Source of the DNA: Deltaproteobacteria bacterium
GTDB lineage: Bacteria; Myxococcota; Kuafuiibacteriia; Kuafuiibacteriales; Kuafuiibacteriaceae
DNA length: 64,000 nucleotides
Assembly: GCA_040218735.1 (NCBI GenBank)
Contig: JAVJQW010000012.1
Coordinates: 384,001 to 448,000 of the forward strand
Reading direction: 5' to 3'
The notes under the pieces were generated by a model. That model worked only from the letters and a program-made list of their open reading frames with translations. It was not told the origin of the DNA and did not search any database. A program made the translations under genes and the position numbers. Positions 1 to 64,000 of this stretch are shown here, in pieces. How positions within the stretch are numbered: the first letter of the stretch is position 1; each line of letters begins with the position of its first letter.

Positions 1-961
1 CGTAGGGCTTCTTGATCGCCGACTTGAAGAGCGCGAGCGGCTTCGGCTCGAAGCCGAGCTTCGTCATGTCGAGCTGCAAGGACCCCTTGTCGAGGAGCCG
101 CAGCACGATCTTCTCGCCGAACAGCGTCGGCAGACACGAGACGCGGTAGTCCATCTCGCGGCCCTTGCCGAGCTTGAGCTTGATGCGACCGTCCTGCGGG
201 AGTCGTCGCTCGGCGATGTCGAGCTGCGACATGATCTTCACGCGCGACGTGATCGCGTTCTTGAGCTTCAGCGGCGGCTTCATCATCTCGTAGAGCACGC
301 CGTCGATACGGTAGCGGACGCGGAAGTCCTTCTCGTAGGGCTCGATGTGAATGTCCGAGGCGCCCTTCTTGATCGCGTCGATCAGGATCAGGTTCACCAG
401 CTTGACGACCGGTGCGTCCTCCGCGGAGCGCTCGAGGTCGACGACGTTCACCGAGTCGTCTTCACCGCCGACTTCGATCTCGTCCTCGTCGAACTCGGCC
501 ATCACCTCGTCGTAGTTGAGCTCGGTCGCGCCCTGCCGACCGCCGTAGTACTTCTCGATCGATTCGCGAATCGCGCCGTCCGACGCGACGACGACCTCGA
601 TGTTGTAGCCGGTGAGGAACTTCAGGTCGTCGATGGCGAAGATGTTCGACGGGTCCGCCATCGCCACGATCAGCGACGCGCCCGCGCGGTTCACCGGGAT
701 GACCTGGTGTTTCTCGGCGACCTCCTGCGGCACGAGCTTGATCACCTCCGGATCGATCTCGAACTCCGACAGGTTGATCGAAGGGACGCCGTACTGCTTG
801 GAGAGGAACTGCGTCAGCTCGCTCTCTTCGATGTACCCGAGCTTCGTGAGGTTGAAGCCCAGACGGCCGCCGCCCTTGCGTTGCTCCTCCTGCGCTTTTT
901 GAAGCTGCTGGAGCGTGATCAGGTTTTCGCGAACGAGCAGCTCGCCCAGACGACCCGGCAT
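1..961 (-). CDS. pilB: Type IV pilus assembly ATPase PilB (5' part; runs off window start)
   Basis: Manual translation from CAT at 959-961: MPGRLGELLVRENLI... (MshEN-like N-terminus), then ASDIHIEPYEKDFRVRYRIDGVL, LDIAERRLPQDGRI and PTLFGEKIVLRLLD, all PilB/GspE motifs. Absent from the ORF track because there is no stop in the window. Confidence 0.95.
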   Translation of the reverse strand, partial: MPGRLGELLVRENLITLQQLQKAQEEQRKGGGRLGFNLTKLGYIEESELTQFLSKQYGVPSINLSEFEIDPEVIKLVPQEVAEKHQVIPVNRAGASLIVAMADPSNIFAIDDLKFLTGYNIEVVVASDGAIRESIEKYYGGRQGATELNYDEVMAEFDEDEIEVGGEDDSVNVVDLERSAEDAPVVKLVNLILIDAIKKGASDIHIEPYEKDFRVRYRIDGVLYEMMKPPLKLKNAITSRVKIMSQLDIAERRLPQDGRIKLKLGKGREMDYRVSCLPTLFGEKIVLRLLDKGSLQLDMTKLGFEPKPLALFKSAIKKPY

Positions 962-974
962 AGGAGAGGCGAGG

Positions 975-1808
975 CTAATCTCGCCCAGGGTGGGAGTCAA
1001 AATGGGGTGGGAGTGCGAGCGAAGCCCGCATCGCCTCGCGGATGCGCGAAAGCTCCCCGCCGGTCCACAGGCTGAGGGAGAGGGCGCCCTGCTCCGCGAG
1101 CATCGCGCGCCCGTCGAAGGCCGTCAGACCCGCGGAACGGGCCAGGAGCGCGAGGGGGCTCTCGCGGTCGACGCCTCCGTACGCAAGATCGCACACGATC
1201 GGGCGCTGACCGTCGTCCACCCAGGCTTCGAGGACCCGTTTGGCCAGGTCCCCGTCGCCGGGGATCGCCGAAATCACCAGGGTGACCCCGTCGATCGGCT
1301 CCATCGGGTGGGCCGTCCCCCCCGCGAGGTCGGCCACGGCCTCGGCCCCCCGCCGCGCCGTCACGTGGACGGCACCGGTGTTCAGCTGGGCGACCGCCCA
1401 CGCCGCGGCCTTCGCCGCCCCCCCCGAACCGAGGATCTGCACCCGGTCGAAGACCCCCGGCGGGAGCTGCGAGAGGACCCGGAGCAGCCCGGGGCCGTCC
1501 GTGTTGTCCCCCTGGATCCGCCCGTCGGACGCAAACGTGAGCGTGTTGACCGCCCCGATCTGCCGCGCCGTGTTGGAGACGTTGTCGGCGAGCGCAAACG
1601 CGGGCGCCTTGTAAGGGATCGTCACGTTGGCGCCGAGCGCGCCGATGCACCGCAGCGCATCCACCGCGAGCCCGAAGTGCGTCGAGTCGCGGACGGAGAT
1701 CGGGACGTAGGCGACGTCGAGCGAGAGCGCCTCGGCCGCCGCGCGGTGGATCCGCGGCGACAAGGACTGGGAGACGTCCCGCCCGATCACTGCGAGGAGG
1801 CGTCGCAC
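975..1808 (-). CDS. aroE: Shikimate dehydrogenase
   Basis: SLSPRIH, GANVTIPYK, IGAVNT, GDNTDGPG, GSGGAA and DGRAMLAEQGA motifs. Confidence 0.93.
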   Translation of the reverse strand: MRRLLAVIGRDVSQSLSPRIHRAAAEALSLDVAYVPISVRDSTHFGLAVDALRCIGALGANVTIPYKAPAFALADNVSNTARQIGAVNTLTFASDGRIQGDNTDGPGLLRVLSQLPPGVFDRVQILGSGGAAKAAAWAVAQLNTGAVHVTARRGAEAVADLAGGTAHPMEPIDGVTLVISAIPGDGDLAKRVLEAWVDDGQRPIVCDLAYGGVDRESPLALLARSAGLTAFDGRAMLAEQGALSLSLWTGGELSRIREAMRASLALPPHFDSHPGRD

Positions 1809-1811
1809 GGC

Positions 1812-2738
1812 TCAGGCTCCGAGCGCGGCGCGCGCGGCGTCGACGTCGCGGGCGAGCTGCGCCTTCAGGGCGTCGATGCCGTCGAAGCGGCGCTCGTCCC
1901 GAAGGCGCGCCACGAAGTCGACCTCGATCAGTCGCCCATACAGATCCCCGGACCAATCGAGGAGGAAGGTCTCGACGGTGGGGCGGGTCCCGTCGAAGGT
2001 CGGGCGCACGCCGACGTTCGTCACGGCGTCGTGAAGCGCCCCCTCGTAGCGGACGCGCGTCGCGTACACGCCGTTCGCCGGGAGCAGCTCCGAGTCGGGG
2101 CTCAGGTTCGCGGTCGGGAAGCCGATCGTGCGTCCCCGTTTGTCCCCTTCGACGACCGTCCCCGCCAGTGCGAAGTCACGGCCGAGCAACGTGTGCGCCG
2201 CGGCGACGTTGCCCTCCAGGAGGTACTCCCGGATCGCCGTGCTCGACGCGACGACGGTGCCGCTCTCGACGGGCTCCACGACCTCGACCTCGAACCCGTG
2301 CTTCGCGCCGCTCGCCTTCAGGTGGTTCGTGTCGCCGCCCCGTTTGTGGCCGTAGAAGAAGTTGAACCCGACGACGACGTGTCTCGGGTGGAGCGCACGT
2401 ACGAGGTAGTTCGCGACGAACGCGTCGGCGGTGACCTGCGCGAACGCGGCGTCGAACGGCTCGACGAGCACGTGGTCCAACCCCGCCGCGCGCATCAAGG
2501 CGGCGCGACGCTCGATCGACACCAAGAGCTTCGGCGCCATCGTCGGCGCGATGATCTTCGCGGGGTGCGGGTAGAACGTGTAGCCGACGGACGGGACACC
2601 GAGCTGCTTCGCGGCGTCCACGGCGCGGCGGATCAACGCCTGGTGCCCCAGGTGCACGCCGTCGAACGCGCCGAGTGTGACGACGGAGCCGTCCAGCGGC
2701 GGGTCGACGGAAGCGGCACCGTGCAGGACGTCGACCAT
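1812..2738 (-). CDS. ribF: Bifunctional riboflavin kinase/FAD synthetase
   Basis: GAFDGVHLGHQ, SSTAIR, GRTIGFPTAN and NVGVRPTF motifs. Start moved to ATG 2738; the ORF-track extension is antisense to the next gene. Confidence 0.95.
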   Translation of the reverse strand: MVDVLHGAASVDPPLDGSVVTLGAFDGVHLGHQALIRRAVDAAKQLGVPSVGYTFYPHPAKIIAPTMAPKLLVSIERRAALMRAAGLDHVLVEPFDAAFAQVTADAFVANYLVRALHPRHVVVGFNFFYGHKRGGDTNHLKASGAKHGFEVEVVEPVESGTVVASSTAIREYLLEGNVAAAHTLLGRDFALAGTVVEGDKRGRTIGFPTANLSPDSELLPANGVYATRVRYEGALHDAVTNVGVRPTFDGTRPTVETFLLDWSGDLYGRLIEVDFVARLRDERRFDGIDALKAQLARDVDAARAALGA

Positions 2739-2756
2739 CGGCCGCGGTTGTAGCCG

Positions 2757-3509
2757 ATGGCGCAGTCCGAGGGAAATGTCGTTCGCGCGCCAGACCGTTG
2801 TCTTTACGTGCGCTGGTGGATCGGAGGCCTCGTCGTGCTCGCGTTGCCCTACGGCGTGTTGCAGCTCCTCGAGCGTGGCGTCGTCTGGTTCAACGCGCCG
2901 TCGCGCGCGACCTACCCGATCCGCGGTCTCGACGTGTCTCATCACCAGGGCCGGATCGATTGGTCGCGGGTCGCGGGCGTCGACTTCGTCTACGTCAAGG
3001 CGACCGAAGGGGGCGATCACCGCGACACGCGCTTCGCGGAGAACTTCGACGGCGCGCGCCGCGCCGGGCTCCCGCGAGGGGCGTACCACTTCTTCACGTT
3101 CTGCCGCTCCGGGCGCGTTCAGGCGGACAACTTCGCCGCCGTGGTCCCGACCGACGCGGAGCTCCCGATGGCCGTCGATCTCGAATTCGGCGGCAACTGT
3201 ACGCGCCGCCCCTCGTGGGTCGAGCTGCGCAACGAGCTCACGACGTTCGTCGACACGATCGAAGCCCGCTACGGCGAGCCGCCGGTGCTCTACGTGACCG
3301 AGGAGCTCCTCGCGCTCTACCCCGTCGACACCCTCGGGCTCCCGATCTGGATCCGGTCCGTCTACACCGAGCCCAAGCGAACGTGGTCGCTGTGGCAGTA
3401 CCACTGCCGCGCGCGTGTCGACGGGATCGAGGGTCCGGTGGATCTGAACGTCGCGACCGAGACCTGGTGGACCGCGCAGCTCAGGCCGCGCGCTCGAACA
3501 GCGTCGTGA
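2757..3509 (+). CDS. Glycoside hydrolase family 25 (lysozyme/muramidase) with N-terminal membrane anchor
   Basis: GLDVSHHQGRIDW, FVYVKATEG, GAYHFF, VDLE (DxE), WQY and VDLN motifs. Confidence 0.9.
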   Translation: MAQSEGNVVRAPDRCLYVRWWIGGLVVLALPYGVLQLLERGVVWFNAPSRATYPIRGLDVSHHQGRIDWSRVAGVDFVYVKATEGGDHRDTRFAENFDGARRAGLPRGAYHFFTFCRSGRVQADNFAAVVPTDAELPMAVDLEFGGNCTRRPSWVELRNELTTFVDTIEARYGEPPVLYVTEELLALYPVDTLGLPIWIRSVYTEPKRTWSLWQYHCRARVDGIEGPVDLNVATETWWTAQLRPRARTAS

Positions 3510-4623
3510 GCGTCATCGTCTGGTTGTGGAGCTGGCAAGGACCAGCGCGATGCGGAGACAGCTCACCGTAGGAGTAGAAGCCGACGAGCGTCGTCCCGGC
3601 CGGCAGCTCGTCGAGCGCCGACTCGACCTCCTCCTCGACACGCTCTCCGAGCACCAGGCGGCGCCCCACACAGCTCACCGCGATCGATAGCGAGTCCCCC
3701 TGAACGTCGATGATGCGCTCGGAGGTCTGCTGTCCCGCGACCATCGCACCGTCGATCAGACCTTCGAGGCTCGCCCGCATCAGACGGACACGAACGCCCT
3801 CCGGGATGTCCCCGGCGAAGGTCATCGACTGCTGCGCTTCGTCGATGGCGAGCACGGTCCGCACGACGGGCTCGTCGCCCTCCGCCTTCATCGCGAGCGG
3901 AAACAGCAGCGCGTTCGCAGGCAGCCCCGCCGCGAGCTCGCCGAGGTACTCCTTGTAGACCTCCAGCGCCGGGCGCCCGTCGAGCTCGTACAACACGTTG
4001 CCCTCGGAGCGGGTCACGCGCCACCGCATCCCGAAGCCATCCCAACCGCTCCCGTAGCCGTGGCCGAGCTCGAGCGCATCGGAGTAGAAGCCGACGCCCG
4101 CGACGCTCTTGTTCCGCCGCTCGCCGTCGACGACGATCCAGGTCTCCTCGAACCGATCACCGTCGCCGGCGAGGCCTCCGGTGATCACGACGTCGGTGGG
4201 CGCGGACGCGCACATGCCTTCGGTCAGCTTCGAACCGTTCACGTCGCGCCCATCGGACAGCACGTAGACGCCGCGGAGGTCTTCCCCGACGAGCTCGTCG
4301 ACGAGGCGGCGCCCCGCGTCGAAGGACTCCGATGCGTCGGCGAGCGCGACGCTGACGAGCCGCAACGTCGTGCGCTCGAAACACGCCACCGCGACGACGA
4401 TGCCACGTTCCTGAAGCGTACCGGCCCCGATGGCTCCGGCGGTCGAGCAGCCCAGGATCTTCGACCTGCCAAAGGCCTTCTGCAGCGCACGCCAGGCCGG
4501 TTCACTCCCGTCGAGGCCGTCGGTCGCGAAGGCGAGGACCAGAGTGTTGGGACCGTCGAGCGCCGCGACTTCGTCGGCGACCGTCGTAGCGTCGGCTTGG
4601 ATCGTGAACGATTTGGTCTTCAT
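3481..4623 (-). CDS. FIST-domain signal transduction protein (NosP-like)
   Basis: [34 protein letters not shown] and [10 protein letters not shown]...LHNQTMT, typical of FIST_N/FIST_C. Confidence 0.9.
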
Positions 4624-6386
4624 GCGGACTCCTTCAGCGTGAGCGGGAGCTCATCGCTCGTGTGGCGGCGAATGGTCTCGAGCAGCTCTTGGGAACGGAC
4701 GGGTTTGGCGATGTAGTCGTCCATCGTCGCCTCGCGGCACCGCTCGCGGTCGCCCTCCATCACGTTGGCGGTGAGGGCGATGATCGGTGTGTCGTGGTTG
4801 TGCTCCGTCTCCCGAATCCGGAGCGACGCGGCGTAGCCGTCGAGCACCGGCATCTGGCAGTCCATGAGGATCACGTCGAAGGGGCGCTCACGTGCACGCT
4901 CCACCGCGACGACCCCGTTCTCGGCCACGACGACCGCGTGCCCCGCGCGATCGAGGATGCGCGTCGTCACGAGCTGGTTCACCTTGTTGTCCTCGACGAG
5001 GAGGACGTCGAGGGGCGCTTCGTGGCCGGGCGCGAGCTCGTCGACCGGTATGGAACGCTTGACCGGCGCAGTGCCGAGCGTCGTCGTGGCGGCGCGGTGC
5101 AAGCTGGCTTGCTTGACGGGCTTGTGGAGTACCCCCGCAAACAGCCGATCGTTCCTCGGTGCGGTCGAGGGTCTCCGCGTCGAGAGCACGACCGAGGCGT
5201 CCGCGTGGCCCTCGATCCTCTGGAGGGCGTGGACGAACTGCCGAGCCGCGTCGTCTTCGGCTTCGTGTTCGAGGATCACGAGCCCGAACGGCGCACTGCA
5301 CTGCTCGGCATAGGTCAGCGCCTCCGCGGCGCTCGCCACGGCGACGGGTTCGATGCCCCACGCGGACAGCAGCTCGACGCAGCCCGCACGGACGATGGCC
5401 GAGCGGTCGACGACGAGCGCGCGCTGCCCTTCGAAGGCAATGTCGAGCGTCGAGGGTGGGCGTTCTCGGTGACCGCGCTCGAGGCGCAGGCGAACCACGA
5501 AGGTCGAACCGACGCCCTCCTCGCTCTGTACGGTGATCGAGCCCCCCATCTGCTCGACGAGACCCGCACAGATGGCGAGGCCCAAGCCGGTCCCACCGAA
5601 GCGACGGGTCGTCGATGCGTCGGCCTGAGTGAAGGGCTGAAAGAGGCGGTCGATCTGGTCCTCGGACATTCCGATGCCCGTGTCCTCGACGGAGAACGTG
5701 AGGTCGACGTCCTCCCCTTCGGCCTCCGTGGACGCGACGGTGAGTGTGACGTGCCCTCGCTCGGTGAACTTCACCGCATTGCTGAGGAGGTTCAGCAGGA
5801 TCTGGCGAACGCGGACGAGATCCCCCCGAACCCAGCTGGAGACCGTCCGCGGGGTCACGACGACGAGGTCCAACCCCTTCTTGCGCGCCGTAGCGCCCAG
5901 GATGTCCACGAGGTCGTCGGTCAGGCGGACGAGATCGAAGTCGATCTGTTCGAGGTGGACGTGCCCCGCCTCGAGCTTCGAGAGATCGAGGATGTCGTTG
6001 AGCACGGTCAACAGCGCGTCGGCGCAGCTTCCGATCCCTTGGACGTACTCGGCTTGTTCTTCATCGAGCTCCGTCACCCGGAGCAGCGAAGCCAGTCCGA
6101 TCACGCCGTTCAGCGGAGTCCGAATCTCGTGGCTCATGTTCGCGAGGAACTCCGACTTCGCGCGAGCGCCGGCGAGCGCTTCGTCGCGAGCGAGCTCGAG
6201 GTCGTCCGCCAGCGTCGTCAGCTCCCGCTCCGCCAGTGACTGGGCGCGCTCGCGCAGATAACGTTCCTGGTCATTCTGGGTGTACGCGTCGCTGATGCGC
6301 GCGAGGAGCGTCGCCCAAGCCGCCGCGTCCGGAGGGTCGTCGCCGAGCCCGAGTTTTCGCAGCTGCCTTTGGAGAAGCCGATGCAC
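4620..6386 (-). CDS. Cytoplasmic hybrid histidine kinase (HisKA-HATPase-degenerate REC-REC)
   Basis: [30 protein letters not shown] and GGTGLGL; terminal receiver LLVEDNKVN...ILMDCQMP...KP. GTG start at 6386 inferred. Confidence 0.92.
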
Positions 6387-6513
6387 GCCTTCACTCGAAC
6401 TCGGCGCGCTGTGGGTCGAGCTGAAGCGCGCGTCCGGTGGATCGCCCCGGGTTGAGGCAGTGCAAGGCGTCGAACGGCTTCGCAAGCCCCGGTCGTCGTG
6501 TTACGTGGCCGGC

Positions 6514-7311
6514 GTGCAGGACCCGTGGGGGACGAAGGAAGTGCCGGTCGACCAGATGGGTCGGTGGCGCATCGGTCCGCTGACGCTGCACGTCGCGCGC
6601 AAGGGCCACGAGTGGCGGCTCGCGCACGAATACGCCGACGATCCGCTGACGTCCGGTGTCGAGGTCGAGGTGCCCATGCCGCCCCACGACCTGCTGGGGA
6701 CGGAGACCGTGCGTCGCTTCGGCGTCTCGAACCCGTCGTGTCGCCTCACGCTGACGCCGCAGCTCGCGGACCGCGCGGTGGTCACGCGCCCGGAGCACCC
6801 GTTCGTCGTCCCGCCGGGGGAGGCGTCCGTCGTCTACGTGACGGCGCCGCTCTGGGTGCACGTGTCTTACGGTCAGGACGAGGCGCTGCTCACCGAGATT
6901 CCGACGTTTCGTCTCTCGGACACCTGGTTCGGCCCGCCGAACAAACACGGTGAGCTCGCGTACGCGACGCGGACCTTCTGCCGAACGAGCGTCGACGAGC
7001 TCCAGATCCGCCCGCACCGCGCGCACACCCGCGTGATCATCGAGAACCGCTCGCCGCAGCCGCTCGACTTCGTCGAGGTGTCGCTGCCGATGCCCCGGCT
7101 CGATCTCTACCGTGCGCGCACCGGTGCCTTCTGGACGCAGGACGTCGGTCTGCTGCGCGAGTCCGGCGACGACTTCGCGGCGCTGCGCCTCGACGCGACG
7201 CGCCCCGGTGCCGCTCCGGAAGCCAAGCTCGTGACACGCGCGCGCCAGGCGTCGGAGTCCAACCTCGTGGTGCGTGCGTTCACTTCGCTGTTCGCGGGGA
7301 TGGGAGGGTGA
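6514..7311 (+). CDS. Conserved hypothetical protein, DUF432-like
   Basis: PQLADRAVVTRPEHPFVVPPGE and LSDTWFGP...GELAYA resemble DUF432 proteins found next to MscS. Start inferred. Confidence 0.6.
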   Translation: MQDPWGTKEVPVDQMGRWRIGPLTLHVARKGHEWRLAHEYADDPLTSGVEVEVPMPPHDLLGTETVRRFGVSNPSCRLTLTPQLADRAVVTRPEHPFVVPPGEASVVYVTAPLWVHVSYGQDEALLTEIPTFRLSDTWFGPPNKHGELAYATRTFCRTSVDELQIRPHRAHTRVIIENRSPQPLDFVEVSLPMPRLDLYRARTGAFWTQDVGLLRESGDDFAALRLDATRPGAAPEAKLVTRARQASESNLVVRAFTSLFAGMGG

Positions 7312-7312
7312 C

Positions 7313-8137
7313 GTGAACGAGCTCGTCGAGACCATCGCGGACTTCATGGGCATCGACGGCCTGCGTGCCGTCCTGCGCGCCGGGGTCGTGTTCATCGTGG
7401 GCCTCGCGCTCGCGATCTTCGTCCCGCGACGCATCCGCCACCTGAAGATGCAGCCCCAGCAGAGCCTGATCGTGCGCTCGGCGCTGCGTTACGGGCTCGT
7501 GATCATCACGGTGATCTGGACGCTGTCGTTGCTGGGCATCGATCTGTCCGTGCTGTTCGGCGCGGCTGGCATCCTCACCGTCGCGCTCGGCTTCGCGTCC
7601 CAGGCGTCGGCGTCCAACCTGATCAGCGGGCTCTTCTTGATGTTCGAGTCGCACTTCGTCGTCGGCGACATCATCACGGTCGGCGACATCACCGGCGAGG
7701 TCACCTCGATCGACCCGCTCTCCGTGAAGGTGCGGACGTTCCAGAACCTCGCGGTGCGCATCCCCAACGAGACGATGCTCAAGGCGAACGTCACCAACCT
7801 CAGCGGCTACCCGGTGCGGCGCTACGACATGCGACTGATGGTCGGGCACGGCGAGGACCTCGCGAAGGTCACGCGCGTGCTGCACGAGGCGGCGACGAAG
7901 ATCGAGATCTGCCTGCAGGAGCCGAAGCCGCTGATCATCTTCCAGGGTTGGGAGGAGCTGGGCCTCTCGATTCAGTTCTCGGTGTGGGCGACGCGCGTGA
8001 ACTATCTGGAGATGCTGAACCGCATGCACGTCGGCGTTCGGGACGCGTTCGCCGCGAACGACATCGAGGTGCCCGTGCTCCGGCGGGACGTGAACGTGAC
8101 GGGCGGCGCGGCCCGGGTCGAGCCGCGCGCACCTTGA
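7313..8137 (+). CDS. Small-conductance mechanosensitive channel (MscS family)
   Basis: Three TM segments; GAAGILTVALGFASQ...SNLISGLFL, VGDII and VRIPN motifs. GTG at 7313 follows GGGAGG. Confidence 0.92.
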   Translation: MNELVETIADFMGIDGLRAVLRAGVVFIVGLALAIFVPRRIRHLKMQPQQSLIVRSALRYGLVIITVIWTLSLLGIDLSVLFGAAGILTVALGFASQASASNLISGLFLMFESHFVVGDIITVGDITGEVTSIDPLSVKVRTFQNLAVRIPNETMLKANVTNLSGYPVRRYDMRLMVGHGEDLAKVTRVLHEAATKIEICLQEPKPLIIFQGWEELGLSIQFSVWATRVNYLEMLNRMHVGVRDAFAANDIEVPVLRRDVNVTGGAARVEPRAP

Positions 8138-8144
8138 CGGCCGG

Positions 8145-8399
8145 CTACCAGCCCTCGCCGCCCTCGTCTTCGACCTTCTCGGTCTCGATGTTCGCGCCGT
8201 CGGGCATGTCGACGACCGAGCGAGACATCTGGACCCCGACCTGCTCGAGGAGCTCCTTCTCCTGCTCCTGCTGAGCGAGCTGCTCGGTCTTCTTCTGCAG
8301 GGCGGCGCCAAACGACGTCTTCGGCGGTGCCTTCACGGGCGAGCGCTGAACGCGCATCGGCGTGGCGCCGCCGGTCTCTTTCGTCTTCATGCGGACCAT
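8145..8399 (-). CDS. Small hypothetical protein
   Basis: 84-aa ORF filling the gap, with natural Lys/Glu/Gln-rich composition. No recognisable motif. Confidence 0.55.
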   Translation of the reverse strand: MVRMKTKETGGATPMRVQRSPVKAPPKTSFGAALQKKTEQLAQQEQEKELLEQVGVQMSRSVVDMPDGANIETEKVEDEGGEGW

Positions 8400-8482
8400 C
8401 GTGCGGGACCGGCCCCCGAAAGCACAAGGGCCGCACCCGGCCGACGCTTCACGCGATCAGACATTCGAAGCATGATGCAGGC

Positions 8483-11400
8483 GTGCTCGGCGCTGCGCTG
8501 ACGGCCGTGACGCTGACGGCGATCGCGTTCAATCCGAACTGGCCTCCGGACCGGACCGACCTGCCGGCGGAGGCGTTCGCGCGCCCCGACGCGATGCCCG
8601 ACGACCCCGAGTTCGCGCCCGGGGTCGACGGCTGCGGCGGTCAGCACGGCCTCTACGGCTTCGTCCCGGACTGCGCGTCCAACGTCGCCGAGCCGCGCGT
8701 CGGCAGCGCCGTGGATCGCGCGTGGGTCTGGACGACCGGGCACCCCTCCGTGGTCATCGCGCCGCTCGGCGACGGCGTGGACTGGAGCGACGCGGACCTC
8801 GTCGGTCGGTGGGCGCTCGACCCGGGTGAGGTGCCCGCGCCCGAGACGAGCTCGGTCGCGGTCGGCCACGACGTGAACGGCGACGGGGCCTTCGACGTCC
8901 GCGACTACACCAACGCGACGGGGACCGTGGCCCCCACGCTGGACCGCGTGATCGACGCGACGCTCCTTGCGCGCGCAGACCGCGGCGACGTCAACGGAAA
9001 CGGGTTGCTCGATCCGCAAGACATCTTGCGCATCTTCTCGAACGGCGTCGACGACGATGGGGACGGCTACGTCGACGACATCGCCGGCTGGGATCACGTG
9101 GACGACGACAACGACCCCGGCGTCGTCGGTGGCGCGTCGCGCGCCGCGCGAACGATCGCCGGCCAGGCGAACAACGGCATCGGCGGCGCGGGGGTGTGCC
9201 CGGACTGTCGACTCCTCCCCCTGCGCGTGGCACGCCGCGGACGCGCCTTCGCGAACCCGCTCGCGCTCGCGCTGCGCTACGCGAGTGACCAGGGCGTCAC
9301 GGTCGTCGCGTCGTTCGTGGAGGCGCTCGAAGCCACCGCGCTCCTGGCGGCGGCCACGAACGACGCCATCGACGAGGGTGTCTTGATCGTCGCCGCGGCG
9401 GGCGTCGGTCCGCGCCGCCCCGTCGCATGGGATCCGGACCGCGTGCTGTTCGTCGGCGGCGTGGGTTACGACGCCGACGACGCGCGGGACGCCACGACCT
9501 CCCTCGCACCGGATCCCTGCGCGGGGTTCGGTGCTCACCTCGCGCTCGCCGGCCCGGGGCGTTGTGACGAAGGCGGCGCCGCGGTGGTCGCGGGGGTCGC
9601 GGCGCTGGTCGCCTCGGCGGCGCGCGGGATTCCGGAGCGGGGCGTCGCTCCGATCGCGGTCGGGCCCGACGCGTTGCGCACGCTCCTCACGTCGAGCGCG
9701 GAGGACGTGCGGCCGGAGGAGACGGAGGCCCCCGCGCTGAGCCCCGCGACCGCGACGCGACGCGGGTGGGACGAACGCACCGGCGCCGGCCGCGTGGATG
9801 CGCTCGCGGCCATCGAAGCGCTCGTCCGGCGCGAGCTGCCCAGCGCGGCGCGCATCACGACGCCGCCGTGGTACGCGGTGATCGATCCGACGACCACGAA
9901 CCGGCTCCGCGTCGCCGGGCCCGTCGAAGTCACCGACGGCGAGCGTGTCACGTGGACCCTTGCGGCGGCTGCGGGCGCCGAGCCCGAGCTCGACACGTTC
10001 CAAACCATCGCGAGCGGGACGATCGAGACCTCTTCCGAGGTCGAGGGTGAGCTCGACGTGATCGGCCTCTTCGCGGACACGGCTGCGGCGGCGCGGACGC
10101 TCGGCGCCTACCAGGTGACGGTGCAGCTGAGCACCCGACGCACGATGGACGGTGAAGCGATCGTCGGCGAGACGCGGCGGGCGTTCTCCGTGCACCGAGA
10201 CCTCGCGCTCCTCCCCGGCTACCCTGTGGACGTCGGCGCGGGCGTGGTCAGCGGACCGCGCGTCGTGGAGCTCGACGGCGCGCCGCACGTCGTGGTCGCG
10301 ACGGTCGACGGGGAGCTGCTCGCGTACGATCGCTTCGGCGAACGCTCCGAGCTGCTGAACGTGCAGACGCCGACGTCGACGCGAACCGGGGCGCGCGAGG
10401 TGATCTTCGCGACGTTCTCCGCGGCGATGGACGACGGGCCGTGGTTCGTCGTCCGCGGGCTGCAAGGTACGTTGACGGTCGTGGATCCGTCGGGGACCTC
10501 ACGGACGATCGTCGAGGCGTCCGGGTTCGGCGCCACGTCGTCCCCCGCGCTGTTCGATCTCGACGGCGACGGCGCGTTCGAGATCATCACGTCACGCGGC
10601 TTCGACGTGTTCGTACGACGACGGGACGGGGCGGTCGTGGACGGTTGGCCGCAGCGTGTGGACGGCGCATCCGGGACCCCGTCGATCGGTGACGTCGATG
10701 GGGACGGCGCCGCGGAGATCGTCGTGGCGACGGCGACGCAGATCTACGTGTTCGAAGCGGACGGAACGCTCACCGACGACGCGCCGCTCCGCCTGCCGGT
10801 CCCGGACGTCGCTCCGCCGGCTCGTTTCTTCGCACCGTCCGCCGCGTTGGGAGATCTCGACGGCGACGGGCGCCTCGACATCGTCGCGCCCGTGCTCGGC
10901 GGCGCCGCGGTCCAGGTCGACACCGGCGCGCGCACCGTGACCACGGCGCGTTCGACCTCGCGCGGCGTGGACGTCGCGGCCGAGGGCCCCCCGCTCGTCG
11001 GAGCGACGAACGCCGTGGCGCTGGGCCGCATCGCCGGCGACAGCCCGAGCACGGTGCTGATGCTCGCGTCGGTGCCGACCCTCGGGGGCCTCGGGGCGGC
11101 GGAGGTCGCGGAGCGCGCGGTGGGTTCGTTCGACGATGACGGCGACCTCGAGACCGGCTTCCCGCGCGCGATCGAAGGCGGCTCGGAGCTCGATGTGCTG
11201 CTCGCGGACATCGACGGCGACGGCCGACCAGAGCTCCTCTTCTCGGAAGCCGACCGCCTCCGCGCGGTCGCCTACGACGGCTCGCGCCCGCCCGGGTTCG
11301 CCAAGCTCACCGGCGACGAGGTCGTGGCGACGCCCGTCGTCGAGGACCTCGACGGCGATGGGTTGTTGGAGCTCGTCGCGGTCACCCGCACCGGTCGCCT

Positions 11401-11614
11401 GTTCGTGTGGCGAACGCGGGGCGTGCGGGAGGGCGTCGCGTGGAATGGGCACCACCACGATCTCGGCGCGACCGGGAACCTGTCGGTGGAAGCGCTGGTC
11501 ACGGCGCCGGGGGCGGATACCTCCGGCTGCGGCTGTCACGCGGCGTCCGGCCGACGCGGCGAGGGGCTGCTCGCGCTCGTGTTCCTGACGCTGTTCCTGC
11601 GGCGACGCCGCTGA
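8483..11614 (+). CDS. Subtilase (S8)-like protein with FG-GAP repeats and MYXO-CTERM anchor; catalytic triad apparently lost
   Basis: Signal peptide; DDDGDGYVDDIAGWD and NNGIGGAGVCPDC subtilase context; several DLDGDG repeats; C-terminal GCGC-hydrophobic helix-RRRR. Start inferred at GTG 8483. Confidence 0.8.
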   Translation: MLGAALTAVTLTAIAFNPNWPPDRTDLPAEAFARPDAMPDDPEFAPGVDGCGGQHGLYGFVPDCASNVAEPRVGSAVDRAWVWTTGHPSVVIAPLGDGVDWSDADLVGRWALDPGEVPAPETSSVAVGHDVNGDGAFDVRDYTNATGTVAPTLDRVIDATLLARADRGDVNGNGLLDPQDILRIFSNGVDDDGDGYVDDIAGWDHVDDDNDPGVVGGASRAARTIAGQANNGIGGAGVCPDCRLLPLRVARRGRAFANPLALALRYASDQGVTVVASFVEALEATALLAAATNDAIDEGVLIVAAAGVGPRRPVAWDPDRVLFVGGVGYDADDARDATTSLAPDPCAGFGAHLALAGPGRCDEGGAAVVAGVAALVASAARGIPERGVAPIAVGPDALRTLLTSSAEDVRPEETEAPALSPATATRRGWDERTGAGRVDALAAIEALVRRELPSAARITTPPWYAVIDPTTTNRLRVAGPVEVTDGERVTWTLAAAAGAEPELDTFQTIASGTIETSSEVEGELDVIGLFADTAAAARTLGAYQVTVQLSTRRTMDGEAIVGETRRAFSVHRDLALLPGYPVDVGAGVVSGPRVVELDGAPHVVVATVDGELLAYDRFGERSELLNVQTPTSTRTGAREVIFATFSAAMDDGPWFVVRGLQGTLTVVDPSGTSRTIVEASGFGATSSPALFDLDGDGAFEIITSRGFDVFVRRRDGAVVDGWPQRVDGASGTPSIGDVDGDGAAEIVVATATQIYVFEADGTLTDDAPLRLPVPDVAPPARFFAPSAALGDLDGDGRLDIVAPVLGGAAVQVDTGARTVTTARSTSRGVDVAAEGPPLVGATNAVALGRIAGDSPSTVLMLASVPTLGGLGAAEVAERAVGSFDDDGDLETGFPRAIEGGSELDVLLADIDGDGRPELLFSEADRLRAVAYDGSRPPGFAKLTGDEVVATPVVEDLDGDGLLELVAVTRTGRLFVWRTRGVREGVAWNGHHHDLGATGNLSVEALVTAPGADTSGCGCHAASGRRGEGLLALVFLTLFLRRRR

Positions 11615-11681
11615 AACGAAAGAAGCGGGCGCGACCCCGAAGGCCAGCCCGCTCCTTGGCGACCGGCCAAGGGGCCGGTCG
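11614..11681 (-). terminator. Intrinsic terminator hairpins downstream of atpE
   Basis: Stems AGCGGGC/GCCCGCT (11624-11653) and CGACCGGCC/GGCCGGTCG (11660-11681); a U-rich tract follows on the minus strand, between convergent genes. Confidence 0.6.
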
Positions 11682-11695
11682 ATTTCGCGTGAACC

Positions 11696-12028
11696 TTACA
11701 GCGCGACGATCTTCCCCTGGAGGAAGAACGCGATGACGAGCGCGAAGAGCACGAGGGACTCCGTCATCGCGAGGGCGATGATCATCGGGGTCTGCACCTT
11801 CGGCGCGGCCTGCGGGTTACGCGCGATGCCCTCGAGGGCGGCCGCCGCGGTACGCGCCTGACCGAGCGCGCCACCGAACGTGCCGAGGCCCATGCAGAGC
11901 GCGGCCGCGAGGGCGACGTAGCCCACGTAGTCCTTCGCGCCGCCGCCGCCGCCGCTCTGGGCGAAGGCCGGCGCCGCGACGAGCAGCGTGGCGAGGAGGG
12001 TGGTGATGGAGGCAATGAACTTCTTCAT
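11696..12028 (-). CDS. atpE: ATP synthase F0 subunit c
   Basis: EGIARNPQA loop, [13 protein letters not shown] with the conserved Glu, and a Gly-rich first helix. ATG 12028 follows AAGGA. Confidence 0.95.
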
Positions 12029-12153
12029 GGTGTTTTCCTTTGTTCGATCGTCGTCCCTTCGGCTTCGCGTCTTCGCTGCCTCTACCTTCTCTCTACCGAC
12101 CAACCCGTTGCGATTCGTCGAAGTGAAGACCGACGTTCCTTTCAAGAGATTGT

Positions 12154-12969
12154 TTAGTGCGCCGCGGCCCCTTCGCCGTGGCCGTGACCGTGCGCGTGCT
12201 CGTGGTGCTCGACGTTGGCCTCGACCTCGCCGATGTACACACACGAAAGCAGGATGAAGATGAACACCTGCACCAGCGCCACGAACGTCCCGAGCGCCAC
12301 GAAGGGGATCGGGAGGAGCAGCGGGAAGATGCCGACGAACACGCCGAGCACGAGGTGGTCACCCGCGATGTTGCAGAGCAGACGAACCGAGAGGCTCACC
12401 GGACGGATGCAGTGCGAGATGATCTCGACCGGGAGGAACAGCGGCGCGAGGAACCAGCCCCACGGCTCGCCGACCGGGTTCGCCATGTGGGCGATGTGGC
12501 CCATGCCGAGGCGCCGGAACGCGTCGAAGTTGTAGTAGATGAACACGATCGTCCCGCACGCGAACGTCGTGTTGAAGTTCTCCGTCGGCGGCAGGAACCC
12601 CGGAATCAGGCCCAGGAGGTTCGAGAACAGGATGAAGAACGCGAGCGGGCCGATGATCCAGAAGTGCCGAATCGCCGCCTGACGGCTCATCGTGAACTGC
12701 ATGATCGAGAGCAGGCCCTCCATCATCAGCTCCACCAGGTTGCGCGAGGTCAGCGACGCATCCGGGAGGATGTCCCCGCCCGCCCGATTCAGGCCGGCGC
12801 GAGCCGACAGGGCGAAGAGGAGCATCACGAGGATGACGAGGAGGAGCGCAGCGATGTGCTGGGTGTGGACCGGATCCGCGAACAGCCACCCGGGACCGAA
12901 GCTCTCGATGGAGTGCTCCAGCTCGTGGAACCCGGGGACGAAGTTCAGCCAACTGGTGTGCTCGGGCAT
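12154..12969 (-). CDS. atpB: ATP synthase F0 subunit a
   Basis: [26 protein letters not shown] with the essential Arg, and [17 protein letters not shown]. Alternative GTG start at 12981. Confidence 0.95.
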
Positions 12970-12981
12970 CGCGCCCGCCAC

Positions 12982-13425
12982 CTAACCTAGTTCGTCCTCG
13001 TTGTCTCCCATTTCCTGCGCGATGCGGGCCTCGGCTTCGCGGATGGCTTCGAGGCCCTCTTTCGACGTCGATCCGCGGTTCAAACCGAGCACGAGAAGCA
13101 TCAGGCCGATCCCCAACCCGATGAGGAGACCGAGCTCGTGGACGCCCCAGACCGCGAGACACGCCCACAATAAACCCGCGACGATCGTGAGCTTTCCCAC
13201 GAGCACCAGCGTGAAGACCCCCTTCGTGGTCCCGGAGACCGTCGGATCGAGGAGGCGCCCGACGAGGTACGTCAGCGCGACGCCGTCGAACACGATCAAC
13301 ATCCCGCCCGTGATGAAGCCGAGCGCGGGGTCCTGCCCCCAGATGATCCACAGCAACAGCGTCAGCGCCCCGAGCACCGCCGAAGCGAGCCGCAGCACGT
13401 GGACCAACAATACGTTCGCGAGCAC
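12982..13425 (-). CDS. atpI: ATP synthase subunit I-like membrane protein
   Basis: Four hydrophobic helices; sits immediately upstream of atpB. Confidence 0.75.
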   Translation of the reverse strand: MLANVLLVHVLRLASAVLGALTLLLWIIWGQDPALGFITGGMLIVFDGVALTYLVGRLLDPTVSGTTKGVFTLVLVGKLTIVAGLLWACLAVWGVHELGLLIGLGIGLMLLVLGLNRGSTSKEGLEAIREAEARIAQEMGDNEDELG

Positions 13426-13632
13426 TCAGTCCTCCTTCGACGCCTCGGCCGCGGCGCGCCAGATGCACCGCCCCGCGACGAGCGTCCCGAACCCGAAGCC
13501 GGCGAGCGTCAGCCAGGGCGACGTGCCGAAGCGCCCGTCCGCCCAGTAGCCGGCGACGAGGCCACCGACGATCGCGACGCCGATCTCGATCCCGAGCGCG
13601 CTCGCCCGTCCGCCGCTGCCGAGTCCGGCCAC
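13426..13632 (-). CDS. atpZ: AtpZ/AtpI family (ATPase gene 1) protein
   Basis: GYWADGRFGTSPWLTLAG motif, two TM helices, first gene of the F0 cluster. Confidence 0.8.
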   Translation of the reverse strand: MAGLGSGGRASALGIEIGVAIVGGLVAGYWADGRFGTSPWLTLAGFGFGTLVAGRCIWRAAAEASKED

Positions 13633-13671
13633 GACTCGATTCGGTGCGAAGGGGCCGGACGAGTCAACCGA

Positions 13672-16671
13672 TCAGAGCGTGCGCAGCGTGCCGTCGAGAC
13701 CGACGGCGTAGAAGGTGCGGTCCGGGGCGATGTAGAGGTAGCGGATGTCGAGCGTCGTGAGCTCGTCGAGCGTCGCGCTGTCGATGCCCTCCTCCAGCCA
13801 CGGGTCGAAGATGAAGTTCGATCCGAAGTTGTGGTGCTCGGGACGATAGGTCTGGGACCACCAGCCGCGGAGCACGATCGGGTTCGTCGTGAGACCGGTG
13901 ATCGTCGTGGCGTCCCACGCGATGAGCGGAGCGGTGTAGCCCGCGATCGCGCCGGTCGGGTTCGGCGGCCAGTACAGGCGCGTGTTCACGGTGACGCCGT
14001 TGGGGCCGTCGATGTCCTCCTCGTGGAGGATGTGCGCGGGCGTGAGGTCGTCCGGGCCGGTGCACGGCTGCAGGTTGATGACGTCCTGGGTCGTCGTCGT
14101 CGAGCCCATCCAGTCCACGAGGGGCTTCGGCGTCGCGTAGTCGATCCACACGTACTTCGAGAAGTCGTCGTAGGTGAACAGCGGCGAGCGCCAGTCCTCG
14201 ACCTCCCGCACCGTGTGTGTCTCGATCGAGAACGTGCGGGCCCCGGACATCTCGTCGTCCGCGTAGGACTCGACGAGGGTCGTGCCGTCGATCGTGTGGG
14301 TCGCGCCCGGGAACGTGCGCAGGTCACCATCGGACTGGACGCGGCTCCGATCGCGGAGGTGCTCGACCGCGACGCGACCGAAGATCCCGGCGTCGAGGCT
14401 CGCTTCGTCGAGCCAGCTCGCGGTGGTCTCGATCGTCCAGCGCGACTTCCCGCGGTGCATCGAGAAGACGTCGCCGTACTCCCCCTGGAAGGTGCACAGC
14501 TCGACGGACGACCCGAGCAGGAACGCGGGGGTCGTCGTGTTGGGTCGGGTCTGAGGGATGCGGCGGACCTGCTTGAGGATGAGGTCACCCGGCTCGATCT
14601 TCTTGTACTCGAAGTCGAGGAGGAACGAATCGAGGGTCGGGTGGCGGCTCGCGTACGCGTCGGTGACCCGTCGCGTGAGATCGAGGAGCGCGAAGTACTC
14701 GTTCGGGTCCTCCAGCACGGTCGTGCCGAGCGTGACGAGGCTCGACGGCTCGCGGAGCACGAGGCTCGGGTCACCCTGGTTCGGGAGGTACGCGTTCATC
14801 ACCTCGGGCGGCGCGCCGGTCTCGGGGTTCGTCACGGAGACCGCGCCCGGCTGGCTCACGATCTGCGCGGTGATCCACGTGGGGGAGTCGTGGTCCATGA
14901 CGACGACGCCGTTGGCCAGCTCGATCGCGTCGGGGAACGAGTGGTGCACGAGCACGCCCATCGCGACCTGGGACTCGTCGACGCCGTGACGCAGACGCTC
15001 CATGAACGCGTTGTCGTTGTAGAAGCTGGCGTACACCTTCTTGATGGCGCGGTAGACACCGCGCTCCTTGGCGCGCTCGGGGTCGCACTGGCTCGGACCT
15101 TCCTCGTCGGCGTCGGTGTCGTCGGCGAGGCAGCCGCTGTAGCTGTCGTAGAGGCCGGCGCCCGAGAAGACGTCGCTGTCCTCGACGTTCGTCGACGAGC
15201 GGAAGCGGATCTTCTTCGCCGGGTCGAAGGGCGCGAGCGCCGCGGCGATCGCGGTGCGCTGCTCGGCGGTGAAGCTCGCGTCCTCGATCAGCGTGCGGAT
15301 CTCGTCGAGCTTCACATCGAGCTCGGCGACGTTCGGCGGGAACGTGACGCCGGCGAGGCGATCGTCGATCTCCTGCGCGAGGGTCTTGTTGGTCGGGAGC
15401 GTCTGCGCGAGGAAGGCGTCCCAGAGGTCGAAGGACAGCGCGACCGCCTGCGGGGAGTCATCGGGAACGACGTCGCGCAGGAGGCCGAAGTTGGCCGCCT
15501 TGCCGCCGAAGTACACGATGTCCGAATCGTCGAGGTCGTCGACGGAGCCGCTGATCGCGCCGAGGGACTGCTTGGCGGGGATGGTCAGCGGGGGCGGCGC
15601 CTTGAGCGCGCGCAGGGCGGCGAGCATCGCAGGGTCGAGCGCGTCGATGTCGGTGACCTCCACGTCGCACGTGCCGGTGAAGGCGTCGTACGCGGCGACC
15701 GCGACGGTCTTGCCGACGAGCGCGGCGGGGACTTCGTCGATCTGCGCGAAGGGCACGCCGTAGGAGCGCGCGAGGATCGCGACGTGAGAGTTCGGCGTGG
15801 ACGGCGACTCGGAGAGGACGCCGGCGACGAACGGGATCTCGGCGGGGACCGCGTTGGTGAGGAGGATGTCTTCCGCGGTGAGCGCGCCGGTTCGGTAGGC
15901 TTCGTCGATCTGGTCGGCCTCGACGCGCACGAGCTTCCCGACGGCCCACCCGGGCGCGTAACACGGGAGCGACGTGCCCCACCGGCTCACGCTCGACACC
16001 TCGACCCCGCGGTCCGAGAGCCAGCCGCGCCACTGATCCGCGGACGCCTGCTGCTCGAAAGTCGGCATGTAGAAGGGTTGGGTGTTTTCGGAGGCGTCGA
16101 TGCTGGCGACCACGAGGTCGAAGACGATGCGCACCATCTCGGGGTGATAGGCGTCCTGGCGGACGAGCTGCACACCGAGCTCCTCGACGTCTGGACTGGG
16201 CGGGAACAACACCGCGCCGAAGATGACCTCCTGGCCTTCCTCGTGGAGCGACTGCGCGTCGAGCTCGGCGCGCGTGAGGCCGACGAACGGGTCGAGGTGC
16301 GCCGACGCGAAATCGTAGTGGTAGGCGTACACGCGCCCGTCCTGGAAGTAGACCTTGGACGGGTCGCGCATCAGCACCGCGAACTTCACCCAACGAATTT
16401 CGTCGCCGACGTCGCGCGCGGGGTTTCGAAATTCGTCGTCGGGCGCCGAGATGCGGTTCTTCCACGCGTCGGACGGGGTGATCGTGATGGGGCCCGTCTC
16501 GACCGGCCACTCGAACTCGCTCGGATCGGGGCCTCCGTCGCGCTCGGAGCCGCCGTCGTGCACCACCCCCGCATCCGAAGGCGCGGGGCCGGGTTCGTTG
16601 GATTTCTCGGTGCAGGCGAACGCAAAGAAAACGGCGGCGAGGGGAGCGAAAACGCGAATGAAATTCGTCAT
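13672..16671 (-). CDS. Lipoprotein with PEP-utiliser phospho-His swivel motif and PPDK_N ATP-grasp domain
   Basis: Lipobox FAFAC; STPNSHVAILARSYGVP; FGGKAANFG; RFRSSTNVEDSDVFSGAGLYDS; AIKKVYASFYN...AMGVLVH. Confidence 0.85.
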   Translation of the reverse strand: MTNFIRVFAPLAAVFFAFACTEKSNEPGPAPSDAGVVHDGGSERDGGPDPSEFEWPVETGPITITPSDAWKNRISAPDDEFRNPARDVGDEIRWVKFAVLMRDPSKVYFQDGRVYAYHYDFASAHLDPFVGLTRAELDAQSLHEEGQEVIFGAVLFPPSPDVEELGVQLVRQDAYHPEMVRIVFDLVVASIDASENTQPFYMPTFEQQASADQWRGWLSDRGVEVSSVSRWGTSLPCYAPGWAVGKLVRVEADQIDEAYRTGALTAEDILLTNAVPAEIPFVAGVLSESPSTPNSHVAILARSYGVPFAQIDEVPAALVGKTVAVAAYDAFTGTCDVEVTDIDALDPAMLAALRALKAPPPLTIPAKQSLGAISGSVDDLDDSDIVYFGGKAANFGLLRDVVPDDSPQAVALSFDLWDAFLAQTLPTNKTLAQEIDDRLAGVTFPPNVAELDVKLDEIRTLIEDASFTAEQRTAIAAALAPFDPAKKIRFRSSTNVEDSDVFSGAGLYDSYSGCLADDTDADEEGPSQCDPERAKERGVYRAIKKVYASFYNDNAFMERLRHGVDESQVAMGVLVHHSFPDAIELANGVVVMDHDSPTWITAQIVSQPGAVSVTNPETGAPPEVMNAYLPNQGDPSLVLREPSSLVTLGTTVLEDPNEYFALLDLTRRVTDAYASRHPTLDSFLLDFEYKKIEPGDLILKQVRRIPQTRPNTTTPAFLLGSSVELCTFQGEYGDVFSMHRGKSRWTIETTASWLDEASLDAGIFGRVAVEHLRDRSRVQSDGDLRTFPGATHTIDGTTLVESYADDEMSGARTFSIETHTVREVEDWRSPLFTYDDFSKYVWIDYATPKPLVDWMGSTTTTQDVINLQPCTGPDDLTPAHILHEEDIDGPNGVTVNTRLYWPPNPTGAIAGYTAPLIAWDATTITGLTTNPIVLRGWWSQTYRPEHHNFGSNFIFDPWLEEGIDSATLDELTTLDIRYLYIAPDRTFYAVGLDGTLRTL

Positions 16672-16792
16672 GATTCTTCAGAAAGCTGAGGAGGAATCGA
16701 CGATCCGCGACGCTGAAGACGCGATCTCGGCGCTCCCGCTCAGCTCCGCGTGCTTGCGAAGCAAAGCACGCGCCAGCAAGGGTCGAACCGCG

Positions 16793-18604
16793 GTGAATGA
16801 AACCAAGCGCCGTCGGCCACTGCTCAGGGCGGTGGTCTCCCCGAAGCAAACCTCGTGGGCGCTCCTCGGTTGTGTGCTGGCGTGCTCGTCCGGAGAGTCG
16901 CTGGAGCTCGAGGACACACCACCGCCTCCCCCGGCGGCGACGTGTGTGACCATCGCTTCCGACGTCGCCTCGATCCCCGTGGCCGCGTCGGTCCCGGCCC
17001 GAGGCGTCCTGACCCCGAAGGCTCCCGACGGCGCTGACCTTCGGGGGACCGGGCTCCGCCTCCTGCCGCGCGACCCGTCGGTGATGATGCCGGTCGACTG
17101 GAGCACGTGGTCGGACGGACGCGTCGAGTGGACCGCCGAGGTCATCCCCGGCGACTACGACGTCACGCTGACGGAGGGCTCCCAGGGCGGCCACTTCCAC
17201 CAGAGCCCGTTCACGACGCTGACGATCGACGGACTAGAGGTCGCGCCGCAGGACGTTCCGGTCGCGCGGTGGACGCTCACGCCGAAGTCACCGCGGGACC
17301 CGAATCAGTACCTCTTCGTCGTGAAGGACGCGGAGCCCCCGGAGCTCTACAGCGACACCTGGTACGTGGCCCCGGGGACGTACCGCGCCGTGCACGTTTC
17401 GACCGCGCCGTTCTGCCAGGACCGGCTCGGGTGCGGCGTCGGTTACGTCTCGGACGCGACGCGGATCGAAGGCGACGTCGTGACCGAGGTCGATCTGGCC
17501 CCCGTCACCACGACGCTGCAACTCACGGACGGCACGAACCCTGTCGTAGCCGACAACCCCGTGGTCGTCCTCCTCACTTCGAAGCTGCTCGGCGAGACCG
17601 TGGGCTTCACGATTCGGACGGGGATGGATCACGTCGAGGCGCTGGTCGTGCCCGGCGACTACGACGTCGCGATCAACCTCGTCGGTGTGGCTCATCGGGT
17701 CGCACGGGACGTCCACATCGTCGGAGGGACCGTCGAGGTGATCGCGCCGCCGGGGCCTCGGGGCGGGCGGAGCCTCTCGGGCGTCGCGCGCTACGACGGC
17801 GGCGACTTCCCCGGTGACCTCGAGGGTGCCTCGATCGAGCTCGTCGACCCCACCGGCTCCGTCGACCCGGTGTCCATGACCATCCGCCGGTTCCCCCAGA
17901 CCGGGAACGCTCACTTTCGTCGGGACGACATCGCGCCCGCGGTCTACGACGCCTACTTCGTGCCGGCCGAGTGCCCGGACCTCGATCAACCGCTCCCCTG
18001 CGCGCCCTCCCGCGTCCTCGAAGGCGTCGATCTCACGGTGCTCGATCGAGAAGTCGAGATCGATCTTGGCCCCGAGGTCGTCACGGTCGATCTGATGCTC
18101 GACTCGGAGCCGCTGCGCTTCGGCATGACGCCGATCCGGCTTCGCCTGACTTCGATGGACCATGAAGGCTTCACGACGACGTTCGAGGTCGGTCGCGCGA
18201 CGGTCCAGGTCGGGCTGCTCCCGGGCGCCTACCGCGTTCAACTCGTCGGGACCGGCGTCGACCTGTTCGGCGTCTTCGAAACACACGTCGACATCGACGC
18301 TCCGACTTCGGTGCTCCTGGACGCTCGTTCGATTCGGACCACGCTGCACGCCGAGCTCGACGGACGACCGTACACCCCCGTCGACGCGGTCGACGTCGCG
18401 CTCGAGCCAAACGCCAGCAGCACCTTCTCGAATCCGCTCGAGCTCGAATGGAGCGCCGCGGAACCGATCACCGCGCGGCTCCTCGTCGGCGACTACACCC
18501 TGACCTGGGATGCGGCGCGGTGGTGCGCCGACGACCTCCCCGACGACGAGCCGCGAGCGTGCGCCGGCCACCGAATCCCGGTCTGCGTCGAAGCGCCCGA
18601 ATGA
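16793..18604 (+). CDS. Hypothetical lipoprotein with repeated beta-sandwich modules
   Basis: Lipobox VLAC, Pro-rich linker, recurring PGxYxV motifs. Start inferred. Confidence 0.7.
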   Translation: MNETKRRRPLLRAVVSPKQTSWALLGCVLACSSGESLELEDTPPPPPAATCVTIASDVASIPVAASVPARGVLTPKAPDGADLRGTGLRLLPRDPSVMMPVDWSTWSDGRVEWTAEVIPGDYDVTLTEGSQGGHFHQSPFTTLTIDGLEVAPQDVPVARWTLTPKSPRDPNQYLFVVKDAEPPELYSDTWYVAPGTYRAVHVSTAPFCQDRLGCGVGYVSDATRIEGDVVTEVDLAPVTTTLQLTDGTNPVVADNPVVVLLTSKLLGETVGFTIRTGMDHVEALVVPGDYDVAINLVGVAHRVARDVHIVGGTVEVIAPPGPRGGRSLSGVARYDGGDFPGDLEGASIELVDPTGSVDPVSMTIRRFPQTGNAHFRRDDIAPAVYDAYFVPAECPDLDQPLPCAPSRVLEGVDLTVLDREVEIDLGPEVVTVDLMLDSEPLRFGMTPIRLRLTSMDHEGFTTTFEVGRATVQVGLLPGAYRVQLVGTGVDLFGVFETHVDIDAPTSVLLDARSIRTTLHAELDGRPYTPVDAVDVALEPNASSTFSNPLELEWSAAEPITARLLVGDYTLTWDAARWCADDLPDDEPRACAGHRIPVCVEAPE

Positions 18605-18607
18605 CGC

Positions 18608-19297
18608 TCAGGACGCCAACATCACGAGCGCGGTGATCGCCGCCGCCGCGGTCTCCGTACGGAGCGTGTGCTCGCCGAGGGTCACCGAAGTGAACCCCGC
18701 CTCTCGCGCCGCCTCGACCTCGGCCGGCGAAAGGCCCCCCTCCGGTCCGACGAGGACCTCGAGATCCGACGAGGTGCTCGGCGCGTACGCCGTCGCGCCG
18801 TCGATCGCGAACACCCACGACGCGCTCGCCCGCGGCTCGGCGAGCAGATCCGCGAACGCCGTGACCGGTCGCAGCTCCGGACGCCACGCCCGCCCCGACA
18901 CCCGCACCGCGTCGTCGACGATCTGACGCCAGCGATCCTGACGCCCCATCGAACGCGCCACCGCGCGCTCGCTGATGACCGGGATGATCCGCGAGACCCC
19001 CAGCTCGGTCGTCTGCCGGACGATCTGATCCATCTTCTCGCCCTTCGCGACGCACTGGATCAGCGTCAGCGTTCGCGAAGGGCGCGGCACGAACCGCGGC
19101 GCCGACACGTTCAACACCACGCTGCGTTTGTCAGCGTGCTCGATCCGCGCGCGCGCCACGCGCCCCGCGCCGTCCGTGAGCTCGAGCTCCACGGAAGCGT
19201 CGAGACGTAAGACGTCCCGAAGGTAGTGCGCCGCATCCGAGGGCAGCCGCAGCGGCCCCTCCGCGAGGACCTCGTCCGACAGCACGAGGCGTCGCAC
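18608..19297 (-). CDS. rsmE: 16S rRNA m3U1498 methyltransferase
   Basis: HYLRDVLRL, KGEKMDQIVRQTTELGV, VGPEGG and LGEHTLRTETAA motifs. Confidence 0.95.
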   Translation of the reverse strand: MRRLVLSDEVLAEGPLRLPSDAAHYLRDVLRLDASVELELTDGAGRVARARIEHADKRSVVLNVSAPRFVPRPSRTLTLIQCVAKGEKMDQIVRQTTELGVSRIIPVISERAVARSMGRQDRWRQIVDDAVRVSGRAWRPELRPVTAFADLLAEPRASASWVFAIDGATAYAPSTSSDLEVLVGPEGGLSPAEVEAAREAGFTSVTLGEHTLRTETAAAAITALVMLAS

Positions 19298-19298
19298 G

Positions 19299-20156
19299 TC
19301 AGCTCCGCATCAGATCGATCCGCACCCACTCGGCGCGCGGCTCGATACGCTCCAGCGTCAGCCCCGCCGCGACGTAGGCCGCGGCGACGTCCTCGGCCTG
19401 CGTCCCGAGGATCCCGGAGAGCGCGAGGCGCCCGCCCGGCGCGACCCGCGCGGCGAGCGACGGCGCCATGTCGATCAGCGGCTGCGCGAGGATGTTCGCG
19501 ACGACGAAGTCGTAGGTGCCGTCGAGCTCTTCGATCGGCGTCGTCGAGAAGTCGACGCGCTCCGCCAGCGCGTTCTTCTCGGCGTTCTCGTCGGAGACCA
19601 GGATCGCCTCCGGGTCGTTGTCGACGCCGACCGCGCTCGGCGCGCCGACCAGCAGCGCCGCGAGCGCGAGGATGCCGGTGCCACACCCCACGTCGAGCAC
19701 CGGCGTCGACGGCCGAAGCTCGACGATGCGATCGAGGATCGATCCCGTCGACACGTGCTGGCCGGTCCCGAACGCGCTCGACGGATCGATCCGCAGCACG
19801 AACTGCGCATCGTCCGGCGGTTCGATCCAGGACGGCACCACCCACAGCCCGCCGAACTGCATCGGCGCGAAGTGCTGCTTCCAGTGCGTCGACCAATCGA
19901 TGTCGTCGAGCGCGCGCCGCGCGATGCCCGCGCCGGTCACGCCGACGGCTTCGAGCACCTCCTCCACCCGGGCGGTCACGTCCTCCGCGAGCTCGAACGA
20001 CGCCACGACCACGAGCGGCCGCGCCGAGTCCTGAACCTCGAGTCCCGCGGCGCCGGCCTCGAAGAGCGCACCGCACAGGATGTCGAAGTCGTCGTCCTCC
20101 GTGCCGAGCTCGGGGGGCAACGTGATGTCCACGGCGACGTACTGGGGTTCGCTCAT
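19299..20156 (-). CDS. prmA: Ribosomal protein L11 methyltransferase
   Basis: DWSTHWKQHF, IDPSSAFGTGQHVST, LDVGCGTGILA and VVANILA; adjacent to rsmE. Confidence 0.95.
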   Translation of the reverse strand: MSEPQYVAVDITLPPELGTEDDDFDILCGALFEAGAAGLEVQDSARPLVVVASFELAEDVTARVEEVLEAVGVTGAGIARRALDDIDWSTHWKQHFAPMQFGGLWVVPSWIEPPDDAQFVLRIDPSSAFGTGQHVSTGSILDRIVELRPSTPVLDVGCGTGILALAALLVGAPSAVGVDNDPEAILVSDENAEKNALAERVDFSTTPIEELDGTYDFVVANILAQPLIDMAPSLAARVAPGGRLALSGILGTQAEDVAAAYVAAGLTLERIEPRAEWVRIDLMRS

Positions 20157-20758
20157 TTGAAGCTGATGGTCGGCCGCGACGGCGGCTCGAAGTCGAAGTC
20201 ACTCACCATGGTCCCCGCGGGCACCATGAGGTCGTCGGAGCGCGCGATGGTCGCGGTGAGCGAGCCGGCGATGTGTTCGTCGGACCCGGTGTCCTCGGCG
20301 TCCAGCGCGAGGTCGAAGTCGGTGATGCGCAGCGTCCCGGACGTCGCGTGGAGCGTCGGGAAGTTCGCGCAGGTCTGGAACAGGCTGAGCGTCGCGTTTG
20401 CGCGCCCTTCGCCGAACGCGAGCGGCAGCGTGAGCCCGGCGGGGTCGGCGAGCAGGACCCGCTCGCGCTCCTCGTCGACGACCAGGTCACCCGACTCGAT
20501 GAGGTCGTCCATCCCGATGCGGACCGCGACGCTGTCCGTCTCCTCGATCCGCACGCGATACTCCTGGACCTGCACGATGACGACGCCCGAGTACCGCTCG
20601 GTCGCCAGCCACGCCGCGTCGTAACCGTAGTCCTCGATCTGTTTGTCGGTGCCGGGCGGGCAGTCCTCCACGAAGAACTCCGCGGACACCGAGCCGCCGC
20701 CGTTCAGCCCCGAGCACCCCGCGAGGAGCACCACCGACCCGATCACGCCGACCCGCAT
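20153..20758 (-). CDS. Hypothetical lipoprotein
   Basis: MRVGVIGSVVLLAGC lipobox; its stop overlaps the prmA start (ATGA). Confidence 0.7.
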   Translation of the reverse strand: MRVGVIGSVVLLAGCSGLNGGGSVSAEFFVEDCPPGTDKQIEDYGYDAAWLATERYSGVVIVQVQEYRVRIEETDSVAVRIGMDDLIESGDLVVDEERERVLLADPAGLTLPLAFGEGRANATLSLFQTCANFPTLHATSGTLRITDFDLALDAEDTGSDEHIAGSLTATIARSDDLMVPAGTMVSDFDFEPPSRPTISFK

Positions 20759-20774
20759 CGCGGCCGAGCCTACC

Positions 20775-21167
20775 ATGATCGATACTCGGTCCATGACCGA
20801 ACCCAACGTCGAGGAATTCCACAAGTTCGCCGCCCGCGCCGAAGAGGGCCCGGTCGTCATGCTCAACCTGCTCGCGTTCGTCCCCGACGGCGGTCGCGAA
20901 CGCTACGGCGAGTACATGCGTCGGGTCCGCCCCATGCTCGCCGAGGTCGGTGGGACGGCGAGGTTCCTCGGCAACGGCACCGAGCTCCTCCTCGGGACCG
21001 AACACGACCGCTGGGACGAAGTCCTCCTCGTCGAGTACCCAACCCGCGGCGCGCTGATCGCGATGTCACGCTCCGAGGCCTACCAGGAGATCCTGCCGAT
21101 CCGAAACGGCGCCCTCACCCGCTCCGTCCTGCTCGCGTGTGATCCCGTCGCGCTCCAGGACGAATAG
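20775..21167 (+). CDS. DUF1330-like dimeric alpha/beta barrel protein
   Basis: GPVVMLNLL, WDEVLLVEYP and YQEILPIRNGAL motifs. Start 20775 or 20793. Confidence 0.8.
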   Translation: MIDTRSMTEPNVEEFHKFAARAEEGPVVMLNLLAFVPDGGRERYGEYMRRVRPMLAEVGGTARFLGNGTELLLGTEHDRWDEVLLVEYPTRGALIAMSRSEAYQEILPIRNGALTRSVLLACDPVALQDE

Positions 21168-21169
21168 GC

Positions 21170-23068
21170 TCACCGCGCGCCCGCGCGGTCCAACCAATCA
21201 TCGATACGCGCGTTCACGACGCCGTGCGCCTCGAAGCTCGCCTTCGCACGCCGAGCGAGCGCTACCGCGCGCGAAGGATCCCGGTCGAGGTCCCCGAGCG
21301 CCATGGCCAGATAGAACTGCGCCCGCGCGAGATCGAGGTTCGTCGAGCCCGGACGGTCGCCGACCTGCACCGCGCGCTCCAGCGCGGCGGCCGCTCGTTG
21401 CGGCTGACGCAACGCGATCCACAACGTCCCCTCCCCCACCAAGAGCGGCAGGAGACGCCGCTCCATCGACCCGCGCTCTACGCTGGCCTGCGCCGACTGG
21501 AGCCGCTCGATCGCAGGACGGAGCTTCCTCTCACGACGGAGCACGATCGACTCCGCCCACAGCAGCTCCGTCCGCGATCGACCCGCGACGGGCGCACCGG
21601 CGCGAACACGTTCGAGGGTCGCCGACGCGCGCGAGCGCTCGTCGCGATCGTGGAGCTGCAGGAACGCGACGAGCACGAGCGCAGCCTGGCGCTCGCCTGG
21701 CGACGCCTCGGTGAAACGCTCCGCGAGATCCAGAGCGGCCTTCGCCCAGCGCAAGGCGTCTTGCTTCTCGTTCGCTTCGAAACACGCACGCGCGAGGTCG
21801 AGCGTCGGAGCGATCAGCGCCGACGATCGCGCTCCGTGCCTCCGCTCGACCTCACTTCGACGCACCTCGTAGATCGAGATCGCGCGCGCGTAGTCACCCG
21901 CGGCGAGCGCCTCGGCCCCCGCGTCGTGTCGCGCCTCGGGCGGTTCCTCGGGTCTTCGCGGCGCGCCCGCGTCGCGAACCGAAGGCCGGTCGACACCGGC
22001 GTCCTCGACCGACGCATCGCGCGCCCTGGGCCTCGGCGCGACGACCGGCGGCGAATCCGCCGAGGCGACCGCGGGCGAATCGACGCGCGTCGTCGTCGCG
22101 AACGCGAGCGCGGCGACCGAAGTCGCGGCGACGACCCCGGCGACCCACGGGGCACGTGACCTCTCGCGCAGCGCGTCGAGCAGAGCGTCCAGATCCGCGA
22201 AGCGATCGTCGGGCTCGACGGACATCGCACGCCGCAGCGCACGACGTACCGCACGCGGCCCACGCGCCGGGCCCGCCCGTCGCTTGCCGAGCGCGATCGC
22301 ACGCATCCGAGCGGCCGGCGTCGTTCCCTTGAACGGGTGCTCACCGTCCAGCGCTTCGGACAACGCGACGGCGAACGCGAACTGATCACTCTTCGCGGTC
22401 GCCGCTTTGCCTCGAACGACCTCCGGAGCGAGGTAACTCGGCGTTCCGAGCAGGTGGCCCGTCGCCGTGAGGGTGAGGTCGTCGGACCGTGCGCGGTCGA
22501 ACGAAGCCACGTCCGAGTCGTCGCTCGAACGCGCGAGGCCAAAGTCCCCGACGAGCACGTTTCCGTCTTCGTCGCGAAAGACGTTCTCGGGCTTGAAGTC
22601 TCGGTGGACGAGCCCGACCGCGTGTGCTGCGGCGAGCCCGCGACCGGCCGCGACGTACGCCGACAACACCGCGGAGGTCGGCGGTCGTTCGCGCTCCACC
22701 CAGTCGCGGAGCGTCGGCCCCTCGGCGTACCGCATCGCGATGTACGTCCGCCCGTCGAACGTGCCGACGTCGTAGATCGGCACGACGTTGACGTGGGTGA
22801 GGCTCGCCATCGCGCGCGCCTCCCGGAGCATTCGATCCTCGGCGCCCGCATCGCCCGCCCGCGCAAGGACCTTGACCGCGACGGAACGTGCGAGCGCCTC
22901 GTCGAACGCCAGGTAGACGATTCCGAAGGCGCCTTCCCCGAGCCGCGACCGGATCACGTAGCGACCGATCTGCATCGGCTCGACCGCACCTCCGAACAGG
23001 CGCGACCTCGCCAGCGTCTTCACGCGGTGCCGTTCGCGCCGCTCGAACGTGTCCTCGTCCCGAGTCAC
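21170..23068 (-). CDS. Ser/Thr protein kinase with TM helix and C-terminal TPR-like region
   Basis: LGEGAFGIV, VAVK, HRDFKPEN, DFGLA and GTPSYLAPE motifs. The GTG start overlaps the sigma factor stop (GTGA). Confidence 0.9.
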   Translation of the reverse strand: MTRDEDTFERRERHRVKTLARSRLFGGAVEPMQIGRYVIRSRLGEGAFGIVYLAFDEALARSVAVKVLARAGDAGAEDRMLREARAMASLTHVNVVPIYDVGTFDGRTYIAMRYAEGPTLRDWVERERPPTSAVLSAYVAAGRGLAAAHAVGLVHRDFKPENVFRDEDGNVLVGDFGLARSSDDSDVASFDRARSDDLTLTATGHLLGTPSYLAPEVVRGKAATAKSDQFAFAVALSEALDGEHPFKGTTPAARMRAIALGKRRAGPARGPRAVRRALRRAMSVEPDDRFADLDALLDALRERSRAPWVAGVVAATSVAALAFATTTRVDSPAVASADSPPVVAPRPRARDASVEDAGVDRPSVRDAGAPRRPEEPPEARHDAGAEALAAGDYARAISIYEVRRSEVERRHGARSSALIAPTLDLARACFEANEKQDALRWAKAALDLAERFTEASPGERQAALVLVAFLQLHDRDERSRASATLERVRAGAPVAGRSRTELLWAESIVLRRERKLRPAIERLQSAQASVERGSMERRLLPLLVGEGTLWIALRQPQRAAAALERAVQVGDRPGSTNLDLARAQFYLAMALGDLDRDPSRAVALARRAKASFEAHGVVNARIDDWLDRAGAR

Positions 23069-23658
23069 TGCGCAGCGGACGACACGGGCCTCGCCCGCTG
23101 TAGGAGGTGGCCGAGGTCCAGGAGCTCGTCGTCGTTCTGCGGCGTGAGGTGAGCACGCAGCGCCTCCAGGCCGCGGCGGAGGCGACTCCGCACCGTCCCC
23201 TCCGGGATCTGCAGGATCTCGGCGAGCTGCGGTCCCGTCTGATCCTCCCAGTAGTGGAGCTCGAGCACGATCTGGAGATCCAGCGGGATGGACGCCAACG
23301 CCTGGTGCAACCTCGCATGCGCTTCGGTGCGGCGTACGTGACTGCTCGGCGACGGGTTGAGATCGGCGAGCGACGAGACGCCGAAGTCGAGCCGACCGTC
23401 GCGGCGCCGTGTGCGCCAGTACTGGTACAACTCGTGCCGCGCGATCGCGAAGAGGAAAGTCCGGACGCTCGCGTCGCCACGAAACCGATCCCGCCCCTCG
23501 ACCAACGCGAGGAAACAACGTTGCACGTGGTCCGCAGCCTCACCGCCGACCTTGCCGGAGAAGAAGCGGTAGACCGCATCGAAGTGCCGTTCGAACAGCT
23601 GATTGCCCGCCGAACGATCGCCCCCCCGCCAGGCCTCCAACAGCTCCCGATCCTCCAC
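23065..23658 (-). CDS. ECF RNA polymerase sigma factor
   Basis: DRELLEAWRGGD, TFLFAIARH (region 2) and LAEILQIPEGTVRSRLRRG (region 4). Start inferred at GTG 23658. Confidence 0.9.
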   Translation of the reverse strand: MEDRELLEAWRGGDRSAGNQLFERHFDAVYRFFSGKVGGEAADHVQRCFLALVEGRDRFRGDASVRTFLFAIARHELYQYWRTRRRDGRLDFGVSSLADLNPSPSSHVRRTEAHARLHQALASIPLDLQIVLELHYWEDQTGPQLAEILQIPEGTVRSRLRRGLEALRAHLTPQNDDELLDLGHLLQRARPVSSAAQ

Positions 23659-23749
23659 GCGTAGCGGACGATACCGGGGCCCGCCCAGCTCCGACGAAAA
23701 AAAACGCCCCGCCCGTGATCGATCCGAGGCCGAGCTCCACCACCCGAAC

Positions 23750-26700
23750 ATGAGACGAATCGAGCCCCTTCGACCCTGGCTACGCCTGGCCCTCGCCTCC
23801 GCGCTCTGCGCGTGCAGCGAAGGCAGCGATCCGGCGAGCACCTCCGACCCGATCTTCGGAGGCGGCGACGCCACCGGAAGCTGCCAACCCGTGTTCCCCG
23901 ATCCCTCGACGGCGCCACACCTCGAATCACCGTGGAATCCGCTCGCGGACGGCCTTCAGAACGGCCTCGAGACCGCGGTCGATCTCGGCGGGACGTGGGC
24001 CACACCGGCCCCGCAGATCCCGACGCCCGTGGCGACCCAGCTCAGCATCGACCCCAACTGCCGCCTCGACCCGAGCGGAACCTCGACGGGTGCGTGCACC
24101 CCGAACGGCGCGATCCCGGGTCGCCGCATCGCAGTGACCCTCAACGGAATCGACTACCGCTGCTTCTTCCCGGACGCACCGCAGATCCCGGAGAAGGTCG
24201 TCGTGCTCAACACCCGCGCCACGATCGGCAACGGCTCGATGCACGAGAACAACGACAAATACTCGTTCCCGGTGAGCGACACCTTTCATGGCTCGTGCGG
24301 CTACTTCCCGCCCCACGCCGGCCACCCCGTCCACCTCTCCGTGCGCGGCATCGTCGCGTTGGGCATCTACCTGAAGACGAACTATCCCGACGACGTCGAC
24401 AAGTTCGTCCTCGCCGGCCAGTCCTACGGCAGCTTCCTCGCACCGTCGGCCGCGCTCCTCGGCCAGGGGCACCCGATGTTCCCCGTCGCCGGCGTCGTCG
24501 GCACCGGCGGCTACGGCGTGCAAGAGAACCCCGTGTTCTTCGACGGCATGGAGTTCGTGCTCGGCGTCAACCAAGCGAACCTCGGGGTCTACGGGCCCTT
24601 CGGCGAAGACGCTGAAGTCATCCGGACGTTCCAGGAGAGCCTCGGCATCGACAGCCTCGCGAACATCGACATCGCGAACTACGTCAGCAACGTGGTGGCA
24701 CCGTGCTGGTTCGGGTTCGGCCAACAGGATCCCACCACGTGGACCGACTACCAGACCCAACGCCTCGCCCAACTCTTCCCGTCGGGCACGCTGGTCCACG
24801 TCTTTCACACCGAGCTGGGCAGCCACAAAGGTGACGGGATCATCCGGAAGGTCTTCGGCGTGCACGATCCGTACGCCGGTCAGGACACGACCCTCGACCT
24901 CCTCGAATTCCTCGACCACTTCATCAACTTCGAGGTCCTCGGTCAGCCCCTCCCCGTGGCCCCGCCCGTCGACCTCACGGCGACGCAGCACCCACCCTCC
25001 CCGGTCGACTTCGTCGCCAACCTCAGCCCGGACCTCTCCGCGGGACCGACCGGCCTGCAACCTGACTTGCTCACGCTCGAACGACGCATCGGCCTCGGAG
25101 CGTACATCGGCGCGCACGACAGCCTCCTCACCCACGTCGACGCGCAGGGACGGACGCGGGTCACCTTCGGCGGGCTCTCCGGCGTCGTGCAGCAGGTGAT
25201 CGTAGAGGCCGGCGGCGTTCAGCCCGTGTGGCGCCGGCCCGTGGGTTACGGCGTGAGCGGCCTGGTGGACGTCGGCAACGAACGCATCGTCGCCATCACC
25301 AAGGACGGCCGCGCCGCGCTCTTGCGCCGTGGCACCGGCGCCGTCGTCCGCAGCACCGCCGCGCAGCACCTCGGACACGAGCCGCGCGGCGCGCAGCTCG
25401 GCGTCGCATATACTCAAGAGAGCGGTCAGCCCGTCCCGCACGAGCTCGTGTTCGTGCTCGAAGAGGGCGGCGACCTGATCGGCTTCGATCCCGCCGATCT
25501 CTCGGTGCGGTTCCGCTCCGACAGGCTTGGCTTCTTCGAGGACTTCGACTTCACGCCGGGTGCACCGCTCGCCTCGGCGTGGTTCGGCATGCAACGCGGA
25601 CACCTCGTGCGTGCGGTCCTTCAGCTCCCCGACTGCATCCACGTGGCTGCGATGACCGAGTACACCGGGCGCGTCCCCACCAAGGTGCTCGCGATCGGCG
25701 AAAACGTCCTCGCGATCGACGATCATGACCAGCGGCTGTACCTGTCGACGGGCGTCGAGGTCCCGCTGACCCAAGCGCCCAACACCCTCGGGACCGCGCT
25801 GATCGGCACGGACGCTCCGAGTGTCTCCCTGGAGCACCTCGCGCTCGTCCCCGGGACGACGTTCGCGCTGTGGTCGCAGGTCGGCGGGCGCGTCGGCCTC
25901 ACGGACCTCGCGGCGGCCAGTCCGGGGCAACCGATCCCGCCGCTCGCGACGGGGAACGTGCACGGCAAGATCATGGCGCTCGACGCCCTCTCGAACCGTG
26001 CCTTCGCGACGACCGCCAACGGCGCGCTCCTCGATCTCCTCGTCGGCGGCTCCGGGATCGTCCCGGCGCCCCTTCACCCACCGCTGTCCACGACGGCGGT
26101 CGCACAGTCGTCCACGACGGGACACCTCCTCACGCTGACCCGAACGCCGCACGACGGCGAGACGGCGCTCCTCGACGTGGACCTCGGCCCCAACGGCGGC
26201 GCGCAGATCCTGAGCACCGGTTACACCGGGGCGGTCCCGCTGCGCACGCGGCTCGTGTGGTCGAACGGCATGCTGCACACGACCTTCGAGGGGGCGCTCG
26301 CGACGATCGGTGGGCAGCCGCGGGTGTTCGCGCCGAGGAGCTTCGACTTCGGCGCCGTGGTGCCGACCGAAGGACACCTCACGTCCTGGGGCGTGTTCCC
26401 TCCGCAGCTCGGCACCGGCAACGTCCCGATCGTGGCGGCGGACCTGCTCGGGCCGGAGATCCAGTATGAGAAGTACACCAACAACATGGCCGGGATCTTC
26501 AACGAGAACGGCAGCGGCCTGATGCGGCTCGACGCCGACGGCCACTACACGGGCTTCTTCGCCACGGCTGGCGGCCACGTGTTTCGCCAGCGCTTCGACG
26601 GCGCGACCGCGCAGGCCCTCGCCCCCGCGGTTCGGTCGGAGTCATTCGGCTGGAAGGGCGCCGACCTGAAAGCCGGCGTGCACCGGATGGCCGACGGTAC

Positions 26701-27043
26701 GCTCGTCGACGCGCTGTTCGTCGGGCTGTGGCTCCTCTCGGGACGTGACGAAGGCGGCGTCGTGGTCGTCGATCCGCAGACGCTCCAGCTCCTCGCCGAG
26801 ATCCCCTCCGGCGACGTGAGCTACGGAGTCCTCCAGGCGGACGTGTCGAGCCACCCCGGCTTGGAGCTCGTGGTCGGCTCGGCGAAGCACCTCACCGTCT
26901 ACGACGCGCAGTACCAGGTGCTCTTCCGAACGCCGGAAGAGTCCACGGCGTACAGTGCGTTCGGACGCCTGTGGTTCGACGGTACCCACCTCGACGTGGG
27001 CACCCTCGACGGCTACGAGCGCTACGTGGTCTCGACCGACTGA
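23750..27043 (+). CDS. Large lipoprotein: alpha/beta-hydrolase-like domain plus probable beta-propeller region
   Basis: Lipobox LCAC; nucleophile elbow AGQSYGS with downstream GQQDP and GSH; beta-rich C-terminal half. Confidence 0.65.
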   Translation: MRRIEPLRPWLRLALASALCACSEGSDPASTSDPIFGGGDATGSCQPVFPDPSTAPHLESPWNPLADGLQNGLETAVDLGGTWATPAPQIPTPVATQLSIDPNCRLDPSGTSTGACTPNGAIPGRRIAVTLNGIDYRCFFPDAPQIPEKVVVLNTRATIGNGSMHENNDKYSFPVSDTFHGSCGYFPPHAGHPVHLSVRGIVALGIYLKTNYPDDVDKFVLAGQSYGSFLAPSAALLGQGHPMFPVAGVVGTGGYGVQENPVFFDGMEFVLGVNQANLGVYGPFGEDAEVIRTFQESLGIDSLANIDIANYVSNVVAPCWFGFGQQDPTTWTDYQTQRLAQLFPSGTLVHVFHTELGSHKGDGIIRKVFGVHDPYAGQDTTLDLLEFLDHFINFEVLGQPLPVAPPVDLTATQHPPSPVDFVANLSPDLSAGPTGLQPDLLTLERRIGLGAYIGAHDSLLTHVDAQGRTRVTFGGLSGVVQQVIVEAGGVQPVWRRPVGYGVSGLVDVGNERIVAITKDGRAALLRRGTGAVVRSTAAQHLGHEPRGAQLGVAYTQESGQPVPHELVFVLEEGGDLIGFDPADLSVRFRSDRLGFFEDFDFTPGAPLASAWFGMQRGHLVRAVLQLPDCIHVAAMTEYTGRVPTKVLAIGENVLAIDDHDQRLYLSTGVEVPLTQAPNTLGTALIGTDAPSVSLEHLALVPGTTFALWSQVGGRVGLTDLAAASPGQPIPPLATGNVHGKIMALDALSNRAFATTANGALLDLLVGGSGIVPAPLHPPLSTTAVAQSSTTGHLLTLTRTPHDGETALLDVDLGPNGGAQILSTGYTGAVPLRTRLVWSNGMLHTTFEGALATIGGQPRVFAPRSFDFGAVVPTEGHLTSWGVFPPQLGTGNVPIVAADLLGPEIQYEKYTNNMAGIFNENGSGLMRLDADGHYTGFFATAGGHVFRQRFDGATAQALAPAVRSESFGWKGADLKAGVHRMADGTLVDALFVGLWLLSGRDEGGVVVVDPQTLQLLAEIPSGDVSYGVLQADVSSHPGLELVVGSAKHLTVYDAQYQVLFRTPEESTAYSAFGRLWFDGTHLDVGTLDGYERYVVSTD

Positions 27044-27047
27044 AGGA

Positions 27048-29627
27048 TCAGCTCTCGAGGTCGCGTGACGCGACGATCACCCGCACCGAACGATCCATTC
27101 GGAGCAGCTCTTGCGCTGTGTCGCGGATGGTCTTCGCCGTCACCGCCTCGATGTTCGCCGCGTGTCGGCTGTGGTGGTCGTAGCCGAGGCCGTACGCCTC
27201 GTTCAACGCCATCGAACCGGAACGCGCGCTCGCGCGCTGCAGCGCGATCTCGTGCGAGCCGATCAGGTAGCGCTTCGCGCGCGACAGCTCGTCCTCGCTG
27301 ATGTCCTCCCCGAGGATCTTGTTCAGCTCACCGAGGATGCCCGCCTGCGCCGTCTCGAGCTTGTCCGGGCTCGTTCCGATGTAGAACGCGAAGTACCCCG
27401 GATCGAGCCCCTCCAAACTGAACGCCCCGACCGAGTACGCGAGCGACTGTTTGTCGCGGAGCTGCAAGAAGAGGCGCCCCGCCTGACCGCCGAGCACACT
27501 CGACAGCACGTCGAGCGCGTACCGACGCTCGTCGGACATCGACACACCGAGGAAGCCGAGCACGAGCTGCGCCTGCTCCTTCTCCTTGAGCTCGAAGAGC
27601 CGTCGCGGACCGTCGATGAACGTCGGCTGCGGCGGCGCGACGAACGCCTTCGCGTCCGCGTGCGGCTGCGCCACGCCGATGCGGCGCTCCAACAGGCTGA
27701 CGGTGCGGTTGACGTCGACGGCGCCGACGATCGTCAGCGTCAGCCCGTCCGGACGAAGCTGCTGCCGGTACGCATCGACCACCTGGTCGCGCGTCAACGC
27801 CGCGACGGTCTCCTCGGTCCCCAGCGCCGGGAAGCGGTAGGGGTGCCCGTCGTAGAGCGACGCCGCGAACTTCTCGAACGCGATCGCGCTCATGCTGTCG
27901 CGCCTCGCGGCGATGTCCTCGAGCTGCGTGCGGCGCTCCTTCTCGAGCTCTGCGGCGTCGAACAACGGCTCCAGCAGGCAAGAGCTGAACAGCTCGAAGC
28001 CACGCTCCCAACTGTCCGCGAGGAAGTCACCGCGCAGCCCGAGTGAGTTGCGCCCGGAGACCCCGGTCACGCCCCCCGCCATCGCGTCGCACTCTTCGAT
28101 GATCTGCTCGGCGCTGTAGCGCTCCGTGCCACGCACGACGAGCTCACCGACGAGGTGGCTCACGCCGTTCGTCGCCGCGGTCTCCGCGAGGAGGCCGCCC
28201 TTCGCCGCCACGCGCACGCTCACGAGCGGCACGGTCTGGTCCTCGAGGATCACCGCGGTCGCGCCGTTCGCGAGCGTGACCTTCGCGGCGCCGAGCGCAC
28301 CCGGCTCGATCGCGTGCGGGCGGTACGCCGCCTCCAGTCGCGTGACGACCTCCTCCGCGATGCGCCGCACCGTGGCCTCGGACATCTGCCCCGCGTTGGC
28401 GTTCGGCATCAGCGCCGCCACGGAGAACGTCTTGCCGTCCAGGTACTTCTTCGCGACGCGCTTCACATCCTCCGCGGTCACCGCGCGGATCGCGTCGTAA
28501 TACTTGGCCTCGAAGTCGGTGCTCCCCGCGACCAGCTCGAAGTACCCGAGCTTGCGCGCCATCCCCTGCACGGTCTCCTTCTGGTAGATCGACTCTGAGA
28601 GGATGATCGTCTTCGCCTTCTCCAGCTCCGCGGGATCCGGCGCGGCGTAACCCATCCGCAGCGTCTCTTCGAGCAGCGAGCCGAACGCGTCTTCCACGCG
28701 CTCGCCCTGGATCTGCGCGCCGACCACGAACAGCCCCGGATCCTGCGGCGTGTACGAGTACGCGTAGCAGTCGTTCACGAGCTCCAGCTCGCGCTTCACC
28801 TGCCGGTACAGACGCGAGCTCTCACCGGTGCCGAGGATGATCGACAGGACGTCGATCGCAGCGGTGTCCTCGTCCGCGAGCTTCGGCCCGTGCCAGGCCA
28901 CGGAGAGGTGCGTCTCATTGATGTCCTGGGTCGCCGTCGCGATGCGCAAGTCTTCTTGCGCCGGCTCCACCGCGCGGTTGCGCTCGTGACGCTCACCCTT
29001 GTTGAGCTCGCTCTCGAAGAGCTCGTTGGCCTTCGCCACGACGTCGTCCGCGTTCACATCGCCGACGACGACCAACACCATGTTCTGCGGCTGGTAGTGT
29101 CGGCGGTAGAACGCGAGGATCTGCTCGCGGGAGAACTTACTGACGGTGTCGACGTACCCGATCACCGGGCGTCGGTAAGTATGGGCCTTGAACGAAGCGT
29201 CGAAGAGCATCTCGCTCGCGACACGCGACGGCGTGTCCTTCCCGCGGCGCAGCTCCTCGAGCACGACCTCGAGCTCCTTGGACAGCTCCTCCTCGTCGAA
29301 CGCCGAGTGCTGGACGGCGTCGGAGAGGATGTCGAGCGCGACGTCGAGCTCTCGGCTCGGCATCGTCACGTGATAGACGGTCTGGTCGAAGCTGGTCCAA
29401 GCGTTGATGTCGCCGCCCGCCGCTTCGACGTCCATCGCGATCTCACCGACCGCGCGCCGAGCCGTCCCCTTGAAGAGCATGTGTTCGTGGACGTGTGCGA
29501 GGCCGGCGTCCTCGGGGGTCTCATCGGCGGAGCCGACCCGAACCCAAACCTGCGCCGCGACCACCTTGGCCGCATGGTTCTCCTCCACGATGACGCGGAG
29601 CCCGTTGTCGAGCGTCTTTTGGAGCAT
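27048..29627 (-). CDS. M16 (pitrilysin/insulinase) zinc peptidase
   Basis: GLAHVHEHMLFKGT (HxxEH) and INAWTSFDQTVY; second inactive M16 half. Confidence 0.93.
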   Translation of the reverse strand: MLQKTLDNGLRVIVEENHAAKVVAAQVWVRVGSADETPEDAGLAHVHEHMLFKGTARRAVGEIAMDVEAAGGDINAWTSFDQTVYHVTMPSRELDVALDILSDAVQHSAFDEEELSKELEVVLEELRRGKDTPSRVASEMLFDASFKAHTYRRPVIGYVDTVSKFSREQILAFYRRHYQPQNMVLVVVGDVNADDVVAKANELFESELNKGERHERNRAVEPAQEDLRIATATQDINETHLSVAWHGPKLADEDTAAIDVLSIILGTGESSRLYRQVKRELELVNDCYAYSYTPQDPGLFVVGAQIQGERVEDAFGSLLEETLRMGYAAPDPAELEKAKTIILSESIYQKETVQGMARKLGYFELVAGSTDFEAKYYDAIRAVTAEDVKRVAKKYLDGKTFSVAALMPNANAGQMSEATVRRIAEEVVTRLEAAYRPHAIEPGALGAAKVTLANGATAVILEDQTVPLVSVRVAAKGGLLAETAATNGVSHLVGELVVRGTERYSAEQIIEECDAMAGGVTGVSGRNSLGLRGDFLADSWERGFELFSSCLLEPLFDAAELEKERRTQLEDIAARRDSMSAIAFEKFAASLYDGHPYRFPALGTEETVAALTRDQVVDAYRQQLRPDGLTLTIVGAVDVNRTVSLLERRIGVAQPHADAKAFVAPPQPTFIDGPRRLFELKEKEQAQLVLGFLGVSMSDERRYALDVLSSVLGGQAGRLFLQLRDKQSLAYSVGAFSLEGLDPGYFAFYIGTSPDKLETAQAGILGELNKILGEDISEDELSRAKRYLIGSHEIALQRASARSGSMALNEAYGLGYDHHSRHAANIEAVTAKTIRDTAQELLRMDRSVRVIVASRDLES

Positions 29628-29713
29628 GAACCCCCAGAACGCCCGCGTTTTGTGGCCGCCGTCAAGCCAATCGAGGTGTCACGGACGCCGATCCGTCGCC
29701 ACCTACGTAACGA

Positions 29714-31111
29714 ATGCACGCATCGCGTCTGCTCGCGCTCCCCGTCCTCGCGACGCTCGTCACGTCCCCCGCCCTCGCCGCTCCACTGGTCGCCTCCGCC
29801 CCCGAGGACGGCCTGCGCATCGTCGTCCACCGTCAGGGCGGCGGCGCGAGCGGAACGATCCGCTACCAGGGCATCGACTACCCCTTCTCGGGGCGCATCC
29901 AGGAGCAGGGGGGTGCGTTCCGGCTCGACGGTGCGCTCATCGACGAGGGCGAGCGCATGCCTTTCTCCGCGTCGTGGCGCGACGGCCGGATGACGCTCGT
30001 CGCGGACGGTGAGCGCGCCGAGCTCCGCATCGAAGACGCCGGCGACTTCGCCGCGAAGGCGCGGCGCGCACCGCCGCCCGAGCGGCGCAAGAAGAAGAAG
30101 CGCACCAAGGCAGCGGCGCTCCCCAAGTCGCTGCGCCTGAAGCAGGTCGAGTTCCGCGACGTGAACATGGGCAACATGGTCGCCTACACGCAGCTCGTCC
30201 CGAAGGGCTGGAAGGCCGAGGGTCAGGTGCAGTGGTCCGGCGGGCCGGCGCCGCACCCGCAACGCAAGATCGAGATCAAGGCGCCCAACGGCGTGGAGGT
30301 CCAATACATCCCGGCGATGAAGTTCGAGTACATCGAGCTCAGCCCGCAGTTCGTCGCGCAGGCGCGGCAGTTCGGTCAGCAGCTCCCGCGCCTGCCGCAA
30401 CCCAACTTGCCGCCGCCGCAGGACATCGGCGCCTGGCTCGCCGACGTCTTGATGAAGGCGAGCCACGAGGTCACGAACGCGCGCGTCGTGCACTCGCGGC
30501 GCGACCACGACCGCGAGCAAGTCCTCTTGCAGATGCTCGGCCCCAACTCCGGCTGCACGAGCCATCAGATCCAGATCGCCTACGACAAAAACGGCGAGCC
30601 CTTCCTCACCGACGTCACGCTGATGCTCCAGGTGCTCCCGCTCTCCGCGTTCTCGGCGGGGCGCGCGGTGAACTGGGCGATCTACATCGACCACGCGGCC
30701 GCGTACCCCGAGGCGTTGTACGAGACGTTCCGGCCCGTCGCCCTCACGGTGATCGGCTCCCAGCGCTCGACGCCGCAGTGGTTCGCGGCGAAGACCCGGA
30801 CGCTGTCGCAGCTCTCACAACAGCGACACGCCAACGCGATGAAGCTGATCGAGCAGAACGGCCGGGCGCGCGCGCGCGCCACGGACCAACAGATGGCGTC
30901 GTGGCGGAAGCAGCAGTCCGCGAACGATCGGATGCACAAGAAGTTCGTGAATTCGATTCACGACACCTCCGACTACGCGCTGCCCGGCGGCGGGAGCGTG
31001 AACCTCCCGAGCGCCTACAACCACGTGTACCGAACCCGCGGCGGCGACTACCTCTTGAGCGAGACGCACCTGAACAGCGCAGGCCTCACCAAGCTGTCAC
31101 CGCAGCGCTGA
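29714..31111 (+). CDS. Secreted hypothetical protein
   Basis: Sec signal ending PALA-A; 465 aa with natural composition; no family recognised. Confidence 0.7.
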   Translation: MHASRLLALPVLATLVTSPALAAPLVASAPEDGLRIVVHRQGGGASGTIRYQGIDYPFSGRIQEQGGAFRLDGALIDEGERMPFSASWRDGRMTLVADGERAELRIEDAGDFAAKARRAPPPERRKKKKRTKAAALPKSLRLKQVEFRDVNMGNMVAYTQLVPKGWKAEGQVQWSGGPAPHPQRKIEIKAPNGVEVQYIPAMKFEYIELSPQFVAQARQFGQQLPRLPQPNLPPPQDIGAWLADVLMKASHEVTNARVVHSRRDHDREQVLLQMLGPNSGCTSHQIQIAYDKNGEPFLTDVTLMLQVLPLSAFSAGRAVNWAIYIDHAAAYPEALYETFRPVALTVIGSQRSTPQWFAAKTRTLSQLSQQRHANAMKLIEQNGRARARATDQQMASWRKQQSANDRMHKKFVNSIHDTSDYALPGGGSVNLPSAYNHVYRTRGGDYLLSETHLNSAGLTKLSPQR

Positions 31112-31155
31112 CACAACGCTTGCGCCGAACCCCGCGCCGCGCCAGCGTAGCCGGC

Positions 31156-31752
31156 GTGAAGCTGTACACCGCCGAGCGCTCCGGCCACGCCCACACCGTC
31201 CGCAACTTCCTCTCCATCCTCGGCCTCGCATGCGAGCACGTCGAGCTGTCGACCGCCGACCGCGAGACACGCAAAGAGCCCTTCCTCGCGATCAACCCGT
31301 TCGGTCAGATCCCCGCGCTCGACGACGACGGCTTCGTCGTCCGCGACTCCCACGCGATCCTCGTCTACCTCGCAAAGAAGTACGACGACGCGAACCGCTG
31401 GCTCCCCGAGGATCCCGAGGGCGCCGCGCGCGTCGCGGAGTGGCTCGCGACCTCCACGATCGACCTCGTCATCGGCGCCGCGTGGGCGCGTGCGATCACC
31501 CACTTCGGTCGCCCGTGGGATCTGGACGCCGCCCAGAAGAGAGCGGAGCGCCTGCTCGCGCTGATGGAGTCGCACCTCGAAGGCCGCACCTGGCTCGCCG
31601 CCGACCACGCGACGATCGCCGACATCTCCATGTACAGCTACACCGCGCGCGCCCCCGAGGGCGGCGTCGCGCTGGAGCCCTACGAAAACGTTCGCGCGTG
31701 GCTGGAGCGCGTGGAGGCGATCGAAGGCTTCACGCCGATGATCCACCTGTAG
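31156..31752 (+). CDS. Glutathione S-transferase
   Basis: INPFGQIPALDD, DSHAILVYLA and TIADISMY motifs. GTG start at 31156. Confidence 0.92.
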   Translation: MKLYTAERSGHAHTVRNFLSILGLACEHVELSTADRETRKEPFLAINPFGQIPALDDDGFVVRDSHAILVYLAKKYDDANRWLPEDPEGAARVAEWLATSTIDLVIGAAWARAITHFGRPWDLDAAQKRAERLLALMESHLEGRTWLAADHATIADISMYSYTARAPEGGVALEPYENVRAWLERVEAIEGFTPMIHL

Positions 31753-33250
31753 CGTTCGTCTCCCGGTCCAGCATCTCGACCGTGCGTCGGTACAGCTCCC
31801 TCGCCTGGTCGAGATCCTCGCCGATGAACGTGCCGCCGAGCTTGCCGTACTCGCTCAGGCACCCGAGCAGATGGAACACCGCGCCGGTCTCGTCGGCGCC
31901 GACGTGAAGCTGCTCGTTGACGAGCATGTCGATCAGGTCGAACGGCATCAGGCCTCGGTACTGCGGGCGCTCGAGGGTGTCGGTCGCGAAGTAACACCGC
32001 TCGCGGCCCTGCGCCGTGAGGAAGCGGCCCGTCTCGCGGTCGTAGCTCCCGTCCGTGAGGAACTTGAGCGTGTTGAACGGGTGCGTCGTCCCACCCTGCC
32101 GCAGGTTGATCTCGATCGCGTAGATCCGATCCTCCCCGCCGTCGCGCACGACGACGAAGTCCACACCGAAGCGACCGATCACCCCCTTGCGCGCGAGCAC
32201 CTCGCCGACCGCGACCGCGCGCTTCTGGATCGCGAGCCGGTAGTCGACGTGCGCCGGGAACGTCGCCCCCTGGTAGACCTGACCGTGTTTCCCGCCGAGC
32301 ACCTGGTCGTGCGTCGACACCGGCTGGACCTCGGACAGCGGACTGATTCGGACCTGCGCGCTCGGCGAGACCTTCCTCTCACCGTCGACCCACAGCTCGA
32401 CGATCCCGCCCATCGACTCGAACTGCTCCGCGTACGCCGGCCACGTGAGCCCGTTTGCCTCGTAGCGCATCTGCTCCAACGCACCGCGAACGGCGTCTGC
32501 GTCGGGCGCGAGACCTTCGAGGTCGAGCAGCGCGTTGCCCTCGCCCGAGAAGCCCTCCTCGAGCTTTACGACCGCGCGCCGCGCTTCGGGGTGCTCGTGT
32601 TTCAGGTCGATCACCGCCCGCACGAGGTCGTCGACCGAGCGGAGATCCTCGCGCCCCGGCGCGACCTCGACGTGCGCCGCCGCGAACGCGTGGCGAGAGC
32701 CGGACTTGCTGCCGAGATCGATCAACGACGGATCACACGCCACCATCGGGATCTGCAGCCCCACCGCGAGCGAACGCTCCAGCGGGCTCGCGTTGAACGG
32801 CGCGATGTGCGCCATCTCGGGATCGTCGACCGCCTCGCGGATCCGCTGCATCAGCCGCGGGCGCTCCAGGATCTTCTGCGTGAGCGGCACCGGGCGCGCG
32901 TCGTCGCAGTTCAGCAACACCAGGCGACGCCGCGCGTGCTCGGCCGGAACGCCGCGCATCTGGTGGAGGTAGTAGTCGACGATCAGCGGGTTGAGCGCCT
33001 TGGAGGTGACGTAGACGACCTTCATCCGCGGCCGGCGCAGCAACATCAGGTTGAAGAGCGAACGCTCCTCGTAGTGTTCGACGCCGGGGATCTTCTCGAG
33101 CTCCCGCGGGTTCATGCTCTGCGACGGGACGACGACGGCCGTGTAGGGCTGCGTGGGATCGGCGCGGAACCTCTTGAACCGAGGTGCGAGCAGCTTCTGG
33201 AGTCGGTCGAACTCCGCTGACTCGCGCGAGCTCGGGAGGTCATGCGTCAT
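31730..33250 (-). CDS. PGM1/BesA-related ATP-grasp peptide ligase
   Basis: VVVPS, HYEERSLF, LGSKSGSR, VVKLEEGFSGEGNA, SPSAQ, STHDQVLGG and IEINLRQGGTTHPF motifs. Confidence 0.85.
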   Translation of the reverse strand: MTHDLPSSRESAEFDRLQKLLAPRFKRFRADPTQPYTAVVVPSQSMNPRELEKIPGVEHYEERSLFNLMLLRRPRMKVVYVTSKALNPLIVDYYLHQMRGVPAEHARRRLVLLNCDDARPVPLTQKILERPRLMQRIREAVDDPEMAHIAPFNASPLERSLAVGLQIPMVACDPSLIDLGSKSGSRHAFAAAHVEVAPGREDLRSVDDLVRAVIDLKHEHPEARRAVVKLEEGFSGEGNALLDLEGLAPDADAVRGALEQMRYEANGLTWPAYAEQFESMGGIVELWVDGERKVSPSAQVRISPLSEVQPVSTHDQVLGGKHGQVYQGATFPAHVDYRLAIQKRAVAVGEVLARKGVIGRFGVDFVVVRDGGEDRIYAIEINLRQGGTTHPFNTLKFLTDGSYDRETGRFLTAQGRERCYFATDTLERPQYRGLMPFDLIDMLVNEQLHVGADETGAVFHLLGCLSEYGKLGGTFIGEDLDQARELYRRTVEMLDRETNATGGSSA

Positions 33251-34230
33251 GAGGCACTTTCGAGTGTACGAATATATTGGGCGCGTTCGAAGACCTCCGG
33301 GTGTTCGTTCCGCGCCTGGCAGAGCGCACCGCGCACCTCGTCCAGCCGATTGACGTCCTCGCCGGCCATCCACGCCTCCAGACCGCGCTGCAACGTCTTC
33401 ACGTAGTCCACACCGCGCTCCAGCAACACGCCGCACAGCATCACCACGTCGGCTCCGACGAGGATCGACTTGATCACGTCGTCCGAGCTGTGCACGCCGG
33501 TCGTGATCGCGAGGCTGGCGTCGATGCGATCCCGGAGGATCCCCGTCCACCGCAGCGGCAACCGCAGCTCGTGCGACCGCGAAAGCTCCAGCGCCGGACG
33601 CATCCGGCGGCGTGTGATGTCGATGTCCGGCTGGTAGAATCGATTGAATAGAACGACCCCGGAGGCCCCCGCCGAGACCAGGCGCTTCGCGAAGTTGCCG
33701 ACGTTGGAGAAGTACGGGCTCAGCTTCACCGCGACCGGGATGTCGATGCCGTCGGTGACGGACGCGATCGTGTCGATGTAGCGCTTCTCGACCTCGGCTC
33801 CGTCGAGATCGACGTCCGTGGTGACGAAGTACAGGTTCACCTCGACCGCCGACGCCCCCGCGTCCTCGAGCAGGCGCGCGTAGTTCGCCCACTCGGAGTG
33901 CGGCGCGCCGTTGATGCTCGCGACGATCGGAACGTTCACCGCCTCGCGCGCCGCCGTCACGTGGTTCAGGTAGTCGAGCGGGCTCTTCGACAGGCGTTTG
34001 CTCTCCGACTTCTCTACGAGCGCCTCCGCGTAGCTCTTGTCCGAGAGCAGACGCGTGAGCGCGTCACGCTCCAGCGTGAGCTGCTCCTCGAAGAGCGAGT
34101 ACAGAACCACCGCGCCCACGCCCGCGTCCGCGAGCGCACGCACGCCATCGATGGTCGACGACAACGGGCTCGCCGAAGCAACGAGCGGAGAAGACAGGTC
34201 CAGGCCGAGGTAGCGCGTCGTGAGGTTCAT
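33247..34230 (-). CDS. Dihydroorotate dehydrogenase-like flavoprotein
   Basis: MNLTTRYLGLDLSSPLVASASP, SLFEEQ, VAVKLSPYF, VLFNRFYQPDID and FERAQY; the subfamily usually found with pyruvate:ferredoxin oxidoreductase. Confidence 0.88.
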   Translation of the reverse strand: MNLTTRYLGLDLSSPLVASASPLSSTIDGVRALADAGVGAVVLYSLFEEQLTLERDALTRLLSDKSYAEALVEKSESKRLSKSPLDYLNHVTAAREAVNVPIVASINGAPHSEWANYARLLEDAGASAVEVNLYFVTTDVDLDGAEVEKRYIDTIASVTDGIDIPVAVKLSPYFSNVGNFAKRLVSAGASGVVLFNRFYQPDIDITRRRMRPALELSRSHELRLPLRWTGILRDRIDASLAITTGVHSSDDVIKSILVGADVVMLCGVLLERGVDYVKTLQRGLEAWMAGEDVNRLDEVRGALCQARNEHPEVFERAQYIRTLESAS

Positions 34231-34328
34231 ACCCCGATCCCGCAGCAACGCCCGTGCCCGAACCCGACAGCACACACCGCCACCGTCGCGTAGCGGATCG
34301 ACCACGCGGCGTTACCACTCGGTGTCGC

Positions 34329-36209
34329 TCAGCCGAGCGCAGCGAGGGCGCCGAACAACGCCCGCATCGAGGGCCAGCGCGCGTCCGGATCGGGCTCGAG
34401 GCACCGGCGCAGCACGTTGGCGAGCTCCGCGGACACCGGGGTCGTCGTCGGGAGCTCCGGAGGCGGCTCGGAGAACCGCGTGACGAGGTCCGCGACGGTC
34501 CCCTCGAACGCGGGCACGCCCACCAACATCTCGTAGAGCACGGTGCCGATGGCGTAGATGTCGGAGCGTGGATCGACCGCGCCGTCGGCTTGCTCGGGCG
34601 CCATGTAGCGGAGCGTCCCGACGGGCCCCGTGCCCTCGCTGACGTCGCCCTCGAGGCTGGTCGCAATGCCGAAGTCGGCGAGCCGAACGCCACCCTGCCC
34701 GTCGATCAGGATGTTCCCCGGTTTGACGTCGCGGTGAATGATCCCGGCGTCGTGAATCGCCGCGAGCGCAGACGCGACCTCGCGCGCGATCGGCACGGCG
34801 CGGGCCGGACCGAGCGGCCTTCCATTCAAAAGATCCGAGAGCGCGTGCCCGCGGCACAGCTCCATCGCCATGAAGATGACGCCCTGATCCACGCCGAAGT
34901 CGTAGACGGCGAGGCACCCGCGGTGGTGAACACGAGCCGCGAAGCGCGCCTCCTGGATGAAGGCCTCCGAGCGCGCCGCGTCCATCGCCAGCTCCGGCGC
35001 GAGCACCTTCACCGCGACCTCGCGATCGAGCACGACGTCACGACCGAGATACACCGAGGCCTGCGCACCCGAGCCGATCTCCGACCGTATCGCGAAGCGC
35101 TCGCGCAGCGTCGTCCCGACGAGCGTGCGCGTCGCGGTCATCGGCAGCAGAGTCTGCGCGAGTGTTTGGGTCTCGATCGGCACGACCTCGTCGTCGTGGT
35201 CGCCGAGCGCCTCCAGCATGGTCGTCGCCTCGCGATGTTCCGGGAGGATCTCGACGATCGTGTGGAGCGTGCCGCGCGCCTCCGCGACCTGCCCGGACTC
35301 GATCAACAGGCGCGCGTAGAGCTGCAGCGCGGGGAGGTCTGAGCGATCGAATCGGTGTCCGTCGAGCAGGCGCTTGAGCACACGGATCGCGCAGAGCCGA
35401 TCGTCGTCCTCCACCAGAGCACGCGCCATCATCACGCGCGCGCGCCGGTAGATCTTCTGCTCCGGCTCGATCTTCGCGAGCACCTGGATCGCGGAGCCGT
35501 ACGCTGCGCGATCCCCCGACCGTGCGCGGGCCAGGAAGACCTCCGCGGCGTCGAGCGCTTCGTACTCCTCGATCAGCTGGGCCGCCTGCTCCTCGCGGCC
35601 CGCGCGCTGAAGCACCTCGGCCGCGGCCCGCTTCTGATCGCCGATCTCCAAGATTCGGACGGCGCGATCGACCTCACCCTCGCGCTCGAAGCACTGCGCG
35701 GCCGCGCGACAGACACGCTCCGCCTCGACGCCGTCCAGCCCGTACTTCTTCCGGTTCTTGAGCGTCGCGACGTAACACTGCGCCGCGTGCAGGTTGTCGC
35801 CCGCGCGCTCGAACTGCATCGCCGCCTTCAGCTGCTCGTCGCAGCGGAGGTACTCGCGCGCAGCGTGAACGTTCGCGCCGACGCGTGCGTAGAGATCCGC
35901 GGCGGCGCGGTGATCCCCGGCGCGACGGTGGGCCTCGGCGCACTTGCCGAAGGCGCCCGCCCTGAACCAGATCTGCGCCGCGCGCGGCCAGTCCTTCTGA
36001 TCCTCCGCGATCACCGCCGCCTCGGCGTACATGCGCGCCGCGAGCAGGGTGTCCAAAGCGCGATCGATCTCCCCGACGCTCCGGAGGATCCCGGCCGCGT
36101 AGAGCACGTAGTTCTTGTGTTCGGCGTAGGCGCCCTTCTTCTTGGCGCGCTCCGCCGCAGCCAATACGTGCGCGAGCTCTTTGCTCTGCGCTTCGCGGTC
36201 GATCTGCAC
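34329..36209 (-). CDS. Ser/Thr protein kinase with N-terminal TPR-like helical repeats
   Basis: [26 protein letters not shown] and GTLRYMAPE; repeated AAxxY/FxRAG helices. Start inferred; the ORF-track extension is antisense to gor. Confidence 0.88.
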
Positions 36210-36335
36210 CACCGTCCGGACGTCTCCGGGTTCTTCGATCGGCGGACGCCACCCGGGCCTGAAGCCGAGCGCCGGTGTGTGGCACGAAATGGAACAGGTG
36301 TGCGGGGCTGCACCGCGTGCTACCGGTCTCGGCCC

Positions 36336-37685
36336 ATGCAGCGTTTCGACTACCTGGTCCTCGGCGGCGGCAGCGGCGGGCTCGCCTCGTCTCGGCGCGC
36401 CGCCAAACACGGCGCCAAGGTCGCCGTCGTCGAGTCGGGCCGCCTCGGCGGGACCTGTGTCAACGTAGGTTGCGTCCCCAAGAAGGTCATGTGGAATGCC
36501 GCGTCTATCGCCGAGGCGCTCCACTTCGCGCCGGACTACGGGTTCGACGTCGACACGAAGTCGTTCGACTGGGGCAAGGTGAAGGCGGGGCGCGACGCCT
36601 ACGTCGCCCGCCTCAACGGCATCTACGAGCGGAACCTCTCCGTCGACGACATCCACCTCGTCCGCGGGCACGCCCAGTTCGTCGACGCCCACACCGTCGA
36701 GGTCGACGGCGAACGCTTCCAGGCCGACCACATCCTGGTCGCGACCGGCGGGCGCCCGTCGATCCCGAACGTCCCCGGTGCACGCGAGCACGGCATCACC
36801 TCCGACGGCTTCTTCGAGCTGGAGTCGATGCCCGAGCACGTCGCCATCGCCGGCGCGGGTTACATCGCGGTGGAGCTCGCGGGGGTGTTCAACACGCTCG
36901 GTGCCAACGTGACGCTGATGGTGCGCAAGGACCAGCCGCTCCGCACGTTCGACGACTGCCTGCGAACGACGCTCACGGAGTCGATGCTCCAGCACGGCAT
37001 CAACATCGAGACACACACGGACCTGACGGCGGTCGAACGCATGGACGACGGGCGCCTCGCGCTCACCACCCACGACGGCCGCAAACTCGAAGGTTACGAC
37101 CAGCTCGTGTGGGCGACCGGCCGCGATCCCAACACCGATCGCATCGGCGTCGAACACACCGGGCTCGACCTCGACGCACGCGGACACATCCAGGTCGACG
37201 CGTTCCAGAACACCAACGTCGAAGGCATCTACGCGCTCGGTGACGTCGCCGGAAAGTGGCTCCTGACCCCGGTCGCGATCGCCGCCGGGCGGAAGCTCGC
37301 GGACCGAATCTTCGGCAACGTCCCGAACGCACGCCTCGACTACCTCGACATCCCCACCGTCGTGTTCAGCCACCCGCCGATCGGTACCGTCGGCCTCACC
37401 GAGGACGAAGCCCACGAAGAGTTTGGCTCGTCCGTGAAGTGTTACACGACGCGCTTCACGAACATGTTCTACGCGCTGTCCGAGGAGAAGGTCCCGACCG
37501 TTATGAAACTCGTGACCGTCGGCGCCAACGAGAAGGTCGTCGGCATCCACGTGATCGGGCTCGGCGCCGACGAGATGATCCAAGGCTTCGCCGTCGCGCT
37601 CCGCATGGGCGCGACGAAGGCGGACCTCGACCGCACCGTCGCCATCCACCCGACCGCCGCCGAAGAGCTCGTCACGATGCGGTGA
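36336..37685 (+). CDS. gor: Glutathione-disulfide reductase
   Basis: [38 protein letters not shown] and [14 protein letters not shown] motifs. Confidence 0.95.
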
Positions 37686-38211
37686 GCATCTCGACGAGCT
37701 TGGCCACCGTGGCGCCGTTGCGCGCGGTGGTCTTCACGCCGAGCGCACGTTCGACGAGCCCCGCGAGCTTCGAGCGTCCGATGCCGTCCGGCGCGTGCAA
37801 ATAGAAGACGTCCCCGTCGATGACGTAGCGCTCGTTCGGCTTCTTCGCCGCGTCGAGCTTCGCGACGTCCGCGGCCTTCGGCGCCGCCTCGCAGAAGTAC
37901 AGGTGCAGCGACTTGGGCGCGTCCATCGCCTCGGGGAACGGGTTCGCCTCGACCGTCGCCAGGAAACGCTCACCCGACACGACCATCACCTGCGGCGCGA
38001 ACCCGTGCTCACCTTCGATCGCCGACGTGATGCGCTCCCCGATCTTCGAGGCCCCGCGCTTCGGCGCGCTGAACACGACGTTCCCGGATTGGATGTACGT
38101 CTCGACGTCCTCGAGCCCAAGCGCCTCCAGCAGCGACCTGAGCGACGCCATCGGGAGTTTGTTCTTCCCGCCGACGTTGATGCCCCGCAGCAGCGCGACG
38201 TGTCTGGGCAT
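37672..38211 (-). CDS. DUF1697 family protein
   Basis: [23 protein letters not shown] and TARN motifs. Confidence 0.9.
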
Positions 38212-40052
38212 CAGCGTCGACCGTGCCGCTTCATCATCCGGTACAGCGTGCTGCGCGCGACGCCGAGCCGGCGGGCGGCGTCACTCATGTTCCCACCGCT
38301 GGCCGCGAGCGCGCGATCGAGCGCCTCGGCCTCGCTGTCCTTCAGGGAGGCCGACGTCGGCGCAGACCGTGGCCGGAGCGTGAGCGTCGGGAAGTGGCGG
38401 AGGCGGATCCGTTCGGCGTCGAGCGCGTAGGCGTGGGCGAGCGCGGAGCGCAGCTCGCGCACGTTGCCGGGCCATTCGTGGCTCCTGAGGTAGGTGAGCG
38501 CATCTTCGTCGACCGGGACGATGCGTCCGTCGCTCAGCTCGGCGAGCAAGGCGCGCGCGAGCATGACGAGGTCCGTGCGCTCGCGCAGCGGCGGCAGCTC
38601 CACGTTCGCGCCGCGGATGCGGAAGAAGAGGTCCTGACGGAACGCCCCCGAAGCCACGAGCGCGACGAGGTCCTCGCACGTCGCCGTGATCAACCGGAAG
38701 TCGGCCCGGCGCGGCTCGATCTCTCCGACGCGGTGGAACCAGCCGTCCTCGAGCACGCGCAGCAACACCGCTTGCAGGCGCGGCGGCATCTCCGCCACCT
38801 CGTCGAGGAACAGCGTCCCGCCGGTCGCCGCCTCCAACTTGCCGACGGCGCCGTCGGGTCGCGCGCCGGTGAACGCGCCGGGGCCGTACCCGAACAGCTC
38901 GCTCTCGAGCAGCGACTCGGAGAGCGCGCCGCAGTTGAGCGCGACGTACGGTCCGTCGCGTCGGCCGCTCGCGTCGTGTACCGCGCGTGCGAGGAGGTCC
39001 TTGCCGGTGCCGGTCTCGGCCTGGAGGAGCACCGGGAGCTCGGTCTTCGCAAAGCGGGCGGCGCGCTGCTTGGCGTCTTCGAAGCGGCGGTCGTCGCCGA
39101 CGAGGCGCGCGAAGGGGTCGGGCGCCGCGCGCGGCTTCACGATGCCCGAAGCGCCGACGAAGACGAGCGAGGCGAGCACGGTACCGTCCGCGGCGTAGAC
39201 CGGCTCGAGCGTCAGGCGTGCGTCGGGGAGCTCGACCGTCGAGCGTGCGCCGCGAACCGCGCGCCAGACGTCGGTCAGCGTCGCGCGGACGTCGGGCAAC
39301 GTGGAGAGCCAGCGGCGCCCCATCGGGTTGGCCATCCGAACGCGTGCGCCGTGTTCGATGACAAATGCCGCTTGGAGCACGTGTTGAAGCGCGCGCGAGA
39401 TGGTCTCGACGCTGCCGCTCTCGTCGAAGGCCCGCGCGCGGAGGCGCTCGCCGACGGCGCGGGCGAGCGTCGAGACGGCGACTTGGACGAATTCGGCGGG
39501 CGCGCTCGAGAACGAGGTCGCATCGACGACACCGACCACGCGTCCGTCGGGCGTGAGGATCGGGCTCGCGTAACAGGAGAGGCGGTGATTGCGGCGCTCC
39601 CAGTGGGCGAACCCTTCGACGACGACCGGGGCGCCCTCCGCCACTGCGGTGCCGATGGCGTTGGTGCCGCGGACGGCCTCGTTCCAAGCGGCGCCTTGGA
39701 TCAGGCAGCTCTGCTGCGCGGTGGGTTCGAAGTCGCCGCCGCTGAAACCATCGACGACGACGCCGTCCGCGTCGGCGAGCAGCAGGGTGAAGTGGCGATC
39801 TGCGAACTCGGCGGCGCTGTCCGCGAGGAGCGGGTAAGCGACATCCAGGACCGGCGCCATGCGCTCGCGGCACTCGGCGATGCGCTGCGCACCGAGGATC
39901 ACGGGCTCGGTGTTCTCGGCGGGTCGGACGCCGAGCGCACGCACGCGAGCCCAGCGCTCCAACACCGGATCCTGAGATCGGTGGGTGCGCTGCTCGACGA
40001 ACTGCTGCCAGAGCGTCGAGTCGGCCTGACTGAGGTGCAGCCCCGAAGTCAC
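38211..40052 (-). CDS. Sigma54-dependent activator, GAF-AAA+-Fis HTH (AcoR-like)
   Basis: [14 protein letters not shown] (GAF), [28 protein letters not shown] and C-terminal [13 protein letters not shown]. Confidence 0.93.
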
Positions 40053-40085
40053 GGGGCATTCACCTTACAGAGTCGACCCGACGTT

Positions 40086-40119
40086 GAAAATAAGCCCGGC
40101 CCCCATTTCGGGGGCCGGG
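40086..40119 (-). terminator. Perfect 10-bp GC hairpin with U-rich tail on the minus strand
   Basis: CCCGGCCCCC-ATTTC-GGGGGCCGGG at 40095-40119, followed by CTTATTTTC on the minus strand. Confidence 0.4.
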
Positions 40120-40363
40120 TCGGGTGCGCAGCCGAGCCCGCGGGGGGACAAAGGCAGGGCTTGGTCGACTGCGCGAGATGATCGTCTGCAGCCACTGCGC
40201 CAAGCTGAGGTGCTGGCCGTGTCTCACGAGGTGTCGCGATCGATCGGAGCGGTTCGCGACGAAGTGGAGCGAAACGCAACACACGATGAAGTGGGCGACG
40301 CAGCGCAGCACTTGCACGCGCGCGACAGCGACTTGCCGTTGCCTGCAAGCCGAACGGGACAGT

Positions 40364-40380
40364 TGGCACGCTACTTTGGG
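40364..40380 (+). promoter_or_regulatory. Possible sigma54 promoter (good -24, imperfect -12)
   Basis: TGGCACG-CTAC-TTTGG versus consensus TGGCACG-N4-TTGC; divergent from a sigma54 activator. Confidence 0.35.
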
Positions 40381-40405
40381 TCTTCCGATCCAGCGGGGGG
40401 TACGC

Positions 40406-40747
40406 GTGGTGTTCGAAGTCCAGGGGCGAAGGTTCACGATCACGTTCGAGGACGGAGGCGTGCGCTGCACTCCGCACGACCCGGCGGACGCCGTGCTCTG
40501 CGACGTCGTGACGCTCGGCTGGCAGCTCGGACCGGAGCGTTTGATGGACGCCGTCCGAGCGGGCCGCGGCCTGGGGTTCATCGACGTCGCGGGCTTCACG
40601 TACTTCCACGAAGCCGCCGCCGAGTTCCCCGAAGGCGCGAGCCCCAGCTCGGTGATGGTCGACTTCTACGAGCGCTCGCAGGTGTTGGATCGGACGGAAT
40701 TCGAAGCCTTCGTGGGCGCCTTCGCGGTGCGGGCGACGCGGACCTAG
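40406..40747 (+). CDS. Small hypothetical protein
   Basis: The 3' part of the ORF has natural composition (VVFEVQGRRFTITFEDG...). Start inferred. Confidence 0.55.
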   Translation: MVFEVQGRRFTITFEDGGVRCTPHDPADAVLCDVVTLGWQLGPERLMDAVRAGRGLGFIDVAGFTYFHEAAAEFPEGASPSSVMVDFYERSQVLDRTEFEAFVGAFAVRATRT

Positions 40748-40825
40748 AGGCCCGTTCACGCAGCTCCGCTGCGCGGACCTGCTGGGCACACCCGTCGGGC
40801 AGACCGCTCCGCGGTCGGCCTCCGT

Positions 40826-42022
40826 CTAGTTGCCCACGCCCACGACCTCGGTCACCACCCCGCTCACGCGCATCCCGACCGAGTAGCCGTCCGCGAACTC
40901 GCGGTGGTCGGCGCAGCTCGAGGCGTCGTCGGGGTCGACGCGCGGCACGGTCACGGCGCAGGCGGTGTCGAAGCAGGGGTCGCCCGGGGCGACGGCGTCG
41001 CAGCACAAGTCGATCGCCTGGTCGCCGTCCTGGTCCACGGCGCACTCCGCGCCGTCGCCGTCGAGGTCGACGTCCGGCATGCCGCTGATCGTCAGCGCGA
41101 CGAGGTCGAGCAGCGACGAGTTCGAGAAGGACGCCGAGCACAACACACTCACCTGGCCGCAGTACGGATTCTCGATCCCGTGCAGCGCGCGCGCGGGGAG
41201 CGCGCCGCCGAGGACGCCGTTCGAGAACGAGCGCTCGTTGGGCGCGATGAGGAAGGAGAAGCGCATCCGCGCGAACTCCACCGTGGGGCGGATCGTCGCG
41301 GCGACGGAGAGTTGAATCGCGAGGTCGAACGACTCGTCCGTGACCAGCTGATGGTTGCGGATCCGCGCGCGCGCCATGGTGCGCGGTCGGTTGTCGGCGG
41401 TGAGCGAGTCGCGGTCGATCAGCACCGTGCCCTGCCCGTCGAAGTTGTTCGACACGAGCGCGTCGGCGTCGATGCCCGAGTAGATCTTCAGCGTCACGGC
41501 GTCGTCGCGGCCCGCGTACTTGTCGACGAGCCCCGCGATCTCCACGACGAGCAGGTTCGCCGACGACCGCACGCCCGCCCTCAAGGAAGGGTTGGCGTGG
41601 TTGCCGAGCGGCGACAGGACGTTGTCGATGCAGTCGGGGTCACAGCGGTTGTCGAGATCGAAGCCGACGTCTGGTGCGGCGATCTCCAGGGCGTCCACGA
41701 CGAAGATCAGGCCCGTCCCCGGAGCCGCGTCGAAGCCGTCGTCGTCGAGGCCGACGGGCTTGTCGCCGATCTCGACGTCGGTGCCCTGGCAGCGCCCGTC
41801 GAGGCAGAGGCGGCCGAGGCTCGCGCACCCGTCGTCCGTCAGCTCGCACCCGAGCGCCATCGCGCAGTCGGCGTCGACGTAGCAGTCGGTCCGACAGAAG
41901 TGCCCCGACTCGTCGCAGTAGGACTGATCGCCACAGTCGAAGTCGGTCTCGCAGCGTGATTCACACGCGAGCAGGGCGATCGGGAGCAACGAGACGAGGG
42001 CGAGGCGAACCAGCACGACCAT
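40826..42022 (-). CDS. Cys-rich hypothetical lipoprotein
   Basis: Lipobox LLAC; CETDFDC and CYVDADC repeats; GFDLD...IDNVLS; DVDLDGDG. Confidence 0.75.
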   Translation of the reverse strand: MVVLVRLALVSLLPIALLACESRCETDFDCGDQSYCDESGHFCRTDCYVDADCAMALGCELTDDGCASLGRLCLDGRCQGTDVEIGDKPVGLDDDGFDAAPGTGLIFVVDALEIAAPDVGFDLDNRCDPDCIDNVLSPLGNHANPSLRAGVRSSANLLVVEIAGLVDKYAGRDDAVTLKIYSGIDADALVSNNFDGQGTVLIDRDSLTADNRPRTMARARIRNHQLVTDESFDLAIQLSVAATIRPTVEFARMRFSFLIAPNERSFSNGVLGGALPARALHGIENPYCGQVSVLCSASFSNSSLLDLVALTISGMPDVDLDGDGAECAVDQDGDQAIDLCCDAVAPGDPCFDTACAVTVPRVDPDDASSCADHREFADGYSVGMRVSGVVTEVVGVGN

Positions 42023-42047
42023 GGGTCGCCGGCGGCCCCGCCCACCT

Positions 42048-43676
42048 TCATTCTTTTTCTTCGTCCGAGGGCGGGACGTGGGTGACGCGCGGGAGCTCCA
42101 CCAAGATCTTCGTGCCCTCTTGCTCGGAGGACGTCGCCCAGGCCGTACCGCCGTGGGCGATGGCGACCGCGCGCACGATGTACAGGCCGAGGCCCAGGCT
42201 CTTCGCAGCCTTCTTGCTCGAAGCGCGCTTGCGCGACTCCAGCGGCTCGAAGAGCGTCGGCAGCACCTCCTCGGGGACCGGCTCGCCGGTGTTGTGCACC
42301 GACAGCGTGACACGATCTCCGTCACCGTCCGCGGCGATCGTGACCGTGCTCCCCGGCGGCGAGTACGCGAAGGCGTTGTGCAGCAGGTTCGTCATCACCT
42401 GCGAAAGTCGGTCGGCGTCCCAGCGCCCCGCGAGGTCGCCCGACGTCTCGACGACCAGCTCGTGCTCGTCGAAGAGGCTCTTCGTCTCCTTCGCGATGTG
42501 CCGCACCAGCGTGCCCAAGTCGAGCGCCGTCGGCGTCACCGGGAGGCGACCGCCGAGGCTGCTGCGCGCGAAGTCGAGGAGGTCCTGCACGAGACGCCCC
42601 GCGCGATCGACGGACGAGCGAATGCGATCCGTCGTCTTCAGCTGCTGCGGGTTGAGCTCCCCGAACTCGGGGAGGAGCTGCGCCGCCGTCGTGACGACCT
42701 GCAGCGGGCTGCGCAGGTCGTGGCTCACGATGCCGATCAGCTGCTGCTGGAAGAAGATCTGTTCCTTCGCCCGCTCCGCTTCGCGACGACGCATCGTCAC
42801 GTCCGCGACCACACCGATGCCGGCGCCGTCCGGGTTGTCGTGACGCCCGGCGTAGAGGCGCGCCGAGAGCCAACGGTTCTGCACGGTGCGGAGCTCGATC
42901 GAGGTGTCGCCCATCGTCTCGAGCACGTCCGTGAGCTGGCGGCGAACGTCGTCCCGGTCGCTCGGGAGCACCCGCTGCGTGAGGGCGTCGAGATTTTCGA
43001 TCGTCTCGGCTCCGAACAACTGCAGCGCGAGGTCGTCACACTCGACCGCCCCGTCTTTGCGCCAGACGAACGTACCGAGCCCCGCGAGCTCGACCGCGAG
43101 CGCGAGCTTCTTCTCGCTCTGCGCGAGCGCCTGCTCCGCGTGCACCAACCCCTGAACCGTGTGGAGCAACGCGTCGTTCTGCTCGCGCATGTCCTCGAGC
43201 AGATCACTCGTCTGAAACGCCGGCTCCGTCGCAGACGACGGCAAGGAGGCGTGCGCGGGCGTGGCTAGCGGGGCCTTGTCGACGTACTTCTTCAGCTCGA
43301 CGCGCGTCCCCGACGGCGCGGTCTGCACGGACATCTCGTCGACGAGCGCACGTGTTCCGGCGAGTCCGCGACCGAGCCCGCGCTCCGACGTCGCGTCCCC
43401 GGCGAGCGCTGCGTCGAGATCGTCGATCCCCGGACCGTCGTCTTCGATGCACGCGACGACCGCGGGGCGCCCTTCCGCCGCGTGTTGCAGCTCGAGTCGT
43501 CCGTTCGATGCGTACAGGAGCGCGTTGCGCGCGATCTCCGAGACCGCCGTTGCGAAGCGTGTCTGGTCGAGGAGCTTGAGCCCCGCGTTCCGCGCGTACC
43601 GGCGTGCGAGGCGGCGGGCGGCGACCACGTTGGCCGCGGAGTCGATGATGATCGTCCGGTGATCTTCCTTGCTCAT
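42048..43676 (-). CDS. Histidine kinase with N-terminal RsbT-like GHKL domain and PAS
   Basis: ATAVSEIARNA...DDGPGI...GLGRGL (RsbT-like), a PAS-like segment, VSHDLRSPL, NLLHNA and GLGLGLYI. Confidence 0.9.
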   Translation of the reverse strand: MSKEDHRTIIIDSAANVVAARRLARRYARNAGLKLLDQTRFATAVSEIARNALLYASNGRLELQHAAEGRPAVVACIEDDGPGIDDLDAALAGDATSERGLGRGLAGTRALVDEMSVQTAPSGTRVELKKYVDKAPLATPAHASLPSSATEPAFQTSDLLEDMREQNDALLHTVQGLVHAEQALAQSEKKLALAVELAGLGTFVWRKDGAVECDDLALQLFGAETIENLDALTQRVLPSDRDDVRRQLTDVLETMGDTSIELRTVQNRWLSARLYAGRHDNPDGAGIGVVADVTMRRREAERAKEQIFFQQQLIGIVSHDLRSPLQVVTTAAQLLPEFGELNPQQLKTTDRIRSSVDRAGRLVQDLLDFARSSLGGRLPVTPTALDLGTLVRHIAKETKSLFDEHELVVETSGDLAGRWDADRLSQVMTNLLHNAFAYSPPGSTVTIAADGDGDRVTLSVHNTGEPVPEEVLPTLFEPLESRKRASSKKAAKSLGLGLYIVRAVAIAHGGTAWATSSEQEGTKILVELPRVTHVPPSDEEKE

Positions 43677-44677
43677 CAGCTCATCCCTCTTCGAATCACC
43701 GCGATGGAAGCGTCGTCCGTGCGACGTTCGTGGTCACGGTAGTAGAGCGCAGCGATCGTCGACGCGCGACGCGCGATCAAGCCGGGGAACGAACGCGGCT
43801 CGCGGATCTGGCGCACGCCGTCGGAGTGGAGCACGCAGACGTCGTCCGCTCCGAACGCGATGGTGTCGGTCTTCAGTCTTCGCAACGCGGAGCCGGCCGT
43901 ACCGTGCGTCGCGGCGATTCGGGTGTCGCGCTCCGCACCGAGGACGAAGACGTCGATGTTACCGAGCGTGCAGATTCGAACGTCTTCGCCGGAGAACGTC
44001 GCCACGCCGACCACCGCGCCCCGGGCGCCGCGGAGGGCCTCGTGGAGCGCGCGCACGGTCGACTCCGGCTCGGGATCCTCGACGGCGTCGAACGCCGCGA
44101 TCGCCTGGTCCGCGATCTCCGCCGCGCGGCGCCCGTGACCGAGGCCGTCCACGACACACACCGTGAAACGCTCGGGCGTGATGGTGCGGTACGCGATGGC
44201 GTCCCCCGAATGGGCCTCGCCGGGGTACGCACGGACCAAGCCACCGACGTCGTAGACCGCGTTCGTACGGGGCGTTCGTGCGGAAGCCGCGAGCACCGTG
44301 TCGACGACGGTCCCGCGCTCCGGTGCGGACGCGATGTCCGACTCCGTCGACAGACGCAGCACCGTGCCGAGGCCGTGGCCAGGGGTGTCCGCGGTCGAGT
44401 AGCCGTCGCGCGCGCAGCGCTCGACGTTGTCCATGCCGGGGCCCTGGTCGAAGACCGTGAACCGAACGGTGTCGCCCTCGCGGACGACCAGCGCCTCTCC
44501 GCCTCCTCCGTGCACGACGGCGTTGGTGCACGCTTCGGTGACGACGAGATCCATCTCCCCGATCCGCGCGGCCGTGAAGCCGAGCTGGAGCCCGAGCGCG
44601 CGCGTCGCTGCACGCACCGCAGCGGCCGCGCTCTGATCGCGGACCGGAATCGTTCGACGGAGCCCGACGCGGGTCAT
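43676..44677 (-). CDS. GHKL-PP2C (SpoIIE) fusion phosphatase, RsbX-like
   Basis: TEACTNAVVHG and DQGPG, then SGD, VVDGLGHG, LHSDGV and TDDAS PP2C motifs. Confidence 0.88.
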   Translation of the reverse strand: MTRVGLRRTIPVRDQSAAAAVRAATRALGLQLGFTAARIGEMDLVVTEACTNAVVHGGGGEALVVREGDTVRFTVFDQGPGMDNVERCARDGYSTADTPGHGLGTVLRLSTESDIASAPERGTVVDTVLAASARTPRTNAVYDVGGLVRAYPGEAHSGDAIAYRTITPERFTVCVVDGLGHGRRAAEIADQAIAAFDAVEDPEPESTVRALHEALRGARGAVVGVATFSGEDVRICTLGNIDVFVLGAERDTRIAATHGTAGSALRRLKTDTIAFGADDVCVLHSDGVRQIREPRSFPGLIARRASTIAALYYRDHERRTDDASIAVIRRGMS

Positions 44678-45078
44678 GCTCGACCGTACACCGTGGCCGC
44701 GACGTAGAGTCCAGTCGGGGAGCGGGGACGGACCGCGAACTCGTCGGCCAGTCGCCGCGAGCCGCCCAGGCCCAGACCGAGCCCGCCGGCCGTCGAAAAG
44801 CCCTTCTCGAACGCCCTGTCCAGGTCCGCGATGCCCGGACCCTCGTCTTCGAACGTGAGCTCCAGGCCTCGGCGCGCTCCGTCCTGGACCACGCGCCAAC
44901 GGCACACGCCACCGCCCGCGTGCACGAGGACGTTCCGCGCGAGCTCACTCGCGATGGTGAGCGCGCGTGTCTTCTCGAACGTGGACAGACCGATCGAATG
45001 CGCGGCCGCCCCGACCGCGCTCCGCACGCGCGAGAGGTCCGCGCTCGACTCGATCCGAACGCGCGATGGGCTGGCTAT
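44674..45078 (-). CDS. rsbT: Stressosome switch kinase RsbT
   Basis: ASELARNVLVHAGGG, FEDEGPGIAD and GFSTAGGLGLGLGGSRRLADEF. Start uncertain: ATA at 45078, next GTG at 45027. Confidence 0.88.
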   Translation of the reverse strand: MASPSRVRIESSADLSRVRSAVGAAAHSIGLSTFEKTRALTIASELARNVLVHAGGGVCRWRVVQDGARRGLELTFEDEGPGIADLDRAFEKGFSTAGGLGLGLGGSRRLADEFAVRPRSPTGLYVAATVYGRA

Positions 45079-45434
45079 GTCGCGCAGAGGGATCGGAGCT
45101 TCTCCATACCGCGATCCACGTTGAGCGCCGTGTGGATCCCGTCCAGCGTCACGCCGAGCTCCACGAGGGTCATCGCGACCTCCGGCTTCACCCCGACCAG
45201 CACGGTCTGCGCGCCGAGGATCCGCGACATCTTCGCGAGGTCCCCGAGGAGACGCCCGGCGAAGGAGTCGACGACGTCGAGCCCGGCGATGTCGATCAGC
45301 ACGCCCTGGCAGCTCGTCTTCTCGATCTGGTGGAGCAAGTCGTCTTGCAAGCGCAGCGCGAGCTCGTCGTGCATATCGATCTGCACGCTCACGAGGAGGA
45401 TGTCGCCCACGCGGAGGATCGGGATGCGGTCCAT
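45075..45434 (-). CDS. rsbS: Stressosome STAS protein RsbS
   Basis: MDRIPILR, LIDIAGLDVVDSF with the phospho-Ser, and GVKPEVAMTLVELG. Confidence 0.93.
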   Translation of the reverse strand: MDRIPILRVGDILLVSVQIDMHDELALRLQDDLLHQIEKTSCQGVLIDIAGLDVVDSFAGRLLGDLAKMSRILGAQTVLVGVKPEVAMTLVELGVTLDGIHTALNVDRGMEKLRSLCAT

Positions 45435-45436
45435 CG

Positions 45437-46279
45437 CTACCCCTCCTTGACGACCCGATAGCCCATCCGCTCGATCGCGAACGCGAGCGCGGACCGCAAG
45501 CTGGATTGCGTCTCGATATCGCCGAGGTCAACGCCGAGCGTGACCATCGTCTGCGCGATCTGCGGACGTACGCCGGAGATCACACATCGCGTGCCCATCA
45601 AGCGCGCCGCCGACACCGTCTTCACGAGGTGCTGCGCGGTCACGGAGTCGACGGCCGGCACGCCAGTGATGTCGAGGATCGCGACCTCGGACTCACGCTT
45701 CACGATCTCTTCGAGCAAGGTCTCCATCACCTGCTGCGTGCGGGATGAGTCGAGGACGCCGATGATCGGGAGGACGAGGATTCGATCCCACACCTCGACG
45801 ACCGGCGTGGACAGCTCGAGCACTTCCTCCCGCTGGCGAGAGATGATCTCGTCGCGCTCCTCCAGGCTCACCGCTGCGACGTGCAGCCCGAGCTGGTCGA
45901 AGATCGACGTGGTGAGTCGTAGCTCCTCGGCGAGCGCCGCGCGGGACCCCAGCTCGGTCACCATGAGCGAGAACAACGCCTGCTTGAACGAAAGGACGAA
46001 CATCGCGGTGTCGACGGGCGACACGCCGAGCCGAGACCACGCCCGCGCGATGTCGGCGGTGACGGCTCTCAAGTCGTCCCATTCGTCGCCGTCGTACTCG
46101 GCGATCCCTTTGGCCATCGCGCGGTGCGCGCCGTCGATGAAGACGACGGAGCGCTCGCGGCGCTCCCGCGGCCCGACGAGGTCGGTGCGTACGGCGTCAT
46201 CCTTCACCTGGAACGACAGCCACTTTTCGAGGAGCACGTCCTCGCGGTCTCGTATGAGTTTTCCGATCGTCGTGGGCAC
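45437..46279 (-). CDS. rsbR: Stressosome scaffold RsbR (N-terminal helical sensor plus STAS)
   Basis: ELSTPVVEVW, LPIIGVLDSSR, ILDITGVPAVDS and SGVRPQIAQT motifs. Confidence 0.93.
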   Translation of the reverse strand: MPTTIGKLIRDREDVLLEKWLSFQVKDDAVRTDLVGPRERRERSVVFIDGAHRAMAKGIAEYDGDEWDDLRAVTADIARAWSRLGVSPVDTAMFVLSFKQALFSLMVTELGSRAALAEELRLTTSIFDQLGLHVAAVSLEERDEIISRQREEVLELSTPVVEVWDRILVLPIIGVLDSSRTQQVMETLLEEIVKRESEVAILDITGVPAVDSVTAQHLVKTVSAARLMGTRCVISGVRPQIAQTMVTLGVDLGDIETQSSLRSALAFAIERMGYRVVKEG

Positions 46280-46365
46280 GGCCGGCTGCGAGCCTAGGAC
46301 GGCGTGCGCCGAATCGACCAGGACCTAGGCCGCAAAAGAGCGGACTCGTCGCGATGGGCCTCGTT

Positions 46366-46881
46366 TCAGAACTTGAACGTTGCACCGACGCGGCCTTCGA
46401 TCGGGATGGCCGTCGAAGGGGTCACGTACGGGCTGAAGTTGAGCTCGCCGTGGAGGAGGATCACGTCGGCGACCTCGATCTCCAGGCCACCGCCGACCGT
46501 GACGCCCAGGACGAGGTCGGCGTCGCCGCCCGGGAAGAGGATGGGCGCAGAGAGTTTTCCGTAGAGCCAGTCGAAGGGGAACACCTTCGCCTGCGGGCGG
46601 AACCCGAGGAACGTGCTCTGCGCGCGCGGGTAGACGTCCGGCTCGTCGATACCGAACACCAGCGGAATCTCCAACCGGAGCATCCCGATGTCCCAGCCCG
46701 GCCCGACGTCGAACGTGACCGGACCCCGGTCCGATGCGATGTCGTCGCTCGCGGCGAGCATGAACGAGGTGCCCGCCGAGGCCTGCACCGTGATGTCCGC
46801 GCGCGCCTCGTTGGCGACGCCGAGCGCGGCGAGGGCGCCGAGCGCGATGAGAGGGATGCGGATTCGGGTTCGGTGCGTCAT
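46366..46881 (-). CDS. Small outer-membrane beta-barrel protein
   Basis: Signal peptide ending EARA-D, alternating amphipathic strands, C-terminal GATFKF beta-signal. Confidence 0.75.
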   Translation of the reverse strand: MTHRTRIRIPLIALGALAALGVANEARADITVQASAGTSFMLAASDDIASDRGPVTFDVGPGWDIGMLRLEIPLVFGIDEPDVYPRAQSTFLGFRPQAKVFPFDWLYGKLSAPILFPGGDADLVLGVTVGGGLEIEVADVILLHGELNFSPYVTPSTAIPIEGRVGATFKF

Positions 46882-46975
46882 GAAAGTCTGTCTCCTCACT
46901 CTTCCTCAGTTGGTAGACGCGGGCCACTTTATGAGGCTGCGCCGTGCGATCGCGAACATGCGCCGGCGATCACGC

Positions 46976-47004
46976 TTGACCGGACCGAGCGCGAGGTCTA
47001 GGCA
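46976..47004 (+). promoter_or_regulatory. Candidate sigma70 promoter for the riboswitch leader
   Basis: TTGACC-N17-TAGGCA immediately upstream of the riboswitch; the -10 is imperfect. Confidence 0.35.
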
Positions 47005-47009
47005 GCTAG

Positions 47010-47175
47010 CAACTTCCATACTCTTCGTGCGGCAGCAGGGAAGCCGGTGAAATTCCGGCGCGGTCCCGCCACTGTCAGCGATTCGGCCACGTTCGGGGCG
47101 TAAGCGCCCAGCCACTCGGTCACACCGGGGAAGGCGAACGCGGCAACAGGTCGCGAGCCAGGATATCTGCTCCGT
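47010..47175 (+). ncRNA. Cobalamin (B12) riboswitch
   Basis: AGGGAAGCCGGTGAAATTCCGGCGCGGTCCCGCCACTGT core, GCCACT...GGGAAGGC and B12-box GAGCCAGGATATCTGC. Ends are approximate. Confidence 0.93.
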
Positions 47176-47298
47176 GCGTTTTTCCATCCGGTGGTCCCGC
47201 GAGGTTTCGGGCGAGGGTGAAACGGCGAGACGCCGCTTCTTCTCTTCGAACCTCACGAGCTCATCGGCGCCGGCGGATCAACCGGCGAAGGAGCGAAC

Positions 47299-48378
47299 GT
47301 GAATCGTCTTCGAATCAGCCTCCCCCTCGTGATCGCGCTGGCCGCCGCCTGCGGTGGCACCGAGAACCCCCTACCGCCCAATCCGTCCGGATCCCTGGAG
47401 GTCGCCGGAGCCTACGGCTCCGCCTTCGGCGAGGAGACCATCTCCGCGACGATGTGGGGCGCGACGACGATCGTGGAGTTCGACAACGACGCGAACTTCG
47501 CGATCACGCAGAACGCGGCGGACGACATGTTCAACCCGTCGGCGTTCAACCGCATCGTGTGGACGGAGCCCGACGCCAAGGGCGGGTTCTACTACTGCTT
47601 CGAGGTCTTCGGGCAGGCGACCGCCGAAGAGGCGAAGGCCGCGACCGAGATGGCGGACGCGGCCGACCCGGCGACGGGCGGGTGCGGCGGCTTCCCGTGG
47701 ACGCAGCTGTATCACGCGATCGAGATCGAGGGGCGCTACCACAGCAACTTCGGCGGCGTGGAGATCGTCTCGCACGAGCAGTTCTCGTTCATGACGGTGG
47801 TGGAGTTCGACAACGACGCGAACTTCGCCATCACGCAGAGCCCGGCCGACGACATGTTCAACCCGAACAAGTTCAGCAAGATCGTCTGGACGGAGCCGGC
47901 CAACGGCGGGTTCTTCTACTGTCAGGTCACGTTCGGCGAGGACACCGCCGAGGCCGCCAAGAACACGACCGAGATGGCGGACGACAGCAACCCGACCGTC
48001 GACGGGTGCAGCGGGTTCCCGTGGACGGAGCTCGGCCCGACGTTGGAGATCGAGGGCGAGTACGACAGCAACTTCGGCGGGACCGAGACGATCACCTCCG
48101 ACCTTTGGACCTCGTACGACGCGAGCGTCGTGCGCGAGTACGACAACGACGCGAACATCGCCTACCTGCAGCTCCCCGAGGACGCGATGTTCAACCCCGA
48201 CACCTTCGCGAAGGTGGTGTGGACGGAGCCGGACGGCGGCGCGTTCTACTACTGCTGGGTCGACTTCGGGTACGCGACGCTCGACGAAGCCAAGACGAGC
48301 ACGCAGACCTGGGACGCGAGTGATCCGGACAACTCTGGCTGCGGGGGCTTTTCGTGGACCAAGCTCACCGCGCGCTGA
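47299..48378 (+). CDS. B12-riboswitch-controlled lipoprotein made of three 108-aa tandem repeats
   Basis: SD AAGGAG plus GTG; lipobox LAAAC; repeats start at 47395, 47719 and 48043. Confidence 0.88.
   Translation: MNRLRISLPLVIALAAACGGTENPLPPNPSGSLEVAGAYGSAFGEETISATMWGATTIVEFDNDANFAITQNAADDMFNPSAFNRIVWTEPDAKGGFYYCFEVFGQATAEEAKAATEMADAADPATGGCGGFPWTQLYHAIEIEGRYHSNFGGVEIVSHEQFSFMTVVEFDNDANFAITQSPADDMFNPNKFSKIVWTEPANGGFFYCQVTFGEDTAEAAKNTTEMADDSNPTVDGCSGFPWTELGPTLEIEGEYDSNFGGTETITSDLWTSYDASVVREYDNDANIAYLQLPEDAMFNPDTFAKVVWTEPDGGAFYYCWVDFGYATLDEAKTSTQTWDASDPDNSGCGGFSWTKLTAR
47395..48366 (+). repeat. Intragenic triple repeat, 324-bp period
   Basis: EFDNDANFAITQ/EYDNDANIAYLQ, MFNP, VWTEP, FYYC/FFYC and GCxGFxWT recur three times. 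Confidence 0.9.
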
Positions 48379-49049
48379 TCCTGTTGCTGCTCTGCAGCTG
48401 CGCGGGTGAAGACCCGACGCAGCTGCTCCTCGACGGCGGCCCGCGCGACGCGGGCTCGGTGCGGGACGCGGGCGTCGACACGTCGGCGCTGCCGTTTGCA
48501 CGCTCCGTGACGGCGTTCGACGACGGCGACGGCGCGGGCTTCGGCCAGGACGCGATGCCCGGCGTGGTGCTCGGACCTCCGCGCGGCGGCGGGCTCGAGG
48601 CCGGCTCGACCGACGTGGTGAGCCTCGGCGTGGGCGGAACGATCGTCGTCGGGTTCGGCGACGACACGATCGTGGACGGGCCAGGGCCCGACTTCGTGGT
48701 GTTCGAGAACGCCTTCTGGGTCCAGGGCGACCCGAGCGACGTGTTCTTCGAGCTGGGCGAGGTCTCCGTGAGCGACGACGGCGAGACCTGGCACACGTAC
48801 CCGTGTGACGCCGAGGCGACGGCGCCCCCCTGGACGGGGTGCGCCGGTTGGTCCCCCACGCGCCCGTTCGACCCGTTCGACCTCCCCCTCACCGCCGACC
48901 GAACGGGGGGCGACGCGTTCGACCTGGCCGATCTCGGGCTCGACGAGGCCCGGTTCGTGCGGATCCGCGACCTGTCCACCGAGGGGGTCCCACCGACGGC
49001 AGGGTTCGACCTCGACGCGATCGGGTTGTTGCACGTCGACGGCCTGTAG
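48354..49049 (+). CDS. Cell-surface lipoprotein, BtuH-like domain
   Basis: Lipobox LCSC; VSLGVGGTIVVGF, DGPGPDFVVFENAF, ELGEVSVSDDG, GGDAFDL, FVRIRD and GFDLDAI motifs. Exact start uncertain. Confidence 0.75.
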   Translation: MDQAHRALILLLLCSCAGEDPTQLLLDGGPRDAGSVRDAGVDTSALPFARSVTAFDDGDGAGFGQDAMPGVVLGPPRGGGLEAGSTDVVSLGVGGTIVVGFGDDTIVDGPGPDFVVFENAFWVQGDPSDVFFELGEVSVSDDGETWHTYPCDAEATAPPWTGCAGWSPTRPFDPFDLPLTADRTGGDAFDLADLGLDEARFVRIRDLSTEGVPPTAGFDLDAIGLLHVDGL

Positions 49050-49146
49050 AACCTGCCACTTCTGCAAGTCGGTGCAAGCGTTCGGGGCCGGCGGGGCGCC
49101 TGCGGAGGTCTTCTCGTCTGGCCCGGATGGTGCTTAGAACGAGGGG

Positions 49147-52100
49147 ATGCCGCGCGTCGACCGACGGCGTTTCGAGGCGAGCTTCGCCCACCGACAGGTC
49201 CGTGTGGACCGTCTTCCGCGGAACCTCGTCCGCAGCCTCGAGGCGCATGGCGTCAGCCGCGCCGATCTGGAGCGCATCGCCGGTGACGACCACGTCATCC
49301 AGGGCGCCGAGTTCAACCAGCTCTACGAAGCGTTGGCGACCCGGACGCAAGGCGGCCAGCGCGTCGACACCCGGGTCAGCGAGGAACTGTTCGCCCAGCT
49401 GACCGCGCGCGCCGAGCGCAGCCCGTCGAGCACGCCGGAGCCGACGCCCACCGCGACGGCGCGGAGCACGGGGATCGGAGGGCGTCGTTCGGCGCGGCCG
49501 GGCTCGGCCGCGGACGAAACCCCGCCCGGTGCGAACGGTGTCGGGGCGAACGGTGCGGCGGCGAACGGTGTCGGTACGAACGGAACGCCGGCGGTCGCGC
49601 AGCCCGCCGACCCGGGTGCGCCCGCGGCCGCGCAGCCCGAGACCGCGGCGCCCGAGGGTCCGCCGCCCCTCGCCGAGGGTTACAACCGGCGCGAGCGGCG
49701 CATCGGCCGCGAGGACGTCGTCACCCACGCGGTGCTCGACCCCGAGACGCAGCGGACGGCGGCGGCGCTCGCGGCGCTCCCGCCCGCGACCGAGGGGCGC
49801 CACACGCCGGTGCGTGCGTTCCTCGACGCGATCGAAGCGCGCGACGAGCGAGCGCGCCTCCTCGCGGAGGGTGACCGTCGCGGCGCCGGCGCCGTGACGC
49901 GCCCCGAGGGTGTGCCGGCCGACATCTGGAACGTCACGGCGGCGCTCGATCGACGCGGGATCAGCTCGACCGACGTCCAGTTCTACCTCGCGCACGGCAC
50001 ACTCCCGGATCTGCTGAACGAGGACGGCTCCGTCGCGATGCGCGGCGCGGACCGCCTCGCGGAGCTGGAGAACGCGGCGATCCGGCGCGGCAGCTGGACG
50101 GCGGTGAACACGTTCACGTTCCTGGTGCGGATGCGCCGGTCGTCGATGGCGGCGGAGCGCGAAGCGGCCGGGCGCGTGCTCGCGACGATCCCGGAGTCGG
50201 ATCCGAGGCACGCGCAGATCACCGCGGGGATCGAGCAGAGCCGACAGCTCGACACGCAGCTCGGGCGCAGCCTCCAGTCGATGTACCGCGCCGCCACCGG
50301 CGCCCGCGAGTCGACCGGGCGCGGGCTGATCGGTCGCGCCGACGATCTCAGCCGACAGGCGCGCGAAGCGCGAAGCGGCGGCGACGAGGCGCGCGCAGTG
50401 GAGCTCGAGCAACGCGCCCAGGGCCTTCGCGATCGCGGCGCGCAGATCACGCACGCGGAGGCGGAGTACCGCTCGTCGATGCGTTCGTACCGCGCCGACG
50501 CCGGACGTCTCTATCGCCTCTCCGCCGCCGCGCAGATCTCGACCGGCGAAGAGCAGGTCCGCGCGCTCGCGACGCAGACCGGCCCGCTCCCCGAAGCGCC
50601 GCCGGCCGTGCTCGGCAACGACGACGGCACGAACACCGGCAACGGCGTGCCCGGCGCCGAGCGCCTCCTCACCACCGCGCGCGCCGTCGACCCGACGGCG
50701 GGCACCGACGACACGCAGCTCGCGCTGGAAGGACGCCGCGCCGCGGCCGTCGGTGGCTTCCACCGCGCACACCTGGACCGCGGTGGTTACTTCGATCGCG
50801 TCGACCCCGAGACCGGCGAGGTCTCGACGCGTTCGTCGGGGCTCGCGCGGCACCGCGACCTCTACCTCGGCGCGCGCGTCGATCAGGCGAACGCGGCGAC
50901 CGGGCGCCTCGCGCTCGCGCGCGCGGAAGAACCAAGCACCGACCGCGACCTGCGCATCTCCTCTCTGGAGGCGGAGCGTCGCGGCGTCGCGGAGGAGCTG
51001 TCGCGTGATCTCGGGCAGTCCCTCGCGAGTGATCGCGCGGCGACCGACGCCCGTGCGCGCGTCCGTGATCTCGACGCGGCGGTCACGAGCGCCGACGAAC
51101 AGCGCGACGGCGCACGCACCGCGGCGCGCGACGCGGACAGCGGCGTCGACAACGCCGAGAGCAACGCCTACGCGCTCCTCGGCGACACACTCAAGACCGA
51201 CGGCGAGGCGCGCCGCGACCGCGAAGGTGTGTCGGACGCCCGCACCGTTCGCAGCATCGAGCGCGGGCGCCGCGACCTCGCGGTGGTCAACGCGCGCGAG
51301 ACGCGCGAGACCCGCGACCGCGCGGTCGACGCCGAACGTGTCGCGACCACGCAGGCCCAGCGCGACCGCGAAGACGCCGCGCGTGTGCTGCGCGCCGCGC
51401 AGCGCCTCGAGACCGGCGAGATCTCCGCGACGGTCCCGACGACGACCGAAGAAGGCTACCGCTTCGCGCGTGGGATGGCGGACCGAAGCGCGCGCGCCGA
51501 GACGAGCGCCCTGGACCGCGCGGCGCTGTCGATCCCCGAGAGCGCGCCCGCCGATCACCGCGACCGCCTCACGGTCGCGAGCCGCCGCGTGGACCTGTCG
51601 CGCTATTGGACGCGCAGCGCGGAGGGCGAAGCCGTCGCGCTCGGCGACGCCGGCCGGAGCGGTGCGACGGGACGCCTCGATCGTGCATCGCGGTTGATCA
51701 GTCAGTCCGACGCCACACGCCTCACCCTCGACGGCGGCTCGGACGCCCGGCTCGGCCTCGCGTCGGGGTTGGTCACCGCGCGCGCCGAGCTCGCGACGGC
51801 CGAGGGCGACTACCGACCCGACGTCGCGCGGCAGCAGCTCCTCGTCGCCGAGACGACCGTAGACGGCGACCTCGCCCTCGACCGCGATCGCGCCGGACGG
51901 GCCTACGGCGAGATCGGCGTCGCGGCGACCGCGGCGCTCGCGCGCAGCGAGTCTCGGTTCGACGCGATCCTCGACAGCGGCAACCACGTCCCCGGCGCAG
52001 CGGACGCGCTCTACCTCCAGGCGCATCGCATGTTCGACCCGGTGCCGTTCGTCGTCATGCCCCGCGGCATCCCGGACACGCCGGCGACACGCTCGGCGCG

Positions 52101-55100
52101 TGAGACCCTCGGGCGCTTCGACGCCGCGCTCGACCAGGTCGACGGGATGTTCACGGCGAGCCAGGCGCAGATCCGCAACGGCGCCGACTACGCGCTCGCG
52201 CGGACCCGCGGCCTCGGCCACAGCGAGATCGGCGCGGCGCAGGCGCAGGTCTCGACGGTGATCAGCGGCGGCGCGTGGGTCCTCTCCCTCGGCTTCTTCG
52301 ACATGAAGGAGGAGATGGCCGACGCGGGCGAGCACATGATTCGCCACCGCATGAGCTGGGTGCGCCAGGAGCGCGACAGGCTGGTTCGCGGCGCGGACCA
52401 CATGCGGGCGTCGTACGCCGCGGCGCGCACGGACGGGCGCGCGTTCGAGTGGCTGCACTCGGTGCGTATCATCTCCGACCGCAGCCGCGCGGACACGATG
52501 CCGCAGACCTACGGGCGCGCGTTCGTCACGATCGCCGAGCACATCCCGGACGACATGCGCTCGCGGATGGACTGGCAGACGTTCAACCGCATCGCGATCC
52601 GCGAAGGACACGTGCCGGTCGCCGCCGCGCTCTCCGGCAGCGTCCTCGGCTTCGAGCAGGCGATGGAGAACCTCTCCGACGATCGCATCATGGCCGTCAC
52701 CCCGGGCATGGCCGACGCGATCCAGTCGCAGGCCGACAGCCTCGAAGAGACCACCGACGGGATGATGTGGATCATCGGCATCAACACCGCGCTCGAGGTC
52801 GGCCTCGGGATCGTGTTGACCGGTGGCATCGGCTCGGTCGGCGCCGCGGCCGAGGGCGCGAACGCGCTCAACACCACGCGCACCGCGGCCTCCGCGATGA
52901 GCGCCGCGCGCAACGCACAGCTCGCGCTCCGCGCGATGGCGGCGCTACGCACGATGGGCACCGTCACCGTCGTCGGCGGCGGGATGATGGCGGCGAACTA
53001 CGGCGTCGGGAAGCTCGTCGGCCGCAACACCGGCGCCGCGCGCGGGTTCGAGGTGCTCACCAACTTCATCCCGATCGGCGCCGGGCAGCGCGCGGCGGGC
53101 ATCGTCGGTCACGCGGACGACGTCGCCGCGGCGGGGACCCGCCTGCAGCAGCTCCGTCGCGCGATGAGCTGGTCCCACGTGCGCAGCGCTTCGGCGTGGA
53201 GCCGCGCGCTGACGCCGGTCGCGCTCGGTAGCGCGCAGGCGTTCGGGACGACGGTCGCGACGCCGTGGATCGCGCAGCGGGTCGGCCTGGAGCGGAGTGA
53301 CCTCGGGCAGGCGGCGATCGGCCTCGGCCTCAACGTCATCTTCGCGGGTGGCATGGCGGCGGCCGTGCGTCCGCGCACCACCGCGACGGGTCTCGCGGAT
53401 CACCTCTCGGCCGCGATGGGCGAGCACGCGCCGTCGCGCCGCGCGCGCGGGCAGATGCGCACGGAGATCGAGACCTTCCTGCGCAACACGGAAGGTCGCG
53501 TGCCCACCGACGCCGAGGTCTCCGCGCTGAAGACACGTCTGCAAGAGCACATGGGCCTCGACGCCGCGACGCCCGACGCACCGGAGCGCGTCGCGATCGT
53601 CGACGGCGCGGTGGAGGCGCTCCGCATCGAGCGCGCCACGCAGCTGCACGCGGGTGCGTTCGACGATGGCACGACCCCGGCGCAGGCGCGTGACGCCGTC
53701 ATCGCCGCGGGTGACGCGCTCTACCAGGCGCGCGGCGGCGACGCGGGCGGCACGTCGCGACTCCAGGCGTACCGCGACGCCGCGATGACGATGAGCGAGC
53801 GCCTCGGCGGACAGGCCCGCGCGGCGTTCGAAGCCGGCGACACCGCGCGCGGCACCGCGCTGATGGAGCTGCGCCAGGTCGTCGGTGAGCGCGCGCTCGC
53901 GGCCGAGCTCGTGGAGGGTACGGCACGCGGCAACCCGAACGACGCGACGCTCTCCAATCCGACGAACCGCGCCAACGCCGAACGCATCCTCGCCGAGGAG
54001 CTCACCGCGGCGCGCACCGCGCTCGACGGCACCGAAGGCCCGGGCCTCGGCCAACGCGACGGCAGCTCGTTCTACGACGGGCTCGTCCGCCGCCTCCGCG
54101 AAGAGGGTGGCCTCTCCTCCGAAGCCGCGGAGACGGTGGTGCGCGGCGCACGCGACGAGCTCGTGCACCAGGCTGTCCTGCGGCACCTCGCCGCGGCGCA
54201 GGTGGAGGCGGGGCCGCGACCGCTGCGCAACAACGAGATCTCGCGCATCGCGACCGAGCTCGCGCAGCGCGCCGGCCTCCCGGACGCGCCGGCGTACGCG
54301 CGGTCGATCGTCGAGCAGCGGCCCGCGCTCGAGCGCTCCGGCTTCGTACGTCCGTCTTCGCGTCCGACGCTCGACGCCGCGATGATCGAGCAGCGCGCGC
54401 GCGCCGCGGCCGACGCGGACCCGTCGATCGCGCGGTTCATCGAACAGCACGGCCCGATCGCGGAGCGCCTCGTCGGTGAGCTCGGCGCCGAGCGGTTCAT
54501 GCAGGCGTTCGGCGACGGCGACATGGTGTCGTTCGAAGCGCGACGCCTGATCGAGCTGCCGCCGGAGCGCATCAACGAGCTGATCGACGTCGCCCAGGAC
54601 GACCCGGCGCGTGTGCAGGGCATCATGCAGGCGCTCGGCGTCGGTGAGTCGCGCTCGGTCGTGCTGCGTGCGTTGAACGAAGTCGGCGTGGAGCCGGCGG
54701 CGCGCCTCGCGGAGATCGGCGCTCAGTCCCCGCGCGGCCTCGGCTACCTCGCCGCGCGCGAGGGTGGCGCGACCCGCGTCCTGCAACGCCTCGCGACCGA
54801 GCCGAACGCCCTCGCCGCGCAGGCCCGGCGGATGGAGGCGCGCATCTTCATGCGCGCGAACGACGGCACCTACCTGGTGCGCGGCGATCCGCCCGCGCCG
54901 ATCCCGGCGCCGACGCGCCGACAGCTCGAAGGCCTCGCGCGACGTGCCGGCGTCGACCCGGCGGTGCTCCGCGATCCGACCGCGCACCCCGCCGAGATGG
55001 CGCGCGTGATGGATCAGATGCGCAGCGAGATGCCGGCCGACATGCGCGCCGCGCTCGACCGCGAGCTGGCCGGGCGACGTTTCATCGACGAGGTCCACTA

Positions 55101-56826
55101 CCAGGAGGCGTTCGACGCGGGCGTCAACAACCCGGAGCACCGCTACGGGCGCGTCGACTTCGAAGCGTGGCAGCGCGCCGAGTCGATCATGATGGGCGCC
55201 GCCGACCGCGGCGAGCCGCTCACCGCCGACACGTTGATCGCCGCGCACCGCGCCGCGAGCGAAGGCATCCTCCCCGAGCCGCGCCGCGGCCTGATCCGCT
55301 CCGCCCCCGCCGAGACCGCGTTCCAGGGTGGCGACGGCCCGATGGGCCAGCGCGTCGTCACGCAGGCGGAGTTCGAGACGATGCGCGCGAACCCGCACCT
55401 CAACGTGCACGACCTCGGCGCCTCCGACGGCGGCCGTCTCGTCATCGTCGAGTACACCTCCCCCGCCGAGGTTCGCGCCAAGCTCGACGTCGCGCTCCGA
55501 CGCATCGACGAACGCCTCGCCGCCGGCGAGGACCCCGTCACGGTCGCCGCCGACGCGCAGCGCGAGTTCGTCAGCATCCACCCGTTCCTCGACGGCAACG
55601 GCCGCATGAGCCGACTCGTGATGGACTACGTGCTCCGTCGCGAAGGCCTCTCGCCATCCGTCGTGCGCGACCCGAACCTCGACACGCAGGTGTCGTCGGC
55701 CGCGTGGCGCGCCGAGGTCCGGCGCGGGATGCAGCGCCCATTCGAGGCGACGATGAACGCGTGGAACCGTGCGCAGCGCGGTCGTCCGCCACCCATCCGC
55801 GCGAACGCGGATCCGGTCGGGCCGTCGCCGGTCGGCGACTCGGCCCACGCACGCCGCGACACCCTCGGATGGACCGGTCAGCCCACAGCGACGCCGCCCG
55901 CGGGCGCCGAGCACCTCGGTGTCATCCACCGCGGCATGCAGGCGATGTCGCCGCGGTCGCGTCGGCTGATCGAGTCGTACCTGCAGCGCGCGGAGAGCGG
56001 TCCGCCCGAGCTCGTCGCACGGCGCGACGCACTCGCGACTCGGCAGCAACAGATCTGGCAGGAGCACGGTCGTCTCCTCGGCACGCCGGCCGATCAACTG
56101 CCCGCGCCGGATCGTGCGCGGCAAGAGGCGTTGCAAACGGAGCTCGCGACGATCAGCTCGGAGCGAACCACCGTCGACCGTGCGATCGGTGACGCGCAGC
56201 TCGCGGCGCGCCGGATGGCGATCGCGGAGATGCAGCGGGTTCGCGACGGGATGCGTCGACACGTCTCCGACGCCGAGTCGCGTCGCATCGCGGACGGGAT
56301 GCCGATTCACCCGTCGGCGGCCGCAGCCGCCGAACCGGCCCGCCTCCGTGCCTGGGTCGCGGACGCGCTGCAACTCATCCCGCACGAGATCGGCGCGGAG
56401 TCGATCTCACTGGTGAGTGATCGCCCACGCGCCGACGCGCGCCGCAGCGGCACGCTCAACATCGGCGAAGACATCACGCGAGGCATCACGTTCCACGAGA
56501 TCGGGCACTACATCGAGTTCACCAACCCCGAAGTCGCCGCCGCCGCGCGCGCGTGGGTGATGGAGCGAAGCCGGATGGCCAACGGCGGCACGGCGCAGCG
56601 GGGAGAGATGCGGGACCTCGCGGGCTCCGACTTCTACGACCGCGGTGAGATGGCGTTCGAGGATCACTTCGACAACCCATACATCGGGCGTGACTACGGC
56701 GAAGGTGGATCGACGGAGGTCGTGAGCGTCGGGATGGAGTACTTGACGTCGCCGGAGCGAATGCTCCAGCTCTACCAACGCGATCCGGAGCACTTCTTCT
56801 TCATGATGGGAGTCTTGGAACCATGA
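49147..56826 (+). CDS. Giant 2559-aa multidomain toxin-like protein with Fic domain and C-terminal HExxH zincin
   Basis: GAGGGG plus ATG; no signal peptide; hydrophobic helices at about 52250-53370; HPFLDGNGRMSR at 55579; HEIGH at 56494 with downstream TEVVSVGME. Confidence 0.88.
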   Translation: MPRVDRRRFEASFAHRQVRVDRLPRNLVRSLEAHGVSRADLERIAGDDHVIQGAEFNQLYEALATRTQGGQRVDTRVSEELFAQLTARAERSPSSTPEPTPTATARSTGIGGRRSARPGSAADETPPGANGVGANGAAANGVGTNGTPAVAQPADPGAPAAAQPETAAPEGPPPLAEGYNRRERRIGREDVVTHAVLDPETQRTAAALAALPPATEGRHTPVRAFLDAIEARDERARLLAEGDRRGAGAVTRPEGVPADIWNVTAALDRRGISSTDVQFYLAHGTLPDLLNEDGSVAMRGADRLAELENAAIRRGSWTAVNTFTFLVRMRRSSMAAEREAAGRVLATIPESDPRHAQITAGIEQSRQLDTQLGRSLQSMYRAATGARESTGRGLIGRADDLSRQAREARSGGDEARAVELEQRAQGLRDRGAQITHAEAEYRSSMRSYRADAGRLYRLSAAAQISTGEEQVRALATQTGPLPEAPPAVLGNDDGTNTGNGVPGAERLLTTARAVDPTAGTDDTQLALEGRRAAAVGGFHRAHLDRGGYFDRVDPETGEVSTRSSGLARHRDLYLGARVDQANAATGRLALARAEEPSTDRDLRISSLEAERRGVAEELSRDLGQSLASDRAATDARARVRDLDAAVTSADEQRDGARTAARDADSGVDNAESNAYALLGDTLKTDGEARRDREGVSDARTVRSIERGRRDLAVVNARETRETRDRAVDAERVATTQAQRDREDAARVLRAAQRLETGEISATVPTTTEEGYRFARGMADRSARAETSALDRAALSIPESAPADHRDRLTVASRRVDLSRYWTRSAEGEAVALGDAGRSGATGRLDRASRLISQSDATRLTLDGGSDARLGLASGLVTARAELATAEGDYRPDVARQQLLVAETTVDGDLALDRDRAGRAYGEIGVAATAALARSESRFDAILDSGNHVPGAADALYLQAHRMFDPVPFVVMPRGIPDTPATRSARETLGRFDAALDQVDGMFTASQAQIRNGADYALARTRGLGHSEIGAAQAQVSTVISGGAWVLSLGFFDMKEEMADAGEHMIRHRMSWVRQERDRLVRGADHMRASYAAARTDGRAFEWLHSVRIISDRSRADTMPQTYGRAFVTIAEHIPDDMRSRMDWQTFNRIAIREGHVPVAAALSGSVLGFEQAMENLSDDRIMAVTPGMADAIQSQADSLEETTDGMMWIIGINTALEVGLGIVLTGGIGSVGAAAEGANALNTTRTAASAMSAARNAQLALRAMAALRTMGTVTVVGGGMMAANYGVGKLVGRNTGAARGFEVLTNFIPIGAGQRAAGIVGHADDVAAAGTRLQQLRRAMSWSHVRSASAWSRALTPVALGSAQAFGTTVATPWIAQRVGLERSDLGQAAIGLGLNVIFAGGMAAAVRPRTTATGLADHLSAAMGEHAPSRRARGQMRTEIETFLRNTEGRVPTDAEVSALKTRLQEHMGLDAATPDAPERVAIVDGAVEALRIERATQLHAGAFDDGTTPAQARDAVIAAGDALYQARGGDAGGTSRLQAYRDAAMTMSERLGGQARAAFEAGDTARGTALMELRQVVGERALAAELVEGTARGNPNDATLSNPTNRANAERILAEELTAARTALDGTEGPGLGQRDGSSFYDGLVRRLREEGGLSSEAAETVVRGARDELVHQAVLRHLAAAQVEAGPRPLRNNEISRIATELAQRAGLPDAPAYARSIVEQRPALERSGFVRPSSRPTLDAAMIEQRARAAADADPSIARFIEQHGPIAERLVGELGAERFMQAFGDGDMVSFEARRLIELPPERINELIDVAQDDPARVQGIMQALGVGESRSVVLRALNEVGVEPAARLAEIGAQSPRGLGYLAAREGGATRVLQRLATEPNALAAQARRMEARIFMRANDGTYLVRGDPPAPIPAPTRRQLEGLARRAGVDPAVLRDPTAHPAEMARVMDQMRSEMPADMRAALDRELAGRRFIDEVHYQEAFDAGVNNPEHRYGRVDFEAWQRAESIMMGAADRGEPLTADTLIAAHRAASEGILPEPRRGLIRSAPAETAFQGGDGPMGQRVVTQAEFETMRANPHLNVHDLGASDGGRLVIVEYTSPAEVRAKLDVALRRIDERLAAGEDPVTVAADAQREFVSIHPFLDGNGRMSRLVMDYVLRREGLSPSVVRDPNLDTQVSSAAWRAEVRRGMQRPFEATMNAWNRAQRGRPPPIRANADPVGPSPVGDSAHARRDTLGWTGQPTATPPAGAEHLGVIHRGMQAMSPRSRRLIESYLQRAESGPPELVARRDALATRQQQIWQEHGRLLGTPADQLPAPDRARQEALQTELATISSERTTVDRAIGDAQLAARRMAIAEMQRVRDGMRRHVSDAESRRIADGMPIHPSAAAAAEPARLRAWVADALQLIPHEIGAESISLVSDRPRADARRSGTLNIGEDITRGITFHEIGHYIEFTNPEVAAAARAWVMERSRMANGGTAQRGEMRDLAGSDFYDRGEMAFEDHFDNPYIGRDYGEGGSTEVVSVGMEYLTSPERMLQLYQRDPEHFFFMMGVLEP
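49531..49584 (+). repeat. 15-bp coding tandem repeat (ANGxx) x3.6
   Basis: gcgaacggtgtcggg / gcgaacggtgcggcg / gcgaacggtgtcggt / acgaacgga. Confidence 0.8.
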
Positions 56827-57113
56827 TTCGCTACCGAGTCTCACTCTCCGAGCAGCGCGTCGTCACCGTCTCGCTCGACAGCGACGATCCCGACAAACAC
56901 GCGACGATCGAGCTGGAGGGCCACCCCTCCGACGTCGCGCAGGTGCGGCATATGCTCGACTTCTCCAACGGGATCGACGGGCGGCTGATCGAAGAGCGAA
57001 CCACGCCGGTGGATCTCGACGTGGCGATGCACGGCAAGTGGCTACGCGACTACGCCGAGCGCCTGGAGGGTGAGGAGATCCTCGCGAGGTACGTGCGGAG
57101 GCCGGCGCTGTGA
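56823..57113 (+). CDS. Small protein coupled to the giant toxin-like gene (candidate immunity)
   Basis: ATGA overlap with the upstream stop; 96 aa, cytoplasmic. Confidence 0.75.
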   Translation: MIRYRVSLSEQRVVTVSLDSDDPDKHATIELEGHPSDVAQVRHMLDFSNGIDGRLIEERTTPVDLDVAMHGKWLRDYAERLEGEEILARYVRRPAL

Positions 57114-57451
57114 GCGTGAAGTCATCGACGCTCGTCATCGCGACGAAGTCCCCCGGCCGCTGCGAGCGGTGCCGACACGCCAACCAGGGCACGGTCGACA
57201 TCGCGGAGGGGAAGGCGTTCTGCTGGTTCGCGAAGGCGCCGAAGAAGGCGTCCCAGCGGTGCGACGTGACGTTGCCGCTACGTACTTCGGCCGCGTCGAG
57301 CTCCGTCGATCCGTACTACCTCTTCGAAGCCTACGACGGTGAAAACGGCACCTTCGACAAGAGCGAAGACCTGCGCATCCTCGCCGAAGACGCGGACACA
57401 TCGCTTCGCCAATCACTCGACGCCGACCGGCCGTTCATCCCGGGGGACTGA
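57110..57451 (+). CDS. Small Cys-containing hypothetical protein (possible Zn-binding)
   Basis: GTGA overlap preceded by GGAGG; CERC...FC...RC. Confidence 0.65.
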   Translation: MSVKSSTLVIATKSPGRCERCRHANQGTVDIAEGKAFCWFAKAPKKASQRCDVTLPLRTSAASSSVDPYYLFEAYDGENGTFDKSEDLRILAEDADTSLRQSLDADRPFIPGD

Positions 57452-57605
57452 GGATGCCTCGGGTTCGGCGGAATCGCCGCTCGACGCACACCGCTTCCGA
57501 GCTCGCTGAAGTTGCGCTTCCTGCAGGTCGCAGGTGCCGACCGGCCCCTTGAACCCCGATCCGACGCCCGTTCGGTCGGCCCGCGGTTTGCTTTGACCTG
57601 GGAGG

Positions 57606-58781
57606 GTGAAGGTCCGTCGAGAGCGTGAGGCCACGACGCCCGCCCCAGAGGCCCGTCCCGTGCGTCGGACGGCGCCCGAGCCGGCCCCGCCCGCGCCGCG
57701 CTCCGAGGCGGTCCGCGCGGCGGACGAACCCCCGATCGCCGCGGCGCTGCGGCCCGACCCCTCGATTCGCACTTCGACGTCCCGCGTCGCGGACGACACC
57801 CACCGGCGGACGCTGGACCTCGCCGCTCAGCTCCGCGACGAAGGCCGCACCGACGAGGCCCTCGGCCTGCTCCGCGGGCTCCGCTTCCTCACCCCCTCGC
57901 GGGGGGTGCCGGACGACGCGACGTTCCTCGCGGGACGCACCGACGCGTCCTCCGCCGGCGACGGGCTCGACCGCCTCGACGCGATGATCGCCTCGATGCG
58001 CGACGAGCCGATCGACACGACGATCCAACCCGCGCTGCGGTTGAGCTGGTTCAACGACCAATTCTTCTACCCGAACGGCGACGACGATGGTTTCACACAA
58101 GCCGCCGAGCTCGGGCTCACGCTCCGCCGCGGCGTCGACCAGCTCGATCTCGACGTCCGCCACAGCATGCTCACCGAGCGCGGCGGCCCTCGGCGCGTGG
58201 ACGAGCTCGACGTGCACGCCACGCTGTCCCGGACGATCGAGCGCGGTCAGGTCGAGTGGACGTTCGGGCCGAAGGTCGGCGTCAGCCTCGTCGGGGACTA
58301 CGGCGGCGCCGAGCTGCAAGACTGGTTTCACGGCGCGATCGGGATGGGGCGTCGCCTCGATGGCTGGCTGCAGAGTGAGTACGAAGGCACCAACCAGGCC
58401 GCGGTGATCGTCGGCGCGCACGTGCAGGCGCGGCGGGATCTCGGCGTCGGCTTCTCCGCGCACGCCGGGCTCGACGGCCAGCTCGCGCTCGGACCCACCG
58501 GCGTCAGCCGCATCGCGCCGCGCGTCGGCCTGAACTGGGAGCTCCCCCGCGGCCCCGTGCGCCCGGTCGTCGGCGCCGAGCTGGAGATCGCGAAGTTCCA
58601 CACGCCGGACGCCAGGCTGCAGATGGCCGGCGGCTACGACACGTCCGGGTTCCAGGCGATGCCCAACTTCCGCCTCGGCATCGCGGGTGATCACTTCGAG
58701 CTCGGCTGGCGCGGCACCGTCAACCAGGGCGGGTCGGGCGCCAACATGGGCGAGATCTATCTGACCATCGGCCGGCGCTGA
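57606..58781 (+). CDS. LpxR/DUF2219-like beta-barrel with signal-less N-terminal extension
   Basis: GGAGG plus GTG; FNDQFF...DDDGFTQ and ELQDWFHGAIG...DGW resemble LpxR motifs; amphipathic strands. Confidence 0.6.
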   Translation: MKVRREREATTPAPEARPVRRTAPEPAPPAPRSEAVRAADEPPIAAALRPDPSIRTSTSRVADDTHRRTLDLAAQLRDEGRTDEALGLLRGLRFLTPSRGVPDDATFLAGRTDASSAGDGLDRLDAMIASMRDEPIDTTIQPALRLSWFNDQFFYPNGDDDGFTQAAELGLTLRRGVDQLDLDVRHSMLTERGGPRRVDELDVHATLSRTIERGQVEWTFGPKVGVSLVGDYGGAELQDWFHGAIGMGRRLDGWLQSEYEGTNQAAVIVGAHVQARRDLGVGFSAHAGLDGQLALGPTGVSRIAPRVGLNWELPRGPVRPVVGAELEIAKFHTPDARLQMAGGYDTSGFQAMPNFRLGIAGDHFELGWRGTVNQGGSGANMGEIYLTIGRR

Positions 58782-58819
58782 CTTGCACCGCGCGCCGTCG
58801 GGCGCGATCGTCACGAACG

Positions 58820-59656
58820 ATGACGTCGAACGCGATGGTCCAGGTGCGCGCGGCACGAAAGGCCCAGCTCGTTCAGAAGCTCGCGATGCGGGAGAAGGCG
58901 CTGTTCGACGCCGAGCTCGACGCACGCGAGGCAAAAGCCCACGCCGAGCGCGAGCACGCGGACGTCGCCGACCTCGAAGACGTCGGCGCGAGTGAGCTCC
59001 TCCTCAGCCTCACCGGTCAGCTCGGCGCGCGCTACGACAAGGAGCACGCCGAGGCCGAAGCGGCGCTGCGTTCGTGGCGCCTGAAGGAAGACGTGTGCGC
59101 GCGGTTGCGCGAAGAGGTGCAGCGAACGCGCGACGCCATCGCGAAGCTCGGTACGCCGGAGCAGCGGCTCGCCCCGCGAGACACCGGCTCGGAGGATCGC
59201 GCGCGACGCCTGATGCTCACAACCGCCGCGCTCGACGAGCTATACGAAGCCTCGGACGCGCTGACCCAGATGCGCGCAGCGCTCGCGCGCGCGGAGCGAT
59301 GGGCGAAGCTCACCAGCGATCGCGAAGAAGGTCCGGCGCGCGCGCACGCGGAGACGATCGCGGCGGCGTCCTACGAACGCTTCGGGCAGTTCGAGACGGA
59401 GCTGTCGCAGGCGATCGCCGCGCTCGCGAACGTCGGCGACCACGCTCCGACGCTGCACGTCCCGCAGCCCGAGAGCCTCCGTCACGACCTCGCGAACGCG
59501 TGGCGGCGACACAAGAGCCTGGCGGGCCTCGAGCCCCGGTGGGACGAGATCGATCGTGCGCTCGACGCGGCGGTCGAGGAGCTCGAGCGGTGGTTGCGGA
59601 AGGAGCTCGACCGCTCGGAGGGCCCCGACTGGAACGTCGGCGCCCTCTTCCGCTGA
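58820..59656 (+). CDS. Hypothetical coiled-coil protein
   Basis: Helical Ala/Glu/Arg/Leu-rich ORF (EREHADVADLE...YDKEHAEAEAA). Confidence 0.65.
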   Translation: MTSNAMVQVRAARKAQLVQKLAMREKALFDAELDAREAKAHAEREHADVADLEDVGASELLLSLTGQLGARYDKEHAEAEAALRSWRLKEDVCARLREEVQRTRDAIAKLGTPEQRLAPRDTGSEDRARRLMLTTAALDELYEASDALTQMRAALARAERWAKLTSDREEGPARAHAETIAAASYERFGQFETELSQAIAALANVGDHAPTLHVPQPESLRHDLANAWRRHKSLAGLEPRWDEIDRALDAAVEELERWLRKELDRSEGPDWNVGALFR

Positions 59657-59668
59657 AGCTACACCGCT

Positions 59669-60937
59669 TCAGATCGTCTCGATGCCGTTGATGAACGCGA
59701 CGGACGAGGCGCCCCAGATGTAGTAGCCGACCTCCGTGACGAGCATCCCCTGCGCCTCTTCGTCGAGGACGTCGACGGACTCGCAGATCGTTCCGTCGCT
59801 CCGGCGCTGGATGACACGCCCGTCGGCGTCGAACACAAACCACGCGTCGCGCCAGTAGTCGGCGCCGACGACCGGAGCGCGGGTCCCCGTGGCTCCGACG
59901 GACGTCCAGGTCGCGGGGCCAGTCTGCATCAACACCTCGCCGACGCTCGTCCCGATGACGCGCGTGATGGTCCCGTCGAAGCGGGTGTACCGCGTGCTGT
60001 GAATGATGCCGTCGGTGGGGAGCGTGCGCGTCGTCGGCGTGCCGTCGACGATCGTCGTCCAACGATCGCCGCGATAGACCTCGACCTGATCCGGAACCGT
60101 GAACGCGATGAACGGCCGCGCGTCGGAGGGACCGAGCTCGGCCTGAAGGCTCCACGACGTCCCCTGGTAACGTTGCACCTCGCCACCGGCCGTGACCGCC
60201 AACGCGAGCCAACCGGTGTTCGTCAGCGGGAACAAGAACTCACGCGCGACGTCCGACCAGGGCCCCGGATACCAAGTCGTCCCGTTCGCGCCGAGCAGAT
60301 CGAACCCGCGCTCGTGGCCGAGGTACGTCCCGAGGTTCGTGACGAGCGCGTGAAGGAGGTCGCCGCGCTCGCGCCCGTCCAGCATGACATCGAACCGCAA
60401 GCCGACCTGCGTCGGCGCGTCGCGGTCGAACACGAGCACCTCGCCGTTCGAGAGGAACAGCTCGAGGGCACACGGCGCGTCGCAGTTGTGCGCGTGCTCG
60501 ACGGTCGCTCCGCCGAAGTCCACCGCCTCCGCGCTGTAGACGAGGACTCCGCAGGCGTCGGGCGCCCGCGCGCGAAACGCGGTGAGCGCACCCGACGGCT
60601 CGGCGGACGGGGACCAGGCCGCGCCGTCCCATCGCCACGCACCGTCCGGATCCGGAATCGAACGTCCGTCCGGCGCGATGTCGGTCAGCGGCCCGACCTC
60701 CGCGAACGCTCGGGTGATGTCCCCCGCGTAGGTCAGCACGCGGACGGCGGTGTCTTCACCGTCGAGCTCGACCTCGATCGGGAGCCCGACCCGCCCCGTC
60801 GCCACCTCGAAGCTCCCGTCGGGGCCTTCGACGGCGTAGATGACGCTCTCCATCCCCTCGAGGCTCCCCGCGGGGAGCGTCACCAAGACGTCCGGCGCAC
60901 ACCCGGTGAGCAGCGCGGCGAGGAGGACGTGCCGCAT
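59669..60937 (-). CDS. Hypothetical lipoprotein, probable beta-propeller
   Basis: MRHVLLAALLTGC lipobox; repeated GxxW motifs. Confidence 0.72.
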   Translation of the reverse strand: MRHVLLAALLTGCAPDVLVTLPAGSLEGMESVIYAVEGPDGSFEVATGRVGLPIEVELDGEDTAVRVLTYAGDITRAFAEVGPLTDIAPDGRSIPDPDGAWRWDGAAWSPSAEPSGALTAFRARAPDACGVLVYSAEAVDFGGATVEHAHNCDAPCALELFLSNGEVLVFDRDAPTQVGLRFDVMLDGRERGDLLHALVTNLGTYLGHERGFDLLGANGTTWYPGPWSDVAREFLFPLTNTGWLALAVTAGGEVQRYQGTSWSLQAELGPSDARPFIAFTVPDQVEVYRGDRWTTIVDGTPTTRTLPTDGIIHSTRYTRFDGTITRVIGTSVGEVLMQTGPATWTSVGATGTRAPVVGADYWRDAWFVFDADGRVIQRRSDGTICESVDVLDEEAQGMLVTEVGYYIWGASSVAFINGIETI

Positions 60938-60963
60938 CACGCGGATGATAACAACGGGGCGGC

Positions 60964-62259
60964 TCAGAGCGCGAACGTCGTGTAACGCGAGGCGAGGTTT
61001 TCGATCTTCTCCCCGGTGGCGTACCGGTCGAAGAGCTCCGGCGCGTCCGTGTCGAACACGGTGATCGACGCCCGCGGTGACACGGTGTCGGGCTGACAGA
61101 CGGCCAGCTCCGGCGGGAGCTCCAAGAAGCGGAAGCCGCCCGAGCGGGGCTGCGTAGTCCGCACCTCCCAGCGCGTCTGGGCGTCCCACGCGTACCGTAG
61201 GATCGCGCCGTCGATGCCGGCGTCGGGCCCGACGACCTCCCACTCCAGGAGCGGTCGGTGGCGCGCGGTGAGGCGGACGTCTTGAATGATCGGGAAGTCA
61301 CCGCCGGCGTCGATCGTCGGGGGCAAGGTCTCGAACGACGACGCGGAGACGTTGTGCGCGACGACGACCTGGTCCTCGATCTCGTACTCGACCGTTGCGC
61401 GCACCGGGAGCGTCGTGTCCATGAACGACACGTCGGCCATGGCGGCGGGCACGCTGGGGTCGAACGCGAAGTCACCTCGGGTCGAGAACCCATTCCCCAA
61501 CCCACGGAGGACGAACGTGCCGCTCTTGGCCTCGGGCGGCTGATTTTCGACGCGGAACTGACGGCGGCGGTTACCGGTCACGAACCCATCGAGCTCCCCC
61601 TCGACGCGGCTCGAACGAAGTCTCAAGGTGTCGAGCGCCCAACCGGCGACGTGACCGTCTCGGTCGTAACCGACAACGACCGCCTTGGTGTCCCCGCCCG
61701 GTCTCACGCACGCACGCTGTGCGACGAAGTTGATCGCGTTGCGGTGCACGTACTCACCACCGCAGCCGATACCCACCCAGTTCTCGTAGACGACGGGTGA
61801 GTACGGCGGGAGGCCGATGACGAAGTCCGCGATATAGATGTCTTCCTGCACCGGCGCGACCGCGTAAACGATCGACTCCGAGGACGAGGCGGTGTCGAGG
61901 GTCGAGAGTTGGTGGCAGCTCCCGTCGAGCTCGATCTCGGCGAGCGTCGCGAACACCGCGGTGGGGTCGCGGACCTCGACGGTCTCCCCCCGCGCCATGC
62001 GATGTTTCAAGAGCAGCGAGCCCGCCGCGTCGTGGATGAGCAGCCACGCGTTCGGACGACGGGAGTCCTCGAGGGTGACGTCGAAGCCCGAGCCCTTGGG
62101 GCGGCCTCCACCGCCGTTGCCGTTGCCGTTGCCGTTCCCGCTGCCGTTGCCGCTTCCGTTCCCGGCGCCGCCGAGCTCGTCGCCGAGGCCACCGCCGAGG
62201 GGCTCGACCCCCGCGGAGCAGGCAACGAGGAGGGCCAGGGGCAGGACGGACCACCGCAT
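60964..62259 (-). CDS. Hypothetical lipoprotein with Gly-Asn linker
   Basis: MRWSVLPLALLVAC lipobox; GNGSGNGSGNGNGNGNG linker. Confidence 0.72.
   Translation of the reverse strand: MRWSVLPLALLVACSAGVEPLGGGLGDELGGAGNGSGNGSGNGNGNGNGGGGRPKGSGFDVTLEDSRRPNAWLLIHDAAGSLLLKHRMARGETVEVRDPTAVFATLAEIELDGSCHQLSTLDTASSSESIVYAVAPVQEDIYIADFVIGLPPYSPVVYENWVGIGCGGEYVHRNAINFVAQRACVRPGGDTKAVVVGYDRDGHVAGWALDTLRLRSSRVEGELDGFVTGNRRRQFRVENQPPEAKSGTFVLRGLGNGFSTRGDFAFDPSVPAAMADVSFMDTTLPVRATVEYEIEDQVVVAHNVSASSFETLPPTIDAGGDFPIIQDVRLTARHRPLLEWEVVGPDAGIDGAILRYAWDAQTRWEVRTTQPRSGGFRFLELPPELAVCQPDTVSPRASITVFDTDAPELFDRYATGEKIENLASRYTTFAL
62113..62163 (-). repeat. Hexanucleotide coding repeat (GGCAAC-like)
   Basis: ccgttgccgttgccgttgccgttcccgctgccgttgccgcttccgttccc on the + strand. 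Confidence 0.75.
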
Positions 62260-62341
62260 GAGATCACTGTGGACGAATTCGAGGCGTCTCGAGGCCAAAA
62301 GATCTCCGCGTTCGGCCGAAAAACGGTGATCGCGATCGCGG

Positions 62342-62848
62342 TCAGGACGGGCGGTGGGTCATGACACACACGTCTGCGCACCTCTGTGCGTCTGCGTTGC
62401 AGCCGTTCATGGCGCTGTCGAAGTCCGCGTCGCAGAACGCGCAGGAGAGCGGGTCGTTGCAGATCATGTAGCACTGGTCGAAGCGCCGGACCTCGACCAC
62501 CGCGCACTCCGACCGGGTCACGAAACAGTCGCCCACGCAGGTTTCGACGTTGGCCTGCTCGACGTCGCAGCACGAGCGGTGGCAGCTCGCGGCCTTCCCG
62601 AGCGCCGCCTTCTGGCAGACCCCCTCGTCCTCGAAGCACTGGATCGCCATCTCGATGTCCTGCATCGCCGTGCAGGCCTGGGGATCGATCGCGCAGGCGG
62701 CGCTGTCCGACTCCAGGGCGGAAGCGCAGGCCATGCACTCGGACGAGAAGACGTCGCAGTCCGGCGGGTTGGTCGTGCCGTCGCCGAGGTCGTCGCCGGA
62801 CGATCCGCAGGCGGCGACGAGGGCGAGGAGGAGGAAACGGGCACGCAC
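62342..62848 (-). CDS. Very Cys-rich small lipoprotein
   Basis: Lipobox VAAC; 20 further Cys in about 150 aa. Confidence 0.75.
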   Translation of the reverse strand: MRARFLLLALVAACGSSGDDLGDGTTNPPDCDVFSSECMACASALESDSAACAIDPQACTAMQDIEMAIQCFEDEGVCQKAALGKAASCHRSCCDVEQANVETCVGDCFVTRSECAVVEVRRFDQCYMICNDPLSCAFCDADFDSAMNGCNADAQRCADVCVMTHRPS

Positions 62849-62985
62849 GTCGGGACGGATCCTACCCGACGCGACGACCTGTGATCACCCGACACCTCGA
62901 CTGACCGTCATTCCAGGGCGAGACATTCGTCGAACGGCGTTCACCCGAGGGTTCGCGGGGTCGGGCTCCCCTACGATTCCACCAC

Positions 62986-64000
62986 GTGCGTGGGTCACGA
63001 CTGCTCCCGCTCCTCGCGATGACGGCCTGTGTCCCGGCGGGCGCCGACAAACGCCTCGTCGAGCTGGAGGACACGCCGGCCCCCACGGACGCCGGCGTGG
63101 TCGTGAAACGTGACGCCGGCCCGCCCGTGCGCCCGCCGCCACCGCCTCCGCGAGACGGCGGCATCGCCCGCGACGGAGGGCCGCGCGACGGCGGCGATCT
63201 CTGCCTCGAACAACCGACGAAGCCGCCGCCCACGCAGAACGTCTTCTACGGCACCGCGACGCCGACCCACGTGGCGCTGACGGCCGGCCAGCAGATGGCG
63301 ATCGGCACGTTCGGCGGATGCAGCGGTGTGTTGATCACGCCGACGTGGGTGCTCACCGCCGAGCACTGCGGGCTCCGCAGCTCGACGCGCTACTGCATCG
63401 GCACCGACCCCGACGATCCGAACGTCTGCATCGCGGCGTCGCGCGTCGTCGACAACCCGTCCGCCGACATGACCCTCGTCGAGCTGTCGCGCGACGCACG
63501 CGATCTCCTCCCCGCCGTCGAGCCCGTCCCGCTCTTCACCGGCACGCTCGACAACAGCTGGCTCGGCACCACCGCGGAGGCGTCGGGGTACGGCCAGCAG
63601 GAGACCGGCCGCAGCGGCCAACGGGAGTTCACCGCGCAGCCGATCGTCTCCGTTCAGGGCAACTACGTGACGATCGACGGCCAGGGTCAGCGCGGCGTCT
63701 GCTTCGGCGACTCGGGCGGCCCGTTGATGGTCATCGCCCCGGACGGAACGACGCGGGTCATCGGCGACCTCAGCCACGGCGACAGCAGCTGCGTCGGACA
63801 AGACAACTACACCCGCGTCGACCGCCACCTCGCGTGGATCGAAGGTTACGTCGGCCCGACCGCGCCGCCCGGCCCGCTGCCCTGCGACAACGTCGACACC
63901 GTCGGTTCTTGCGACGCCGCCTACTCGGTCGCTACGTTCTGCGAGAACGACGAGCTCCAGGTCGACACCTGCGGCGCCGACGCGGTCTGCGCGTGGAGTG
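62986..64000 (+). CDS. Trypsin-like (S1) serine protease lipoprotein (runs off window end)
   Basis: Manual translation: MRGSRLLPLLAMTAC lipobox; CSGVLITPTWVLTAEHC, ADMTLVEL and VCFGDSGGP; Cys-rich tail. Not in the ORF track. Confidence 0.9.
   Translation, partial: MRGSRLLPLLAMTACVPAGADKRLVELEDTPAPTDAGVVVKRDAGPPVRPPPPPPRDGGIARDGGPRDGGDLCLEQPTKPPPTQNVFYGTATPTHVALTAGQQMAIGTFGGCSGVLITPTWVLTAEHCGLRSSTRYCIGTDPDDPNVCIAASRVVDNPSADMTLVELSRDARDLLPAVEPVPLFTGTLDNSWLGTTAEASGYGQQETGRSGQREFTAQPIVSVQGNYVTIDGQGQRGVCFGDSGGPLMVIAPDGTTRVIGDLSHGDSSCVGQDNYTRVDRHLAWIEGYVGPTAPPGPLPCDNVDTVGSCDAAYSVATFCENDELQVDTCGADAVCAWS

Follow-up and report, generated by a model that had tools for sequence, protein, structure and literature searches.

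The 64-kb stretch of DNA analysed here (the window) includes a cobalamin riboswitch followed by two overlapping genes on the same strand, and the probability that these form a unit induced by B12 starvation for the extracytoplasmic capture of corrinoids is put at about 0.7. The first gene encodes a putative lipoprotein of three repeats (P0001) and the second a putative lipoprotein with a predicted BtuH-like domain (P0002). The pairing of a repeat gene with a BtuH-like gene recurs in two phyla and looks like a B12-scavenging module that has not been described before. It is highly probable that the cassette serves the acquisition of B12 or other corrinoids. We infer both repression by B12 and a location of the products outside the cytoplasm.

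Riboswitch and putative repeat lipoprotein at the locus

The riboswitch aptamer lies at positions 47010–47188 of the forward strand, where the full Cobalamin covariance model (RF00174, model positions 1–189) scores 75.8 bits (E 7.1e-17) against a gathering score of 31.5, which bears out the clear B12 riboswitch claimed in the initial annotation. RF00174 is the only Rfam match at gathering score across the window, and no further RF00174 match was found in the 11.6-Mb genome, for which 150 of 642 candidates were scored. Direct reading of the leader, or expression platform (47189–47298, forward strand), which places 110 nt between the end of the aptamer and the start codon, revealed a small GC hairpin at 47223–47235, then a CT-rich tract, and GAAGGAG at 47287–47293. 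No clear terminator or sequestering helix was found in this leader, the fold of which is not better than that of shuffled sequences (z −0.53), and a terminator-like site was found in it, such sites being no more frequent than in the shuffles.

The P0001 gene (47299–48378, forward strand) has a GTG start behind the GAAGGAG sequence and encodes 359 aa. The N-terminus, MNRLRISLPLVIALAAAC, includes a hydrophobic segment followed by Cys18, and a signal peptide ending in this putative lipid-anchor residue is predicted at 47299–47352. The lipobox region reads ...LVIALAAAC(18)GG, with Ala at position −3 where the classic residue is Leu. A Cys after the hydrophobic segment is also found in most full-length single-domain homologues (alignment A1).

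Repeat analysis divided the protein into residues 31–140 (47389–47718), 141–248 (47719–48042) and 249–359 (48043–48375), giving a repeat length of ~108 aa (n = 3). Each repeat includes two Cys residues and the motifs DNDAN (starting at residues 62, 171 and 282), FNP (78, 187 and 298), WTEP (88, 197 and 308) and GCxGFxW (128, 236 and 347). The last three motifs had been reported previously in an acidic, aromatic-rich lipoprotein of three repeats, and this description proved accurate: the mature protein has 56 D+E against 12 K+R, and F, W and Y make up 49 of its 339 residues. The repeats are ~50% identical to one another and, judged from their sequences, are ancient and no chance pattern.

Relatives of P0001 numbered 188 in one search and 941 cluster representatives in another, and contain one to six repeats per chain. 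Both Cys residues are kept in 100% of 552 domain instances from 243 homologues, and the most conserved positions, located in loops and strands, are N35, P52, D91, G99-C100-G101, F103 and W105 of the repeat. Two relatives exceed 630 aa; neither has a Pfam domain and no informative fusion was seen. A search for related loci with P0001 as the single query gave no relative, and no relative of P0001, or of the A1 and A3 profiles, was found in the PDB by sequence.

Pfam searches gave no family for P0001 at E ≤ 1 and none for any of 35 of its relatives at E ≤ 0.01, lipocalin families and DUF4465 included. The statement that the first gene is not btuB, btuF, metE, nrd or a cob/cbi gene is consistent with this result. 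Identity as btuB, btuF or a cob gene was ruled out by the lack of a family match, and identity as a B12-independent isozyme was ruled out because P0001 is a predicted secreted lipoprotein. The earlier claim that the family could not be named stands for Pfam, but a nearest name exists in NCBIfam, NF047669 ('LIC13354 family exoprotein'), which matches P0001 in three stretches with E 7.7e-27. The match amounts to 94.7 bits summed over the three repeats, below the curated cut-off of 130. Single domains reach at most ~43 bits, and 33 of 35 single-domain relatives match. By these scores, P0001 is best classed as a relative, with a distant LIC13354 likeness, that lies outside the curated family.

Repeat 3 was chosen for modelling, and the AF2 model (pLDDT 95.9, pTM 0.87) has eight to nine strands and one short helix. 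The P0001 repeat models confidently as a small, disulfide-pinned barrel with a tentative likeness to lipocalins. Its best fold match is Tp0751 (5jk2_A; Z 8.9, rmsd 3.0, 89 residues aligned), with a Z score within the range that the fold-search tool calls common. Further matches are lipocalin-like proteins at Z 5–7, including the Bacteroides proteins 4GZV, 4QRL and 3HTY (Z 5.9–6.9), and Foldseek returned nothing for the model at E ≤ 0.001. Nitrophorin 2 and a heme-bound plant lipocalin are also among the matches (Z ~5), and the barrel as modelled has a fold that binds tetrapyrroles in other families. Atlas look-alikes of one homologue, P0156, were unnamed clusters scoring up to 0.88 and, weakly, Lipocalin_4 at 0.76, all of which we take as no more than leads.

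Riboswitch linkage and gene pairing among homologues

The initial annotation had proposed checking how often homologues follow cobalamin riboswitches or lie near btuB. Over three sets of loci, riboswitches were linked to the repeat gene in ~110 of ~139 loci from two phyla, and the case for a family-wide B12 link is very strong.

In the first set, relatives of P0001 were detected in 48 of the 401 genomes of a Myxococcota phylum sample; removal of three weak matches that cover only residues 2–93 left 44 non-self genomes with 48 loci. RF00174 is upstream in 41 of these loci, on the same strand and within 1 kb in 37 (two below the gathering score) and at 1.2–4.8 kb, with same-strand genes alone between, in four. 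One of the remaining loci has a divergent arrangement, four have no riboswitch, and two are cut by a contig end. Where a genome has a single RF00174 match, it precedes the repeat-gene cassette in 21 of 22 cases, and the cassette accounts for ~42 of the 70 matches in set-1 genomes. The second set, 59 further loci recovered by a pattern scan from the smaller alignment A4, has a same-strand upstream RF00174 at gathering score in 45. Eight of the 14 misses have no upstream sequence, and five of the other six have sub-threshold B12-clan matches immediately upstream. No riboswitch was found at locus L137. The third set comes from a sample of the family Leptospiraceae, where RF01482 or RF00174 matches on the same strand (18.8–49 bits) were found within ~700 nt upstream at 27 of 32 loci; these matches are divergent and nearly all below the curated thresholds.

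Of 40 wide loci, 28 have a BtuH-like gene that is adjacent to the repeat gene, overlaps it or is fused with it, as do 47 of 59 set-2 loci; the two genes are fused in L070 and L137. At eight set-1 loci a riboswitch accompanies the repeat gene but no BtuH-like gene occurs within 14–18 kb. At L035 and L040 the riboswitch stands between the two genes, downstream of the BtuH-like gene, and precedes the repeat gene alone. On the basis of these two arrangements, the riboswitch targets the repeat gene independently of the BtuH-like gene.

In some lineages both genes are located inside btuB/btuF operons, in line with the proximity to btuB that was to be checked; btuC was likewise found in such operons. 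A TonB-dependent receptor is encoded in the same operon at L039, L051, L062, L063, L065 and L070, a BtuF-like Peripla_BP_2 protein at L062 and L065, and FecCD at L063. In the source genome, a transporter is absent from the unit of riboswitch, P0001 and P0002, and BtuB-type receptors are encoded elsewhere; no riboswitch was found near either of the two best BtuB-like receptors. MetH is present in this genome (1760 bits), and searches of the assembly, which is 96.5% complete, gave no MetE, CobS or CbiC. It appears that the host is auxotrophic for B12 and requires the vitamin for MetH. None of the 45 genomes with a firm homologue yielded CbiC, compared with 26 of 401 in the whole sample, a contrast between genomes that are not independent, and too weak and phylogenetically confounded to count as support.

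The BtuH-like partner

The claim of a riboswitch ahead of the first gene was confirmed, though the annotation had overlooked the P0002 gene (48354–49049, forward strand, 231 aa), the start of which overlaps the end of the P0001 gene by 25 nt. The product is a putative lipoprotein that matches NF033170 ('LIC_13355 family lipoprotein') with E 6.5e-10 and 38.7 bits, below the cut-off of 120, and is a distant relative of the LIC13355 family. It is 43–59% identical to 12 downstream neighbours, and has at least 4459 relatives among the 8000 candidates scored.

The model of P0002 (pLDDT 76.8) matches 8blw_B over residues 388–660 of that chain (Z 13.3, 26% identity) and 7biz_B over BtuH2 residues 316–593 (Z 13.1, 22% identity), with 155–163 residues aligned and a next best row at Z 7.5; the search reports these matches as residue ranges. 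The top Foldseek match is likewise 8blw_B (E 4.8e-5). P0002 is therefore predicted, from its model, to have the fold of the C-terminal globular B12-binding domain of BtuH2 and BtuG1. Sequence homology was not detected between the two: a PDB search with the A3 profile (HMMER) gave no match to 7biz or 8blw at E ≤ 10. In the available text of the BtuH2 study, Tyr510, Trp511, Trp577, His476, Asn399 and Gln333 are named as B12-contact residues (PMC8941943). Since P0002 is a structural relative of a known B12-binding domain, it is the better-founded candidate binder of the pair, and it probably binds a corrinoid.

Proposed function and relation to known systems

When intracellular cobalamin is plentiful, the aptamer would bind it and the unit would be off. 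When B12 is scarce, two lipid-anchored secreted proteins would be made, one a string of one to six disulfide-pinned lipocalin-like barrels (three in P0001) and the other a lone domain related to the part of Bacteroides BtuH that binds B12. Cobamides caught by the two proteins, at the cell surface or in the periplasm, would go on to a TonB-dependent BtuB-type transporter, whose gene is part of the operon in some lineages and lies elsewhere in this genome. Corrinoid binding by the repeat domain itself is close to an even question, leaning slightly towards no; the initial annotation's figure of up to three corrinoids per chain, like its picture of a predator that harvests B12 from lysed prey, is speculative. 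Somewhat more tentative is the broader proposal that the ~108-aa barrel is a new corrinoid-binding fold offering one to six sites per chain, and that together with a minimal BtuH-type domain it makes up a B12 capture relay, evolved or acquired in Myxococcota and Leptospirales apart from the Bacteroides Btu set. As a corollary, Leptospira LIC13354 and LIC13355, until now regarded as an exoprotein and an adhesin, would be B12-acquisition proteins under a short, unannotated variant of the cobalamin riboswitch.

The repeat protein could instead bind no corrinoid and serve the BtuH-like binder as scaffold, spacer or docking partner, a reading we consider unlikely. It might then parallel the PKD/Ig-like domains of Bacteroides BtuH2, holding the binder off the membrane or docking it on a transporter; the accessible part of the BtuH2 paper describes N-terminal Ig-like domains (PMC8941943). 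The tight coupling of the BtuH-like gene in both sets of loci, up to fusion, and a repeat number that ranges from one to six, as that of a spacer would, both suit such a role. It is harder to reconcile with the eight loci where riboswitch and repeat gene occur with no BtuH-like gene nearby, with the position of the riboswitch before the repeat gene alone at L035 and L040, or with the conservation of loop residues and the disulfide, which goes far beyond the needs of a spacer.

Less probable still is that the barrels bind another B12-related ligand and not complete cobamides, namely cobalt or calcium ions, cobinamide-type precursors or a lower-ligand base. Cobalt transporters are also under B12 riboswitch control, mature P0001 is very acidic, and small ligands are favoured by lipocalin-like barrels. 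Calcium is used in B12 binding by BtuH2 and BtuB, according to the available text of two papers (PMC8941943, PMC13616437). Cobalt or precursors would nevertheless be of little use to the host, as no CobS or CbiC was found there, the CbiC counts across genomes lean the same way but are too weak to count as support, and the neighbouring genes are those of B12 transport and not of cobalt transporters. Finally, the available text on Leptospira LIC_13355 reports binding to host components (PMC11891782), and Tp0751, the best structural neighbour of the repeat, is a spirochaete lipoprotein, so that the pair could be surface adhesins or other envelope proteins with an incidental riboswitch link. With that link present in most loci of two phyla, the genes placed in btuB/btuF operons and P0002 matching BtuH at Z 13, this is very improbable.

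The reading as a corrinoid-capture unit places the cassette beside several known systems. BtuH (BtuH2, 7BIZ; BtuG1/'BtuGH', 8BLW chain B) and P0002 share an association with a B12 riboswitch and with neighbouring genes for B12 transport and, by prediction in the case of P0002, lipoprotein status. P0002, however, is a bare domain of ~190 residues, compared with ~270 in BtuH, with no PKD or propeller part, and the repeat protein P0001 has no BtuH likeness. P0002 occurs in Myxococcota and Leptospirales, whereas homologues of BtuH come mainly from Bacteroidota, plus three Firmicutes, according to the accessible text of a 2026 review (PMC13616437). Bacteroides has further B12-capture lipoproteins in the beta-propellers BtuG and BtuK and the DUF4465 jelly roll BtuJ. 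The portions available of two papers describe these as accessory proteins under riboswitch control that bind extracellular cobamides and supply BtuB, with several families working as a relay (PMC12751083, PMC13616437). The P0001 repeat, a predicted ~108-aa disulfide barrel, is neither propeller nor jelly roll and has no DUF4465 match. Tp0751 of T. pallidum (5JK2) and Bacteroides 4GZV, 4QRL and 3HTY are small lipid-anchored barrels, as the repeat is predicted to be, but share 2–10% identity with it and have neither tandem repeats nor the conserved disulfide-pinned C-terminal loop. We know of none of these four that binds B12.

The Leptospira genes LIC13354 and LIC13355 have consecutive locus numbers, as would suit a pair like P0001 and P0002, although their products are single-domain proteins, unlike the three-repeat P0001. 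The part of the LIC_13355 paper available deals with binding to host components and makes no mention of a B12 role (PMC11891782). A literature search, with most subscription journals outside its coverage, found no paper connecting B12 with the repeat family or with the LIC13354/LIC13355 pair. The cassette prompts a fresh look at two host-induced envelope proteins of Leptospira, which may act in nutrient acquisition. It would also give a testable function to two families without a Pfam entry, extend the BtuH fold beyond Bacteroidota and Firmicutes, and provide a small module, a new candidate for B12 binding, of possible use as a probe or affinity reagent. To our knowledge, detailed work on accessory lipoproteins for B12 capture comes almost entirely from gut Bacteroides, and the cassette points to a widespread, differently built system in Leptospirales and in Myxococcota of soil and water.

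The riboswitch-led unit and its host

Scanned against Rfam, the window gives one match that reaches its gathering score: a cobalamin riboswitch (RF00174, 75.8 bits, E 7.1e-17) spanning the full model, at 47010–47188 on the forward strand. The ORF for the 359-aa repeat protein P0001 (47299–48378, +) starts 110 nt after the aptamer end and is preceded by GAAGGAG at 47287–47293 (+). P0001 has an N-terminal hydrophobic segment up to Cys18, followed by three repeats of 108–111 residues with two Cys each, and FNP, VWTEP, YC and GCxGFxW lie at matching positions in all three. The mature protein has 56 D+E versus 12 K+R, and 49 of its 339 residues are aromatic. The initial annotation, which described a B12 riboswitch ahead of a three-repeat, acidic, aromatic-rich lipoprotein, was right in all details checked. 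It did not discuss the partner gene for P0002 (231 aa, 48354–49049, +), whose first 25 nt overlap the 3' end of the repeat gene and which encodes its own signal peptide and Cys.

In the window, this cassette is an isolated unit. A stressosome-like cluster (43676–46279) lies upstream on the opposite strand; Pfam assigns its products as RsbRD_N+STAS (RsbR/STAS; 45437–46279, −), STAS (45075–45434, −) and HATPase_c_2+SpoIIE (43676–44905, −). A divergent 177-aa ORF (46366–46899, −) has a signal-peptide-like N-terminus and no Pfam match. Downstream, a 2559-aa ORF (49147–56826, +) has a Fic/DOC domain at residues 2025–2163 and no other Pfam match; nothing ties it to the riboswitch unit, and downstream genes vary among other loci.

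In the host genome (11.6 Mb, 96.5% complete), the only RF00174 match among the 150 of 642 candidates scored is the one before the cassette. MetH is present (1760 bits), and MetE, CobS and CbiC were not found in the 96.5% complete genome, which makes the host look like a B12 auxotroph needing imported B12 for methionine synthesis. Its BtuB-like receptors reach 204 bits at most, with no riboswitch closer than about 4 kb to the best two. Of the 401 genomes in the phylum sample, 26 gave a CbiC hit, versus 0 of the 45 with a firm repeat-family homologue; given its weakness and the kinship of the genomes, this contrast is not taken as evidence.

Linkage of the repeat family to cobalamin riboswitches

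In a phylum sample of 401 genomes, 48 had relatives of P0001. Hits spanning only residues 2–93 (three, E 2e-4 to 8e-4) were left out, leaving the window's own genome and 44 others, the latter with 48 loci. Rfam scans of the first 29 loci gave RF00174 in 25, and a whole-genome search of these 44 others, with stricter filters and 45 candidates scored in each, gave 70 matches; riboswitch and locus coordinates were matched by hand and by script. Same-strand RF00174 lies at most 1 kb upstream of 37 of the 48 loci (two below gathering score, at 27.0 and 26.9 bits) and 1.2–4.8 kb upstream of four, with all intervening genes on the same strand. At one locus the riboswitch is divergent, at a distance of 1.8 kb; two loci are cut by a contig end, and four (G020:C22, G028:C19, G121:C53, G001:C16) have no RF00174. 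Where a genome of this set has a single match, that match precedes the repeat gene in 21 of 22 cases.

A pattern scan using one genome per species gave 68 loci, nine of which coincide with the first set. Upstream same-strand RF00174 at gathering score was present at 45 of the 59 further loci (15/20, 16/20 and 14/19). Eight of the 14 misses are without upstream sequence and six have a full 1.5-kb flank; a permissive rescan revealed sub-threshold same-clan matches directly upstream in five of these six (L102, RF01482, 41.2 bits; L121, RF01482, 33.2; L089, RF00174, 31.0; L106, 30.6; L126, 25.5), and no B12-clan match in the flank of L137. Since three of the five are spirochaete records, the search was extended to the family to which the Leptospiraceae MAG belongs. 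The domain was found in 29 of 42 genomes (32 loci), and searches with RF01482 and RF00174 at E≤0.05 gave a same-strand match within about 700 nt upstream of 27 loci. Scores are 18.8–49.1 bits, two reaching the RF00174 gathering score and none that of RF01482. With one to four such matches per 2–7 Mb genome, we estimate the chance of one before a given gene to be of order 3e-4; the Leptospiraceae matches, weak singly, are convincing taken together.

The family-wide tie to B12 elements, sought for a protein proposed initially as a multivalent corrinoid scavenger, was thus upheld in three locus sets across two phyla, and the repeat family is among the most constant B12 riboswitch targets in these lineages. 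Eight loci of the first set (L041, L046, L054, L058, L060, L065, L066, L071) have the riboswitch and repeat gene with no BtuH-like gene in 14–18 kb, and at L035 and L040 the riboswitch separates the two genes, with the BtuH-like gene ahead of it and the repeat gene downstream. Hence, the riboswitch targets the repeat gene independently of its partner.

The B12-clan riboswitch-like elements ahead of Leptospiraceae (G401–G444) LIC13354 homologues are short and divergent, many covering only RF01482 positions 24–97 (e.g. G422:C11:10270–10355, before gene 10582–11061; others at L102, L121 and L126), and may represent an unannotated riboswitch variant. In L. interrogans, the candidate sRNA LIC1nc80 (chromosome 1, 4,015,037–4,015,237) was up 4.39-fold in host-adapted cells (PMC3953431, Table 5), and LIC13354 and LIC13355 were up 3.77- and 3.72-fold in the same study; LIC1nc80 could be the leader of this pair.

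Other arrangements were seen. L060 (G020:C25, 11158–12625, −) has two tandem units of riboswitch and single-domain gene (RF00174, 86.1 and 74.3 bits). In Lujinxingia, L099 (357–857 and 1180–1821) and likewise L100 have the order repeat gene, riboswitch, repeat gene, BtuH-like gene, one repeat-gene copy standing ahead of the riboswitch. Two tRNA genes and the SRP RNA gene precede the riboswitch at L092 and L103. The cassette and riboswitch also occur in MAG records labelled Klebsiella pneumoniae, Bifidobacterium breve or Enterobacterales (L117–L119, L125, L127, L128), labels that look doubtful for such a gene.

The repeat domain and its BtuH-like partner

Pfam gave no match to P0001 at E≤1 and none to 35 single-domain relatives at E≤0.01. 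NCBIfam NF047669 ('LIC13354 family exoprotein') matched P0001 in three stretches (E 7.7e-27, 94.7 bits, below the cut-off of 130) and also 33 of the 35 relatives. Sequence and profile searches of the PDB found no related solved structure. A word-indexed search gave 188 relatives, and an exhaustive one at E≤0.001 gave 941 cluster representatives; the few named are all hypothetical proteins of Myxococcota MAGs. Across 552 domain instances in 243 relatives, both Cys are invariant and G99, W105, G5, A83, W60 and D91 are conserved in at least 90%. Chains with one to six repeats number 40, 126, 51, 24, 1 and 1, and the length windows applied in the searches bias these counts.

The AlphaFold2 model of repeat 3, built from a 35-sequence alignment (A1; mean pLDDT 95.9, pTM 0.87), is all-beta apart from a single short helix; its C-terminal loop is long and bears D91...G99-C100-G-G-F103-x-W105. 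Foldseek against the PDB returned nothing at E≤0.001. In exhaustive structural alignment, T. pallidum Tp0751 (5jk2_A) ranked top (Z 8.9, rmsd 3.0 over 89 residues). Lipocalin-like proteins of Bacteroides came next (Z 5.9–6.9), and classical lipocalins, nitrophorin 2 and a heme-bound plant lipocalin gave Z about 5. As Z below 8 is common for this aligner, the modelled repeat is termed a small lipocalin-like barrel without a claim of homology. Judging from the model secondary structure and the invariant Cys, a C71–C100 pair would tether the conserved loop to the rest of the barrel.

P0002 belongs to no Pfam family, matches NF033170 ('LIC_13355 family lipoprotein') weakly (E 6.5e-10, below cut-off) and is 43–59% identical to 12 downstream neighbours at other loci. 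Its AlphaFold2 model (mean pLDDT 76.8; core 44–231 well modelled) aligned with B. thetaiotaomicron BtuG1 (8BLW chain B, residues 388–660; Z 13.3, rmsd 3.5, 163 residues, 26% identity) and a B12-binding lipoprotein (7BIZ, residues 316–593; Z 13.1, rmsd 3.2, 155 residues, 22% identity), the next match being a carbohydrate-binding module at Z 7.5. Foldseek independently placed 8blw_B first (E 4.8e-5). The matched ranges are the C-terminal globular domain, the B12-binding part of BtuH (Putnam et al., PMC8941943). HMMER found no sequence connection between the P0002 family and the BtuH structures. Using local profiles from A1 and the P0002-family alignment A3, the two genes were found side by side, overlapping or fused at 28 of the 40 wide loci, where contig ends account for two of the 12 misses, and at 47 of 59 second-set loci. 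Both gene orders occur, L070 and L137 have one-ORF fusions, and the pair is also present at the Leptospiraceae locus L121.

Operon contexts and a proposed capture route

In other genomes, the pair lies inside recognisable B12 uptake operons. L051, L062 and L063 have the order riboswitch, TonB-dependent receptor, unknown 511–560-aa gene, BtuH-like and repeat genes, then BtuF-like or FecCD. L039, and similarly L037, has riboswitch, repeat gene, BtuH-like gene, receptor and a 345-aa unknown; L065 has repeat gene, 424-aa unknown, receptor and BtuF-like gene.

Two further conserved, Pfam-less families stand beside TonB-dependent receptors in riboswitch-led operons: one of 511–560 aa (L051:13531–15210, −; L062:9546–11078, −; L063:7567–9156, +; 36–53% identity among the three) and one of 345–374 aa (L037:9268–10371, L039:9357–10391, L056:16818–17921, L070:9903–11024). 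Both may be further parts of B12 uptake. A small Rieske [2Fe-2S] protein (146–158 aa) is encoded on the same strand after the cassette at L035:2293–2730, L040:7504–7941 and L049:7658–8131; no part for such a protein in B12 uptake is known to us.

The best-supported account is a four-step capture and hand-off. Low intracellular cobalamin would open the riboswitch; both lipoproteins would be exported and attached by a lipid anchor; outside the cytoplasm, cobamides would be bound by the BtuH-like domain and perhaps by the barrels; and the captured ligand would pass to a TonB-dependent receptor. That the barrels themselves bind corrinoid is put at slightly under even odds (about 0.45). A role as a stalk or docking partner is unlikely, and binding of another ligand is more improbable still.

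This would be a B12 capture system under riboswitch control that combines one new component, the repeat, with a distant relative of a known one, BtuH. A 2026 review places BtuH homologues predominantly in Bacteroidota, with three in Firmicutes (PMC13616437). Our search of largely open-access literature found no paper that connects B12 with either the repeat family or the Leptospira pair LIC13354/LIC13355; the Leptospira accounts concern host induction of the pair (PMC3953431) and protein binding to host components (PMC11891782).

The proposed mechanism mirrors capture by several lipoproteins in the B. thetaiotaomicron relay, in which BtuG, BtuH, BtuJ and BtuK all bind B12 (PMC12751083; PMC13616437). 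BtuH of that relay is the domain matched by P0002. None of the four is a small barrel like the P0001 repeat; BtuG and BtuK are propellers and BtuJ is a DUF4465 jelly roll.

Follow-up and report, generated by a model that had tools for sequence, protein, structure and literature searches.

DUF4157 and MuF proteins are known from polymorphic-toxin and virion-delivered contexts, as described in PMC3482391 and PMC5576092. The zincins of multidomain proteins have been proposed to be autoproteolytic (PMC5512222), and Myxococcales are reported to carry secretin-less and needle-less NF-T3SS, for which PMC3459982 gives the function as unknown. We lean towards reading the giant protein described here, which comes from a marine or aquatic myxobacterium-like organism, as a polymorphic effector of an uncatalogued family, made up of an N-terminal domain (N-domain), a helical core, Fic and zincin cassettes, and two immunity-like partners. 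The features are given by their position in the window, that is, the whole stretch of DNA analysed (64,000 nucleotides).

49147-56826, + strand: giant gene (protein P0001), 2559 aa, no internal stops
49147-49431, + strand: N-terminal domain (aa 1-95), family-defining, possibly EF-hand-like, candidate export/trafficking handle
49432-49743, + strand: low-complexity Pro/Ala/Gly/Asn-rich linker (aa 96-199; composition per 100 aa)
49744-54351, + strand: all-helical core (aa ~200-1735; blastp relatives, AlphaFold model)
52243-53373, + strand: Gly/Ala-rich hydrophobic helix cluster inside the core (aa 1033-1409; Kyte-Doolittle)
54373-55782, + strand: Fic cassette (aa 1743-2212), a helical N-part and the Fic fold (aa 1943-2210)
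55579-55614, + strand: Fic motif HPFLDGNGRMSR (aa 2145-2156)
55852-56823, + strand: zincin cassette (aa 2236-2559), with junction motif RRDTLGWTG, helical hairpin and putative zincin fold (aa 2374-2559)
56494-56508, + strand: HEIGH motif (aa 2450)
56823-57113, + strand: dn1, 96 aa, candidate zincin inhibitor/immunity protein, start overlapping the giant-gene stop (ATGA)
57110-57451, + strand: dn2, 113 aa, CxxC...C...C, candidate Fic-cassette immunity partner, start overlapping the dn1 stop (GTGA)

The 2559-aa open reading frame predicted by the first-pass annotation is real. In run X2, a separate study from the likely source, a single near-identical contig of 27.6 kb spans positions 48000-58998 (13+96 letters differ), and contigs from X3, X4 and X5 run across the 3' end of the giant gene, dn1 and dn2. 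Because contigs of other runs carry the same stretch, the frame is no assembly artefact. An in-frame TAG lies four codons upstream of the ATG at 49147, which is therefore the earliest possible start; homologues of the protein start with identical first residues. The GC3 of the gene is 0.90. Lysine makes up 0.2% of the protein against a genome median of 2.4%, and we rejected this scarcity as evidence that the target is eukaryotic, since 114 of 4296 crude ORFs are equally low and the gene is very GC-rich. Four flanking ORFs (47299-48378 and 48354-49049 upstream, 57606-58781 and 58820-59656 downstream) were likewise rejected as parts of the system: no family was assigned to them, and only 57606-58781 recurs beside a homologue, in the same-genus genome G011.

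Fic is the sole Pfam match of the giant protein at E<=1, and NCBIfam matches the whole protein through Fic only; the N-domain, core, zincin, dn1 and dn2 are all without a Pfam match. The RHS, RTX, haemagglutinin, VgrG and PAAR families that had been reported as absent were not found in the Pfam scan either. The class thus appears undescribed, as had been proposed, as far as Pfam, NCBIfam and a limited literature search extend; the supplements of PMC3482391, PMC5576092 and PMC5512222 may list the zincin clade.

The N-domain is common to 12 of 12 homologues and to two further large proteins of the same genome. Its profile matches 189 protein clusters at E<=1e-3, with protein lengths of 75-2661 aa, so that hundreds of proteins with no other relationship to each other share it. 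Within the phylum 25 of 401 genomes carry it, the copies being several and scattered per genome (maximum 7 matches). Of 148 re-scored proteins, 138 have the domain starting no later than residue 20, and none of these 138 has a hydrophobic segment in its first 40 aa; no such segment was found at the N-terminus of the giant protein, consistent with the earlier claim that it lacks a Sec signal. Among 95 scanned N-domain proteins, PG_binding_1 is present in 13, Peptidase_C39_2 in six, CHAP in five, subtilase in two, and LysM, CdiA_C and Tox-URI2 in one each, which is an effector-like repertoire. Since peptidoglycan-binding or lytic and nuclease-toxin domains on proteins without Sec signals call for export, the N-domain is a candidate handle for a non-Sec export route. 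A profile search against the PDB gave no credible match for the domain, and the ESM Atlas gave weak EF-hand-type leads only (0.89); these weak hints suggest that it may instead be a Ca-binding or regulatory EF-hand-like module. The linker that follows (aa 96-199) is unconserved in the blastp maps.

The core is also found in P0007-10, P0021, P0025, P0034, P0056, P0068 and P0099, as well as in genome copies; the record name of P0007 is 'Deltaproteobacteria bacterium'. In the AlphaFold model, aa 540-1739 consist of helices throughout (mean pLDDT 77.5). The helical nature noted by the first-pass annotation was thereby borne out, and its length of about 1000 aa was too short. The Kyte-Doolittle hydrophobic windows (aa 1033-1053, 1205-1238 and 1386-1409) span nt 52243-53373, in accordance with the hydrophobic cluster reported at ~52250-53370, and aa 1215-1411 in this region are modelled at pLDDT <50. 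Foldseek found nothing for the core in the PDB at E<=1e-3, a wide fold comparison returned generic helical repeats and hairpins only (Z<=14.2, noise level for helical models), and top scores in the ESM Atlas were <=0.86, without a lead. Large clostridial toxin, MARTX, RHS, RTX and CdiA families had no match in Pfam or NCBIfam, and none was listed in the fold searches. The description of the core as translocation-like was not supported, as no fold relative was detected and nothing links the core to known large-toxin translocation domains. Its hydrophobicity suggests that it may act in membrane translocation; as the core has no fold relative, any role given to it is a guess.

The canonical Fic domain reported earlier was confirmed in several ways. 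Pfam PF02661 matches aa 2025-2163 (E 5.5e-11; score 43.6 bits, cut-off 24), and the catalytic motif HxFx(D/E)GNGRxxR is intact from aa 2145. The Fic region is modelled at pLDDT 87.3, and the Fic fold (aa 1943-2210) aligns to 3cuc_B with Z 18.2 (rmsd 3.6, 222 residues aligned) and to FICD (4u04_A) with Z 16.7. Foldseek supports the fold at E 1.5e-5; 39 matches to the Fic model passed E<=1e-3, all of those listed being Fic proteins. A cis inhibitory helix is usual in housekeeping Fic proteins. However, the (S/T)xxxE(G/N) helix is absent from aa 1743-2240, and the motif occurs at aa 166, 765 and 822 only. The Fic cassette also occurs, at 41-52% identity, on a different core in P0011, P0012, P0018, P0092, P0110 and L061. 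NCBIfam XopAC is matched weakly by the giant protein (44.9 bits against a cut-off of 450). A role in a defence system was rejected, as PADLOC shows only Fic-motif similarity to defence Fic families.

The terminal HEIGH...E metallopeptidase of the first-pass annotation is a zincin by its motif and by residues that do not vary across all 7 aligned relatives (H2450, E2451, H2454, E2457, E2524, E2531 and D2546-F2551). The top solved fold for aa 2374-2559 is PPEP-3 (9g0j_A; rmsd 3.6, 147 of 215 residues), a modest match with Z 8.3 that ranks 34 in a list filled with Fic folds, the zincin having been modelled as part of a longer chain. No Pfam family matches aa 2387-2559 at E<=10 (including Tox-MPTase1-5, MPTase-PolyVal, M34 and DUF4157), and a profile search against the PDB gave no credible match. 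The short coiled linker described ahead of the zincin is seen in the model as a helical hairpin (aa ~2255-2369). The same cassette is carried by C20_1318, P0034/L025 and P0160-P0163; the source name of P0162 and P0163 is 'Myxococcus sp.'. The zincin may be a processing protease that acts on the giant protein itself rather than a warhead.

In both G011 and G013, a dn1 homologue lies directly 3' of a zincin-bearing gene (in G013 this gene is L025, which lacks Fic), and homologues of dn2 lie 3' of the G011 orthologue and of L061, which has the Fic cassette on another core and no zincin; after L025, which has the zincin only, the dn2 homologue is missing. This co-variation covers three loci per partner within one bacterial family, in which kin are not independent. 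Although dn1 carries TIELEG, it tracks the zincin, and dn2 tracks Fic yet lacks (S/T)xxxE(G/N). A probable dn1 homologue is found 3' of a zincin gene on a Leptolyngbya plasmid; comparing the two sequences gave a pairwise E of ~1e-5 and a profile score of 29.7 bits. A search of 72,556 plasmids with dn1 gave nothing at E<=1, and what supports the Leptolyngbya link is thus the location of the gene and a modest score; the Leptolyngbya protein used as query in the plasmid search matched itself only. No similarity to dn1 is seen in the small ORF that follows the zincin gene of the S. pyogenes phage. Complex prediction for zincin and dn1 gave a score of 0.81, compared with 0.01 for the best of three controls, and of 80 solved complexes 58 attain the mark set for this score, as do 2 of 110 mismatched pairs. 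One of the three runs for zincin and dn1 scored 0.00; contact agreement was at least 0% and partner pLDDT at least 51. The predicted interface joins zincin H2450, E2524 and E2531 with dn1 residues 49-55, and dn1 is thus predicted to bind the zincin active site.

According to the blastp maps, every one of the four modules (N-domain, core, Fic cassette, zincin cassette) recurs on its own in other proteins. Invariant C-termini, which the first-pass annotation had named as evidence against a polymorphic toxin, were not seen: the 21 core-bearing proteins end in Fic and zincin (6), Fic and a GGDEF-like domain (1), zincin alone (1) or other tails (13), of which 12 cluster together and one is unique. 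The 12 grouped tails mostly hold, by eye, a His/Cys clan-CD-like domain and a C-terminal hydrophobic tail. In line with the proposal of stacked C-terminal effectors, Fic and zincin behave as independent cassettes, and a different small ORF downstream goes with each of them. As in polymorphic toxins, a constant N-terminus is combined with diverse C-terminal domains, and a downstream partner gene co-varies, in a small sample from one bacterial family. Most of these 12 tails thereby resemble a membrane-anchored protease more than they do a classic toxin that has an immunity partner; the GGDEF-like end of one relative is a signalling domain.

If the giant protein is such an effector, the N-domain at residue 1 would act as the handle for non-Sec export, and the ~1500-aa helical core would be a scaffold or membrane-insertion part. 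The activities would be those of a Fic cassette that has a canonical AMP-transferase motif and lacks a cis inhibitory helix, and of a zincin cassette set off by the conserved junction motif and helical hairpin. The translationally coupled dn1 and dn2 would restrain both enzymes in the producer, dn1 plugging the zincin active site via an invariant GIDG loop and dn2 pairing with Fic. We infer export, membrane insertion and toxicity for the giant protein, and likewise its target, which would be bacterial should dn1 and dn2 be genuine immunity proteins.

As to the export route, a type VI system was rejected as unlikely: TssC (PF05943) was not found in the giant gene's genome (G000, 96.5% complete), and of the 25 genomes with an N-domain only 5 have it. 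Pfam gave no match to PAAR, VgrG or the eCIS/PVC cargo marker PF13699 (DUF4157/eCIS_core) in the giant protein, and two PF13699 genes and the sheath genes of G000 lie on contigs C9 and C20, not on the giant gene's contig. Another possibility, which we consider doubtful, is that the N-domain marks substrates of type III-like export in Myxococcota and that the giant is translocator-like and fused to its own effectors. FHIPEP (SctV/FlhA) matches number seven in G000 and one to seven in each of 35 genomes checked. An SctV paralogue lies within 7-24 kb of four N-domain genes and one core-bearing gene (loci G000:C70, G002:C210, G013:C1, G013:C2 and G001:C1), and the chance of such proximity is, by our own arithmetic, ~3% per gene. 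These loci are syntenic over four genera, with the SctV paralogue, a TPR protein, a needle-like protein (PF09392 at E 1.3e-3, below the cut-off), a calpain-like protease and a beta-helix protein, followed by an N-domain protein with PG_binding_1 or, at G013:C1, by a core-bearing giant. In addition, the giant protein has neither a Sec signal nor a Cys and carries its candidate signal at the extreme N-terminus. However, the giant gene is not near any FHIPEP gene, its contig (C21) having none, and Pfam scans of 20 predicted proteins over ~33 kb at G000:C70 revealed no further T3SS core gene. The needle-like protein F10 occurs in 3 of the 35 genomes, whereas 25 of these carry N-domain genes, and hence it lends no support to a general type III link. 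The five SctV-linked loci represent one conserved cluster type and not independent events. Classical T3SS signals are not known to be conserved folded domains, unlike the N-domain, which is conserved and folded-looking. As for dn1, it is unlikely to be a secretion chaperone, because a probable homologue accompanies the zincin even on the Leptolyngbya (cyanobacterial) plasmid. The more specific version, in which the N-domain is the substrate tag of secretin-less, needle-less type III-like systems and the giant self-translocates via an SctV-paralogue machine, inserts into the target membrane and delivers Fic and zincin, is rather improbable.

The giant protein could also stay in the producer as an inner-membrane-anchored regulator, with Fic and zincin acting on the cell's own proteins or on the giant itself and with dn1 and dn2 as regulators. 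This would fit the hydrophobic helices in mid-protein, the relatives with a His/Cys domain and a hydrophobic tail or the one GGDEF-like end, and the proposed autoproteolysis of multidomain-protein zincins (PMC5512222). It would also fit the genes upstream, which are signalling genes (STAS/RsbR, histidine kinase, sigma-54 activator), and a protein with no signal peptide and no secretion-system genes among the 20 neighbouring ORFs scanned. Nevertheless, we regard such a resident role as quite unlikely, since the N-domain rides on Sec-less peptidoglycan-binding or lytic and nuclease-toxin proteins, cassette swapping with cognate small partners is a toxin-immunity signature, and the Fic cassette has no cis inhibitory helix. 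The distribution of the zincin cassette raises the further alternative of a phage/plasmid-type 'polyvalent protein' or a contractile-injection cargo on a mobile element. DUF4157/eCIS_core giants of Myxococcus end in the same zincin cassette, as do phage proteins fused to MuF or a portal. Zincin relatives occur in S. pyogenes prophages (3' of a portal-like gene), in Xanthomonas phage Rb1 and in Vibrio p0908, where the relative adjoins giant SNF2 proteins, and another is fused to a Mu portal; PHROG matches of the zincin are unnamed PHROGs and one 'minor head protein' PHROG only. Sheath and eCIS_core genes are also present on contig C9 of G000. This mobile-element reading is, however, very improbable. 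Among 50,697 phage and 72,556 plasmid records, matches are limited to the C-terminal ~140 aa and the region around the Fic motif, and the N-domain and core match nothing; no tRNA was found within the 64-kb window and no phage or conjugation family in the 20 neighbouring ORFs scanned. The giant protein is without DUF4157, with the CIS genes on another contig, and the gene order around the giant gene is conserved in the same-genus genome G011.

The ~95-aa N-domain, with 189 clusters, supplies a new searchable marker of Sec-independent effector candidates in Myxococcota and lower-GC organisms. The ~1500-aa core represents a fold without a known relative, and dn1 and dn2 supply two candidate immunity families, one for an uncatalogued, phage-shared zincin clade and one for Fic, that are unlike known inhibitors. 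Should the link to the SctV clusters hold, the exports of myxobacterial type III-like systems would become directly testable; if the type III-like reading were true, it would provide the first substrates for 'ancestral' type III-like systems and a function in interbacterial attack.

Compared with known Fic proteins, the giant protein shares the HxFx(D/E)GNGRxxR motif with FICD, IbpA Fic2, AnkX, XopAC/AvrAC, VbhT-VbhA and FicT-FicA, and its Fic fold aligns to 3cuc, 4u04, 4bep, 4itr, 5jff and 3shg with Z 18.2-11.8. A separate small partner gene, for which dn2 is the candidate here, is also a feature of class I Fic pairs. Unlike Fic effectors and TA pairs, however, Fic is here a cassette within 2559 aa, and unlike class I antitoxins, dn2 has neither the (S/T)xxxE(G/N) motif nor a family match. 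The zincin resembles M34-type zincins (Pro-Pro endopeptidases, anthrax lethal factor clan) in having HExxH and downstream invariant Glu residues. It shares an acidic residue three positions after HExxH with one phage-type MPTase group, and its relatives likewise occur in phage head-associated proteins, as do the phage/plasmid polyvalent zincin-like MPTases (both according to PMC5512222). It differs from M34 and the MPTases in its invariant C-terminal DPEHFF, in matching no Pfam zincin family and in its dedicated candidate partner dn1.

The DUF4157/eCIS_core Myxococcus giants P0162 and P0163, which NCBI names 'DUF4157 domain-containing protein', carry the same junction-hairpin-zincin cassette at 40% identity and, by eye, a similar layout of handle, long helical region, Gly/Ala-rich hydrophobic cluster and zincin. 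Their handle is DUF4157, whereas the giant protein has a new N-domain, and the cores are dissimilar by blastp. Large clostridial toxins, MARTX and Tc toxins are likewise very large, with a mid-protein hydrophobic region and enzymes in one chain, a resemblance that we take as analogy only; unlike in these toxins, the enzymes of the giant protein are C-terminal rather than N-terminal, and there are no receptor-binding repeats. As in polymorphic toxins (Zhang et al. 2012, PMC3482391) and MuF toxins (PMC5576092), a constant N-terminal part is joined to varied C-terminal enzymes, cassettes recur in other toxin families, and small downstream ORFs track the cassettes. Unlike in those systems, the N-domain and core match no Pfam-catalogued trafficking domain or repeat among those checked (RHS, haemagglutinin, PAAR, VgrG, DUF4157, MuF), and two cassettes and two partners are stacked in one protein.

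P0001, the 2559-aa Fic-zincin protein encoded at window positions 49147-56826 (+), was divided into modules by blastp against its homologues and against its own genome, G000:

aa 1-95: N-terminal domain (N-domain)
aa 96-199: low-complexity linker
aa ~200-1735: core
aa 1743-2212: Fic cassette
aa 2236-2559: zincin cassette

By these comparisons the modules are independent, each being found separately elsewhere. The N-domain occurs alone on a 989-aa G000 protein with a peptidoglycan-binding domain (contig C23) and on a second large G000 protein with another HExxH (C24; longest ORF 1222 aa, true start uncertain), the core in a 1958-aa paralogue on C9, and the zincin cassette in a 1318-aa ORF on C20. 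Giants with the N-domain and a different middle (P0011, P0012, P0018, P0092, P0110 and locus L061) also have the Fic cassette, at 41-52% identity. The features named in the first-pass annotation were recovered: the Fic domain matches Pfam (E 5.5e-11), carries the motif HPFLDGNGRMSR at aa 2145 and resembles 3cuc_B in fold (Z 18.2); the HEIGH motif lies at aa 2450; the hydrophobic cluster corresponds to three hydrophobic windows at aa 1033-1409; aa 540-1739 are modelled as all-helical, and the linker ahead of the zincin is a helical hairpin. No RHS, RTX, haemagglutinin, VgrG or PAAR family was found in P0001 by Pfam.

The frame is open over 2559 codons without interruption, as had been claimed, and its GC3 of 0.90 is usual for real genes in the ~70% GC window. 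An in-frame stop lies 4 codons 5' of the ATG, and the first residues are those of all homologues. A 27.6-kb contig from a sponge-metagenome run of another study spans window 48000-58998, with ~1% of the letters differing, and three other runs have contigs that extend across the 3' end and the two small downstream ORFs dn1 and dn2; therefore, the gene is not an assembly artefact. DNA near-identical (about 99%) to window 48000-59000 is present in sponge, biofloc and aquaculture metagenomes of three studies (runs X2-X5); this is a recurrent lineage of aquatic or marine habitats. The genome G000 comprises 11.6 Mb in 70 contigs (the window is C21:384001-448000), and its order is represented in the genome collection by 20 species genomes only. 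The sigma-54 activators of the window, the 'Deltaproteobacteria bacterium' origin of the homologue P0007 and the Myxococcus sp. origin of two proteins with just the zincin cassette in common indicate Myxococcota. P0001 contains 0 Cys, 5 Lys and 314 Arg; its Lys content is 0.2%, the genome median being 2.4%, and ranks among the lowest 2.7% for 4296 crude ORFs. Lysine is just as scarce in many high-GC proteins with the N-domain; the cause may be selection or the pressure of a high GC content, which is 72-75% in this gene.

Upstream of P0001 lie a STAS/RsbR-histidine kinase-sigma-54 activator group and family-less ORFs with lipoprotein-like N-termini, and downstream four ORFs without family and a trypsin-like gene. 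These neighbours gave no functional clue, and a tRNA search of the 64-kb window found none.

38211-40052: sigma-54 activator
42048-46279 (-): partner-switching-type signalling genes (RsbRD_N+STAS; STAS; HATPase_c_2+HisKA+HATPase_c kinase)
47299-48378 (+): 359-aa protein with lipoprotein-like start and three ~110-aa internal repeats (…VEFDNDANFAITQ…FNP…VWTEP…); no family
62342-62848 (-): 168-aa Cys-rich protein with lipoprotein-like start; 84% identity in the same-genus genome G011

The two genes directly following P0001 overlap it and each other:

56823-57113 (+): dn1, 96 aa; start overlaps the P0001 stop (ATGA)
57110-57451 (+): dn2, 113 aa; start overlaps the dn1 stop (GTGA)

Homologues of both are found 3' of the G011 orthologue, that of dn1 directly so and at 61% identity. 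In G013, a further genome with relatives, a dn1 homologue (42% identity) is directly 3' of a gene with N-domain, core and zincin and without Fic, where dn2 is absent, and a dn2 homologue is 3' of a giant with the Fic cassette and without zincin or P0001-type core. Therefore, dn1 tracks the zincin and dn2 tracks Fic. On Leptolyngbya plasmid pLBA a zincin gene is overlapped at its end by a 101-aa ORF, probably a dn1 homologue; the match (pairwise E ~1e-5; profile 29.7 bits) comes from a two-sequence comparison and would be lost in a database-wide search. The predicted zincin-dn1 complex had a model confidence score of 0.81 versus 0.01 for the best of three controls; 58 of 80 solved complexes attain the mark set for such scores, as against 2 of 110 mismatched pairs. 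Individual runs gave 0.83, 0.81 and 0.00, with contact agreement of at least 0% and partner pLDDT of at least 51. The test supports dn1-zincin binding, which the model places at the active site, with the invariant dn1 GIDG loop next to H2450, E2524 and E2531.

The core matched nothing in Pfam, NCBIfam or PHROGs. Its AlphaFold model (20 sequences; mean pLDDT 77.5) consists of long helical hairpins and bundles, with pLDDT <50 over the hydrophobic aa 1215-1411. Foldseek gave no match at E<=1e-3, and VIA-align retrieved designed or generic helical proteins only, at Z<=14.2, the noise level for helical models. As these searches yielded no family or fold relative, hydrophobicity is the sole basis of the earlier label "translocation-like". 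The C-termini attached to the core are not invariant, which answers a test set in the first-pass annotation: among 21 core-bearing proteins, six end in Fic plus zincin, one in Fic plus a GGDEF-like domain, one in zincin only and one in a unique tail, while 12 share one cluster of related tails. Judged by eye, most of these 12 combine a His/Cys domain (GHG...DAC[HS]Q) with a hydrophobic tail at the C-terminus; two have other extreme ends, one PIN-like. This commonest ending, for which Pfam gave no family in the G000 protein, is also that of the C9 paralogue:

G000:C9:381437-387313 (L009:8437-14313): core paralogue without N-domain, ending in a His/Cys (GHG...DACHQ) clan-CD-like domain and C-terminal hydrophobic tail

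A profile built from 13 N-domains and searched among 1.84 billion proteins matched 189 cluster representatives at E<=1e-3, 56 of them at E<=1e-10. Re-scoring recovered 148 of 150 listed proteins (75-2661 aa); in 138 of the 148 the domain begins no later than residue 20, and a signal-like hydrophobic stretch was found in 0 of these 138. A Pfam scan of 95 members of 200-1000 aa found PG_binding_1 (13), Peptidase_C39_2 (6), CHAP (5), subtilase (2) and single members with LysM, CdiA_C, Tox-URI2, transglutaminase, ankyrin or HEAT, and no family for most. Peptidoglycan binders and cutters act outside the cytoplasm. The peptidoglycan-active partners, the lack of a Sec signal and the invariant N-terminal position together suggest that the N-domain may be a handle for export by a route other than Sec. 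Single weak EF-hand_6 and Dockerin_1 matches among the 95, a weak EF-hand hint in the Atlas rows at 0.89 and canonical-looking DxDGDG loops seen by eye in two members hint weakly at an EF-hand-derived fold. Of 401 genomes of the phylum, 25 have the domain, with a concentration in the family to which the window belongs (9 of 19) and up to 7 matches per genome. Tandem arrays, 2-4 copies of the domain or its central part, are seen in P0013, P0014, P0101 and 15 other proteins; they are not expected of a pure export signal.

As to the route, type VI export of P0001 is unlikely: TssC was not found in the 96.5%-complete G000 and is present in only 5 of the 25 N-domain-positive genomes. The eCIS genes of G000 are on contigs other than that of P0001, and no N-domain gene lies near the following group:

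G000:C9:518345-603477: contractile-injection-type genes; three Phage_sheath_1 matches, two eCIS_core/DUF4157 genes (open frames 1622 and 1667 aa)

Linkage of N-domain proteins to a type III-like export system is a lead. FHIPEP (SctV/FlhA) genes number 1-7 in each of 35 genomes checked (35/35; seven in G000), and at five loci, syntenic over four genera, such a gene has an N-domain gene (four loci) or a core-bearing gene (one locus) at a distance of 7-24 kb:

G000:C70:143529-157151 (L075): SctV/FHIPEP-paralogue cluster, syntenic with L026/L077, L063/L078, L067/L079 and L080

The cluster encodes a TPR protein, a weakly needle-like 169-aa protein (below cut-off), a calpain-like C2 protease and a beta-helix protein, then an N-domain+PG_binding_1 protein or, in one genome, a core-bearing giant in the same region, and finally a HEAT protein, a Ser/Thr kinase and sigma-54/FHA activators. 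For Myxococcales, Abby and Rocha describe type III systems that lack both secretin and needle and are of unknown function (PMC3459982). However, P0001 itself is unlinked to the cluster, Pfam recognized no other T3SS core gene among 20 predicted proteins of the region, just 3 of the 35 genomes have the needle-like marker, and the five loci, being of a single cluster type, do not count as independent.

The zincin cassette begins ~320 residues from the C-terminus with RRDT(L/V)GWTG, strict in six sequences and varied, by eye, in P0162, P0163 and the C20 ORF; seven aligned relatives keep HExxH, the E+3, two later Glu and a C-terminal DPEHFF. The C20 ORF (L008:9166-13122, minus strand) also matches Pfam DUF4781 at aa 737-915 (E 4.3e-25), a family that we take to be eukaryotic. 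Relatives of the cassette form the end of a MuF-position protein in S. pyogenes prophages and are fused to a Mu-type portal in P0161; metallopeptidase domains are given as 20% of MuF toxins in PMC5576092. Others lie near a giant SNF2-type ATPase, adjacent in Xanthomonas phage Rb1 (L031) and two genes off in Vibrio plasmid p0908 (L082), an arrangement described for polyvalent proteins delivered by virions. The zincin-like peptidases of polyvalent proteins may process the protein that carries them or serve as effectors, as stated in PMC5512222, and PMC3482391 proposes both roles for the PVC metallopeptidase as well; a dedicated, active-site-directed partner such as the modelled dn1 would fit either role alike. 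Two ~1600-aa DUF4157/eCIS_core proteins of Myxococcus sp. end in the cassette and are laid out like P0001, although the cassette is the sole part in common. The first-pass annotation had proposed an undescribed class of stacked-effector toxin. In outline this is right: P0001 is an effector of modular, polymorphic build, with two enzyme cassettes, cognate partner genes and an N-domain and core absent from the libraries searched. It is a variant of the known polymorphic-toxin kind, for which toxicity, the target, the export route and what the core does are inferred.
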